Source: Anthoceros angustus (taxonomy: Eukaryota > Plantae > Anthocerotophyta). Taken from it: a stretch of DNA of 64,000 bases. This document shows positions 1-64,000 of the stretch, piece by piece; within the stretch, counting starts at the first letter, position 1, and the number at the start of each line of letters is the position of its first letter. The notes below the pieces were generated by a model. That model was not told where the DNA came from and did no database searches. It was given only the letters and a program-made list of their open reading frames with translations. The DNA is taken from the NCBI GenBank assembly GCA_010909165.1, contig MU008168.1, positions 1,426,001 through 1,490,000 of the forward strand. Reading direction: 5' to 3'. A program made the translations under genes and the position numbers.

Positions 1-344
1 CTTCTTGCCCCCGAGTGCGCAAACTGTTTGCGCACCTAGATCTTATTGCTCATTTTGCGCAAACAAGCTTGCACACTATCACGTTGGGCGCACAAACTTT
101 GTTTTCGCACTCATCTCGTGATGTCTGTTTTCTAACAAAAATGCTTGTATGGGATGAGCGGCAAACATGCACAAATAGCATATAACTAACGGTTCTGATT
201 ATCTTCACCTCTTCAAAATGGCGGTGCCCAACCATGGATGTAACATATTGTGACCAAATGAACATGTAGGGTGTAGCGCCGCAGGGTTGAACACCACATG
301 AAAATTAGCAAACACCCTCAAAAAGAGCCTAAAAAAAAGCAAAT

Positions 345-427
345 ATGCATACCCAGATATCAGGGCAGTCCACGTCACCACATCCTTTGTATTCATCCTG
401 TCAAAAACCTAGCATGCCTCTTTCAGG
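345..427 (-). pseudogene. Isolated PPR motif fragment
   Basis: Minus strand reads LKEAC*VFDRMNTKDVVTWTALISGYA, a PLS-type PPR junction with an in-frame TAG. Similarity stops on both sides. Confidence 0.7.
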
Positions 428-1352
428 TAGGGTCCGGCAAACTGCTCCAACGGACCCAGGGCGGACGGGCTCAGGTCCTTCCTTCGGCAAGACTGGTGGA
501 TGAGGGGCCCACCGGAGGGTAGGGCCCACCGGCTCCTGGGGAGCAGTCCAATCCGGGCCGAGGTGAGACCCAGAATCCTGCCGGAAGGCAGGGATTAAGA
601 ATAATTAGGCTAGGCGCCCCTTCAACGCTAGGGTTAGGGATTGGTTTGCCCAGCAGCGGAGTCAGCCGGGGTTAGCAACCCAATCGTCATAGGCGTAGGT
701 AGCCACGCGTGAGGGATCCAGTATCCCTCCCGCGTGTGTAGGTAGCTGGTCGTAGGGCCAGCCCATGGGCTGATTCGTAGGGCCAGCCCATGGGCTAATA
801 AAGGCGCAGCTTTAGAGGCTACATAAGAGGGAGATCGCCGCCCCTGTAATGTGATTTTTCCTTTTGGGGTTGATTCCGCATGGTGTATGAAGTCCTTCTG
901 AACCAAGTGTGAGTGCATTGCCTGAGTCACCATGCCGGCGAACTACCCCGGAGAGGATTATCTTGGCTTTGGTGACGAGCCTTAATGCGTGGTGGTGGTT
1001 GTAGGTGTTGAGGCGCCTCTACCCTTGTTCCTCAAGGGCGAGGGGAAGATGTATGGGAGGTTGTTGCCATTGTAATGTGATTTTCTTTTTGGGGTTGAAA
1101 TATTGCGCATTGTTGCATATTGTCCGTAAGAAGTCTGTCCCCCTCGCCATCGTTCTTGCAGAGTTTGCCACTTTCCCGTTTGACTTGAGGGTCTGTTTCG
1201 TCCAACCAACTTCCTATATTGCCTCTATTCTTTAGAGGAAGCTCAATCCACTCACCCCACCTCCACTCCCCCCTACCTCCTCCTTGCTTTCCAATCCTCT
1301 TAGAAGTTAGCCTCTTTAGGTAGTAAGACTTGCTGGTATGCCCAGCAAGTCT

Positions 1353-1883
1353 GGACATACCTTTATAAGAACGTTGTGATTAAGCATCTTGAACTTAGAT
1401 CGGTACTTAGTTGGGGTGCGTAAAGGGAGTGGATGTCCCTTGTACAAGTAGCTTAAGCACACCATGGTACAACCTGAGCTAAGCTTAGATCGGTACTTAG
1501 TTGGGGTGCCTAAAGGGAGTGGATGCCCTTTGTGCAAATAAGCATCCTGAGCTTAGATCGGAACTTAGTTGGAGTGCCTAAAGGAAGTGGATGCCCTTTG
1601 TGCAAGTAGCTTAAGCACACCATGGTACAAGCTGAGCTTAGATCGGAACTTAGTTGGAGTGCCTAAAGGAAGTGGATGCCCTTTGTGCAAGTAGCTTAAG
1701 CACACCATGGTACAAGCTGAGCTTAGATCGGTACTTAAATGGGGTGCCTAAAGGGAGTGAATCCCCTTTGTGCAAGTAGCTTAGGTACACCATGGTACAA
1801 GTTGTTAAATACCAAATCCCATGACGGAAATTCGTCCTTAGTGGACTTAAATAGAATTCTTCTTCTTCTTCTTCTTCTTCTTC
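1353..1883 (+). mobile_element. Candidate 5S rRNA-derived SINE-like element with an internal tandem expansion (5 units of 68-90 bp) and a (TTC)n tail
   Basis: The head ATAAGAACGTTGTGATTAAGCATCTTGAACTTAGATCGGTACTTAGTTGGGGTG resembles the 5S internal control region. Units starting CTTAGATCGG lie at ~1394, 1484, 1552, 1637 and 1722. The element ends GTGGACTTAAATAGAA(TTC)n. Related copies occur at 29.5-31.1 kb. Confidence 0.7.
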
Positions 1884-2047
1884 CTCCATCTTGAAAGAGA
1901 ACAACTCACATCTTAAAAAAAAAAATTCCATTTACGGAGATAAAATATCTCAATTCGAGATGAACAACCCACCTTTTTAAAAAAATGAAAAACCATTTAC
2001 GGATACAAAATATTTCCATTTCGAAATAAAACTATCCTAAGGAGAGA

Positions 2048-2128
2048 CGTCAACAGCAGGGTTCGAACCTGCGCGGGCGAACCCAACAGATTTCAAGTCT
2101 GTCGCCTTAACCACTCGGCCATATTGAC
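2048..2128 (-). tRNA. tRNA-Ser(UGA)
   Basis: Reverse complement is GTCAATATGGCCGAGTGGTTAAGGCGACAGACTTGAAATCTGTTGGGTTCGCCCGCGCAGGTTCGAACCCTGCTGTTGACG. It has a paired acceptor stem, A and B boxes, anticodon arm ACAGA-CT-TGA-AA-TCTGT and a long variable arm. Confidence 0.95.
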
Positions 2129-2375
2129 GCGGTGATAGAACATTTGCATTTTAATTTTATATTGACTTTTTCTTAGCAATTCCAAATTGCTAGGAAATTC
2201 AGAGCCTTCAGAGTTCACATGTCGAGACTTTCTGCACCCCCTGTATTTGGGGGAGTTGCGAGCTGCCAGCATGAATTGCTGCGGTGGAATTGTTGAGAGC
2301 TGCACCTTTTGTGTTCCAGAGAAGGGTACTTGCATGTAGATACCGTATGTGGTGAGCGGATATTGGGACCGCTCC

Positions 2376-5300
2376 ATGAAGATGGATTTCCCAGATGGAT
2401 CGGAGATGGCCCGTTTCAAATCCGAGGGCCACTCTCCCGGTACCATGTTTCAGGCCACCATAAACAAGCGTAATCTAGGCGAGGTCGGCCGGACGTTCAG
2501 GTACACTCCGTTACCTTCCCATGTTTTTGCAGTGTGCATTCTCACTCTTACATATTGCTGTCTTGCCTTCCAGCACAACGGCATGGTCGATGCGGACCAG
2601 CTTGATCGCATGCGCTTCGGAAACATGTGCAAGGGATCCACGGTAAGAATTTTGTCATGGCCGTCTCCATGAATCACTTTTGAAGGAACCCACCTTCAGT
2701 AGGTTCTCAAACTTTGGTGGCTTGTCTGTTCCTTCCTCTGCCAGCTCAAACGTGCAGCAAGGTTTCTGGATCCCTGTTCATATTCTGTCACCTGAGCGGC
2801 CCACAGAAAATGCAACTATCAACGTTCCTGCTGGTATGGTGTTGTTGATGTGGTTCTTCCATCTGTTGATGTCTCACTGTCCCGAATGAGCAGATGTTGG
2901 AGCAGATAGTTATTTCCCTTTGTGGGCATTGTGTCATGGGGCTGGCTGTTATGCTGTGTTGTGTTTACGATCGACAGTGTTTTGCTGTTTTCTTTGCAGA
3001 TTCACCATTTGACTCAATGCAGTCTCTAGAATGGTCGCCTCCATCCTGTCCAACTGCCCTTCTGGCGGTAAACTGTTGCGGGAAAGCAACCATTTGGACT
3101 CATCCTTCTGAAGTATGGAGAAAATTATTGGATATGCTGTTTCTTGGTCATTGTTTATTTGTCATCTTGCTTGTGTAGTTTGTATTGATGGTGAAGAGGA
3201 ATGCCCAGGACCACTGCAATACGGCTCGTGCTATCAACAGCTGGTCATGTGAGCATGGCTGGCGGCAAGAATACACAGCTGTGACGAAGTGGATAAGCGC
3301 AGGCTCTCCGGTATATGATCATGAACATCCTCTAGAATCTTGATGCAATGCACTTCTTCAGGGCTCCTGGCAAGTCACCAGGGATTTCTTACTTGTGGTT
3401 GGGCCATGCATGTGGTTGTTGTTAATCCATGGTACTTTTCACCCTCTGACCAGTTGCATGTGTGTGTGGTTGGCAGTATCGCTGGGAACCAACAACTGCG
3501 GCATCTAAACCATCATTTGAAGAGAGGTTCATCTCTCAGCAGCCAAGGGCTGCTGGTACATTGTTCACACCTTTCTCGTATACTGTCGACTGCATGTGTA
3601 TCTCAAAGTTGGAGTGCTGTATTAGACTTCATACCTTTCTCGTATTCTGGCGACTGCATGTGTATCTCAAAGTTGGAGTGCTGTATTAGACTTCATACCT
3701 TTCTCTCATACTGTCGACTGCATGTGTATCTCAAAGTTGGAGTGCTGTATTAGACTATCTTAGTGTATTTCTGCTGTACATTAATGGTACTAACTCCTTG
3801 CTGACAAAACGTCTAGGAGGTTAATTACTCTGCCAAGTCTCACCTTCTGACAGCAAGCCTGGTGACTTGGCAGCCAGGTGGCCAAACTTTTTGTGCATCT
3901 GCACTGTGTATACCTCCGGCTGTGTCCAGCTTCACTGGCGTCAAACAGGAATAATCGACAAAATTGGAGGCTCCTCGAAATGGCTTTCCACGAACAAGGG
4001 AGCTTTAGGGGCAGGGCCTAGTGGTGTATGGGCTGCAGATGTGATCATCAACGAAGCAGGAATGCTGTTGGTAGCTGGAGTTCCCATAGGGAATCCCTCT
4101 ACTGTTGTTGTTTGGGAGGTGACTTCCAACAATATGGGTAATCCCACCAGCACTCCACAAGTGGCCTTGAAGTTTGGTTCTGGAGCTCTCTCTCCGGGTA
4201 CCATGTCCAATGGCGTTTCCCCTCTAGCAGCGAGCTTATTGAGCTGGCAGCAGCACGCTGATGTGGATGTAAAACCAGGACAATCTGCTGAAACAAAGCT
4301 TGGACCTTTTCTCCACTGCTCTCCTGTCTCAAATTTGGGTGCCTGTGCCAGGGTGGAGGATTCTATCCCACCGGGCATGACTTCTACAGGTTGGGGCTCA
4401 GGAGTTGCAGCTGTAGTCTTTGACCCCTCCGCTAGGGGCTCTGCTATTATAGCTCTTATTATTGAAGGTGAGTTCCATTTCCACCCTTTTCAACTGATGT
4501 GAAAATTCTGGCCCTCTCCAACTCACTTAATAGCAAATCAACGGGTTTTCGGTCTTGTGTGCTGCACTCTGACGAAGATACACGGCATGGCTGAATCACG
4601 TGTTCACACGTGTGCTGGTTCAAGTCTGAGACTAATTCTGGGGAATTGGTTTCTGCGCAGGATACTATGTGTCACCTAACCATCTGGATGAGGGCCCTTC
4701 ATTAACTGGGTGGAAAATACAACGTTGGGAAAGTTCTTCTCAGCAAGTTACAGTCCACCCACTCCTTGAGTCAAGTAGCTTAAATTATCCGTCAGTTGCT
4801 TATCCCATGAAAACAACTTGGAGGATGACTGAAACAAAAAGCCTCGGTCCCTCAAATGCACAAATGCTACCCTTTGCCAAGGAGCGTGTCTTAGGAGAGA
4901 CCCGTCCTTCAGATTCAAGGGCAGTTGCAAAAGTGCTATTCTCTGGTCATGGTGGAGAAGTAGCTGTTACTTTGGCATCAGGAGATGTACAGGTACTTTC
5001 AGGGCAGAATTTCACCTTGTTGGAGAACTTCAATCTAGGGTCTTGCTACTCTGCTACTTGTCCAGCCTTCTCTCCCAATGGGTGCTGTGTGGCGTATGTC
5101 TGGCACCATGGGAGCCTGTGTTCCAGTATACTTAAAGTGGTGAGAATTCGACCGCTGGTTGCTGTTACTAGTCAAGGAATGTCCAGCTCAATGTCATGGG
5201 AACGGCATCTGGCAGACAGGTTTGTTGTGTGACAACGTATTGACTTGCCTTTCATTATGCTGTTGCGTATGTTGGTTCTTACTATTTTCCTCTTCATGCC

Positions 5301-7869
5301 ATAGATTTTGGTGGAGCGTTGTAAATACATTTGATTGGTGGGATATTTCTGCTTCTATACAAAGTGTAGCGGAGGAGGGCATAGGTGACTCTCACAATAG
5401 CTGACTTGCTTCTAGTCAACTGGATTTGCTGGCATTTCCCTATGCGTTCTTTGGAGAATGAGGAGAAAATCATGCTTGTATCAATCCTTGTCTTTTATTT
5501 GAATCAGCTGGTCTTTTTTGTTTTGTGCTCAGTGTCTGTCAGCAGGGTGCTGGCTATCTTGGATGCAGACTTCCACGCGCTACCAAGTGCAACTCATCGC
5601 CAGTGTTATGGACCTGTACGTATGCTAACAGATTGCGTTTTAACCTTTGATGCTGGATAAAATAGGGCTTCTTGTGTAGTGTGGCTTGGAAAATCTTATG
5701 AAAACACTCAGACAGGGCATTCTGGTAAGGGACTAACAGGGGTTGGTGATGTTCTACAACAGGCTTTGGATTGCTTGAAGTGTCAGGTTCTTGAAGGGGT
5801 GGATGCAACCGATGTCCGTGCTCTAGTGGTTGATATGCAAGCGAGGCTGCTGCTGGAATTTCTGAGGAAGAGTTTAGATGCAGCCTTGATCAACCCAGCC
5901 ACTCTTATTGCAGACCCATGGCAAGCCTCTAATGAGGTTCTGTCTGGATTGGGACCAGACGCCATGGCTGTTGATGCAGCACTAGTACCAATCATTCAGG
6001 TTTCAGTCTTCCTTAGGATGGAACTCTGGGGGATTGCTTGTCTATGAATCTTGCTGGACATAGTTATGTTTGTCTTGCAGGGACATGTGGACTGTATTCT
6101 GGACATGGCGTCGCATTTCTTGACACGATTACGCCGCTATGCAAGTTTTTGTCGGACTCTTTCACAAGCTGCTGTAAACAGTTCCTCGAACAATGGATCT
6201 AGTCGTTTTGTTGGGCACATAGGCACTATAACTTCCAACGCAGGACCCCAGGGTATTTCTTATCTTTAGCCAATGTTTGCTTGTTGTATCAATTTTGTAA
6301 TATTTGGAAGTGTTTGTTGGTAGATTGAAGTGGCCCAATTCTGCATTTTCAGCCATGAACTTTACACACTTGGCAGGTCTAGCTGACTCTGGTTATCTAT
6401 TCCTTTCCAGGAGCACAGGCTGCCCCTACTAATGGGGGCACTGCACAGCTGCATGCGTTTGTGCAGGGTGCCATGGCAAAAATTCACAATAGCACAGAGG
6501 GAGGTGGAGCAAGTACTGTTACAAGTGTCGGTACTCAAAATTCCACCTTCTCGCCAACCACTTTGAACACATCAACATTTCCAGGCATTCCATGTGTGCG
6601 GCTGGTGGGAGATGCATACTTTATTCACAAGCTCTGCCAGCTGCTTTTGTTCTGCCTTCTCTTCAGAAAAAGGCAACAACGGCTAGGTCCGGGCAAGACT
6701 ACTTCAGGTAATCCAAGAGCTTATTTTGGCGATTCTGTTGTGTTTCCTTCGGACACAACAGATGTGTTGAACATCTGTTTCAGCTGGGCAGGCAGCTGAA
6801 GACTACGTGCCTCCACGCAATGCAAGGATAGGCAGTGGGAACGTTAGTCATGGATACACTGCTGACGAGGTTTGTTGGGACCAGTATCTGGTCTGAAGCT
6901 CATTATGCAACAGCATAGCAATTGAAGTGCGATGAAGAGTTTGAGGTTGCTACTTGCAGGTGAAGTTCCTATTTCTAGTACTGGTGGAGCTGTGCAAGAA
7001 GACGTCAGCTTTGCCACATCCTCTACCCATCTCCCAAGTGGGATTTGTCAATCAAACAGTGAAACTGCATCATGTCGATGGACAATACAATGTGGTGCCG
7101 GAGATTGTGGAGTCATCACTTGGGCCTCATGTTCAGGTCTCTCTTTCTCTGCTCCACAATTGATGGCCTAAAGAATCATGCTCTAGCTCATTTAAGTGCA
7201 GCTATCTAAAACAGCTACTGATTGCAGAGTGGGATTCAATCCGTCCTTATTTCTAGCTAGTATTGGAGCTCCGCTTTGCTAATTCATGCTGAAACTCTTG
7301 TTGCAGAACTTGCCTCGGCCTCGTGGAGCTGATGCAGCAGGGTTACTGATGCGTGAGCTTGAACTCCATCCACCTGCAGAGGAATGGAATTTTCTTGTTA
7401 TGTCCAGTGGGGTGATGGATCTAGATGTTGACAGAAAGGAGAATGATTCAAGGTCAAGATTAGTATGGCCCAGAAGGCGAAAGCATGCAGAGATGAATGC
7501 TGCCTGTGGAGTAACTACTGGCAGTACCTGTGGGAGCTATACTGGACTGCTAGGATCAAGGCGAGACTCGATTACGGCTACTTGGAGAACTCCTATGCAT
7601 GGGGCTTGGCATAAGGTTGGGCTCCGTTTTTCTTGTTTCTTGTTTGTCTCTCCATTTGTTTGCATTTTTTAAGATTAGAATTGTTGGATCTTTCTTTGAC
7701 CGCCCGGTTCGGCCAGTGTGTCCGATGTGGACGACACACGGGTAGTCTTGCAGGACCAGCTGGGCACTCAGCTGGTGGCAACGAGGGATATGGGCAAGAG
7801 ATGTGGTGGACTGCAAGGTGGGCAAATAGCTGCCCTGTATGCGGAGGAGAATGGCTTCGGATTGTATAG
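2376..7869 (+). CDS. MED16: Mediator of RNA polymerase II subunit 16 (SENSITIVE TO FREEZING 6), multi-exon
   Basis: Exon peptides IACASETCAR, FWIPVHILSPERPTE, SLEWSPPSCPTALL, RWPNFLCICTV, LVVDMQARLLL, ASHFLTRLRRYASFCRTL, PRGADAAGLLMRELELHPPAEEW and the C-terminal CVRCGR...CPVCGGEWLRIV* match plant MED16/SFR6. The start ATG could be 2376, 2382 or 2406. Confidence 0.92.
3566..3756. repeat. Intronic tandem repeat, 3 x ~64 bp
   Basis: CGACTGCATGTGTATCTCAAAGTTGGAGTGCTGTATTAGACT recurs three times head-to-tail inside a MED16 intron. Confidence 0.9.
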
Positions 7870-8094
7870 CTAGGTCAACAACAGATAAACGATCTGATGT
7901 GTGGCATCCATGCACATCACTTAGCTTTCTGACTCCACATGGTTCAATCTTACTTGTCACGTGGTTGAATCTTAGATGTAACATAACAATGGTTGATCAC
8001 ATAACGAACTTTCAAGTAGCTTCAGGCAAGTCATGATGTCCGAGCGGTGCAGCAGGGAAAGCAGCTTCGCTCACATACAAGCACACGACACAAC

Positions 8095-10530
8095 TGGTTC
8101 ACAGCTGCGAATCACTGTGAACCAGCTGTGAATTGATGCACAATGTACCCATCCCTTACAACAATGTCTCTGTGTTCAAGCCTTGACATGATCTCTGTGG
8201 AACTGTGGCAGTCGCTGCACATGTGAGATTCTTGGTTACCACCAGAGGTGTCGTACTCGGAGTGTTCATGAGACCAAACGCCAGAGCTAGCTTCTCAGCA
8301 TGTCCACAAAGCTCATCTTCCTTTTCCTTCTCAGACATTGGCTTCAACACCAACTTTGTGTGAGGTACATGGCCTCCTTCCTGCTTCAGACTCGAGTTTG
8401 TGCTCGCTACCTTAAGTGCAATATCCTCTCTCCTTTCTCCCACCAGAAATCTATGTACCTGCTTATTCACCTCAATGCTTGCCACTGCAGGTTCCTTATT
8501 AGCGCCTTCTGCCATTCTCCGTGATTCAATCCTGTTTAAATTCGTCCACCAACCTGCATCTGCGTAGGCATTGGCCATGAGCACATATGCGGGCGCCTGC
8601 TGGGGTTCCAGTCTAACCATCTGGACTCTCATAACACCGCAACGCCCTCTCTACATTTCCGTGACTTTTGCAGGCATTTAGCAAAGATGTTAACCCAACG
8701 ACAGTACTATGGCCCTCACATGACAACAGCATCTTTCCAGCCTCATCTAAGTGGCCCGCACGCCCAAGACGATCTATCATACAATTGTAATGCTCAATAG
8801 TTGGTTTGATACCATGCTGTTCAGCCATGGAATCAAACTGCTTGCGACCCTCGTGGACTAGTCCCTCATGACTACATGCTACTAGAAGCGAAGTGAAAGT
8901 GGAATCATCAGGCTGAATACCGGCAACTAACATCTCCTCAAAACAAGCTAGTGCTCTGTTACCATCATCACAAGTACGATACCCTGATATCAGGGCATTC
9001 CATGTCACCACATCCTTTGAGGCCAACCTTTCAAAAACCTGGCGGGCATCTTTCAGTTCATCACATCTCACATCCATGTCCACCAGGCAAGTGCCCACTA
9101 GCACGTCATCCAACTGTCCTCTTTCTACAATCTGTGCGTGGAGCTCCCTGCCCTTCTGTAAGGCAGAAGTGCTTGCTTCAGAAGACAAGCAAAAGCAACA
9201 TGGTGAGCCAAAATCAGGCCCTCCGGCTCCATTTGTCCGTACACAACAAGTGCCTCATGCCCGAAACCTTGCTGGGCATACCCTGCTATCAAGGCATTCC
9301 ATGTCACCACATTCCTTGTAGTAATGCTGTCCAAAATCTGGCGTGCATCGTTCAGTTCACCGCATTTTGCATACCCAGCCATCAGGACATTCCATGTCAC
9401 CACATTCTTTGCAGTAATGCTGTCAAAAACCTGGCGTGCATCTCTAAGTTGTGCACTTTTCTGCCGGATTCCAAGTCCGCGGCAAATGCACAAGCGTGAA
9501 GGGCAGCTACACAGACGTGGGCAGCTAGACAGACGTGGGCATCCGCTTTCACTCCTGACCTACGCATCTCATAGTACAGTTGTGTGGCCACGTTAGGTTT
9601 CCCATGCTTAGCATATGCAGAAATTATGGAAAACCACATGAAGGCATTGGGTTTGCCCACCCTGCTGAGGACATCCATGGCCTCCTTTAGCCTACCTACA
9701 CCTGCATACATGCGCAATATATGGTTCCCAAGTATGATTTCGACTCGTACCCAAGTTTCACAGTAAGGTCATGAATTCTCCGCCCCAAAACCAATCCTTC
9801 TTAGCTTTACACAGTTTTAGAACAGGGTAAAATAATAGTCGCTGAGAAATGGCAGAGTCTGTCTGCGCCAGAGATTCCAGGGCTCCAACAGCCTCAGCAA
9901 GCTTCCCCTGCTGACAAAGCATGCTCACGGTTCCAGCCGTTACGACTCTCATTTCTGATCCTGCAAGCCTGTCAGGTTCAGGCTTATCCGGAGAGCTCGA
10001 GTGGGAAGGAGAGGCACCAGGATCCATCTGCATATCCAAGGAAAGGAGCTGCTCATCAACCCAAGCTGGCTTAAACATGCTGTTTAACCACAGGACCTCG
10101 CCGGACCCCTTTCGCCGGAAGTCAGGCAGACGGAAGCTCTTCTTTTCTCATCTGTTGTCCCACCACATGGTAGGGTCCAGAAATAATTGTTGCCACAGCT
10201 GCTCCTGCTCTTGCTCTTGCTCCTGCTCCTGCTCCTGTTCCTGCTCCTGGCGACCACCATCGCTGAAAACCCCGTCCCTACCTTCGCATTCTCTCGGGAG
10301 TGGAAGTGCTGGGGCACATACGCCGCGGAAGGAGAGGCACCATGACCCATCTGCGTATCCAAAGGAAAGGAGCTGATCATCAACCCAAGCTGGCTTGAAC
10401 ATGCTGTTTAACCCAGGACCTCGCCGGACTCCTTACGCCGGAAGTCAGGCGAACGGGAGCTATTCTGATCTCGTCTGTTGTCCCACCACATGGTAGGGTC
10501 CTGGGGTCCAGCTGTTGCCACAGCTGCTCC
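8095..10530 (-). pseudogene. Frameshifted PLS-class PPR gene with a DYW:KP-type deaminase-like domain
   Basis: PPR motifs are spread over ORFs 9758-10078, 9397-9717, 9125-9493, 8613-9188 and 8156-8632 in different frames. The C-terminus reads KEPAVASIEV...LCGHAEKLALAFGL...VVTKNL, then after a frameshift MCSDCHSSTEIMSRLEHRDIVVRDG. Confidence 0.85.
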
Positions 10531-10774
10531 TGCTCCTTGGCCGGTTGCCGTACTGTGGACATCCTTCAAAGACCGCTGTCGAAAGCCGAATCTTACAACA
10601 CACTATGGCCGGATGCCCGGGCACTGTGTATGACAACACCATCCTCAAGGATAGACAGTGGACAAGGTGTTTTAATGGGTGCCCATGGGCAAAAGACACC
10701 AAAATAAAACATCTGGGACGGAGTCTTAAGATGGTTGCCAAACAGATGAACACCCGACGCCCTCTTTTCTCGTC

Positions 10775-10900
10775 CTCAACAGGTGCATTGGGCAGTCCAA
10801 TGTGGGCACGGCCCGAACACGTTCTTGGCCAATCACATATTTGAGACGTACTCCTCGAATGGCAGTGGAGGACGCAGGTCGAGCCTTTTCCCGACTGCCT
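10775..10900 (+). pseudogene. PPR fragment
   Basis: HWAVQCGHGPNTFLANHIFETYSSNG followed, in a shifted frame, by VEDAGRAFSRLP resembles the first PPR motifs of the other PPR genes in this window. Confidence 0.55.
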
Positions 10901-11049
10901 GCAACAGTCACACGTCCACTAGCCCGCACAGGTCGAGAGCCCAGAGGGCCCAATGGGGATCCAATGATTACTTTAAGGTCAAATTAGAAAAGGATGTAAT
11001 ACACCAGCTGGTAAGAACCATAGCTCTTTGAGAAAATCTTTCCAGGTTC

Positions 11050-14000
11050 CAGGCTATAACTGTTCAACGAGAGAATCTGCGATGAGAATTACTGCTGGAA
11101 CAGCAGCGACGTGGTAGCTCTAGGCGTCCCCTGAGCTGGTTTACCACAATGAACAGTGCTTCTCTCAGTCACGGCAAACGCCGCTCTAGAAACGAAGCAC
11201 AGAGTCGTTCCGTAGGCTTAGATTCAGCTACAGCTCTGCAACTCGCTCCTTCTTTCCTCCCTACCCTCCATGAGCTCTCACTTGTTCATCTACACAAGGA
11301 AGCCGTGAGACGTTTCTCCTCCCAATAGCACGAGAGCCTAAACTTCTGAAATGAGCAGACAAGGAGCAATGAGAAAACACTTGTAGAAGTAGTTTGCTAG
11401 CAGCACCAACAGTGTCTCGCTGGAAACGATATGTGACAGGTGGCGGAAGGCGTACCCTACTCACGCTGGCCAGGCACGTGAAGAGCATGGAAAGGTCAGG
11501 ACCAGTATAGCTTCGCAGTGAGTGTGCGGTACAACGCGGAACACACCCCTGCATGCTGTGGATCACTGTCACGTTGTCCTCTCGACCAGAACTTTCTCAC
11601 AGCTTTGATGGACGTCAGGCTCCAACCAAAAGAGGAAAGCGCTATGAGAAGAAATTCCAGTGCCCCGAGGAGTCCCGAGTTGTACAGCACAGGCTCCCTC
11701 AACATCTGAGTGCTCAGCTTTCTTGCTTGTGGTAAGCCTGCCAGTGCCTCGACGATCATTAGTCACCAACACCTTTGGCTTGTTTGCCAGATAACTGCAT
11801 TCAGTGATTGGGTTTCAAAATATCAACAACAACATATAGCTTCTCCAGCTCCTTGTCTTCCACTTTCAATCCCCCCATGAGCATTAATGCAACACAGAAG
11901 GCAATCGTCGTTAGCTAGATGACGCGGCTTGACAACTTGCCTAATAGATGCTTTGCTACCCTAGGAATTGTTCACCACAAAATCGTTATCAAACTTCAAG
12001 GTCTCGAAAACGGATTCAAGTCGACCTCTGTCTACAGCTTCTCCAGGTCTGTCCTTTTCCATACTTACAATCACCACCAAACCTCCCCGTCTGCCTGCGC
12101 TTTCACTTGGATAACTAACGACAATATGTGATACGCTCTGCACTTCCTTCACTTCCAGAGATAGGTGTGCAGGAGCACATCAGAGAATCTGCTATTTGCA
12201 TCATCTTGTGCAAAAAGGCTGCCCCTCTTCCAGCCTCCCATCCTTCACCTCTTCTTAACATTCCGTTGCAGCGAACTGTCCGTTGGTCGGTCACCATTCT
12301 GGAGGCCCTGCCACACTACCAAAAAGTTAACATTCTGGAGGTCCTCATACAAAGTCTGAGCGGAGGCTTGCATTCAGCTGTTGAAGCATAGAGCAACATA
12401 CCCGAGTTCAGAAGCGGAGATACGTGGTGATGAACCCCAGGAGATGCCTAGATCAACGTTGATGCAGTGAGTTGCTGAAACCTGAAGGAGCCTTAGGGTT
12501 TCAGAGTGAGCATCAACAACAAGGCTGGTGGCTAGGTGGGATGAAGAAAGGTGGTCGCGCTGGCCGCCATCCAGTGGTTATGTTCAGGGGAAGCCCGCTT
12601 ACCTCGGTTCTCGGAAATGGTGCAGACGTCTATCATCGTTGCAGGAACACCCCTCTCGTGTACATGCCTAAAAGCCGGCCTCCTTTCCTTAAAGGACCAG
12701 CGATCTTCAGAAAGCAATCAGTGGGAGGAGCGCATGCGCCTGCAGACAGCCATCGGCAAATGCCACACGCAGAATCTTCCTCAGCGGGATCTTCCTCAGG
12801 AGGGTGCGGCATTTGTCTATGGCCGTCAGCAGCCGGATCGCAGACGGAAGAGAATGAGAACAGCTGGTGGTTTGAAGGAGAAGCAGTAGCGGCTACCGCG
12901 CCCGCGCAGCTGCTTGTCTTGCGAAACGAGAACTTCAGCAGCGGTATCAACAGCGGCAGCACCAGCCACAGTGGCAGCGCGCTCACATCGGCCCTCTCCT
13001 CCGCCGTGGCTAGCGGCCTCACCTCCCGAGTCCCGAGAGAGGGTTTCACGTTTGAGCTCAACACTGTCCTCGCTTCGGCTCTTTCTGCTCAAGGCTGCAG
13101 GTTGATTTTGCGTCGTAGTAACAGTGAAGGTTTTTGGAATGTTTTTGGAAGCTGGAAAAGATACCCTAACATTGGCTTAGAGGCATCACCGGTTGGTTAC
13201 GTACGATCGGCCATGGCCACATTAAGCTCACGTGGCCACGCAGACAGAGCACTGTAATGGTCAAGACCAATTCAGCTCTTCGGTGAGTGGGCTGTAAAAC
13301 AGTAAAACACGTGCACTGGAATTGTTTCTCAGATCCTTGCCAGACCTCCATCTCCGAGACCTCGCCTATCACGCTTGTGAAAATGCATAACACATTCAAT
13401 GGTGTGAGAGCCCTCAACGATGGCTCCCATCAAAGCTTTGATAAAGTTTGTGGCTTCCTCTTCATCCCTGAAAGATACTTCTCCATGACTGGTCGAGAAA
13501 GCAACGAGACAGTCGCTCACAGAATGCAGGGGTCGATTTTCTCCCGCTTTCTTGCTCCCCACTTGGCGCGCCCCTCAACGTCTGAGACCTCGGGCTTCTT
13601 GCCTGTGACAAGCCAGTGCCTCGACACGCACAGATCACAAACACCTTTCGCTTATTTGCATTCAGTGAAGGGCTTCAAAATATCACCTTTAACATACAAC
13701 TCCTCCTTGCCTTCCCACTTATCCAAAAGTAGTCCCTTACATCTTCTTCAACCCCCCGAAACTGGATTCCAGTGAGGGACATCCTTTTCCAGCCTTGGCT
13801 GGTCGGGAAGATAAAACATACATCCGCATGCAACAGATCTATAACTCATTCAACCAGAGGACAGCAAATCTGCTGGATTTACTTCTTGAAACCAAAGCTA
13901 CAGCTGACAGGTACAGCTCTACAACTCGCTCCTCCTTTCCTCCCTACCCTCCATGAGCTATCATCTGTTCATCCACACAAAAGAGGCTGTGAGCAGTTTT

Positions 14001-14450
14001 CTCTGCCAATTGGATGCGAGGCTGAACTTCAGAAATGAGCAGAAAAAGGAGAAAGGAGAGGACCCTAGTAGAAGCAGGTTGCTGCACCAACAGTGTCTCG
14101 CTGGAAACGATACCTGACAGTTGATTGAAGGCACCACAGGTTGATTACTTACAATGGGCCATGGCCAGGTTGGTTACTCACGCTGGCCAGGAAAGTAATC
14201 AAGAGCAGGTAATCGTCAAGAACAGTACAGCTCTTTAGTGAGTGTGCTGGACACTGGAAAGCTTTGTCAGAACCTTGCCTGTCTTGCTCTGTCTACTGCT
14301 CCTCCGGGTCTGCCCTTTTCCATGCTCACGATCACTGCCAAACCCCTCCGTCCGCCTGCCTCAACGCTCTTGTTAGAATAACTCCTAGCGAGATGTACAT
14401 TCGACTGGTCTGGCTTTACTTGCAGGGTAGATCTGTAGAAGATTGACCGG
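11050..14450 (-). pseudogene. Mosaic of degenerate paralogous coding-like segments (identity unresolved, possibly from the LRR-ROC-COR family)
   Basis: Approximate pairs: 11225-11530 with 13895-14250, 11730-11850 with 13600-13720, and 11060-11225 with 19370-19490. All frames contain many stops. Confidence 0.4.
12670..12850. repeat. Dispersed fold-back repeat, copy 1
   Basis: Imperfect 24-bp arms at 12745-12768 and 12804-12827. Close homologues at 18451-18613 and 21120-21214. Confidence 0.85.
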
Positions 14451-16395
14451 AGAAGCTGTTATTTGATTTCAATTCTGCAACAGGTGCAACCAGAGTTTCC
14501 AAGCAACATGTGCATTATTTGTGATCATCCAGCTCTTGAGAAACCAAATCAATGTATATCCCCATCTTTAATAGATCTTCTTTTTGTTGCAAAATGATAT
14601 TATGGTCCATCTACTATGGTTGCATATTCTTTATTGGCCAATAAAATAGATGACTGATGTTTCGTGCCGCGAGAGATGCTTTTCTAAGACAGTGTGTAGT
14701 GTGCATAATTCGCAGCAATCACCTCTTATTTGTAAGAACACATTGGTGTTTTCTATATCTACATAACGTGAGAGACACCACACATTCACGTCTAAGGATA
14801 CGTTCAACTAGTGTAAGTCCCACACACCCTTCATTCGAAGCACTAGTGTAAGTCCCACACACCCTTCATTCGAAGCACTAGTGTAAGTCCCACACACCCT
14901 TCATTCGAAGCACAAAATGAACGAAAATGAGATACAATATGTTCACGCAGGAGTGATACTGACCTTAAATGACCTTCGGTTGAACGAGCTAGTATATCTA
15001 TAGAACAACCTACTTTAGCATTCAATTCAATAAAGATGTCAAGAAATTCTGCAGATAATAGAAGTCCATTGGGCAACAAGATTATCCTAGAATCAATCGA
15101 TTTAACCTTATCATCCACCCATTCTTCCTCCAAATAATAATAGTACATGAATACTCATCATATATATCAACAAAAAATTATATAAGTAGCAAATAACGCA
15201 TCAATTTATCAAAGATGACAAGAAACCTAGCTATGACTTGGGATTGGTTACAATCTTGTAAACAAAGAAAAAATACTGGTGTAAGAAATGTCCAATCTTG
15301 GTCACCACATTGTAAATGCAAGCCTAAGGAGATACAATAATAAGGGTTACCACCATATGCAGGCCATAATAGTTGTCAATCAACTCCTGGTATATTACCT
15401 TCTCCATATGCACATGTGGGTACAAAATAACATTGTTGACCTTCTTCATCATGACTCTCCCAACAAAGATGCAACTCAAGCATCAGTTTGATGAATTGTT
15501 CCTCACTAACCACGGTTTCGACAAGCCCACCTTGTTCATAGACATTTTTAAAAGCTTGCTCCGCCCATTTTTGCTTATAAATCCATGGCCATATTGAAGT
15601 TGAAGCCTATCTTGTCCATAGTATGGTTTACCTAATATATGTACTAATAAGTTGACCAAACCCATTCCTAACTACTGAAGGTTTACCATCACAAGATTCG
15701 ACTTTTGAAAATACATTATCTCCCCCGAATCCTTGAGGTACGGAGCTACTACTCCCCAACTATCATATTTTACTATGAAATCTGTAAGAAATATTTTATA
15801 ATCTTCTGATAGAGGATGCTCTAATGCGCACCTGCATGTGTCATGGAACAACTCCTTAAAATTATGAATAGAAATGATGGGCATATTGTGTTGCCCCTCA
15901 GCCCACCTTTGAATATGTACTCTCATTTGCTCACATATATATCAGGATCTAGAGGTAACTTTTGAACAAGATACTCCAACTTCTTCTCTATATTTCTACG
16001 CAGTGCATTTTCATGTTCGCAACTTTGTCCATTAGTGAAAATCGACTCATATGATATCTCCACCAAATTCATAGTTTTTGTTTAACCTTTGCAATTTCCT
16101 CACATATAGTAATAGAATGCCAATCTCCATCTTAAAACTTCTATACAAATATTATAATTACATATGTATAAGATTTAACCTGATAAACTAACTTCGAATT
16201 GGAAGAAATGAACTTGAACCAAAAAATAAATTCTTCGTTGAAATCTTTTCTATCTTTATTTTGTCATAATCACTCAACTTGAATGGATTATAAACAAACA
16301 AAAAGAGTGAATAGTTATTAACAATAGAAAATATAAAATCATGAAGAGAATGATATTCTTGTGCATTGCTAGATCCCAATCCATAATCCTCAATG
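14450..16395 (-). pseudogene. AT-rich TORNADO1-like ROC-COR (Roco) relic
   Basis: Minus strand across frameshifts reads IMDWDLA/QEYHSLHDFIF...SLFLFVYNPF (Roc G3 region), VAPYLKDSGEIMYFQKSNLVMVN, YGHGFISKN, LELHLCWE...CYFVP...LLWP and GLHLQCGDQDWTFLTPVFF. These are collinear with remembered TRN1 motifs (WNLAGQ.EF..LHD, LH..GEVIYF, NGFVSRK, GR.LQCDD..FLT.GFF). Confidence 0.75.
14807..14913. repeat. Perfect tandem repeat, 3 x 35 bp
   Basis: ACTAGTGTAAGTCCCACACACCCTTCATTCGAAGC occurs three times with no spacers. Confidence 0.95.
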
Positions 16396-16772
16396 TTACG
16401 ACGTCACGTACACAGACAGCCAATCAGTCGAATGCTCAGACTGCCAACAGCACCATCGAGTGCTGCGTTTCGGTATGTGCATTCGACAAACTGATTGCAT
16501 TAACAACAGCTGGGAAGTTGGGACCAATGCATAGAGGTAGTTGAATTCATACCTGCGGCGCCATGGCCAGCAGCGGTTGGCCCTTGTGAGGAACCTGGAC
16601 AAAAGTGAGAAAACACAGTATGTAGGAGTTTGTGGCTGGTTTGTGAGTGTCGAGATCAAGACAACCCAGCTAGCTTGGTACACCTACCCTGTCGTCCTGC
16701 GCTTCTTCTGCGTACGTTTCTTGTGAGAGCATCCTGGATACGTTTCCCTTTGCCTTCCCTTTCCCAGAATGT

Positions 16773-18640
16773 TTAGATGCTCTCTAGAACGTTGTTGATT
16801 TGAGGTCCCAGAGACCCCATCAAGTCGTGGAACATGTCCTCATCCAACCCTTGCCAACCATCCAGCACCAGCTTCTTGATGCTGCGGTTGCTGTGCTGGA
16901 AAAACGCCTTTGTGAACCTGCATAGACCAAGGGGCTTCCGAAAGTGAAGCCACAGCTCCTGAACGGTCTTGCACTCCTCGGGGATGATGATGAGCGTAGG
17001 ATCCATATGTCCTCATCGTCCGAATAGTGCATGTGAGATACTTGGCGTCCGGTGATACTGCTGTTTCCACGGAGCGCTACCAATCCGCGTTACGAAGAAG
17101 CTGTCAAGTGAGAGCTGATCCAAAGCACGCGAGCCAGCGCTTCTCCCAACCCCGGCTCCTCGGCCTGCTGGCCTCCCGGACACTCAAGAAAAAGCTGTGT
17201 GATTGAGCGATTGCAAGCAGGATCCGGAGGAGGATTGTGATCCGGCGTGATCGTTCCCACTTAGATCTAAACCATTGCGTCCAAGGGCTGCAACGATGTC
17301 ACCCAGCCCTTGTGCACTCAATCCCACTTCCTGAAATTGCCGGTACACCAATGAGAGAGAAGATCTGTGGATGACGGCCGACAGTGCCTGCACACAAGCT
17401 GGTGTCGTCGCAAAGCCCATGTAGCCACTCCAACCCAGCTGCTGCAGCACAGGGTTGTGTTGCAAGCCCGATAAGAGTGCCAACGCCGGAGAGGTGGTGG
17501 GAAGAGATCTAACCAGGCCCTCGAACGTGTGGTCGTCCAGGCCATCCCAACCATCCAACGCCAGCACCTCGATGCTAGGGTTGTTGTGTTTGAACAGCTC
17601 CTTGATGGACTTGCTCCCGTAGGGTTTCATGAACTGGAGTCCCAGCATTTCCAGCTTCCCGCACCTGTGCAGGATTTGCAGCAGCACAGGATCCAGCTCC
17701 TCCCCATCCAGGAAATGGTGGTGGTACAATTGAAGTGCCAACGATGCTGCTGTCGTGATGCAGTACGGACAAGCCGCGTGTCACAGAAAAGCTGGATACG
17801 TATGTTCAGGACCTTCAAAGTGGAGTTGGAGCGAAGCATTACAGCCATGGCTTCCGCGAGCTATCCTTGCCTGCTCCCGGCAGCCCGGTTACCCCGAGCC
17901 AGAGATTGGTGATGGATTGGTTGTACCTTCTGGGCTCCGCGTCCGAGCTGGAGGAGGACACGCCATCAATCAAGGCTGTCAAGAGAGGAATCAACATGGC
18001 TGCCTGCTCAGGGTTCTCCTGCGCATGCCGGTCATACCCGATGTCGAGCCTTGTCAGTGTGGTGCTGCGGGTCACAGCGTCGGCAATCGCCGCGGCGCCG
18101 GCATCATCCATCCCGGACAACCCCAAGGTTCGCAGCACAGGCGAGTGGGTGAGGATGCCAGCTACATGCCCCGCCCCTGCAGCATTCCCTATGTAGATGC
18201 GATCGCGGCACAACTTGCGGAGAAATGAGCCGCTGCTGTTGTCTCGCAATGCTGCGGACATATGATGGCTCGCCAGGCCTTCCACGCTCACCTCAACTCC
18301 CTGCACATCTAGCTTATCCAAGCTGGGGACTTCGGAGGAGGGCTCCCCGGCCTACAATGTCACTTGTGGACGGCGGGGCCTTCCAGGGAAAAACGAATCC
18401 CTGCGAGGTGTTTTCTGATGTCGATATTGTCCACCCTATCCATCCGTCCCAAAAGCCGGCTTCCATTCCTTACAGGGCCTGCGATCTTCAGAAAGCAATC
18501 AGCGCCTGCAGACAGCCATCGGCAAATGCCACACGCTGAATCTTCCTCAGCGGGATCTTCCTCAGGAGTGTGCGGCATTTGCCTGTGGCCGTCAGCAGCC
18601 GGATCGCAGACGGCCTTCAAATGTCCCAATCTCTTCATCT
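16773..18640 (-). pseudogene. Ribonuclease-inhibitor-like LRR relic (TRN1-like N-terminal region), fragmented
   Basis: LTHSPVLRTLGLSGMDDAGAAAIADAVTRSTTLTRLDIG, MLRSNSTLKVLNI and LSAQGLGDIVAALGRNGLDLSGND are split over several frames. The module SIEVLALDGWDGLD / SIKKLVLDGWQGLD is duplicated. Confidence 0.7.
18451..18613. repeat. Dispersed fold-back repeat, copy 2
   Basis: Arms at 18511-18534 and 18570-18593. Nearly identical to 12670-12850. Confidence 0.85.
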
Positions 18641-21119
18641 ATTTCCGCTGCAGCTAGGCTTCCACACTGTGCAGATGCGACATCGCCAGACCACACCACG
18701 ACGGAGCTGGCAGCTATGTGCGGCCCTGCAAGTATTCCAAGGGTTTGGAGGTGGCTTCCATCCTGGCCCTACAAGTATTTCAAGGGTAAAAGCCTTTTCT
18801 GATTGGATCCTTTGGCTGGTAGTCGGCAGTAGAGCAGCAAGTAGTTTAGAAACAAGCAAGAAGTTTCGGAATAATATACGCTGAACTGTCGGCAGCAATC
18901 ACTTATCACTTTGAAGTAGACTAGGTGTACATACGTGTATAGCGAGCCTTAGGTACGCCGGTTACATTTCAATGAAGAGCAAAGGCATCGAACATCATTT
19001 GTTTCCTTTGCGCATTTCCACAGCAGCACAACAATGGTGAGCTGATTGTCGCAGTATGTGGTGGCGCTGATCAAGGAAATGAGGATGGGGCTATGGTCCA
19101 ACCAGACTTGGATGCGCTTCAACCAGCCTACCAGCCCTGGAGATGCTTCGCAAATAAATCCTGCGGCCCTGCGCACACCCGGATGAAGGATGAAGCAATA
19201 GATGTTTATCGGCCCCGCCGATTTGTTCGGGTAGGTGTATGTAATGGTCATTTGCATTTCGTGTTGGACGTCTGGTTGGCAGAGTTTCAAGCCAGCTGGC
19301 ACTTGGTTTGCTCTGAAAGCCTGATATGCTTAGTGCAGGGCTATGAGAAGAGACGCTTCCACATTTGAACTGTTCAACGACAAATTTGCTATGAGAATTA
19401 TGGCTGGAACAGCAGCAAATATGGACATTGATGGAGTGCCTCCTCCACTGGAAAAGAAGCAGAGAGTCGTTCTGTAGGCTTTGACTCAGGCTGACGATTC
19501 AAATTTCCCTCCCATGTACCTCCCTGCCTAAGCACCTCAAATCTGCAGCCAAAAGGTTCAAAAATTCACTTTCATAACCAGCCCTCGTAATTCGTTCAAG
19601 TAAACATCTCACTACGTGTGTAGGTTACATACATACAGTACGAGGCCTGCAGAATCTCGTGAGTGGGGCAAGGGGTTCAACTTCGGAGGAGGGCTCCACT
19701 ACGATGTCTCTGGTGGCTACCGGTCTTCCATGAAGGGATGAATCGCTGCCAGGTGTTGCCCGAATTCCATATTGTTCACCCAATCCGTACGGTACACTCT
19801 GAACCGGGATCAGAACTTGACAGAGGTCACCACCAAGCCCGCAGTATAGTCAAGAAGATTCCTGTCAACATACTGTACAACCGGAGGCCTGCAGCAGGTT
19901 GTGAGTGGAGCCAGGGGTTCTGACTTGGGAGGACAGCTCCACTACCAACTATGTCTCGAGGGTGACTGACTGGGCCTTCCAGGAAAGGATACATTCTTGC
20001 AAGGAGTTGTCAGGTCATGAATTCTTGTTATCCATCCTATCCGAACAAAACACTGCACACTGGATTCAGAAACTTGACGCATCTTCCGCTCTTTCATCTC
20101 ACATCGGAGTCAAGCATCTGCTTTGTAGAGCATCCGCGCTTTCATCCGAGTCCAGCTTCATAAATTTGTGAATGAAGCTGGCGCCTCTGGTGTAGGGCTC
20201 TACGCGTTTAGGAGGCACACAAACATGACATGGCTGACCATGCAGACGGATTCCCTCCTCTTGCATACTAGCATGAAGGGTAAGGGTTTCTTGCCCACGG
20301 CCGCCCTGAGCGTTACTCTGCAAGTAGCGTACTCCATGTGGCCACATTTCTTGAATCCAGCTTGTGAAAGCCTGTGCGAGCATCAACCAACCTCCCGCAT
20401 TTCGCCTACATTTCGACCAGGCAGCTGCCAGCAGATAACGTCAGGCGCAAGCCCACTATTTTTATCTTTCGGAATGGACCGTCTGCGCTGGCTCAAGCCC
20501 TATGTGCTGCTACAGACAGATGGTTGTGTGCAACACAGTGGATGACTGTCGCATCCTGAAATAGATCTCAATTGCCTGCCAGTGCCTGTGCCTAGCCTGT
20601 CCATTGTCACCATGTACTTCGATAATAGAGGACCACAAATAAAGCATTGGGACCAGCCACTCCATCCAATGCATCCTCAACCTCCCTGGGCAGGGCAGCA
20701 CACATGCTGATGACGTGATGACGCAACGAATCTGCTATAGCACCAACTGCCCAGGGCAGTTCGGTGCTAAATCAGGCCTCCTGGAAGACCTTGCAACCCG
20801 GATGGCTTGTTCACTGTGATCTGGAAAACATCAACACCATATTGGGACATGTAAAGCCTCCAGAGCATCAACCCCAACTCAGCATCCTTACTCACCAGCT
20901 GCAGCTCCTCGAAAAGAACAGGTAGCTCACAGGGAGCAGGGCCCTCACCCCAGGGAAGCTTCTGGTATACAATTTTAGAACCGAAACTGAAGAAAGGACC
21001 AGCTTGGTCAGGCACTGTAAAGAGCTGGGGTTACAGACAACAACTGAACGGTGGAGGACAATGGATACCACATCTGAGCTTCGCTTCCGGGGTCGTGGTC
21101 ACCTGCCCTTTCACCTTGG

Positions 21120-21214
21120 GCGCCTGCGCCTGCTGACAGCCATCGGCAAATGTCACACGCTGGATCTTCCTCAGCGTGCGGCAGTTGCCGACGGCCGCCA
21201 GCAGACGCAGGCGC
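21120..21214 (-). ncRNA. 43-bp-stem hairpin (pre-miRNA-like or MITE-like), copy 3 of the fold-back repeat
   Basis: Arms at 21120-21162 and 21172-21214 with a 9-nt loop. There are 7 non-Watson-Crick positions, 5 of which become G-U pairs on the minus strand. TATATATA lies at ~21270-21277, upstream on the minus strand. The hairpin is certain but RNA function is inferred. Confidence 0.4.
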
Positions 21215-21518
21215 TTCTTCCAGCGCTGTGACTCGCACTCCGGCTTTGCGGGCAAAGCACTCCACGTAGTATATATAGAACACTCCTGCCAGACTCCCCC
21301 TTTCCCTTACTCCTCAGGTCCTCAAAAGTGCCGTTCACGGAAGTCTGCGTGAATTCCAGCCACAGCTTTTGCGAGAGCCACTTAGTCTCGAGACTTGAAG
21401 ATTCGCGATGACGAACGCAAGGACCCGTCTATCAAATAGTGCCGCACGCCTTGGATTTGAAAGTTGGCGGAAAAAAATCTTCTGCATTGTATCTGGGATG
21501 AATTGTTTGTGGTTGGTT

Positions 21519-21680
21519 AGCACTTGGAGCTCGGAGCTTTTGATTCGGAAGGAGCATGATAGCAGTGTTTCTAGACCACCGCTTGATGCAGACACAGCCC
21601 ACGTAAGCGGATGCCACAATCCCTGTACCGCATTCAGATGCAAACTTGGGATTTTCCGAGGCAATCTTGTCATGGTTAGG
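21519..21680 (+). pseudogene. Duplicated exon-plus-intron fragment of the neighbouring PSS1 gene
   Basis: ATGATAGCAGTGTTTCT...GATGCCACAATCCCTGTACCGCATTCAG(A/T)TGCAAACTTGGGATTTTC...TCTTGTCATGGTTAGG is shared with 25106-25229. Confidence 0.85.
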
Positions 21681-21942
21681 GTTGAAGCTGAACGGGAAGG
21701 GAGGACAAAGGCCAGAGGAACAGCTTGCCTGCACGGACGAGAATGAACGGGAAGGGAGGGCGAAGGCCGGAGGAACAGCTTGCCTGCTACAGCTCGTTCG
21801 TGCCTTTTTGTCACGACAGATGGGAAAGCTATGTTTCTACAGTTCTGCATATCCCGGACGTGTTCAGACCTATATGAAGTAACTCTGTACCTCACACAGA
21901 CTGATGACTTCACAAAATTTCAAGGCCAGCACCTGAATCTGT

Positions 21943-24370
21943 TCACGGAAACATCGGCTGCTGGAGTAGACCACAGCTCTCCGACAAGCCCACCATCAGA
22001 TTCAGGTTCTGCACTGCTTGACCAGATGCGCCCTTGACGAGATTATCAAGCTGCCATACAAAGAAGAAACGAAACCTATGAGCCTATTACGGACTGAGCT
22101 CTGAGCAGAGTAGGCATCTTCCTGCGAGCTCCTTACCACTGAAATGATGATTGCCCTTCCCTGAATACGATCTTCGAATACATTCATCACACAGTAGTTT
22201 GATCCTCGAACATTGCGGGTCTGTGGTACTGCACCTTTGGGCAGCACAATGACAAACTCTTCATCCTGGAGAATCGACACTCAGCAGTCAAGCATAGTGC
22301 CTGCAACTTATTCATCATTGCTAGACAGTACGACCATGGGAAAAAGACAGGTAGCATGCCTGCATCTTGATCAGCATTACTGGGGCCCTCAGGGAGAAGC
22401 AAACCTGGAATCGTGATGATAGCTTTTGATGGAGGTTGTCCACTGTTACCCCTGGTTTCAATTGTACATAGATGGTCGACTGCATGCCTCGGCTCTGGGT
22501 AAAAACACAAAGGATCGATGTCAGCACCAAGACAGGGCTACGTAGGATAGCATTGTGCTTGCGTTTACAGCTCCACAGATCCTATGGAAATACCATGGGC
22601 ATAAGGTGCGGTGTGAAGCTGACAGTGACTTCTGAGCCCACAGCATCACTCAGACCCTGCTCAATTTCAGGCACTGCACATCACAGATCTACAAGTATTC
22701 ATAAACAGGCAGACAAAAGGATAGAACCTGACCACAACGCAATGAGTCACACAAATCTCCCAAGCTTACTGTGACGGTGCCGACCAACGCCGTAAGAATG
22801 GATTCCTTCGGCAATTTCGGTGTACAGGTTTGCCTCCTTCGCAGAACGCCCTATAGCAGGAACACACATACGGAGTTAAGCCAGGGGGACCACATAGATC
22901 AAACAGCTTAGACCATACATGTGCACTGTCCAGTGACAAAAAACTCTGCTTCATATGGTTCACAGACCTGCACCACTCACTCCAGACTTTGCGTCAATAG
23001 TTATGTTTTCTTTTTCTATTAAGCCAGCCTACAGATCAACACCTTCAAACTCAATAAGTATCACACGATTCCAAAAAAAAGGAAACCCTCCACCAAACCG
23101 GCCAAATTGCACATGGTTGAAAGCAAATCAGAACACACCTCTAGCAATGGGACGAGAGGTAGCTGGACAGAGGTTGGGTAGCAACCAGGATTAGCTACCA
23201 GCCTTGCTCTTTTCACCTCCTCTCGGTGCAATTCAGTTAGACCATATACTGCCTCCTTCTGCAAACACATTCAGGTACGTCCAAACAGACAATGAGAACA
23301 CAGAACAGTTGCAACCTGGCCGTAAATGTGATGAGAAACAATTCGGTTGATTCCAAAATAACCTGGAGCTCAGGAGCACGATGAGCACCACCATACCATT
23401 CTTCGTACACTTTCACATCACGAAGTCGGAAATCCTGCACAGACCCACACATTGCTCCTTTTTCAGCACAAAGGAAGTTCTTCTCAGCCAGAATAAGGAC
23501 AAACTATGCACTTGCTCTCACAGGGATAAGAGGTCAAGTAGCCTACTCACCGCAGAGAGATCCACCACTTTCAGGTCACTTGGCAGACTTGATATAATTT
23601 CCTGTATACACAAGTCAAAAGCCATCAATCTTGCAAATTAGCTGCACACCAGACCCACAACTGAGAGAATAGCCTTGAAGGTAAAAGGATAGTGCACCTG
23701 GGTTGTTGCATGGGGCAGGCAACAAAAGACGGCATCAACCTTAGCAAAATCAGCATCCTTGACAGCTATCAGATCAGGCAACTCCTGCCACCGCATTGAA
23801 CGTTCAGTGTCAACAGCATCAACAGAAAACAGCATGCATGCTTAGCTAGTACATCAACGAAAACGCAGGCCTCACCTGCGCCACCAAATGTGGAAACACA
23901 GAAGCAAGGGGTTGCCCGGCTTTACGGTCCGCTGTCAGGAACGACACATGGAAGGAGGGGTGTGTTGCGAGAAGCCGGACAATCTGCAATTCAGCAATGG
24001 TTGCACGCTCAGTCAGACTCATACTCTCATTCCTCAGACCCAACCAGCAACCTCTGCTCATACCTCAGACCCGGTGTACCCACTGGCGCCCAGAACACCT
24101 ATTTGAAGCACATCGCTAAGCTTACGTTGTTGCTGATCCACGCGAGGAGCTGAAATGACAGACATGCGCACCACATGGTGCCTGTTGACCGTCACCCCAC
24201 CAGGCCCCCCAACAAGCCAGCCCTGCAAGAACCGAGGTCAGTCCGCGCACGACCCATCACCGCAATTTGCAAGCACCCAGGGCCTGCTGCGCACATTGCA
24301 AGGGCCCAAACCCAACCTCGGCTCGGTGTGCAGCAGGAGGGGAGAAGCAGGCCATGCGCGCCGCCATCAT
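21943..24370 (-). CDS. argC: N-acetyl-gamma-glutamyl-phosphate reductase, plastid-type, multi-exon
   Basis: [53 protein letters not shown] (catalytic Cys), VRGSNYC and [19 protein letters not shown]...PMFP*. The N-terminal extension resembles a transit peptide. Confidence 0.95.
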
Positions 24371-24669
24371 TCACCGCTCAGCATGTCCAAGCTATAAGTA
24401 ACTGGAACAGAGAGGCGGCAAAAGAGCTGGTTGATGCCACAACTCACAAGCTGTCAAGAATCCAATTTCCTCGACACGTCCGCAAACCGTGACGCGTGGA
24501 CGCACAAAGAGTATATACATCTGTGGAGAGCGAGCGGAGGAGGATATGCTCCTGCTGTGCTGTGCTGTGCTTGAAATTCAGAATCTAGACTAGTCGTTTG
24601 TCGGAGGAAGTCGAGTTCCACGTCCCAGTGTGAGAAATGTGACTTTGCTTCCTTCCCTTGCTCCCAACA

Positions 24670-27115
24670 ATGTACTCCCATGCGGAACTGGCGGTGGGTG
24701 CAAGAGTTCCGCAAAGCGATGATGGCAGCCCTTTGCGTCTCATCGTGGTGGAGGAGTTGGACCCCTGGACGGCCTGGCTCTACAAGCCTCGCACCCTCAC
24801 CTTGCTGCTGCTCGGCGCCTGCGCCCTTGTGTATGTTGCATGTTGCTGTGATTGGGTACTCAGACTTGGACTTCGTTTGCAGCTTGCAGTTTGCTCAGAT
24901 CTTATCAGCGTGAAGCTGAGTCTGTTTGTTGGTGCAGATGGGCCAGTGGAGCTTTGCAGGTGGAGGTACCTGAAACCGACTCCGTAGTGCATATGAGAGC
25001 GTAAGCACTTGGAACTGTTGTTTTGAAAGGATTTCTCTGGGCATGTGTATGGCGTCTGTGGTAACAGTGGACACTATTGGTGCTATGAACAGAGGTGTTT
25101 TGGCGATGATAGCAGTGTTTCTGGGCTACTGCTTGCTGCAGGCACCATCCACGTAAACCGATGCCACAATCCCTGTACCGCATTCAGTTGCAAACTTGGG
25201 ATTTTCAGAGGCATCTTGTCATGGTTAGGTTGCTGATCTTTGGCAACCGCATAGCAGGATTTTAATAAGACCACATCCTGCAGTTTGGCGACTGGTGCAT
25301 GGTATTGCTGTGGTGTACCTGGTGTTCTTGACGTTTCTTCTTTTCCAGGTATAGAGTCCCCAGAGAGTTTTTGCTGTAACCTTCGGTTTCCTAACATGAG
25401 TGCGGTGCATGGGGGATGCTTATTGGATCTCCATGGTGTTCCTTACAGAAACGGGAAGATGCTCGCCAGTTTATGAAGTTTCTGCATCCTGAGCTTGGAA
25501 TTGGTATGGGTTTTGCACCTCTATGGCAGTGCATGCTGGTGCAGGTCTTCAACTGCTCACCTTGCAGGCGTCACGTGTACTGAAGTTCTTCATGGAACCT
25601 TTTGTCTGTGTAGAGCTTCCAGAGAGATCATATGGCTCGGATTGTCGAATCTACACCCCAGAGAATCCCAAGGGCCCGTTGAACAATGTCCATGTACAAG
25701 ACTTCATCCAGTAACGCGTGTACTTTTATTCTGGTCTTCTCAGTCAACTCAGCAACATGTTCGGCCCAAAAGGCAGGCTTGTTCTCATCTGCATTGCTTT
25801 GTGTTTAGGAGACATTGTTTGATGAATTTGTGGTCGCACACATACTCGGGTGGTGGGGCAAGGCTATCATGGTCCGCAATGCCCCTCTACTGTGGATGCT
25901 GTCCATTGGATTCGAGATGATGGAGGTGGGTACTGGAATATCTTGGGGCCATCTTGTTATGTTTTCGGGGGAGCCTGTTGAGCTGGTGCTGTTTCTATGA
26001 CCCATACAGGGGTTTTTCCGTCTTCACATCACTTGTCACTCTTTTTGCAGGTCACTTTCAACCATATGCTGCCAAATTTCAATGAGTGTTGGTGGGACAG
26101 CATCATTCTTGACGTGTTGACATGCAACTTGTTTGGTAGGTTTCGGTACTATCTGGTGCCAGAGGAAAAGCAAGAAGGTTTGGCTGTTCCTGTTAGCTTC
26201 TTTGTTGCTCACAGGAATCTGGGCGGGCATGAAAACTGTGCGCTACTTTGATGGGAAGACATATGAATGGGTGGGATTAAGTCGTCAGCACACTATTCTT
26301 GGTAAGGTATGCTGCCTTTGCCAAGGTCTGAGCACAGCCCATTGGCATTCTCTTTCTCCTCTTCCTTTGACTTGCTCTTGCTCCTATCAACTCCTGACGG
26401 GCTTCTCGCTCTCATAAACTTGTGATGGTGTTGCAGGTTAGACGATCATTGGGTCAGTTTACACCAGCTTATTGGGACAAGGATGAGTGGGATCTCCTTA
26501 AAGGGCCGTTGAGGTTCCTTCAAGTGCTGCTCCTTGTTGGGGTGATCCTAGTGGTCGAGGTCAACGCTTTCTTCTTAAAATTTTGTCTGTGGGTACCACC
26601 GAGGAATCCAATCAACACCTACAGATTGATCATTTGGTGGCTGATTGCAAACCCTGCAATTCGAGAGTACAACTCATTTCTTCAGAATAGGTCTGCACTC
26701 CGCGCCCACTGCAGGACATGGCTATCACGTCCAAAACCATGTACTTTACTATTCAGGTGGTCTTTGACACGGTTCTTTGTTGTTTAATGCAGCAAGCCAA
26801 TTAAGAAAGTGGGCGCTTTTTGCTGGCTTTCACTGGCCATCTGCATCGTGGAGGTGCTGATCTGTGTGAAATTCGGGAGAGGTATGCATCGTTGTAGCAC
26901 TATTTCAGTCACTTCATGCTCTTGCTTTATCGTAGAAGATTGACAAAACATCGCCGGCTTGCTGTTGCTTGACAGGGCTTTATCCTAAACCCATGCCTTC
27001 ATGGATCTTCTGGTTCTGGATAACTGGCTTCACGGCATTCGGGCTTTTCATCAGCGGATGGAGTCTGAAAGTGTACCGGGAAGGAGTAGCCATTAAGGAA
27101 AAGAAGTTTTCCTAA
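24670..27115 (+). CDS. PSS1: Base-exchange phosphatidylserine synthase 1, multi-exon
   Basis: [78 protein letters not shown] and [12 protein letters not shown]. Confidence 0.93.
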
Positions 27116-27839
27116 GTTGAAGACTAGAAAGACATGGCAGCATCACATGAACATGCCCAGAAAACAGTTCCTGCAAGCCGGCCTTCCATCAGCTTCCATG
27201 CTGCTTTTCGGATGTAGCAGGTTCACAATGTACAGTATGTTGTTGTATCCCTTCAGAGTTCAGCAAAGGATGTGGCTCAGCTTGGCTGGAAAGCCAAGAT
27301 GCTCAACATTTTGTCGATCGAGGCTTCGCATTTTGACAGTGTAATATATTGCGTATTAATTTAAGAAACAGTACAAAGAGAAGGAGGAAATGTCCTAAAC
27401 GTCCCTACAAAACGTTCCTAAAACTTCCCTACGTGATTCGACCGGATCACTGGGCTGGCACCCCATCCTCATGGCCTGCGCGATGTCAGTCCACTACCAA
27501 AAAAAAAACAAAAAGGAGGCTTACGAAGCAGAGTGTAAATCCCTGAGTGACACACGTGCGACATGAATAAGGCCATGACCCCATGCCCTCGCCACCGTGT
27601 GGCCATGGCCGTCCTTCCATCTGCTGCTATGACATTCCGGATGTAGCAGGCGCTCACAAAGTGTGTACACTACAACTACAGTATGTCGTATACAACTCTT
27701 AAAAAGTTCAGCAAACATTTGGCTCTGCTGGCAAGCACGACATAGTGTAGTGTCGGTGCTCTGAAATTCGAAGACTGGTTGATTATGGGAGAGTTTGCAC
27801 AGACCAGGGGCTTCCACAATGCTTACGGTGTCCCTCCCC

Positions 27840-29058
27840 TCAAGTAGGGGTAGGACGGATGAACTGCTTCAGATTGGCCAATACAAGGGGCCTGTCTGGG
27901 TGATCTGGAAAAAGGTAGAAGGCGTGGAATGCACCCTTGACGAGCTCCACCTCCACAACTTTCCCCTGCTGTTTCATGTCTTCACTGTACTTGAATCCCC
28001 AGTCCACAATGACATCCTTCTCCGCCAGCACCACCAGTGATGGAGGCAGAGCTATGTCAGTCACGTCCTCGGAGAGTGGTCCGAAAACCCTACATCCAGG
28101 ATGGTCCCTCGTGGCACCCTCTGGGAGATAGGATTTCCAACCTTCATCACTTTCCGCAAGTGGAAAGAACTCAGGGTTCAGGATGGTGAGCTCGGACTTG
28201 ATCCGCTCTTCTCCTCCAAAATATGGCTGCATCCACACAAACATTCAGTTCCCTGTCAGTAAGTTAAGTTAGTTCGTCCATCTAAGTTTCAGCAACCACC
28301 ATGGTGGATAGTGCTCGCACCAGTAACAAGATGTGGCCGACTACGGACAGTGGTTTGAGCTCCTCAGCAGATTTAGCTGCCTTCACTCCCACGTGGTGCA
28401 CAATGTTTCCACCGCAACTGTCCCCGGCTAAAAAAGTGCGAGAAACATCTGCAGAGGAAGGCAGGTGCTCCTGATAGTGCGTGCTCAGCCATTGGATGGC
28501 CTTGAAGCTATCTTCCAATGCTGTCGGATACTTGTGCTGAGGAGCAAGGCGGTAGTTCACGGAAACCACGATGACCTACAAGTGTGAAGAGGCAAAGCAC
28601 CATCAGTTCACACACCTCTCGTCCAAGAAAAAGAGTGTATCACCATCCACAGCTGAGCATCATCTATTACTGCACCTCCAATTCTTTTGCTAGATCGCGG
28701 CACCATCGATCAAACAAGCCGGTATCTGGGCTCAAAAGACGGAAACCTCCTCCGTGGAAATAGAACAAGACCGGAAGCTTCTTGGATGTCCCATCGAGCA
28801 GGAAGATACGAGCCCAGATGTTCGACTGCTTTTCCACAATCACATCCTTTGTTGCAACACCATCAACCGGGATAGCATTCGCGGGAACAAGTGGTTGAGC
28901 GAGTTCTTCAGAGAAGCGCTCTACCACACTCTGGTCAGCAAGGCCAAGCATGTAAATTGTACATGTTAAGAACCTCTCGTCAGCCCAGCACATTGTCAAG
29001 TGCAATGGTCACCACATTGCATTGGGTAGATAAAGTCATAACGTATCACCTTCGCCAT
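27840..29058 (-). CDS. Carboxylesterase (CXE, HSL-family alpha/beta hydrolase), 4 exons
   Basis: FYFHGGGF, SVNYRLAPQHKYP, LAGDSCGGNIVH (Ser), LAEKD (Asp) and GAFHAF (His). The start is inferred from a 9-nt first coding exon, ATG GCG AAG|GT. Confidence 0.88.
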
Positions 29059-29449
29059 CCCCAAATTTGATGTGAGCTTCCTAGTGCGACTCAATAGCTT
29101 CTTCAGCTCGTGTCGAGGGAGCTGTTTCAGCCACCAACACTGTCAGACTACTGCAGGAGAAGCCTCTTGGGCTTGGAGGTGCGTTGAGGTGTCTCTGAGA
29201 TAATTGGAGGCGTCTGACAGACAGATAAAGGCAGACGTTGTCTCTGGATATCAATGGACATGAAGGATCCTCCTGCAGGAAAACCGGGAGTCTGACTGAC
29301 TACAATAATGGATCCTGGGTACCTCTCATCAGAGTAGTGTATTAGGTGTGTCTATTTGCACTTGTTGGCTCCTAGCTTCCTTGTGTTTCTTACGCTAACC
29401 AGTATGAAGAAGGAGAAGCTTCCTCGTGTTCTTTACGACCATGCTGTGG

Positions 29450-29780
29450 CGGCACACCATGGTATTGTAACACAAGGAATACCAAGGTGTGCCGCACCTA
29501 TGGAACTTGGTAAAGAACTTGTACCAAGGTGTGCCGGACCTCTGGGACTTGGGTAAAGAACTTGTACCATGGTGTGCCTAAGCTACTTGCTCCGAGGGCA
29601 TCCGCTCCCTCTATAGGGACCCCCTGTCATGGGTCTTGGTACTTCAACAACGTGTACCATGGTGTGCCTAAGCTACATGCTCCAAGGGCATCCAATCCCT
29701 CTACTACCCCATGGGACTTGGTACTTTAACACCTTCTACCATGGTGTGCTTAAGCTACTTGTTCCAAGGCCATCCCTTAG
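29450..29780 (-). repeat. Degenerate tandem array of the body of the SINE-like element
   Basis: GTACCATGGTGTGCCTAAGCTAC(T/A)TG and CATGGGACTTGGTACTT are repeated. They are the reverse complement of the 1.4-1.85 kb unit. Confidence 0.85.
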
Positions 29781-30111
29781 GCCAAATGGACTGTGCGGGG
29801 ATGAGAATGAAACAACAAGGGAAACGATTTCTGCAGTGTGAATCAAGCTTCCTATTTGAGAGCAGGAGGACTCTGCAGCAACATCTCAAAAGGGCCATCG
29901 GCGCCTAGGATCCTAGCAGCGCCGTAAGTTTGAAGTAGGGCTAATTTTAGCAAGGGACTTCTGCTACAAATAGTGATCACTGTAATGTGGAGGACACGCA
30001 TTCAGCAATGGACGGGGCTGTGCCCCTTGCTCACTGCGGAGCTTTTAAGCTCCTTGGCTCTACCAGTATTCTAGCTGGGTAGTTCCCCGTACATCTGTGT
30101 CGTGTGTTTGG

Positions 30112-30403
30112 TGAAGGCTGAATTGTTGACAGTCAGTTGTGCTTGGGGTTCCACTCGTGTGTGTGTGTGAAGCAGGACTTGGTGAGCGTGAGAGCTGAGC
30201 CCATCACGCTGTACATACCCCCGGACCCCTACAGTGACACGATAACAGCAAGTGTTTTGTGAAAGCTGAATTGTGGACAGTCAGTTGTGCTTAGGGTTCC
30301 ACTTATGTGTGTGTGTGTGAAGCAGGACTTGGTGAGCGTGAGAGCTGAGCCCATCACGCTGTAGACACTCCGCGGACCCCTACAGTGACACGACAACAGC
30401 AAG
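30112..30403. repeat. Tandem duplication, 2 x ~150 bp
   Basis: GCTGAATTGT.GACAGTCAGTTGTGCTT.GGGTTCCACT...GAAGCAGGACTTGGTGAGCGTGAGAGCTGAGCCCATCACGCTGTA...GGACCCCTACAGTGACACGA occurs twice. Confidence 0.9.
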
Positions 30404-30597
30404 TCACTGTGTCCTCTTAGCCGGACCAGCCTATCCAATTCTTTCCTAGCATACAGAGGAGATCATTCATCAGCCGTCTGTCAATCAGTAAGTAAGTCCA
30501 TAGAAGCATCTCTGAATGTGTGAGACAGGCTGCGAGTGAGGGTAAGGGCCCTAGTGCCCAGGTAGGCTGTCACCTCAAAGAGAGGGAGTAGTTGACA

Positions 30598-30760
30598 GGA
30601 CACATTGATAAGAACACCGTTATTAAGCATCTGCGCTTAGATGGGTACTTAGATGGGGTGTCTAAAGGGAGTGATGCCCTTGGTGCAAGTAGCTTAGGCA
30701 CACAATAGTATAGGTTATTAAGTACCAAGTCCCATGACTGGAAAATTCCGTCCAAATGGA
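30598..30760 (+). mobile_element. 5S-derived SINE-like element, monomer without a clear tail
   Basis: GGACACATTGATAAGAACACCGTTATTAAGCATCTGCGCTTAGATGGGTACTTAGATGGGGTGTCTAAAGGGAGT...AAGTACCAAGTCCCATGAC. Confidence 0.75.
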
Positions 30761-30794
30761 CTACACTATATCTCTTCCGAGAGCATCACTCCCG

Positions 30795-30868
30795 GCATCC
30801 CATTTAAGTATCGATCTAAGCGTAGGATGCTTAATACCAGCGTTCTTATAAATGTGCGTATTTGTCCT
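30795..30868 (-). mobile_element. 5S-derived SINE-like element, head-only fragment
   Basis: Reverse complement contains CACATTTATAAGAACGCTGGTATTAAGCATCCTACGCTTAGATCGATACTTAAATGGG. Confidence 0.7.
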
Positions 30869-30875
30869 CCTATGA

Positions 30876-31061
30876 GGAAGAAGAAGAAGAATTTTATTGA
30901 AGTCCACTAAGGATGGGTTTCCGTCATGGGACTTGGTACTTAACAACTGGTACCATGGTGTGCCTACGCTACTTGCACCTCCCTTTAGACACCCCATCAC
31001 CTCATCTAAGTACCGATCCAAGCTCAGGATGCTTAATCACGGCGTTCTTATAAATGTGTCC
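30876..31061 (-). mobile_element. 5S-derived SINE-like element, near-complete monomer with (TTC)n tail
   Basis: Reverse complement reads GGACACATTTATAAGAACGCCGTGATTAAGCATCCTGAGCTTGGATCGGTACTTAGATG...CCCATGACGGAAACCCATCCTTAGTGGACTTCAATAAAATTCTTCTTCTTC. Confidence 0.8.
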
Positions 31062-31140
31062 ATTTGGCCTAGGCCATTTGGGCTGGACAGGTTAGGTGCT
31101 AAACGGGGCGTATGTAAAATAAAAGTGGAAAATCATGTAC

Positions 31141-31213
31141 ATCACGGTGGCGCAGCGGAAGCGTGGTGGGCTCGTAACCCAGCAGGTCCGAGGATCGAAA
31201 TCTGGCTCTGAAA
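31141..31213 (+). pseudogene. Degenerate initiator tRNA-Met-like sequence
   Basis: ATCACGGTGGCGCAGCGGAAGCGTGGTGGGCTCGTAACCCAGCAGGTCCGAGGATCGAAATCTGGCTCTGAAA closely follows plant tRNA-iMet, including the diagnostic GATCGAAA T-loop. The anticodon reads CGT instead of CAT and the acceptor stem is mispaired. Confidence 0.85.
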
Positions 31214-31862
31214 TACCTCATTGTCATTACATTCCGATATCTTGATTTGCCTACACCTGGACTTGAATAAAATTCTTCTTCTTCTATTCACGACGGAGTT
31301 GTGCTTCCTACGTTGATATTCCACTACAGAAGTAGTTGCCTTCTTGACAGCGCTGTTGCATCGGTCATCGATAGCATCCATGGAATGTTGTGTCTGCGAG
31401 TCCTTCCATCTTGCGGATACACGCATGGTTTCCCGTGCCGCACATTCACACACGGCTCGGAAAGATGAGCCGCAACGCCAACTCAACTTGCGTGGGGACA
31501 TGGATTGACAGGAAAGCGGGAGCGCACGACCATCACCGATTGCAATGCCGCACTGCTGCCAACATGGCTGGTCACATAATCCACAGCGTTGTGCGCATTG
31601 TCCCACTTTGACCATTCACAGCCACGACGTTACAAGAAAAGTGTGACTAAATGCACCAATTCCCACAGGACTGGATCTTGTGGCACGGCATTCAAGTAAG
31701 AGAGATCCCATCCCCTTGTCTGTGCATGCGCTTCTACTACTTCAAGGTAGGGCAAGCTTCAGCCTGAGCACCAAGCAATCCGTCGTCGTCCTTGCTCTCT
31801 GAAACATACGCAAAGGCCAGGAAGGATAGATGAGGTTGCTGTCACTGCCAGCGGAGCTCACA

Positions 31863-34800
31863 ATGGCCGCTCATGTGAACACAGCGGCCTCCTGCATTCT
31901 ACCTCCGGTCATGTCTCCGTCCGACTGTCTCGCCAAGCATGGCGCAGCACAAGGGCTCCGTCTCAGCGTTGCACCTAGCGCCCCTGCGGCATCCGCACGC
32001 CTCCTCAAGGTGAAAGAGCTTGGGATGGTGGCCATGTCGATTCCTGCCCAGCTGGGCGACGTGCATCCTGGAAGCTCACCTGACGGCTCACTCTGACACG
32101 TCCCTGAAACGTTGCAGAGAGGGGTGGCAACCGTGAGGTGCCAGGCAGCGGATGCGAACAAGGGATCTGCGGTCCTGGACGCCCCGGCGCCCCCACTGCA
32201 GCCAGCAGCTCCGGATCCGGGCTCCTCTTCTGAGGAAAGATTCAGATCTAACTACGTCAAGAAAGACAAGGTGAGCTCATGATCAGCTAGCTATGTACCG
32301 AGCAGTCGTCAAAATATGATCCCTTCACCTATTGAAATTTTACCCTGCAATCCATGCAAATGTGTCTGGGCGGCGCAGGATGCCAAGTTGAGTCCGCTGG
32401 ACTTGCTGGGTCTGGCCATCGGTGGCGTCAGGGAGAGGCTTATTTCTGAGGTTTTCGGCTTGTTCTACAAAGCCATGGATCGTCCTGTGAACGGATTCTT
32501 CGCTGTGAGTTCTTTCCACACAGCTTGCTTGAAGCGCAAGTCTCGTTTCCCACTCCAAATGCAGTGATAAATGCGAAAAATTGAAATCTTGTCATGAATC
32601 TGCTGGCCTGCAGGGAAATTTCAAACCTGTCGACGAGATCGACAAGAAAACACCTGTCGAAGTGGTGGCAGGGGCTGTGCCCAAGGACTTCCCTGCTGGA
32701 GTTTACATCAGGAATGGTCGGAACGTTGATATAGACAATTGATCGCACTCCAGCTAGCCATTGCTGTCTGCCAATATTCGCGACGAATTTAGTCATGTTG
32801 TCGAGATTGAACGTGATTCGTCAACATTTGTTGCCGGGCTGAATGCAGGCCCAAATCCCTTGCACGGTGGCAAGTTCCATGTTGGCCCCTTCGGCTTTGT
32901 TGGGTATCACATGTTCGAGGGCGACGGGATGCTTCACGGCACCTACTTCAAAGATGGAGAAGATGTGCCCACTTTCCTCAACAGATACATCGGCACCATG
33001 GGCTACGAGGTCGAGAAGGAGAGGGGGAAACCGGTTTGGGCAAACACTCTTCATGGAGATTCTAAAGCCGTCTCCTTCAACTATTTCATCAACTCGGTAC
33101 ACCACTGCACGTTATAAACTTGTTCAGATGCCCATGCCTGTGCACGTAGTTTCTGTCTCAAATTGCCAGCAGCTTGTAGTTCAGTCAAATGACTGTTCAC
33201 AACCTTGTGTGAGCTGTTATGACAGTTGCGCTTCGGGAAGATCAACAAGCCCACATGCAACACTCATACATTCACGCACGCTGGAAAGTATTACGCCACA
33301 GCAGAGGGGGATGTTCCTCATGAGATTGATCTCTCCACCCTCACCACCATTAGGGAATACGGAAACTTCGATGGTGCTTGGAATAGGCCTGTCAACTCGC
33401 ATCCCACAGTAAGTCTAATCCATCTTGATCAAGGGCATACGGTGTGTACAATACCTTGACCCAGGATTAGTCGCCTTCGAAGCTCATCATAAATCTCGCT
33501 TGCTGTCGTGGACGTTTGGCAGGAAGACCCCCTTACAGGAGAGTTGGTAATCTTCAGTTTTGCTGCAGCACCGCCATACTATATGGTTGGCGTAGTCTCA
33601 GGTAGGGGAAACACCAACCTGTAGCTGGGTGGCCCCAAGCATCCGTAATTCATCTGATGGTCGTCACAACTGGTACTGAACACTTGTGACCTAAAATATT
33701 GGGCTTCCTTGCAATTGCAGCGGATGGCGAGAGACTAGTCCACACTGGCGACGTTGGTTTCAACTATTGCATTTTCAGCCATGAGCTTCTCATCACCCTA
33801 AGGTAAGACCTATGTCTTTATCTCTTTTTCCTGAGGACAAGCGATCCAAGATCTGAGAAACTTACGGATCCCTGTTTCTGTGTGCCATGGCCATTGTAGG
33901 TACAACATTGTCCTGGACTTTCCACTCACTGTAAGCGTTGACCGGCTGATGACTGGAGGACAGTGAGTCTCCCCCCCACCAAACGCTGCATAGTGGGTGA
34001 TTGACGAATCCAACTGCTGAGCAGCAGTCAAATGATCATATGTGATTCCAACTCTTGGTTGTTGTTGCCAGCTTGCTAAAATGGGAAGGAGACAGACACT
34101 CCCGACTGGGCATCTTCCCTCGTTATGGTGACAAGGAAACAGCAAAATGGTTCCCTGTCGAGACCTGTTATGGCTTTCACATGATCAACCAGTACGAGGA
34201 GGGTGATGAAGTATGTGATATCTATCTGACATCATATCTGGTGCAAAGCTGGCATACATTGCTTGGAACCAAGTTGCCAACCACTTCGCTATGCAGGTGG
34301 TCATCCATGGAGTCCGGACAAAAGCTCCTCTCCTCCCATGTCCGGAAGGTATGACCGAGAATGACTGGTTCACACGCGGAATACAGCCCGTCACAGCTGA
34401 AGATGCTATAGATCCTGAGGTGGATGGCGTACTCTTCAGCAGAGTACATGAGTGGCGCTGCAACATGGTCACAGGTGAGATGCAGGAACGGGCCTTGTCA
34501 GACATGTCGTGGACCGGAGAATACCCGACCATCAACCGAAGCTGGGTGGCTATCAAGAACCGATACGCCTACATGGCTGTGACGGACATTAAGGCGGCCT
34601 CTGACGCTGGTACTCCTCCGCAGTCCTCAAACCCACAAGCCTTTCAAACCCACATTGCATCTTCGGAAATGACAGCCTCTTCCACATGTTGCAGGGGCAC
34701 CGAAGTTCAACAGGCTTGGGAAGCTCACCCTTCCCTCCTCCAGGACCGAGGTACTCCTGCACCACCATCTCATTCCATGACCTAAGGCAACATGTAGAAG

Positions 34801-35291
34801 ATGCTAGGACCAAGCGCCCTTCCATCCATCATCATGGTTTGTTCAACACTCTCACTGAGATCCTTAACCTTTGCTTGCATGCCCTGAAGGAATTAAAGCA
34901 CGAGTTCCATGTGCTGGAGCGTCATTGCTTTGCTTCGGAGCCCTTCTTCGTGGAACGACCAGATGCCAAGGCCGAGGACGATGGCTGGGTCCTGGCTTAT
35001 GTGCACAACGAAGCTACCAACATCTCCTACGTAAGCGCGCTCAAGTTTCTTCTGTTGCTGTTTTCCCTTTTTTGTGCTCTCATCTGTGTGAAATTGGACC
35101 CCGATTTGAATTGAATGCGGTTGCGGCAGTTGTACATTGTGGACGCCCAAAACTTCAGCGACAGTCCGGTAGCCAAGCTTCAGCTCCCCAACCGTGTCCC
35201 CTATGGCTACCACGGCAACTTCTTCTACGAGAAAGAGCCACCACACCAACTCAAGCGCAAGACGTTGCCGACCCCAACTGCCCAGAATTAA
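31863..35291 (+). CDS. Carotenoid cleavage dioxygenase family protein (CCD1/CCD-like type), multi-exon, with a probable transit peptide
   Basis: GNFKPV, GVYIRNG-PNPLHGG, FEGDGMLH, DPLTGEL, EYPTIN, SEPFFV, EDDGWVLAYVHNE and RVPYGYHG. Four Fe-ligand His candidates are present (NSHP, FSHE, GFHM, GYHG). An alternative ATG lies at 31830. Confidence 0.9.
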
Positions 35292-35723
35292 GCCTTTGAT
35301 GCTTCTCGTCTGTGCCCGTTGTGGAACTTCCTTGCAAACTACGTTTGGAGCTTGTTTCCTGTTCAGTTGCACAAGATTGGTACCTTGGCTTTGTAAATAT
35401 ACAACCCTCATGATCCTGTGAGTGACGAAGCGTGTGATGCGCACTGTTGAAAGCTTTGATGCTTTCAGAAGTGATCAGCTGTTTTCCTTGTTGGATACAA
35501 CTGCAATTGTAGACTGGCTTCCGATCCATATCGGATGAATTCATTATCAATGAAAGGCTCATTGCACCTACAACACTCTAGCTGATCTTTCGGGGATGGT
35601 AGTCGAAAAATAATACAGTGTCTGCCTGTCGCAAAACCAGCTCAAAGCCAAAAGGCTATTCCTGCAGCTTACGTTTTGCACCAAGCAGACATGTGCGTAG
35701 AAGCAAGTCTCAGACTTCGTCTG

Positions 35724-37684
35724 TCAGTGTTGCGCACTCAGCAAGTTCTGACACTGGCTCAAATCCACGTTGCAAATTGTGATGTGTATGTTCACCGAGG
35801 GCGTCTTCCTGTAACTATACTCGACAGGGTCTGCCTCCCAAGTCTGCATCTTCTGGGACCACAGGAAATCTGTAGCACTGTCCTTGGTAGAACATGGGAT
35901 CTGAGTACTGCGACTAGGAAGTGGATCGCGCTCCTGCTGCTGGGGCAGATCTGCAGGCTCCTGTTCTTCATCCTCGTCCTGGCTGTGGCCGTCGTCGTCG
36001 GGCAGATCAAATGTCACCGTCTTATATTTGTGGGACAAGGACAATCTGCTAGTCCGGCAGCCTCTCAGCACACTCTTCGGCTTGGCTGGTGCGACTGCGG
36101 GTTTCTCCCCTTCCAAAACTCTGAGAACAGCTGGTAGATGCAGCATCCTGGCGATGTCGAGCGCAGAAGCTCCCCTCTTCGTCACAGCCTGCTGATCAGC
36201 TCCTCTGCTGACAAGCAAGCGGACAGCGTCCGTCTGCCTCGCTTCCACCGCGCAGTGCAGCGGAGTGTGGCCTTCGTCATCCCTAAGCTCCAGATCTGCT
36301 CCCCAGTCCACTAGAAACTCAGCCAGCGCAACATGGCCCTTGAACGCAGCCCTGTGAAGTGCGCCCCAGCCTCTCCCGTCTTGCCCGTCGATGCTCGCCC
36401 CTCTCTCTAAGCTACGACGAACATCTCCAACATCTCCCCGCCTCGCTGCGTCTCGCAGCTTCTCCCCTAGCTCAAGAAGCTCCAGCAGCTTCACATGCCC
36501 TGCATCCGCTGCCACGTCCGCTGCTGTCATCCCCCGCCGGTCCTGGATCCGGGTGCTGGCCCCGTGCCTCACCAGCAGCTTCACCATCGCCTTGTCATTC
36601 CTCGCCGCTGCCAGATGCAGAGCCGTCTGCCCGCTCCCGGGAATGGCAGCATCCGAGAACGCTCCATTCTCCAGCAGCACTTTCAAGCTCTTCCTCAGCC
36701 CTTCCTCCACCGCAATGTGCACCGCGGTTCTGCCATCTCCGACAGCAGCATCCGCGTTCGCACCTCGATCTAGCAGGATGCGGACCACGTCAAGATGGCC
36801 CCCCACCAGTGCCAGATGCAACGCTGTCTGCCCCCTGGCATCTGCCGCACCGGGATCGGCTCCTTTCGACAGCAGAATCTCCACCATCAGGGGTTCCCCT
36901 GCCAGGGCTGCATCTTGCAAAGGAGTGCGCCCCTCCCGACTCTTCTTCTCAAGGTTCGGTGCGTACTCCAGCAGAAGCTGCACCAGCTCCGGTCTGCCAC
37001 TTGCAACAGCTGCAACATGCACAAATGACTTGGTGAGCCGTATGATTGGCAAGGAATCCGATAGAATTGCAACAGAACGTACATGTCCTTCTGCCTGTCA
37101 GCTGCAGCACGGCTTTCTCCAAACTACTGAATCCAATCAAGAACGACATGGTTCACGATCCCGGAGCACTCACCGACATGCATTGCTGTGCGCTCGAGCT
37201 CGTCCACCCCGTCCACATCCACATCCCTTTCCAGCACAGCTCTGATGTCTTCCATGTCAGACGTTGGTCTCGCCAGCAGCAGCCTCAAAATCCCCGAACC
37301 AACCACCAGGGCCTTCAGCCTGGCGTCCGCAAACACGACTTTGTTCTTGCAATTGAACCATTCCGATGGAGGAATCCGAGGGCCTTCTCTTGCATTTCCT
37401 GGCACAACCACGCTCTTCACCACGAACTTGTCCTTGGTGAAGGGGAAGTGCTCCGGGTACTCGGCCGTAGCCTGCATCACCACCTCCAAATCCGCAGTTC
37501 CAAGGGGCCGAATCACTCCAGTAGGAGGCTTCACGATGTATTTGGTGGGAGCCGTGGTCTGCACCTTGAATGCCACAGACATTGTGTGCATCACATTGCG
37601 GATATGCAACACGCCCGTACATATGCTTCCGAGCTCGAAATGCATCACCAGCTCCTTCGGCTCCACCACCAGCAGCCGATCCAT
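35724..37684 (-). CDS. VPY: VAPYRIN (N-terminal MSP/VAP domain plus ankyrin repeats), 2 exons
   Basis: MDRLL...RNVMHTMSVAFKVQ...YIVKPPTGVIRPL...FPFTKDKFVVKSVVVPG...PSEWF...VFADARLKALVVGS matches the VAPYRIN N-terminus. Many ankyrin motifs follow (GRTPLQDAA, GQTALHLA, GHTPLHCAV). The intron lies at ~37011-37172. A VAPYRIN-like paralogue is not excluded. Confidence 0.85.
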
Positions 37685-38576
37685 GATCCAGCCCTGCGTT
37701 GCTGCAAACAGGCAGCCTACTGTTTCTGCCTCGAACAATCGGCTCTGGAAGCTAGATACGGACTAGAATTCGTGAAGCTTCCGCATGGAAATCCATTGAA
37801 ATCGTCATGGATCTGCTGGAAAGAAAGGGCAAGGAGTTCACGGAGACGGCTACAAACTACAGGAGAGGTGCTCTGCAGCAATGTAACAGTTGCTCGCGTG
37901 GTGGAATCGACGTCCTCTACAATCCTTCAGTACTCCTCCACACTCCCACACAGCTACAGACACACAAGCAAACAACGTGGGTTCTAAGTCTGGGTGGTCC
38001 CTTTCCCGCTGGCAATTGTTGAGGCTCCGCTTGGATGATGCTCGATCAATACAATGAGCTCACTGTTCCCACTGTGTGTCCAGAGCCGAAACTTCTGGAC
38101 ATAAGTCTCATTTGGGCCTCTGCAGGCGGAGGCTCCTAAAGGCGAGCCGGCTGCCCCCGTTTGCTTCCACATGGCTTTCCTCTTCCTCCATGAAACATGC
38201 CTGACACGCCACGTGGATTGAGCTGCTCCTACAGACGCTGTAAAGTATTCTTCCTTCCATCGCGATTCCTTTCGTTCACATTGGAATCAAACTGCACTGT
38301 TCAAGTGCCTGCATGTACAGTATCGTATCTTGGTCCCTTGGTCACCATCACTTCATCACTCCTGATCTGGTGCAGGGGCAGAGAAGTCTTTTATCAGGCT
38401 ACTGTAGTGGGCACTACGCAGCATCTCCATGGTAAAGGGAGTCTAAACTGGGCGTGAAACACGCGTCTACTTTAGCGATGTTCAAGCGTGGTGCCCGGGG
38501 ATGAAGTCTGTTAATCACTTGTCCAAATCGTTTCTGACAGTCTCAAGCCATTTCAGTAAATGCTTGTGCGTCATGG

Positions 38577-41500
38577 ATGTGCATCGGCGACTGGTGGGTG
38601 CGTTTTCCATCCTGCCCTTCTGTTCTCCTGTGGGTCATCATGGGTGTCTGGATGGTTGCAATTGAGAATCAAGTCTTCGGAAACAACGAAGTTGTCAGTT
38701 GCACAAGAGTTGCAAAAAATCCTTTCCGTGCACGGAGATACGTTCCTGGAGACGGACATTTCTGTCGGGAACATGGCTTGCTGCTTTCGAGCCCGCAATG
38801 TGTTCGAGACCACACAATTTGGTGGGAATGCTGGCGAAGGAGGAGGTCCAAGCGTTGGCCTGACTTCAGGATCTCCCATGGGGTCCTTCGGCTACACGAT
38901 TCATACATGTCAGCTTGGATGGATGCGGAGCTTGCTGTTCTGGATATGGGTATTGGGAGGGATTGTCGAGCCACCAAATCCAGCTGGAGCTTGACGGGTG
39001 ATCTGTGGGAGAAGGCTGCAACAGCTGAAACCGTGAGCAAGCTATGTGATCAGGGCCATCTGGCCGAGGCTGTTGAGGGTTTGGGGGTTCTGGTGGAGAC
39101 GGACTGTTGTATTTCCAAGTCTGTCTTCTATTCTGTACTGAAGATTTGTATGGGCAAGAGGGATCTTGTTTTGGGTCGCCGCGTGCATGCTTTCACGGTA
39201 AAAAAGGGGTACCAGTCGGACACGTTCCTGTGCAACCACATCCTGCGAATGTACGCTGCTCATGGCAGGTTACAAGACGCGATGGATGTGTTCACTGTGG
39301 TTGCCCAACCAGATGCCTTCATGTGGAGTTCCCTAATTTCTGCGTATTGTAAACACGGGGAAGATAGGGAGGCCATACGACTGTACCATAAGTTGCGCAG
39401 GTCAAGCGTGAAGCCAGATGGTCATACGTTTGTAGCAGCCCTTCAGGCTTGTGCAAGGGGATCAGACTTGAAAACAGGGAAGGAGGTGCATGCAGATGTA
39501 TTGGCCAGTGGGCTTGAGCCTCACTTGTTTGTCTGGAATGGCTTGGTGGACATGTATGCAAAGTGTGGGAGTTTAGAGGATGCACGAATGGTATTTGATG
39601 GAGTTGGTAGCAAAGATGTGGTGACATGGAACGCCATGATAGGAGGGTATTGCCAGCAGGGCATGGGCCATGAAGCCCTTCGTCTCTACAGCACAATGCA
39701 AAACGAAGGCAATGTTGCACCCGACTCCGTGACATTTGTGTGCCTGCTGCAGGCATGTGCAGGTGTCGGCACACGAGCTCTGGAGAAAGGGAAGCACCTT
39801 CATGCGCAAATTAGAGAGCGAGGACATGAAGATGATGTGTTTGTAGCCAACAGTTTGGTCAACATGTATGCCAAGTGTGGCAGCCTAGATGATGCTCAGA
39901 GAGTTTTTGAAGGACTTAGTAAAAAGGATGAGGTCACATGGACTGCTCTCATTGCAGGATATTCCCAGCAGGGCATGGGCCAGGAAGCTCTTCGGCACTA
40001 CAGTGCTATGCAAGAAGAAGGCAGGGCTGTTCCCAATTCTGTGACATATGTGTGCCTCCTGCAAGCATGTGCAAGTGTGGGCACTCCAGCGTTGGAGACA
40101 GGGAAGCAGCTTCATACACAAATTAGAGAAGGAGGATACCAAGCTGACGCGTTTGTAGCTAGCAGTTTATTGCACATGTATGCACAGTGTGGCAGCTTGG
40201 AAGATGCTCAAGGAATATTTGACGGGCTCGTTCAGAAAGATGTGGTGTCGTGGAATTGCATGATAGGACAGTATTCCCTGCACGGTATGGGACAGGAGGC
40301 TCTTCATCTGTACAGTGCTATGCAAGATGACGGCTTGGCTGTACCCAACTCCGTCACATTTTTGTGCCTTCTGCAGGCATGTGCGAGTGTGGGCACCCCA
40401 GCTTTGGAGAAGGGGAAGCAGCTTCACACACAAATTATAGAACAAGGACACCAAGAAGATGTTTATATAGCCACCAGTTTGGTGAACATGTATGCAAAGT
40501 GTGGCAGCTTGGTAGACGCCCGGAGAGTGTTCGACAGACTTGTGCAAAAGGATGTGGTGACGTGGAATGCCATGATAGCAGGGTACTCCCAGCGGGGCAT
40601 GGGCCAAGAAGCCCTTCGCCTCTTCAAGGGTATGCAAGAAGAGGGCATTGCATTATCCGATTCGGTAACAATTCTGTGCCTCCTGCAGGCATGTGCAAGT
40701 GTAGGTAGGCCGGCATTGGAGATGGGCGCGCAGCTTCATACACAAATTAGTGAACAAGGACACCAAGCTGATGTGTTCGTAGCCAGCAGTTTGGTCACCA
40801 TGTATGCAAAGTGTGGCAGCTTGGAAGACGCTCATAGCTTGTTTGATGGACTCGTTCAAAAAGATGTGGTGACCTGGAATGCAATGATAGCAGGGTATTC
40901 TCAGCAGGGTCTGGGGCAGGAAGCCCTTCGTCTCTACAGGGCTATGGAAGAGGAAGGCATGGCTGTCCCCAACTCTGTTACATTTCTGTGCCTCCTCCAG
41001 GCATGTGCAAGTGTGGGCCCTACTGCATTGGAGATGGGAAAGCAGCTCCATACACAAATTAGAGAAGGAGGACACCAAGACGACGTCATTGTAGCCAACA
41101 ATTTGGTAAACATGTATGCCAAGTGTGGCAGCTTGAAAGACGCCCAGAGAGTGTTTGACGGACTTGGTCAGAAAGATGTGGTAACCTGGACTTCCATGAT
41201 AGCCGGGTTTTCCCAGCAGGGCATGGGCCAGGAAGCCCTTCATCTCTACGATTCCATGCAAGAAGGGGGTATGGCCGTACCGAATTCTGTTACATTTGTG
41301 TGTCTCCTCCATGCTTGTGCCAGTGTGGGGACCCCAGCTCTACACAGAGGGAGGCAACTTCATGAGCAAATAATTGAACAAGGACATCAAGCAGATATAT
41401 TTGTAGCCAACAGTTTGGTCAACATGTATGCAAAGTGTGGGAGCATGGAGAAGGCTGCGAGAGTGTTTGATGGACTCGGCCAAAAAGATGTGGTCACGTG

Positions 41501-42413
41501 GACGGCTCTAATTGCAGGGTATTCCCACCAGGGCATGGCCCAGGAAGCCCTTTCTGTCTACTGTGCTATGCAAGATGAAGGCATTGCTGTACCAGATTCC
41601 TTGACATTTGTGTGCCTCCTCGGGGCTTGTGCAAACGTGGGTGCTCTGCATCTGGGAAGGCAGCTACATGCACAGATTGAGGAACAAGGACTTCAGTCTA
41701 ATGTGTTTGTGGCCTGCAGTTTGATCGACATGTATGGACATTCTGGGAGCATGGTTGATGCACAGCAAATCTTTGAGGAATTGCCGGAACGAACCATTGT
41801 TGCCTGGAATGCACTGATTGCTGGATATAGCCGCCAAGGAGACAGTCAAGAGGTCTTCCACCTGACTTTCAGGATGAAAGAGGATGGAATACAGCCAGAT
41901 GCCATCACTTCCCTTTGTGTACTAACGGTGTGTAGTCATAGAGGTCTAGTAAGCAAAGGGCAGGAGTACTTTGACGCTATGGGCAGAGACTATGGCATCG
42001 TCCCCACTGTCGAGCACTATGCATGCATGGTGGACCTCCTGGGCCGTGCAGGCCAACTGGATGAGGCCGTGGCTTTGGTAAGTACGATGCCTGTGCGGCC
42101 TGAGGCTGCAGTCTGGCGCACTTTGTTAGGTGCTTGTCAGAAGTGGAGCAACGTCGAGGTGGGACGCTGTGCTTTTGACCAAGCAGTGAAGGTAGACGAG
42201 ACAGATGCCGCAGCGTATGTGTTGATGTTGAACATATACGCAAGTGCTCAAATGTGGGAGCAAGCACAGAAGATGCAGGCGAGCAAGACAACCATCAGGG
42301 CATGGAAGCAGCCGGGTCAGAGCTGGTGGACAGACATGGACGGCCAAGTGCACAGTTTTCTGGTGGGCGGTACGAAGCATGCATTGAGTGAAGTCAGTGT
42401 GAGTCGGTCTTGA
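38577..42413 (+). CDS. PLS-class PPR protein (1278 aa), E domains with a WW-type box, no deaminase domain
   Basis: Single ORF with regular P-L-S triplets, ending HYACMVDLLGRAG...KQPGQSWWTDMDGQVHSF. The true start may be a downstream Met. Confidence 0.93.
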   Translation: MCIGDWWVRFPSCPSVLLWVIMGVWMVAIENQVFGNNEVVSCTRVAKNPFRARRYVPGDGHFCREHGLLLSSPQCVRDHTIWWECWRRRRSKRWPDFRISHGVLRLHDSYMSAWMDAELAVLDMGIGRDCRATKSSWSLTGDLWEKAATAETVSKLCDQGHLAEAVEGLGVLVETDCCISKSVFYSVLKICMGKRDLVLGRRVHAFTVKKGYQSDTFLCNHILRMYAAHGRLQDAMDVFTVVAQPDAFMWSSLISAYCKHGEDREAIRLYHKLRRSSVKPDGHTFVAALQACARGSDLKTGKEVHADVLASGLEPHLFVWNGLVDMYAKCGSLEDARMVFDGVGSKDVVTWNAMIGGYCQQGMGHEALRLYSTMQNEGNVAPDSVTFVCLLQACAGVGTRALEKGKHLHAQIRERGHEDDVFVANSLVNMYAKCGSLDDAQRVFEGLSKKDEVTWTALIAGYSQQGMGQEALRHYSAMQEEGRAVPNSVTYVCLLQACASVGTPALETGKQLHTQIREGGYQADAFVASSLLHMYAQCGSLEDAQGIFDGLVQKDVVSWNCMIGQYSLHGMGQEALHLYSAMQDDGLAVPNSVTFLCLLQACASVGTPALEKGKQLHTQIIEQGHQEDVYIATSLVNMYAKCGSLVDARRVFDRLVQKDVVTWNAMIAGYSQRGMGQEALRLFKGMQEEGIALSDSVTILCLLQACASVGRPALEMGAQLHTQISEQGHQADVFVASSLVTMYAKCGSLEDAHSLFDGLVQKDVVTWNAMIAGYSQQGLGQEALRLYRAMEEEGMAVPNSVTFLCLLQACASVGPTALEMGKQLHTQIREGGHQDDVIVANNLVNMYAKCGSLKDAQRVFDGLGQKDVVTWTSMIAGFSQQGMGQEALHLYDSMQEGGMAVPNSVTFVCLLHACASVGTPALHRGRQLHEQIIEQGHQADIFVANSLVNMYAKCGSMEKAARVFDGLGQKDVVTWTALIAGYSHQGMAQEALSVYCAMQDEGIAVPDSLTFVCLLGACANVGALHLGRQLHAQIEEQGLQSNVFVACSLIDMYGHSGSMVDAQQIFEELPERTIVAWNALIAGYSRQGDSQEVFHLTFRMKEDGIQPDAITSLCVLTVCSHRGLVSKGQEYFDAMGRDYGIVPTVEHYACMVDLLGRAGQLDEAVALVSTMPVRPEAAVWRTLLGACQKWSNVEVGRCAFDQAVKVDETDAAAYVLMLNIYASAQMWEQAQKMQASKTTIRAWKQPGQSWWTDMDGQVHSFLVGGTKHALSEVSVSRS

Positions 42414-45084
42414 GCTGAGACATAGGTTCAGTTCCACTCCGGAGAGTGCCAGGGCACGTCCAGTCCCGAGTTTTCTGGACTCACATTCAAGCAAGCTGGA
42501 TCTGGACTTTCACTGGCAGAGATACATGTTGATTGGAACAGCGATCAATCCGAACGGGGACCTACGTTGTATGTCTGGTAAGGATCCCCAAACACTGACC
42601 TTTCCTCTACCCATATGTATACTTGCTTATGGGTAGAGGAACAACAGAGCTGCTCCGGAAACAGAGCTGCTTATGTTTGAGAGTGCACCCTTGAAACAAA
42701 CCCCTGAAAAGGAAAGATAAAGCCTACATAACTGGAGAGACTGAAAACAGGTATATCTCCAAGATCCAACCATGTTCCAGGAGGCAACCTGGGCAATTCA
42801 GAAAGGCCTTCCATGTGGATCCTTACCAGCTGCGACACCAACCATAAGCGTGCTGCATAACCCACTCCGAATCTTACATTTTCCATGTTCTCCCTTTGCC
42901 TTTAGCTCCCCCCAGTTTGCGATTCATGCACAGGGCTCGGTTGTGTCTTCTATCTATAAAACTTCGGAAACGTCTTTTAATAAGAACCTTAACAAGAATT
43001 AGTGTCTTGTTAAGGGTGCACCATGGCAAACCAAAGAGGATAGAGGGGACGGGGCACATTTTTTTTCACACCAAACTTTTCTCCACACCACAAGTTTGCC
43101 TGGCATGCTTGATTGTGTCCGCTTTGGTAGCAGCCCGCACTAAGGGTGCCCAAAGTAGATGCACCAAAGTGGCCACTTTGAAGCATACACAAAAATCCAA
43201 CTTCTTTTTTTAGGAACTTTCCTTCCGCATGGTTTGGTTCTGGTTTGGTTCTAGTTTTCTTTGCAGACCTAAGTTGTAGTGTGAGCAGGCTGAGTTTTAG
43301 GGAAACTCAGCCCTCTAGCACCCTTCACTTCAGCCCTTCACGCGGCTGCCAAGGCGGGAGGCTAGGGCGGCAGATGCGCGGCACAGGCACCAGAAACCAC
43401 CTCTCCAAGCGGGTGTGGGTGCGGCATGTTGAACGGGAGCGGTGAGGCGGTTGAGCGTTGAGATGTGCGTGGGTGCGACCTCTCCAAGCGCATGCATGGG
43501 TAGTCGGGGCTGCGGGTTGGGGTGGTAGGTTGGGACGACCAGTTCGGGGCGACCTCTCGAAGCGGGCAGTGAGGGCGACAAGTTGCAAGGCGAACAGTGG
43601 GGGGCAGTTCGGATCCTGCAGACGACATGGGCAGGATGGCAGGCGCCGCGCCTCCCTCTCCTCTTCAGACTACGCAGACCCCGTAGCTTGCAGCCACAGC
43701 ATGTGCAGGCCTCCAGTGGAATAGGGTTCCACGGTCTCCGCAATGCTCACCAAATCCCTACATGTGGCCTGAGCTCTTTTACATGTCATATGACCCAAAG
43801 AAGCCCATGCATCCTCCGTGCTACGAGGAGCTGAATGCACTATTGCAGCACACCGAAACAACGACCTCATTTGTCATATCGAGAACCACCCTGCGGATTT
43901 CAAAGTTTTTTTTGAGCTTAGGGACCATAGTCGCAGGTATTTGGATTGGACTTTGGACTTCGTACTTTGAGAGTGCCTTCTTAAAGCTCGAAGCACCTAT
44001 TTCATGCACCCTCACTTTAATGGTTGGCCTGGGGTCCTAACGATTGCTGCAAGTCTACGCAGTGGAAGCGCCTGAAAAGCCTTGAGGACTTCAAGTTGGA
44101 TGGCCGAATTTCATGCACATGGGTTGACTCACAGGTTGGACGGTTGGCCAGATGTCTTCTGCTGCTCTTGGATTTAATCACAATCTTTGCTACAAACTGG
44201 ACGCATGCCCACCACGTCTCCTGGAAGGAGAAGAACGATCTGTACATCACCGAGAAAATTGAGCATGTGGTCGTTCGAGAAGACGTTACCATAGAGCTCT
44301 GAATTTTCCATTTGTAGATTTCCACAATTTTGATATGCTTCAACTTTCGCACCATAGTTTAGGCTTACACTTGTGAGGCAGTTTTCAATTCCACTAGAGA
44401 CTCCTTTTTAGTTCAGGCTTGGAAACTGCTTTTTGTCAATTCAGGGTTCATTTCAACTTCCCACGTCTCACATTAGACTTGCATCTTTTGGTTGCAAAAA
44501 CTTGTGCCTTGCACAATCTTTTGGCACACATTTGTGGGCTTGCAATTTGTGTCACCTCTTTCACGAATGACAAGTTTATAATTCATGTTCAACATGTTCA
44601 CCTTTATCTAACATAGATCAAAACTCTTCCGCAAGTCAACGCTAAGCAGCTCCGCCATCCATCCGGCTTCACAAAAGAAGCCGCAACCACCCTTGAAAAC
44701 CATTACCTCCCGCCTTGCACCTCACACGAACAAAGTTCTCAAAAGGTTCAAGCCCGGCATGTCTACACCGTGTACTGCTCTTCAATCCATTCCCCCACCA
44801 TCTCCTCCAATGGGAGCCCTCGTTGCCTGCGATACAGGCACATGGTTGTCACCGCTTGATGAAGGCGATACATATCTGGTAGCTAATTTGTGCATTGCAA
44901 CCTCGCCTCATACACCATGTCCTTTCCGCATTTCCATGTCCTACATACAACTTGCATCCGTCAGCAGTAAGGGTTGGTATGCACAAGGATGACAAGCATG
45001 ACGTGCCATTGCCTTAAGAGGATCTCTGAAAACAAAGTATCTCTCTGAAAACAGAAGACTCTCTTGGTTTCAGAGAGAGACTTT

Positions 45085-45210
45085 TGACCGCGTTGGTACA
45101 TATTTACTCTGCACATGACCGCGTTGGTACATATTTACTCTTGGTAAGGCGCCAAAGCGGACACCTGGTACATATCTACTCTTGGTAAGGGCGCCAAAGC
45201 GGACACCTGA
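45085..45210. repeat. Interleaved short direct repeats
   Basis: TGACCGCGTTGGTACATATTTACTCT occurs twice and CTTGGTAAGG(G)CGCCAAAGCGGACACCTG occurs twice. Confidence 0.8.
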
Positions 45211-46466
45211 GCATGTGTGCATTAGGTACAATGGGAGGAGGAATTGGGGAACCATTTTGCTACTTTCAACACTCTCAAACGAAGTTTATGGTGAGACGTA
45301 TGCTCTAGAGAGATTTGTTTAGATTTGAGCATTCGGTAAACCATAATCGACAAATTCATGTTGGCACTTCAAACCCATTTTTTCATGAATAGCGGATCGA
45401 CGTATTTAGAGAAAAATCTTTTTGATGAATATCTGGAGTGAATAAGAGAACAAAAAAGTCCAGCCACGCAACACCAAAACTCGTTCACCAGGTATGGATC
45501 TTTTGGGTGGGGTGATTGTTGATACCATGTTTTGGGTGGGGTGATAGTTGATTCTAGAAGTTGGAACTGTGGGTTGTTTGAAATTCTAAACTGAAGGGCC
45601 AAACAATCCTAACTGCTGCGATATTTTCTCCCTTATCGTGTAGATTGCTCGAGAAAAAAACGCAGAAACTGCTAACAGTTTGTTCACTTGATCGTGCATT
45701 TGCTAACCACCATACAGCTCTCAGGATAAGCGTGTTCCTGCTTTCCTGTGATATTGTCCAGTTGCAAATATACAAATGAAGTGTACATTCAGCACCCTAC
45801 CCGCCGGATGTCGATAAAAATAGATGCTGATGAATCGCGATTGTCGTCAGATTCCAGTCGTTTCGGATGTTGGCATAGTTCAGGAATAAGTACGGAGTCA
45901 GCGTCTCAGAGCGAAACCAAAGCTTCCAGCACCATGCTCGCGTTTCAGAAGGTCGACCCATCGATATCCTTGAGCAACCTCCTGAAGTGCGGCGATCCAT
46001 TTTCTCCTGGTCCATACCATGCGTCGCAGCCCAATACTGTACATGCAAGGGTTACCGAAGCATTTTGATCTACGCTTTGCGGGAGAGTCACTCGCTCATC
46101 AGTTTGTTGCTTCCGATGCTCCTGCAGCAAAGTGTTCACTCTCTCTGCATGTACAGCAACGTCAGCAGATGAGTCACTACGCAAAAGCAAGTAAGCATGC
46201 ACAGCTAGTGAGCGACACGCTTTTGACCTGACTCTCATAATTAGGTTCACTTTCAATGTAACTAAACTCCTCCCTTACACACTCTCAGTAGGAAAACGAG
46301 CGGGAACCACCAAGACACAAATCCCCAACATATCAAATTGGAGGCATGATGGTCCCTACCACAGGGTACAAGGAATGGGGACCTACTTTAAGCATGCAAC
46401 TCACAAAATCGGATTGCCAAACGTGCAGAGGAATGATTTACCAGTGCTGCTAGAGACATAGATCTC

Positions 46467-48513
46467 TCAGAACTCATCGTCATCTTCCTCGGCGATGTGT
46501 TTGGCAAGCTCTTGTTCCTGCTGCTGCCTTTCTCGTCTCTTCTCTGCACTCTCCAGCTCCTTCTTGTGGGCATCTGGAGGAAACCTCAATGCCTTGACTG
46601 CCTCGTTATGAGTATTGAGACAGAAAGCAATACGGGAGTGAAAAGCCAGTTGAGGCTCCTGGGTGGAGTAGATGTCACCTGTTTCTTTTGATTGCATCCA
46701 TCCCTTAGCATGATCAACAACAGCATCTATTCCACCATCCCGGATGGCCTTTGCCACAATACTTTCTGCATCGGCAACTGTCATTGTTGCATCAAGATGC
46801 AGCTTTGCAGCAACATCCACAAGTGATATCCGAGAATATGATATGCTGATATTCCGGAGCCCAGTCCTTATCACATTATGCCGAAGTCGGACTATCAAAT
46901 TATGAGTCTTGTCCTTGAAGAAAACACTCCCATACTTCTCTGCTATGGAGCGAAAAAGCTCAAGGTCGCCGATGCGCACAGCCTTCACGACATGACATGC
47001 AGACTAGCTTTCAGATTCCAGCTTATTAATGCAAAGTCAAACCAAGAACAAACTTGAGGCGGTCGTAAGCTTACGTTGGTCAGCTCAAAGTAAGGTCTAA
47101 GAGCTTTTCTCATCCCAGGTTGCATGAATGTTGTGCGCTCTGGAATCTCTCCAAGCAGAAGCCTCACAATGGCAGCCCATTTATTACATTGAATCTGAAA
47201 ACCCCGTGCAGTGCTTGGTGCCTTCCTAGCAGCTTGAAGGAGGCACTCTTTGGCATCTGTATATTCCAGCTGAATAGTTCGTATCCTTCCAAGATAATAA
47301 AGGTACCGGCACAGCTGCAGTTTCACAATTTAGCAGCCATTCAAGACAAGAAGTGAAGATGCAGCGAGTGACCAGGGTACCCACCTGCTGATTAGAATGA
47401 GCCTCAGAACGTTGTGTCTTAGAGCGTAGCTTTTCAGCTTGGTCATACAGGTTGTAATGCAAGTAGTTGCGAAGAAGAAGATTCAAGAGGGTTTCCTGCC
47501 GGGTAACAGCGACAAGACCAACCAGCTGAACGTCAAACAACAGCATTCCTGTGCAAAACACCCAAGACAACCATCTGGGTACGACACGTCCACATGCAAC
47601 TTGCAGCAAAAGCTACCTGGCCCAAATCATCATGTCGCAGCGTGGCTGTCCGATGCAAGGCAAGTAGCGCCCTGCACAACCAAGAAACAGCTTAGCCCTG
47701 CACAACCAAGAAACAGCTTAGCCGCCACAAGTAGCCCCTGACCGCAGGAAGAGCTTTGGGTGCACTTCGAGCTCTCAACTGCACTTACCCCCGAATCTCT
47801 GCTAGAGTATCAGTGAGCTCAAAACTGTACGAAAAATAGTAGTACAGCTTTGCTGCCAACACATCCAGCGTCCTACGATTGAACTGCTGTAGCCTCTTTA
47901 TCGCCAACGTGGCAACAATTTTTGCCTGCAGAAACAACAGCTGAGAACCATGACTACCGTACCCCGCCCACCAAAGCCGCCAGCATTGAGTATGAAACCA
48001 ACCTCATCATACTTCTTCTGATCAATCAAATAAATGAGGACGATCAAGTAGGCGTAAATCTCCAATTCCGGCAGCAAGGCCTGCTTATGCACAGTCTGTG
48101 TCTGCGGAGGTGGAGGAGCCGGAGTATCCACTTCCATGACGTCCACATCATCATCAGCCTCCTTCTTCCCCTTGCCCTTTTTGCTTTTCAGCCCTTCCGG
48201 CTCCTTTTCCTCCGCTGCCGCCTGCAAATTCCCCACCACACGATCAACCCATCGGACCCAGCTCCAGAAATTCCAATTGGCGGGAAAAAAAAACTAACCA
48301 GCAATGTCTGACCTTAGAGACATGCGGCAGCAGCCGTAAGAGCGGCTCCGAGCCAGGCGGGAGGGTCTGTTTCAGAAACGCCACCAAGATAGCCGCCTTC
48401 AGCTTGCGGCGCGCGGCCACAGTGAGGCGAACGGCCCGCACCATGAGCCTCATCTCCTTGCTGGCCACGCCCTTCTCGATCACGCTCGCAATCTTCTCCA
48501 GCACAGACGCCAT
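46467..48513 (-). CDS. RPN3: 26S proteasome regulatory lid subunit RPN3 (PSMD3), multi-exon
   Basis: [73 protein letters not shown] and [16 protein letters not shown]. Confidence 0.95.
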
Positions 48514-48739
48514 CGCTGAAACTTGTCAATTCAGACGTCGTCTCCCGTTCAGTCTGGGGAGCATAACAGGGCCGTCCGTGGGCTCGCCCAGAGCACCATA
48601 TGGAGATTGGCCCGTCGGATGAGTTAGGGTTGCGGAAAGAGGAGCCACAAGTGGAAGGACAACTTCGAGGCAGGCCGCTTCGTGAAGTATTGAACTCGGC
48701 ACAACGAGAAGTTGGCCAACGGCCTGCGATGAAAGGATC

Positions 48740-51700
48740 AAAGTTGCCCCTTTCCCGCAAGGAACGGCCCGGGTGCAATGGGACCAGACACGTACACCGT
48801 CACCGCCCTCCCCGTTGTTGGACACACGTTGCTGATGAAGCTCCAAGACATCTTCTGGTGCGGCAACACGGGACTCGGAGACCCTGCTACCCCGACCATC
48901 CCTGTGGCAGAGGATCTAGATCTCGGTGCTGTGCTGTTACCTTTACCTTCCTGCGTCAGATTGCGTCCAGTGATGTGTCAAAGTAGCCGACATAGCCCAT
49001 GCTGCAAAAGTTAAGGAAGGATGGAAGGAAGATATAGGAGAAACCTGGCGGCTTTCTTTGCCGCCGCTTCAATGACATTATGGTACAAATGTGCTGCAAG
49101 AGAAACAGCAGAGCCGGCGACGCCAAAACAGATTACAGGGTGCCGGTGGTTGGCACTAACCAGCGAGCCTGAGGCCATCCCTGCAGGGGATCTCTATCAA
49201 GTCCCCTTGCAGCAAGGAGGAGGTGGCCGAATCAATGTCCATCTTGGTAGCACGGTACGGGAGCGTGGTCCCGTTGGGATAGTCCAGGGGACTGGCTGAT
49301 GCAGGGGAGCCGACCCTTGCGATTCCCTGCAACCCTAGCTGCTGCAACCGAGCTCTTGCAAGCTTTGATGCCAACTCCGTGTCACCTACCTGCGAGGGAG
49401 ACGAGTTATTGGTTAGGGAAGGAGAGTGGTGCATTGTGGTGTGAGAAGGAGGGAGCTGGTGTCATGCGTCACCTTGTTGTTTGCTGCCATTGCAACGTCC
49501 CGGGAAGTAATGGTCCTCTTCACGCGGTCTCGCACTTGAGAACGCCGTTGTGCTTTGAGCTCTTCCTCCAAGGCGACCTTATCACCCTTGAGCTTGTTCA
49601 TCTCTGTTAGAAGCTGGTTCACGGTGTTCATGAGGTCCATCTTCTCCGGGGGAATGCGCCCGTTCCTAGGTTGCCTCACCAGAAACTGTGGCAGGTGCTT
49701 TAGAGTCAGAACCGTAAGCAAGAAGGATGACTCTTGGACATGGATGTGTGGGAGGAGGCACTATGGCACCTTCTGGTTAAGCTTCAAAGTCTCAAGCTCA
49801 GTCTTGGTCATCTCATTTTCCTGCAGCAGGAACTCAAGACCATCACATGATGTTGTGCACCTAACTTCTAGTTTTTCCTGCAAGATAGGAGATGCAAAGC
49901 TACCTTTCGCAAAGCGAAAAGCTGAGCAACCAACTGAGAGCGAGCTGTTGTCTCTTCCTTGAGACCTGCCTCAGCCTGCGTCCTCGAGTTCTCCACTACA
50001 TTGAGTTTATTGTTCAATGAAGTCACCGTTGCTTGAAGTTCGTTCAGGCGCTTGTGAGCTTTCTCCTCCTCAAGTTCGTAGTTTTTCAGCTTTGTCTTCA
50101 GCTGTTTCACCTCTGCATTGAACAGATTCTGCCGAATGGGGTGCGGACAAGATCAGCCGTGTTTTTGACAAGCCTGGACTACCGCATGAACCCATATGTT
50201 GGATAACAAGGCATAGCATATGGTGAATTTAGCTGTCACCTGCAACGAGAGCAGCTCTTGTCGCAATACATTCTTCTCAAAGCGTTCTTTCTCGTTTGTA
50301 ACTTCGTGGTGTGGAGCGATCTGAGCCACCACAGGTGCTTTGCAGTTGGCTTCACGTTCCAATTGCAGGTTGCTTCGGAGCTCTTCGTTCTCTTGCTTTA
50401 ACTGGCGTTTGTACACAAATGAAGTTAAACTAAAAATCATAGAAAGACCAAAATAAGAGAGCTCAAAAAAAAAACGTTTTCACCTAATTAAAGGGCTTCT
50501 TACCTTGCTTCTGATTAACAGCAGAGTATCATTCTTCGCATCAACAATCACCCGAAGAAGTTGGATCCCACTCTCCAACCTGCGAAGCTGTGAAGTACAA
50601 TTTGAAATAGTGAATAAAACTTGTATCAAATACTACACAAAATTCTTATATTCTTTGGTGTAAATATGTATTAAAATAAAATACCTGTTCTGTTAGCAAC
50701 TTTGCTTCACCGCTTCCATGAACAGGCTTGTGTTTGGTAAGATCAGGTTGAGTTGATCTAAATGTGGGTAATACATGTTTTTGAAAACTTTCTACTGAGT
50801 CAGCAATAGAGATAGCTAACTCAGAGCCCTTGTTGAATGCATCTTCAAGGCAACGAAGACGGTCTACAATGGCCTTTTCATGAGATGATGCAGCTTGTTT
50901 AGTCTCATTCAAGGCTTCAGTAGCTTTTAATTTTTCTGCACATGCTTGATCCTTTTCGTATATGGCTTGTTCTAATTTGCCACTTGTAGTTTGCAATAGT
51001 ATTCTCAGTTGGTCCAACTCTAATTTTAGTTTTGATGTTGCAGTATGCACTAGCGTTGAAACTTCGGTATCACGCTGTTGACGTAACCTATGAAGCTCAA
51101 TTCGCTGTATTAAAAAAGGAGGGAATGTTACTAAAGGGATTCTACGTTCATTTGTTGTTATAAGTTTGTGTTGATAAAATTAATTTTAGATAGAGCCATT
51201 GCATACCTGATGTCTTTCACGTGCAATAATTTCATTAAGTTGAAATCTCAATAATTCATTCTCATTTCGTAGCGATTTAGCCAGGACACCATCTATTTCT
51301 GAATTGTGTGCTTCTCGCCTGAATGTATCATCATTATATGCTTCGCCTTGTTCTTTTGAAGACATCCTCTACATTTGATACAAAAATCAATCTATCGTAT
51401 TAGTAAACATGCGCATTTCACTTTGTATCAAAATAAAAATTCAATTTCAGTTGAAGAAGTTGTAACACTCACATCCCTAGCTGTAGGGAGGTCAGGAACT
51501 TTAGGTGCCTTGATTCCGGTTCTATTTCCGTCAACTGAAGTTACACATAGAAACAAGCCCACAAGTTATTTGAAACACTGAGGATGTAATGATAGCTGCT
51601 ATTGAAATCTTTCAACTTTGCTAACCCACCCCAGCCTCTTTTACTGCAATCTTCAATATCTTGCTCTACGTAATTAATGCTTCTGGAAATTGCATGTTGA

Positions 51701-51930
51701 TGATAAAAAAACAACAACAATATATCTTCCTTTTCCTAAACAAGGCTAGCTTAATAGTGCATACACAAGCAAGACTGCAGATAGGGAAATGCATTTCTTG
51801 AGGAAGTGGCATTGCAACTTGTAGCTGGCAAAGTAGCTGGCAAATCAGTCCTGCTAAATTTCAAGGGGAGAGATCCAATTGTTCGAGGGCCATATATAGA
51901 AGTAATAGCAACATTGCTCATTGTAGGCTC
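48740..51930 (-). CDS. Uncharacterised multi-exon coiled-coil protein
   Basis: GT-AG-bounded exons encode heptad-rich peptides (KSLRNENELLRFQLNEII, KLKLELDQLRILLQ, LKQENEELRSNLQLE, VKQLKTKLKNYELEEE, NQLLTEMNKLKGDKVALEEELK). Both ends are uncertain. Confidence 0.65.
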
Positions 51931-53983
51931 ATAAGTTCGTAGTAGATTGACTAGAGAAGTGTAGTTCACACCTAATAATAAAATATCAAAATATATTTGA
52001 TTGAACAAAGTACATCCAAAATCAAAGATTAGTGGATTGAACTAGCAAGAAAAAGAATTATTTTATTTAGAATGATTATTTTCTATGATAGGATTTGGAG
52101 GAGGCTTACATGATGCACAAATTAAAAGTGAAACTCATTGATACTTTCATTTTAAATGTGTGCTCATAAATATTTTGACCTTGTGTATGTTGTGTATGTT
52201 CCTTCAACGCTCAAATTAATCTAAAACCTAAAGCCAAATACTTGCTTCAACTACATCCTTAATTCTCATGCTGATAGAGCTAAATATAAGCACAACCTAT
52301 AAATCGACACAACCATTCTTATGTACATAGCTCATATGTATGAGCAAAAAGTAAATACTCTTAATTTGTCCGATATTTTCATCATAAAAAATTGCATAGA
52401 TTTCTTGCAATGTCTGTATATGTGAATTGTAAACAAGTCATGAGAGAGAGTCCATCAATTCAAAGGGTTGTCATGATGTTTGTTGCAAAATACCATTGAA
52501 AACAAATTAACTTTGTGAACAAATGTGCAAACACACACCATTTCTTTTTAGCCTTCAAAAAGTGTAATGATGGTTCATGCTTCCATGTGCCAAGTGACAT
52601 TGGGCCATCTTCTTTATATGAAAAATTCTATTTCTTGTTCCTAGCTAGAACAAAGCTCAAATAGTTTTCTTGGCGCTTGTTCTAGTACTCCACAAACTGT
52701 ACTCACTTCCATAATCCATAATATTTTATCACAACAAAGTCCTTCATATAGAGTCCTTGCCTAGTAAATTTCAATCAATGAAGGACACTAGTGTGAGCTA
52801 GTAGCAAGCAGTGTTCAAGGGCCACTGATACTCAACATTAATCACATAGTTCCAAACCAAATATATAAGGGAAGTCCTCCAAACCTCCTAAAAGAAGGGA
52901 GGGTGGATAAGAAGGACAAAAAGGCCTAACCGTCCAGTTGAGTTGTTTTAAGTTTGAAACTTTGAACCCTTTTATTTAGGTAAGATCAAATAAATGTGAC
53001 CTATGTGGTATGTGCAATAGAGTTCCCCAATTATGCAAACTTTATTCCAAGGCTTTGTACATAGTGCTTCGCCAATTAGAGTCCATCTATATTGCAAGGC
53101 TTTGCATGGAGCACAGTCCATCTATATTGCAGGGCTTTGCACGGATCACAGTTGGTAGTTAATTGCGCCCATCACCCATGTCAATATTTCAAACACAAGA
53201 AATTTAAAGGTTGTGATATTATGCATAGGTGCATACTACATATGTCTTGTTAACACAATGATGAAGTGTACATTATTTTTTATTCTAATAAGAAAATTTG
53301 AAGGCATAATAAAATTAAAACCATTTAGAACACCCAGAGCATGAATGATTGGGTGTTTTAGATGAGTCAATTTGCGAGGAGCAAAATATATGAAGAACTT
53401 GTAGACGTATTGATTGTACTCCGGTTTAATAAAAGTTGGATAATTTTACAAATTGTATTTGTGTTCTATAGAAAATCAAGGCATACCAAAGAAAGTATTT
53501 ATAAAACTTCACTTTTTTTTTCCAATGAAAGTCCTGTGATATTAAACTACATTACGTCACATAGCTTCTTGTGGTACTGTTTTAACAAACCAACGCTTTC
53601 AACTACTCAAACATATTTAAAATATTTGAAAAAATAATTTTATAATATCTGTAAATTTATTACTGGTTCAAATTAAGAAATCTTTGAGACCAGTTTACAT
53701 AGGTAGGTCATCTTGACTCTCTCACACAGTACCTACCTATGTTGGTGGCAATAGTAGGGGGTACTATAGCCTCATAACTCACAACTCAAAAGAAAACAGC
53801 TAGTGGACGCCTAGTTTACTAGGAATGGTAAACTAGGACTTGGGTATTTTATGTTTATATGAAAAGGAGGAAGGCAGCGCGCCCAGGTAGACGGGGGGAC
53901 GATGAAGGTGCAGGACGTGGAGATGGTGCGTCCAGTGAGTCCGATGTGTGGTCGCCCAGCCCGGGTAGAGACGCAGATGGAAT

Positions 53984-54749
53984 TCAGGGGCAGAAGATGA
54001 CGTTGTAGTTGGTGCCATGGCCGCAGGCGAAGGTGGAGGTGGCGTCGTCGTAGTTGTAGCTGTAGGACGTCGCGCAGGCGGCCTTGAACTCCCGGGTGCC
54101 GTCGGTGGGCCCGCGCCCGGCGGCGCCGTCGGTGTTGATGCAAACCAGAGCCCCCGTGGGCAGGCTGAGCAGCTGGTTGTTGGAGGTGCAGAAGCCGCGG
54201 ATGTCGGAGATGGTGCAGGAGGGCGCGCCGCAGCCGCTGTTGATGGGCTGGATCTTGAGCCCGATGGTGTACGCGTTCACGTTGCTGAGATCGTAGTAGT
54301 CGGTGGGGCTGGCGATGTTGAATTCCGCCAGATTGGCCAGGTTCCTGTCGTTGGCGGCGGCAGGGTTCCCCCCCGATGCCACGCACTGCCCTCGCACCGA
54401 CGCCCACACCGCCGCCGACGGCCAGCTGCAGGCCGACCCGAAGTCCAGCGTCTGCGTCTGCCCCGCGTTCAGCTGGTACTGGGCGATGGGGTCCGCGGCC
54501 GACTGCGCGCATGTGGTCACCGGGTACGGGCAGTTGTTCACCACGTTCACGTAGCAACCTGATTTGCACCACGTCCAAGGCAGTCCAGTTAGAGCCAGCT
54601 ACAGATCACCATGTCATGCCAAAGATCCACAGCATGTATGCATGCACTGCTGGTGCAAGCGTACCGTGCACGTCGATGATGAGGAAGCTGGCAGCCACCA
54701 GAGCCGTGATCCAGACAGCCCGCGCTGCATCGTAGGTGCTGGAAGCCAT
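53984..54749 (-). CDS. Thaumatin-like protein (PR-5 family), 2 exons, with signal peptide
   Basis: Exon 1 reads MASSTYDAARAVWITALVAASFLIIDVH. Exon 2 reads VVNNCPYPV...LAEFNI...DYYDLS...FKAACATSYSYNYDDATSTFAC...NYNVIFCP*. Confidence 0.92.
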
Positions 54750-56163
54750 CTCGATGTTCGGAACTGGTTCAGACCTCAGGCCGGAGGATTGCACGACTGG
54801 TGATGAACGGAGGCGTAGTTGGGAACTCACGAACTCTTGACTGATGAGAGTGTGGCGATGCATCCGCCTTTTGTAGGCCTCTGTCGAATAATTGAGGGAG
54901 TGGAGGACATCGGACATTATCCATCAATTGTAGCGTCCGTGTCAATCGGCCGGCCACCGGCGGCACCTGTGAGTCCAGGACTGGAGAAAAACCCTGCAGT
55001 ACTGAAAGGTTGCAACTCCACCTTCCACCCCACCACGTCAGGGACGTACGTCCAAGACGCCAAAACACCTGGTTGCCCTCTGGACTGTGAAAGTCGTTGG
55101 TCGTTGGGTCGGCGGGGTCCGGGTGAAGCTGCTTGGACACCACTCGCACGAATTCCGTCTTCCTCACGTTTTCTTGCTTTCAAGCTTTGTACCCAGCCAG
55201 GCCACACACAGCTGCAACAGGTCACAAACTATAGTACTAGTATTTCAATGCCTCATCAGAGTTACATGGGCCGATTGAATTTCACACGATTGAATTTCAC
55301 GACATGCACGGAATGGAAAGTGACCATGGGAACCTCTGGCCAACGACCAGCCTCCTGTCCTCAGCCGGTGCGCCATCCAGTATTCAATGCCTGAAAAGTC
55401 TCAGAAAGACATCTCCTAACCCTTGGGATAGGTTGTAGTAGCAGGCACCCGTTTACTAGAGTCGTCCCATGCGGCCAGGCTACACAGGACTGGATTCACA
55501 ACATTTGCTCCCCAGTCAAAAAGGGAACGCGGAGTTGTCCGGTGAGGCAGCCGAAGGAGAATGAAACTATCTTCCAACTACCTATCTACGGCTCCAAGCT
55601 TGTCCTGTCCGGGATAACCAATGGCCTACCTACAAGCACCAGTGCCCAAGATGCCCCGTCAGAAGCGACCTGAAGGAAGAAGGGAACACAAAGCGACCAC
55701 ATGACCAACGGGACAAGGAGCGAAGAGCCCGATGGGAATCTTGACTCCTTTGACCCCTGGGAATATTGCACAGGCATTTCGAATATTGTCTGCAGAATAA
55801 TATAATCTTTTTGGCGAATCACAGAAGCAATGCAATATCGAGTTGGCCGTGGCCATGCATGCTCACCTCCCCAGGCTCGATGCGAGAAAGGGCGGAAGAA
55901 GCTGCTGAAGGGGCGGCACGGCAGTGCGTGCTGTGTTGCGTGGAGACCTGCGCCCGCAACTCGACTTGACGGTCTTCATCCGGGTCCTCTGCACCTTGCG
56001 GCTGAGCCGTCCGGATGCATGTCCGCCTCTGCACAGCGCCATCGCGCTCGGATGAACCTGCCGGCAGCTTCTGGGGCTGCTTCCATCCCCTGCAGCTGCG
56101 CCTTCGTCGGAGAAGGTCCTTAAAGGTAGGTGGAAGAAAGTAGCTAGCCGCGGTCGTCCAACC

Positions 56164-59100
56164 CTAGCCGGGGGTTTGCAGACCGGCCTCTACGAGATCC
56201 GCGCTCAGCTTCTTCACGAGGCCATGCAGCAATGCTTCCTGTTGATGCCTGTGGTCTCCGGCCAGGAACGTGTGAACCTGATTCCCATGCTCCATCCAGC
56301 TCTTCCCCGGCTCCTTCCACGCGCCCGCGCTCTGCCTCAGTACTTCGATCTCCTCTGCGGAATCCGGCATGCCGCATTCAGAGTAGATGTTCGACATGAG
56401 CACATAGGCCGCGGCTTCCTTCGGCTCTAGGGTTACAACTCCGTCGAAGGCACGCTTTCCCAGCGCTGCGTTACCATGTTTCCTGCACGCTCCCAACAAG
56501 CACAGCCACACGGCGCCATCTGGTTGCATAGGCATCTGCGAGAGCACTTCTTCTGCTTTGCCAAAGAGGCCGGCACGGCCGACGAGATCGATCACACAAG
56601 CGAAATGCTCCAGCTCCGGAGGAATGCGGTGGTCTCTGGTCATGCTCTCGAAGTATTCCAGTCCCTTGTCCACTAGCCCAGCATGGCTGCATGCGGACAA
56701 CAGCGCCAGGAATGTGACCCCGTTAGGGTTTACAGCTGCAAGGCACATGCGGTCGTAGCACTGCATGCTCATCTCGCAACGTCCTACTCGAGCATATCCA
56801 GCAATCAGAGCAGTCCAGGACACTACGTCCGGCTGGCGGATCGAGTCGAAAACGAGCTGCGCATCTTCCATGCTCCCGCATTTTCCATATGCATGGATAA
56901 GGCTGTTGGCCACTGAGAGACTGTCCTCGAAGCCTTCCACCAACAGACTCTGATGGGCCTGCTTGCATATGGCAAGGGATCCTGCGTTGCTACAGGCTTC
57001 CAGGACACAAAGGAACGTGGCCTCCTCTGGCTTGACACCTTCGGTTTGCATCCGAGAAAAGAGTTGCAAAGCCTTGGCTCCTTGGTGTTGTGCAGCATAA
57101 GCTGCAATCATGGCAGTCCATGCCACCACATCCCGTTGCGGCATGCTGTGAAACACCTGCTCTGCATCCTTTATACTCCCACAGTTTGCGTACATGTTAA
57201 CCAGGGTACTGCCCACAAAAGCATCTGAATCAAAACCCATGCTCGTTACATCAGCATGGAGTTCTCTTCCTTTTTGCAGAGAATCAGCTTTCACACTCTG
57301 TCCATCGATGAGCCTACTTCTCTCCTTTAACCCCACGAGAGCACATGCTTGGAGAGCTCGGACGTAGGTCAGAGCATCTGGCCTGACATCCGTCTCTTGC
57401 ATTCGCCGATAAATCTCCAGACTTTTATGCCCTTGACCGTCTTGGGCGTAAGCAGCAATCATGGCAGTCCATGCCACGACATCACGTGGAGACATCATGT
57501 CGAACACCTTCTGGGCATCCACCAAGCTCCCGCATTTGGCATACATGCTGAGCAGGGTGACACCGACAAACACATCTGACTCGAAACCCATACTTGCAAG
57601 TTCACCATGGATGGCGTTCCCCATGTGCAGTGATTCCTCCTTCACATTCTGGCCATTTACAAGTACAGATTTCTCTGCTTCTGAGACCATGCCACAGGCT
57701 TGAAGAGCGCAGACAAAGGTCCGAGCATCTGGCCGCACTCCTTCTGCTCTCATCTGCCGATAAATCAGTAAGGCTTTTTCTCCTTCCCCGTGCTCAGCAT
57801 ACGCTACCAGCAACGCATTCCATGACACCACAGTACGCTGGGACAATCTATCAAACACTTGCTGTGCATCCCAGATGCATCCACACTTTGCATACATTCT
57901 GACCAGGGTGTTACCGACAAAAACGTCAGACTCCAAACCCCTCAAACTAGCTTCTGAGTGGATCTCTTTCCCCTTCAGCAATGACTCCATGGTGCCTTCC
58001 TGCCTGTTCACAGCCGCTGCACTTTCCTGTTCCGCAAGTGTCCCACACGCTTGGAGGACGCTCACAAAAGTGCGAGCATTTGGCATGACTCCCTCCATCT
58101 GCATTTGCTGATAAATTTGCAAGGCTTCACCTGCTTGGTCCTGCTGGGCATACACTGCGAGCATTGCATTCCACAGCACTATGTTGCGCTGGGACTGCTT
58201 GTAGAAGACTTCTTCAGCATCTGTGATGCTCCCACACTTTCCGTACATACTAACCAAAGTACTACTGAGGAATAAATCTGATTGAAACCCACTCAGAGCT
58301 GCTGCAGCTGCAGCATGCAGTTCCTTCCCCTTCTGCAGCGATCCTACTTTCACGATTCGCCCATCCATGAGCGCACCATCCTCAGTTTCTGCAACTGAAC
58401 CACAGGCCTGCAAAGCACTGACAAAAGTTCGAGCATCAGGCCTGACCCCTGCTTCTTGCATCTGCTCATATACCTGCAATCCTTTTTCTCCTGTTCCCTG
58501 CTGAGCATAAGCTGCAATCATGGCAGTCCATGACACCACATTGCGCTGCAACAACCTTTCAAACACCTGCTGTGCATCCCTGATGCTGCCGCACTTTGTG
58601 TACATACTGACCAGCGTATTCCCAACAAACACATCCGCCTCACAACCTCTTCTTTTAGCATACGAGTGAATTTCCTTCCCTACCCGGAGAGACTCCACCT
58701 TAACATCGCACCCATCTACTATCCTAGTTTCCTCCTGCTCTGCAACAGTGCTACATGCCTGCAGAGCACTGACAAAGGTCCGGACGTTGGGAGTGATGCC
58801 TTCAGCTTGCATTTGCCAGTAGAGATGCAAAGCCCTGTCTCCTCGGTTCTGCTGGGCATAGGCTGCAATCATCGAGTTCCAAGACACCACATCTCGTTCC
58901 GACAATCTATCAAACACCCACTGTGCATCCACAATGCTCCCACACTTTGCATACATGCTGACTAACGTACTCCCAACAAAAACATCAGAGTCAAAACCAC
59001 TCAAAATAGCTGCAGCATGTAGCTCCCTTCCCTTTCTAAGTGAGTCCACCTTAACGTTCTGCTCATCCATAACCTCCTCCTTTTCTGCAGTACTGCTACA

Positions 59101-59871
59101 TGCTTGGAGGGCGCTGACAAAGGTACGTGCATCCGGATCAACGTTCTCCTCTAACATCTGCCCAAAAAGCTGCAAGGCAGCGTCCCCTTTGTCCTTCTGC
59201 GCATATGCAGCAAGCATAGCATTCCATGACACCACATCCCGCTCAGACAATCTCTCGAACACCTGCTGAGCATCCACGATACTTCCACACTTGGCATACA
59301 CACTAATCAGAGTGCTCCCAACAAAGGGGTCAGACTCAAACCCTTCCCTCCGAATGTCAGCATGGATCTGCTTCACCTGCTCCAAGTCTTCCAACTTACA
59401 ACACGCCTTCAGCAACTTGACAAAAGTACGGCAGCTGGGTCTGACACCTTCCTGCTGCATCTGCCCGTAACATGAAAGGGCCTCCCGCCACTGCCCAGAA
59501 TTGCTGTACCCCGAGATGATGGCTGTCCAGGAGAAGGAGCTCCGATAAGCCAGCTTCCCAAACACGCGCAGCCCATGTGACAGGCTTCCACAGTTCACCA
59601 TCGTGGCAACCACCAGGTCACCCAACCTCGACTCCAACCCATGTCTCTCCAAATGTGCGTGTATCTGGATGGCCTCAGCAAGGGCCCTCCTCTTCGTGCA
59701 ATCCTGCAACAGCTGCTTATACCCGTGCAACGACGGCACAATGCTCTCCTGCTTCACATCACCAAAAACCATCGCCTTCCCTAGCTGCCCTTCTTTGCAA
59801 TACCTCTCCACCTCAGAGACCCCCATGGGCATCACCCCTGCCCTGTATAGGGCACCTAGCTCCATTCCCAC
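56164..59871 (-). CDS. PLS-class PPR protein (1235 aa), E/E+ with a PG box, no deaminase domain
   Basis: Single ORF of P-L-S triplets ending HFACVIDLVGRAG...KEPGKSWMEHGNQVHTFLAGDHRH. Confidence 0.93.
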   Translation of the reverse strand: MGMELGALYRAGVMPMGVSEVERYCKEGQLGKAMVFGDVKQESIVPSLHGYKQLLQDCTKRRALAEAIQIHAHLERHGLESRLGDLVVATMVNCGSLSHGLRVFGKLAYRSSFSWTAIISGYSNSGQWREALSCYGQMQQEGVRPSCRTFVKLLKACCKLEDLEQVKQIHADIRREGFESDPFVGSTLISVYAKCGSIVDAQQVFERLSERDVVSWNAMLAAYAQKDKGDAALQLFGQMLEENVDPDARTFVSALQACSSTAEKEEVMDEQNVKVDSLRKGRELHAAAILSGFDSDVFVGSTLVSMYAKCGSIVDAQWVFDRLSERDVVSWNSMIAAYAQQNRGDRALHLYWQMQAEGITPNVRTFVSALQACSTVAEQEETRIVDGCDVKVESLRVGKEIHSYAKRRGCEADVFVGNTLVSMYTKCGSIRDAQQVFERLLQRNVVSWTAMIAAYAQQGTGEKGLQVYEQMQEAGVRPDARTFVSALQACGSVAETEDGALMDGRIVKVGSLQKGKELHAAAAAALSGFQSDLFLSSTLVSMYGKCGSITDAEEVFYKQSQRNIVLWNAMLAVYAQQDQAGEALQIYQQMQMEGVMPNARTFVSVLQACGTLAEQESAAAVNRQEGTMESLLKGKEIHSEASLRGLESDVFVGNTLVRMYAKCGCIWDAQQVFDRLSQRTVVSWNALLVAYAEHGEGEKALLIYRQMRAEGVRPDARTFVCALQACGMVSEAEKSVLVNGQNVKEESLHMGNAIHGELASMGFESDVFVGVTLLSMYAKCGSLVDAQKVFDMMSPRDVVAWTAMIAAYAQDGQGHKSLEIYRRMQETDVRPDALTYVRALQACALVGLKERSRLIDGQSVKADSLQKGRELHADVTSMGFDSDAFVGSTLVNMYANCGSIKDAEQVFHSMPQRDVVAWTAMIAAYAAQHQGAKALQLFSRMQTEGVKPEEATFLCVLEACSNAGSLAICKQAHQSLLVEGFEDSLSVANSLIHAYGKCGSMEDAQLVFDSIRQPDVVSWTALIAGYARVGRCEMSMQCYDRMCLAAVNPNGVTFLALLSACSHAGLVDKGLEYFESMTRDHRIPPELEHFACVIDLVGRAGLFGKAEEVLSQMPMQPDGAVWLCLLGACRKHGNAALGKRAFDGVVTLEPKEAAAYVLMSNIYSECGMPDSAEEIEVLRQSAGAWKEPGKSWMEHGNQVHTFLAGDHRHQQEALLHGLVKKLSADLVEAGLQTPG

Positions 59872-60006
59872 AATCCTACATCCCTTCTATTCTAAGAAAC
59901 ACAAAAAGAGAAGACCTCGAGATGGATCAAATGGATTGACTTCGAGAGAGGTGATGAAGTGGAAGCATTTTAAGTCGGTGCAGCTGATTCCTAGGAGGAG
60001 GAAGCG

Positions 60007-61074
60007 ATGAAGGTGTTTCTGACGGGGGGCTCTGGATTCATAGGCAAGGCTCTCCTGAAGTTTCTGATCGGAACCCATGGGGACACGGTGGTCGCTCTGT
60101 CCCGGTCCCCGGCCGCGGACGAGGCGATGCTGGAGGCGGCAGGCAGCGCCGCGGCCAGCAGGGGCGCGCAGGCCTCAGATCACTGCAGCCTGGTGCGAGG
60201 GGATCTGGACTCGGTGGACGCCATGACCGCGGCCATGGCGGAGTGCGAGCTGGTGTACCACGCCGCGGCGTGGGTGAGCTTGCAGGGATCCTGGCAGCAG
60301 TGCTACCACGGCACCGTGCAGGGCACGGCCAACGCGCTGCGGGCCGCCCGGGCCGCCAAGGTGCCGACCTTCCTCCACATCTCCTCCTTCACCGTCATGT
60401 TCAGCCAGGATGCGGCAGACATGAAGGGCGCCACGGAGGAGAACCCCAAGCGAGTGCCGGACTGGGCTTTGTACGCGCGCTCCAAGGCCATGGCGGAGGA
60501 CCTGGTGGTGGAAGCGGGCAGGGACGGAAACGGGGAATCGGAGCTCAGGACGGTGTCGGTGCGGCCGGGGTTCGTGTGGGGGCCCGGGGACACCTCCGTC
60601 ATCCCCATTCTGCGAGACAGCATCGGGGCCGGGACCTTCAGATGGATCAAGCCGGACGACACCGAGACCGTCACCACCTTCATCGACAATCTCTGCTACG
60701 GGCTGCGGCTCGCCGCGCTGCGAGGCAGGAGCGGGGAGGTTTACAACATGTTTGACAGAGAGAGTCCCGTTCGAGTCCGGGAGTTCTTCACCAAGTATGT
60801 GCGGGCCGGGTTGCCTGGTGTGAAGCTGCCGTCGTCGGAGGTGTCCGGGAAGGTGCTCTGGGCTCTGGCTACGGTTCTGGAGAACATTCCTGTTGTGAAT
60901 CAGGTGGCCAAGCGGTACATCTCCAGGCAGATGCTGCTGCCTCTGGCCTGCTCCTTGACCAGTTACAGCACCAAGGCGCAGACGGAGCTCGGGTACGAGC
61001 CTCCTGTGTCTTTTGAGGACGGCATGTCTAAGACTGCGGAATGGACTAACAGGCAGCTCCTCGTCTCTGTCTGA
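60007..61074 (+). CDS. Extended SDR: NAD-dependent epimerase/dehydratase (3-beta-HSD-like), intronless
   Basis: TGGSGFIG Rossmann motif, VYHAAA, HISS, catalytic YARSK and VRPGFVWGPGD. Confidence 0.9.
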   Translation: MKVFLTGGSGFIGKALLKFLIGTHGDTVVALSRSPAADEAMLEAAGSAAASRGAQASDHCSLVRGDLDSVDAMTAAMAECELVYHAAAWVSLQGSWQQCYHGTVQGTANALRAARAAKVPTFLHISSFTVMFSQDAADMKGATEENPKRVPDWALYARSKAMAEDLVVEAGRDGNGESELRTVSVRPGFVWGPGDTSVIPILRDSIGAGTFRWIKPDDTETVTTFIDNLCYGLRLAALRGRSGEVYNMFDRESPVRVREFFTKYVRAGLPGVKLPSSEVSGKVLWALATVLENIPVVNQVAKRYISRQMLLPLACSLTSYSTKAQTELGYEPPVSFEDGMSKTAEWTNRQLLVSV

Positions 61075-62454
61075 TGAAAGCAGCGCCACTTTTCGGTGCC
61101 GTAGGCTGGCTACTGTGAATCTAGAAGCCTCCTTGGCTGTCTGCTGCTGTGACATGGGTGCTGTCCTCGTCTCTGGCCCGGCACTGGGTTGTTGCTGACA
61201 GTACAATCAAAGGTCGGTCTCGTCATCAGTCACACAGCAGCAGCAACGAAGCATTCATGCTGTCGGAACAACAGCATGCCACTCTAGAGGATCCCTTTGC
61301 GAGACCAGTTCTTCCACATCCCATTGATGTGCCTCGGACCTGCTGTAACAGGCAGTGCTCTCCCATGAACACCCTGACTGCTCTAGTTTAGGGTCAGCAT
61401 TTTCCATCTCAGGCAGGCCTAGATTCTGTAGTTAACCTGCTTTTAGGGTCTGATGAGCAAATGAGTTACCTTGGAAAGCTTGCCTGCAGGGAGAAGATCC
61501 ATCCCCGATGAATGCGATGTGCATCCACGCCTTTGCTGAGCTGGCTGTCAAAGCTTATGTGAGCATCTTCCAGGCTCTTACATTCTGCATAACATATTCA
61601 CCACTGCAGGGTACTGCAGATGACAGCATCGAATTCGAAACGGTCCCAAGCTCTCTGAGAAGCTGCTTTTTCACCTTCAAAGCTACCAGACACTAGCGCA
61701 TGCTTGGCCCCGGCAGGGGGCACCTTAGCTCAGTTCAAGTAGGTAGATGGATGGGGATGAAAGCCACTCATCTAGGCACTCATTTGGCAAAGAGCTAAAA
61801 GTCTGCGGTATACAAAAATATGTTGTAAAATTTTAATTAAACATCTACATAAAGGTCAGATACCCTTAAGTAAATACTTCAGAGTATCCGACCTTTTTTC
61901 TAATGACGAAGTGTACAGATGTCTTCAAAATCGTAGAGGGTAACCTAGCTCATAAACCCTCTAGATAAAACATATGAGAATCTTGTACTAATGACCACAT
62001 TACAGCTCCAAGAAGCTTTTCATGTTTTGTGTTTACTACTGACGCGGTTTCCCTTGTCACATGCTTCTGAGTCATAAAGTAGGGGGTGCACGGTCCTGGA
62101 GATTAACAGAGAGAAATTGACTTATTTGTTTAGATTAGCGAGTGCAAGTGGGACTTGTTCACCTGCTATCAGGATTCACTTTGCAGTTATGCTAAGAGTT
62201 ACCCAATATTGCAGTTTAGGAGTGTCCTCTATATATCTTAAGTTTTACAAGGCATTCTGCCTAGTTCGCCCGTATTAACTTTAGTTCGCTGAGATTTAGT
62301 CAGCATTATGATTTAGGAGTGTCTTTGGATCCCTTGATTTTACGAGCTATTATACGAACTCGAACTAGCGGGAAAGTTTCGACCGACAGGCGGAGGGGTG
62401 CGCGGACGAGTGTCCTTTCCTTTTCTTACCACCGGAAGGCAGTGGAGGTGTGTG

Positions 62455-62592
62455 ATAGCGTTAAAGATACAGCGATAAAGATGTAGTGTTAAAGATACAA
62501 CGTTAAAGATATAGTACTAAAGATATAAGGGTAAAAATATAGTGCAAAGATATAGCGCTAAAGATATAGAGTTAAAGATATAGCGCTAAAAA
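62455..62592. repeat. Degenerate short-period minisatellite built on TAAAGATA(T/C)AG
   Basis: About ten imperfect TAAAGATATAGCG-like units. Confidence 0.8.
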
Positions 62593-63149
62593 ATAATTAT
62601 ATAACTATAACACCAAGGGAAAAGGAATGAAGCTTATCTAACAAGAGCTATAGCGGAAGCTAACCTATTAAGGGCTATGACAGAAAAGGAAGAAACTTAA
62701 TATTTAATATGATGATGGTGTAATCACATATGTCAAAAGAATTCTCAGATGCCCATCGTCCTCCGTGTGTAGTCTCTCGAAACTGCCAAGTATCCATGGT
62801 CCCCACGTATTGCAGGAATATCCAGTCTCACTATTGGATATTTCCTCAATACGTGTGGACCGCGGATGTAGGGTACGAGCAACACTATACAAGCAGCAAT
62901 GCTGCTTGTACCCTACTGTGGCGCGACTTTCACTGATGGCCAGCCGGGCGCGCACAATCCCGTGTCGTTGTAGGAAGAAGTCCGTTCCCAAGGGAATGAT
63001 AGGCTCCGTTTACCGCGTTTCAGGTGATTCCTACCGCCCTTAGCGCCTGCTCACCAACACACATACTCCTAACTACTCACAACGTTTCACCGACAGCCCT
63101 TGTGATGGCTAAACGCTTAAGGACCTGCTCGTCCGTATCGTTCACATCC

Positions 63150-64000
63150 GTCCCTCACACATCCGGCCCTTTCTCTCTCCTCACGCTACACTCGCCTTAG
63201 AAAAGACGCTGGTTACATGCCCCGACCTCCTCCGCTGCCGCGCCTCTCCGTCCGGCTCAGACGCCTCCCGAGTTCCTCCGGCCACACGCCCGCCTGCTCG
63301 GCGTTCTCCTCCTCCGCTGCCCGAGCACGGTCACCGCCACCCTTCCCCGCACACACCACAACGTTAGGTCCGCCACCGGACCTTGATCAATCTCCCGAGT
63401 TTGGACCTCGGGGCCGGACTCAGACTCACGTTAGCAAGAAGACACACAAAGGTCTGCAAGAACGCGGCATCAACACCAAGAGAAAGATGATTTATTCAGG
63501 GCGGCCTTAGCCCTCTTATACTACGCCGAAGGTCGGCGCCTTTATTACACCTCTATTCTGAGCTGAGGGCCAGCTCAGTGTGCCCTAACCAGCCGCCTAC
63601 TACCCTGCCTATTCCGCCTATCGCCGCCGTCGGTGGTGGGGCTGGGATGGCCCCTGATTCCTTCTTGGCACCGGCGGCCCAAAGCCGAGCCCTGTCGGCT
63701 GCGGCGCACCCAATCGGATGATCCGCGAGGCGGGACCCCTTCCTCTTCCCGAGGGTCTGCTGCCGCCACCGGCGGCCGACAAGGGCCACCACCAAGTCCT
63801 CCTCGCCCTCCCTCTTCTCTCTCGGCGGGCCCTGCGCGATGGGCCCTCAAGGGTTGGATCTGCTGGGGTTGGTGGTGATGGCTCTCCCCACTCCCGAGTT
63901 TGGACCTCGGGACCTGTCGACTCGAGTCCGGACCTCTAGGTCCGGCCTTCCTCCGGGTCCGGCCTTCCTCCGGGTCCGGCCTTCTTTGAGTCCGGCCCTG
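63150..64000. other. GC-rich, repeat-containing non-genic segment (possible transposon terminus, unclassified)
   Basis: CTCCCGAGTTTGGACCTCGGG occurs at ~63392 and ~63891, and GGTCCGGCCTTCCTCCG is tandem at the window end. No TE protein motif is recognisable. Confidence 0.3.

Follow-up and report, generated by a model that had tools for sequence, protein, structure and literature searches.

A dispersed repeat with a 5S rRNA-like head in a hornwort genome: a probable SINE3 variant that shares its 3′ end with a tRNA-derived SINE

The window analyzed here, i.e., the whole stretch of 64 kb of Anthoceros angustus DNA, contains a non-coding repeat of ~212 nt, which is present in five pieces and in both orientations. 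We hold with high confidence that this repeat is a SINE. It is probably best explained as a SINE that has an internal promoter of the 5S type and has borrowed its tail from a LINE, which would make it a SINE3 variant in plants. The repeat has the anatomy of a SINE and is abundant, its head resembles plant 5S rRNA above the chance level, the promoter boxes keep the 5S geometry, and the tail is common to a tRNA-derived SINE in the same window.

Pieces of the 5S-like SINE were found at all three loci named in the first-pass annotation (1353–1883, 29450–29780, and 30598–31061), the last of which holds copies D, B, and C. The pieces and their parts are as follows:

30877–31088, minus strand: copy C, full-length 5S-like SINE, the sole clean complete copy
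31088–31052, minus strand: leader of copy C, 37 nt
31051 to ~30990, minus strand: block of copy C like the 5S internal control region (ICR), starting with ATAAGAACGCCGTGATTAAGC
~30989 to 30906, minus strand: body of copy C
30905–30892, minus strand: 3′ motif of copy C, GGACTTCAATAAAA
30891–30877, minus strand: tail of copy C, (TTC)5
~30780–30868, minus strand: copy B, partial leader and 5S-like head only, 3′-truncated (nhmmer 3.9 bits, 5S positions 36–93)
~30580–30770, plus strand: copy D, degenerate leader, 5S-like head, and body, without the AATAAA/(TTC)n tail
~1322–1883, plus strand: copy A, 5S-like SINE with an expanded body
1328–1354, plus strand: 11-bp hairpin in the leader variant of copy A
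from 1366, plus strand: 5S-like head of copy A
1381–1811, plus strand: five tandem units of ~85 nt in copy A (repeat families D7 and D9)
1843–1856, plus strand: GGACTTAAATAGAA of copy A, after the small 3′ stem-loop
up to ~1883, plus strand: tail of copy A, (TTC)9
29450–29795, minus strand: array of 4–5 body units without head and without tail (repeat families D13 and I9–I25)

The head is present in four copies (A–D), and their 5′ ends lie at the same place; directly past the 5′ end of copy C the sequence is unique. Copy C carries a private 8-nt insertion inside the C-box region of its 5S-like block. Its (TTC)n tail is abutted by copy B, the two minus-strand copies being joined tail to leader without an internal domain. 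The head of copy D (30608–30668) corresponds to 5S positions 37–98, and copies D and B are arranged tail to tail. The repeat had originally been described as ~190 bp long; the repeat itself was recovered, but its length was corrected to ~212 nt, since the family continues 32–37 nt in the 5′ direction from ATAAGAAC. Similarly, the repeat occurs at all three loci, but 29450–29780 is not a whole element as had been assumed: the segment 29450–29795 is made of tandem units that stem from the SINE body and does not represent a retroposed copy. At the left end of this array (29455–29500), a segment starting with GGCACACCATGGTA is inverted and duplicated into a perfect-looking hairpin, and the units there shorten to ~45 nt.

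For the comparison with 5S rRNA, real plant genes from metagenome contigs, validated with RF00001 (up to 115.7 bits), served as the reference. Ungapped, the window consensus matched plant 5S at 34/51 and 41/64 positions, the first of which reproduces the count given in the first-pass annotation. The 5S stretch used there agrees with the fetched genes except at 5S position 49, given as C; the gene of L063 has A at this position, whereas C is seen in some others of the fetched set. The 5S-like SINE carries neither letter, which leaves a mismatch either way. A plant 5S profile built from 16 genes (alignment A1) was run with nhmmer (--max) against both strands of the whole window. The consensus scored 14.2 bits, and none of 5,000 shuffles reached this value, their maximum being 8.5 bits. 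The top three matches in the window were the heads of D (7.4 bits, E 0.15), C (7.3 bits, E 0.17), and B (3.9 bits), all on the sense strand; the next, unrelated match had 2.2 bits. The single copies are marginal in this search, having E-values of 0.15–1.9.

Pairwise alignment yielded a similar picture. The score of the consensus was reached by 0/10,000 shuffles under +1/−1 scoring and by 11/10,000 under +5/−4 scoring. Under +2/−3 scoring, a scheme unsuited to 65% identity, 740/10,000 shuffles reached it, which is not significant. For local alignments of single copies, the numbers among 2,000 dinucleotide shuffles were 4 for C, 4 for D, 72 for B, and 451 for A, and all of these copies aligned in one register, from 5S position 37 to 87–90. 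The similarity amounts to ~65% identity over ~60 nt and covers only 5S positions 37 to ~100, i.e., the ICR; positions 1–36 are unrecognizable in the 5S-like SINE. These comparisons support the view that the head is closer to the 5S ICR than either shuffles or the remainder of the window are. Very many repeats were compared overall, and some chance resemblance at this level is to be expected somewhere.

Structure-aware models behaved differently: the nhmmer score of the consensus head exceeded the shuffles, but Infernal with RF00001 did not detect the heads. At E ≤ 10, the heads went unreported in pieces of 771, 601, 111, and 131 nt, where Rfam E-values count 4,227 families and are therefore strict. 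A plant 5S covariance model (R1; 16 genes, Rfam structure, filters off) ranked only random hairpins and no heads, and the predicted RNA folds of copies C and A were no more stable than those of shuffles (z −0.4). This implies that no 5S fold has been kept and that the similarity is linear only. As judged from the letters alone, the resemblance to 5S is real but modest and confined to the linear ICR. When the whole window was searched with Rfam at gathering thresholds, only a tRNA-Ser(TGA) gene was reported (2046–2129, minus strand, 63.6 bits); the tail of copy A lies 163 nt away, on the 3′ side of the gene. In the reference material, two metagenome plant contigs (L075:1429–1547 and L013:279–397) contained diverged 5S-like copies with 86% identity to canonical plant 5S, in which ATAAGAAC replaces ATCAGAAC, as it does in the SINE head. 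These copies may represent pseudogenized 5S genes or the 5S core of Cassandra LTRs.

The failure of the structure-aware models, the limited identity with its non-significant result under +2/−3 scoring, and the very large number of comparisons made speak for a rival reading, in which the repeat is a true LINE-dependent SINE with a head not derived from 5S. The promoter would then be a decayed tRNA type or another one, and the likeness to 5S would come from chance or convergence. This reading draws further support from the leader, where T(A/G)GC(T/C)TAGG at +8 to +18 fits the first eight positions of a tRNA A box, and from the tRNA origin of almost all plant SINEs described so far (PMC3531059, PMC10946416). 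However, the combined A and B boxes scored 13/18 in copy C (p ~0.06) and 9/18 in copy A (p ~1), which is not above shuffles, whereas both controls passed, with 15/18 for the neighboring tRNA-derived SINE and 18/18 for the tRNA-Ser gene. ARAGORN and Rfam found no tRNA in the heads, although the Rfam tRNA model does detect the neighboring tRNA-derived SINE. A tRNA-type promoter (SINE2) is not supported for the 5S-like SINE on these two grounds, non-significant A and B boxes and no tRNA model match on the heads. Moreover, a SINE needs some internal Pol III promoter, and the profile score of the consensus, the ranking of the heads as the top three in the window, their orientation, the box spacing, and the distance to the 5′ end all fit 5S. 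We therefore regard a head of non-5S origin as unlikely, yet deserving of serious attention.

The promoter geometry provides an argument that does not depend on any alignment score. TTAAGC and GATGGG are offset by 30 nt in both the 5S-like SINE and 5S, confirming the exact box spacing claimed in the first-pass annotation. In the 5S gene, ATCAGAAC begins at position 37, with 36 nt before it, and TTAAGC lies at 52. The leader in front of ATAAGAAC is 37 nt long in copy C and 32 nt in the family majority, which puts TTAAGC at +48 to +53 in the 5S-like SINE compared with +52 in 5S; here, the position of the 5′ end is taken from a single clean copy together with a loose-end consensus. A retroposed Pol III transcript starts at a site set by the promoter, so the type-1 reading predicts the length of the leader, and the observed lengths agree with this prediction. 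The leader length thus fits a type-1 promoter. Two points count against a 5S-type promoter: plant 5S genes reportedly depend on upstream motifs as well, which the SINE cannot carry, and the sense strand of the 5S-like SINE lacks a run of four T's at which Pol III could stop.

In sequence, the majority leader proves to be a diverged version of the body segment GTGCAAGTAGCTTAGGCACACCATGGTACAAGTT, its score being reached by only 5/3,000 shuffles. For the own leader of copy C, the score against the same segment is reached by 139/3,000 shuffles, and for copy A, with its hairpin leader, no match to the segment was seen. Together with the 85-nt tandem units, the repeat shared by leader and body indicates that the body duplicates readily.

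The 5S-like SINE ends in GGACTTnAATAnAA followed by (TTC)n, where n is 5 for copy C and 9 for copy A, and past (TTC)n the copies are unrelated (loose contig ends before 30877, agreement 0.39). In the family consensus, a small 3′ stem-loop GACGGAAATCCGTC stands immediately before CTTAGTGGACTT (majority letters at 30914 and 30917). The motif GGACTTnAATAnAATTCTTC occurs three times in the window, where 0.03 occurrences are expected by chance, which bears out the conserved 3′ end with (TTC)n described earlier. Two of these occurrences are on the 5S-like SINE and one is on a separate, low-copy tRNA-derived SINE:

31141–31285, plus strand: tRNA-derived SINE (RF00005, 22.4 bits, E 0.048)
31141–31213, plus strand: tRNA-like head of this SINE, with A box TGGCGCAGCGG and B box GGATCGAAATC

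The box score of this second SINE, 15/18, was reached by 2/2,000 shuffles. Its 3′ end is TGGACTTGAATAAAA(TTC)4, and over its final 28 nt it is identical to the end of copy C at 27/28 positions. It lies 50 bases from copy C. Four SINE pieces fall within 700 nt in this region, and the low depth in its head bins in DNA run X1 reflects a low-copy head. Two types of head on one 3′ end are what would be expected if the tail was borrowed from a single LINE. Within the 64-kb window, no LINE with this tail was found; all three tails there belong to SINEs. When the surroundings of copies A and C and of the tRNA-derived SINE were searched for direct repeats, only low-complexity or within-element matches came up, and the copies at 30.6–31.3 kb are nested or abutting. 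As in the earlier analysis, no convincing target-site duplication was seen around copies A and C.

To describe the family beyond the window, the contigs of X1, the DNA run that contains this locus, were aligned to 900 nt of the window at a likeness of at least 80%. This yielded 1,999 contig pieces, of which 160 had at least 99% likeness, 561 had 95–99%, and 909 had 90–95%, showing that copies exist outside the window. The summed word depth in X1 was 20,000–106,000 inside the 5S-like SINE and 12–15 in the unique flanks; this depth is not a copy number and is read only as a sign of a high-copy family with many little-diverged copies. The consensus head given in the first-pass annotation proved to be the family majority in X1 (30643 G>C, 30661 T>C, 31002 T>C, 31019 C>T). 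The leader is conserved for ~26 nt in the 5′ direction from ACATTT (42 contigs, agreement 0.59), and the depth is single-copy by 31101. This 5′ extension of the family is based on the loose ends behind 31059 and on the depth bin 31070–31100. In run X2, from the same sample and RNA only by guess, the 5S-like SINE appeared only inside contigs of 1.7–6.5 kb. A 23-mer of the 5S-like SINE had no match in bacterial or archaeal genomes or in viral contigs, and a plant 5S pattern had none in viral contigs. Logan contigs of a related plant (SRR33208241/2, ~65 kb) and 24 kb of an ENA contig contained no copy, which is uninformative on presence or absence, as these contigs break at repeats.

The depth profile also bears on whether the repeat is a SINE at all. 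In X1, the bins of body and tail are 3–4 times deeper than those of the head, as might be seen if the repeat were the 3′ end of a 5′-truncated LINE, or a tailed satellite or minisatellite spreading by recombination, without a promoter of its own. The tandem body arrays in copy A and at 29450–29795, the leader made from a body segment, and the fact that no target-site duplication was found around copies A and C point in the same direction. Against this, the head occurs in four copies with a common 5′ end, and unique sequence follows directly past that of copy C. The copies are dispersed and in both orientations, the length of (TTC)n varies between them, and there is no long open reading frame. 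The tail is also found on the tRNA-derived SINE, which is what a LINE-derived tail would lead one to expect. Taken together, these observations make a LINE fragment or a satellite a decidedly improbable source of the repeat.

The repeat could instead be an LTR, either solo or paired, of a Cassandra-like TRIM, such TRIMs being the known plant route for a mobile 5S promoter. What Cassandra LTRs have in common is no more than a ~70-bp core of the 5S control region; Cassandra is also able to build tandem arrays and occurs in ferns and angiosperms. The 5S-like SINE, however, begins with GTCC.. rather than TG.. and ends in AATAAAA and a variable (TTC)n rather than in ..CA. None of its copies has a tRNA-Met primer-binding site beside it, and the one near match in the window, at 8953, is far away and at chance level. 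The adjacent direct copies C and B likewise lack the internal domain that paired LTRs would flank. The paired TG...CA LTRs with primer-binding site and polypurine tract named in the first-pass annotation as a competing outcome were thus not found, and we judge an LTR origin to be very improbable. A MITE, named there as well, was rejected: the ends share only GTCCA/TGGAC (5 nt), and the microsatellite that forms the 3′ end varies in length.

With these alternatives weighed, the preferred reading, in which a SINE combines an internal promoter of 5S type with a LINE-borrowed tail, can be given as a model. The element consists of a leader of 32–37 nt, a 5S-like block, a body, and a 3′ end. The leader varies by subfamily and, in the main subfamily, is a diverged copy of a segment of the element's own body. 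The block of ~60 nt, similar to plant 5S from 37 to ~100, corresponds to the ICR and carries, at 5S spacing, the TTAAGC core of box A, the AGA of the intermediate element, and the GTACT..GATGGG of box C; it would descend from a 5S gene. The body of ~85 nt is unrelated to 5S and prone to tandem duplication, and the 3′ end comprises the small stem-loop, GGACTTnAATAAAA, and (TTC)n of variable length. TFIIIA and TFIIIC would bind the 5S-like block, and RNA polymerase III would start ~50 nt upstream of box A, at the first base of the 5S-like SINE, producing a transcript that extends through the tail. The reverse transcriptase would come from a LINE that ends in this stem-loop and (TTC)n as well; the enzyme would recognize the 3′ end and copy the RNA into new sites. 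Of the Pol III type-1 retroposon proposed in the first-pass annotation, the SINE architecture, the likeness to the ICR, the orientation, and the distance to the 5′ end stood, but a match to the whole 5S or to its fold did not.

The window holds several other features. An intron-less open reading frame at 60007–61071 (plus strand) encodes a 355-aa protein similar to NAD-dependent epimerases/dehydratases. Its only close relatives are a transcript of the hornwort Nothoceros aenigmaticus (64%) and two Logan contigs of a related plant (58%); the remaining matches are bacterial or metagenomic (31–40%). Bacteria are a possible source of the frame, which may have entered this plant lineage by horizontal transfer. 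Two very long, intron-less PPR genes lie at 38577–42413 (plus strand, 1,278 aa) and 56164–59871 (minus strand, 1,235 aa), with internal periodicities of 312 and 351 nt. The matches of the former carry PPR, E-motif, and DYW deaminase domains, and the best matches of the two genes, to a lycophyte, are only ~46% identical. The presence of large PPR-DYW genes is in keeping with a hornwort. A 441-aa open reading frame of ankyrin repeats is found at 35724–37049 on the minus strand (Ank_2, E 8e-53). Among the short repeats, 3564–3756 consists of three tandem copies of a 64-nt unit with 95% identity (family D12), and 62449–62604 is a 14-nt minisatellite, AAAGATAyAGyGyT, of ~11 units (family D8).

Garcia et al. 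2024 (PMC10946416) state that plants have no known SINE of 5S origin, and they list Cassandra alone; in the later literature, we found no report of a 5S-derived SINE in plants. Kojima 2024 (PMC10886601) describes SINE3 families that keep the boxes while the upstream part diverges. The 5S cores of Ajax and Cassandra are a precedent for a promoter-only 5S module (PMC10886601, PMC10853983). The insertion of a SINE3 into a TRIM LTR has been proposed as the origin of Cassandra (Kalendar 2008, as cited in PMC10886601).

In this context, a SINE with a 5S promoter and many copies in a seed-free plant would fill a gap in the range of plant SINEs, and it would make the proposed route from SINE3 to Cassandra plausible in plants. 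It would also be a compact natural test piece for the requirements of a plant type-1 Pol III promoter. The window itself brings together two SINE families with different promoter types and one LINE-type tail, and the conversion of a SINE body into tandem arrays represents a route from a retroposon to a satellite. A broader reading combines three statements: the 5S-like SINE would be the living, free 5S-promoter retroposon required by the model of Cassandra origin; 5S-driven SINEs would formerly have been present in land plants and would survive in hornworts; and one (TTC)n-tailed LINE would mobilize both a type-1 (5S-like) and a type-2 (tRNA) SINE in hornworts. We consider this joint reading speculative and, as a whole, rather improbable.

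The comparison with known systems places the 5S-like SINE between several of them. With the plant tRNA-derived SINEs (Au-like, RTE-related short retroposons, PMC6007223), it shares the SINE layout and the short microsatellite tail; the target-site duplications of those SINEs are weak or lacking, and none was found here around copies A and C. Unlike these SINEs, it has a head without a tRNA match and without significant A and B boxes. Similarly to Cassandra of vascular plants and Ajax of nemerteans, it is non-autonomous and has only the 5S promoter core (box A, intermediate element, box C; ~70 bp); in Cassandra and Ajax, the sequence between the boxes is free to vary. Both of these are LTR elements with a primer-binding site, a polypurine tract, TG..CA ends, and 5-bp target-site duplications, whereas the 5S-like SINE has a LINE-type tail and none of those LTR features. 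Classical SINE3 heads span the whole 5S, unlike the 5S-like SINE, in which only 5S 37 to ~100 is recognizable. It also differs from the SINE3 of animals and fungi in its land-plant host, its (TTC)n tail, and its leader copied from its own body. Nevertheless, it has in common with them a head similar to the 5S ICR, an unrelated body, and a LINE-type 3′ end with a simple-repeat tail. It is short, non-coding, and high-copy, as are zebrafish SINE3, AmnSINE1, OS-SINE1, MEG-RS, the insect HaSE3, and the 5S-related SINEs of Aspergillus, and, as in the lepidopteran SINE3 (PMC10886601), the promoter boxes have been kept while the upstream part has diverged.
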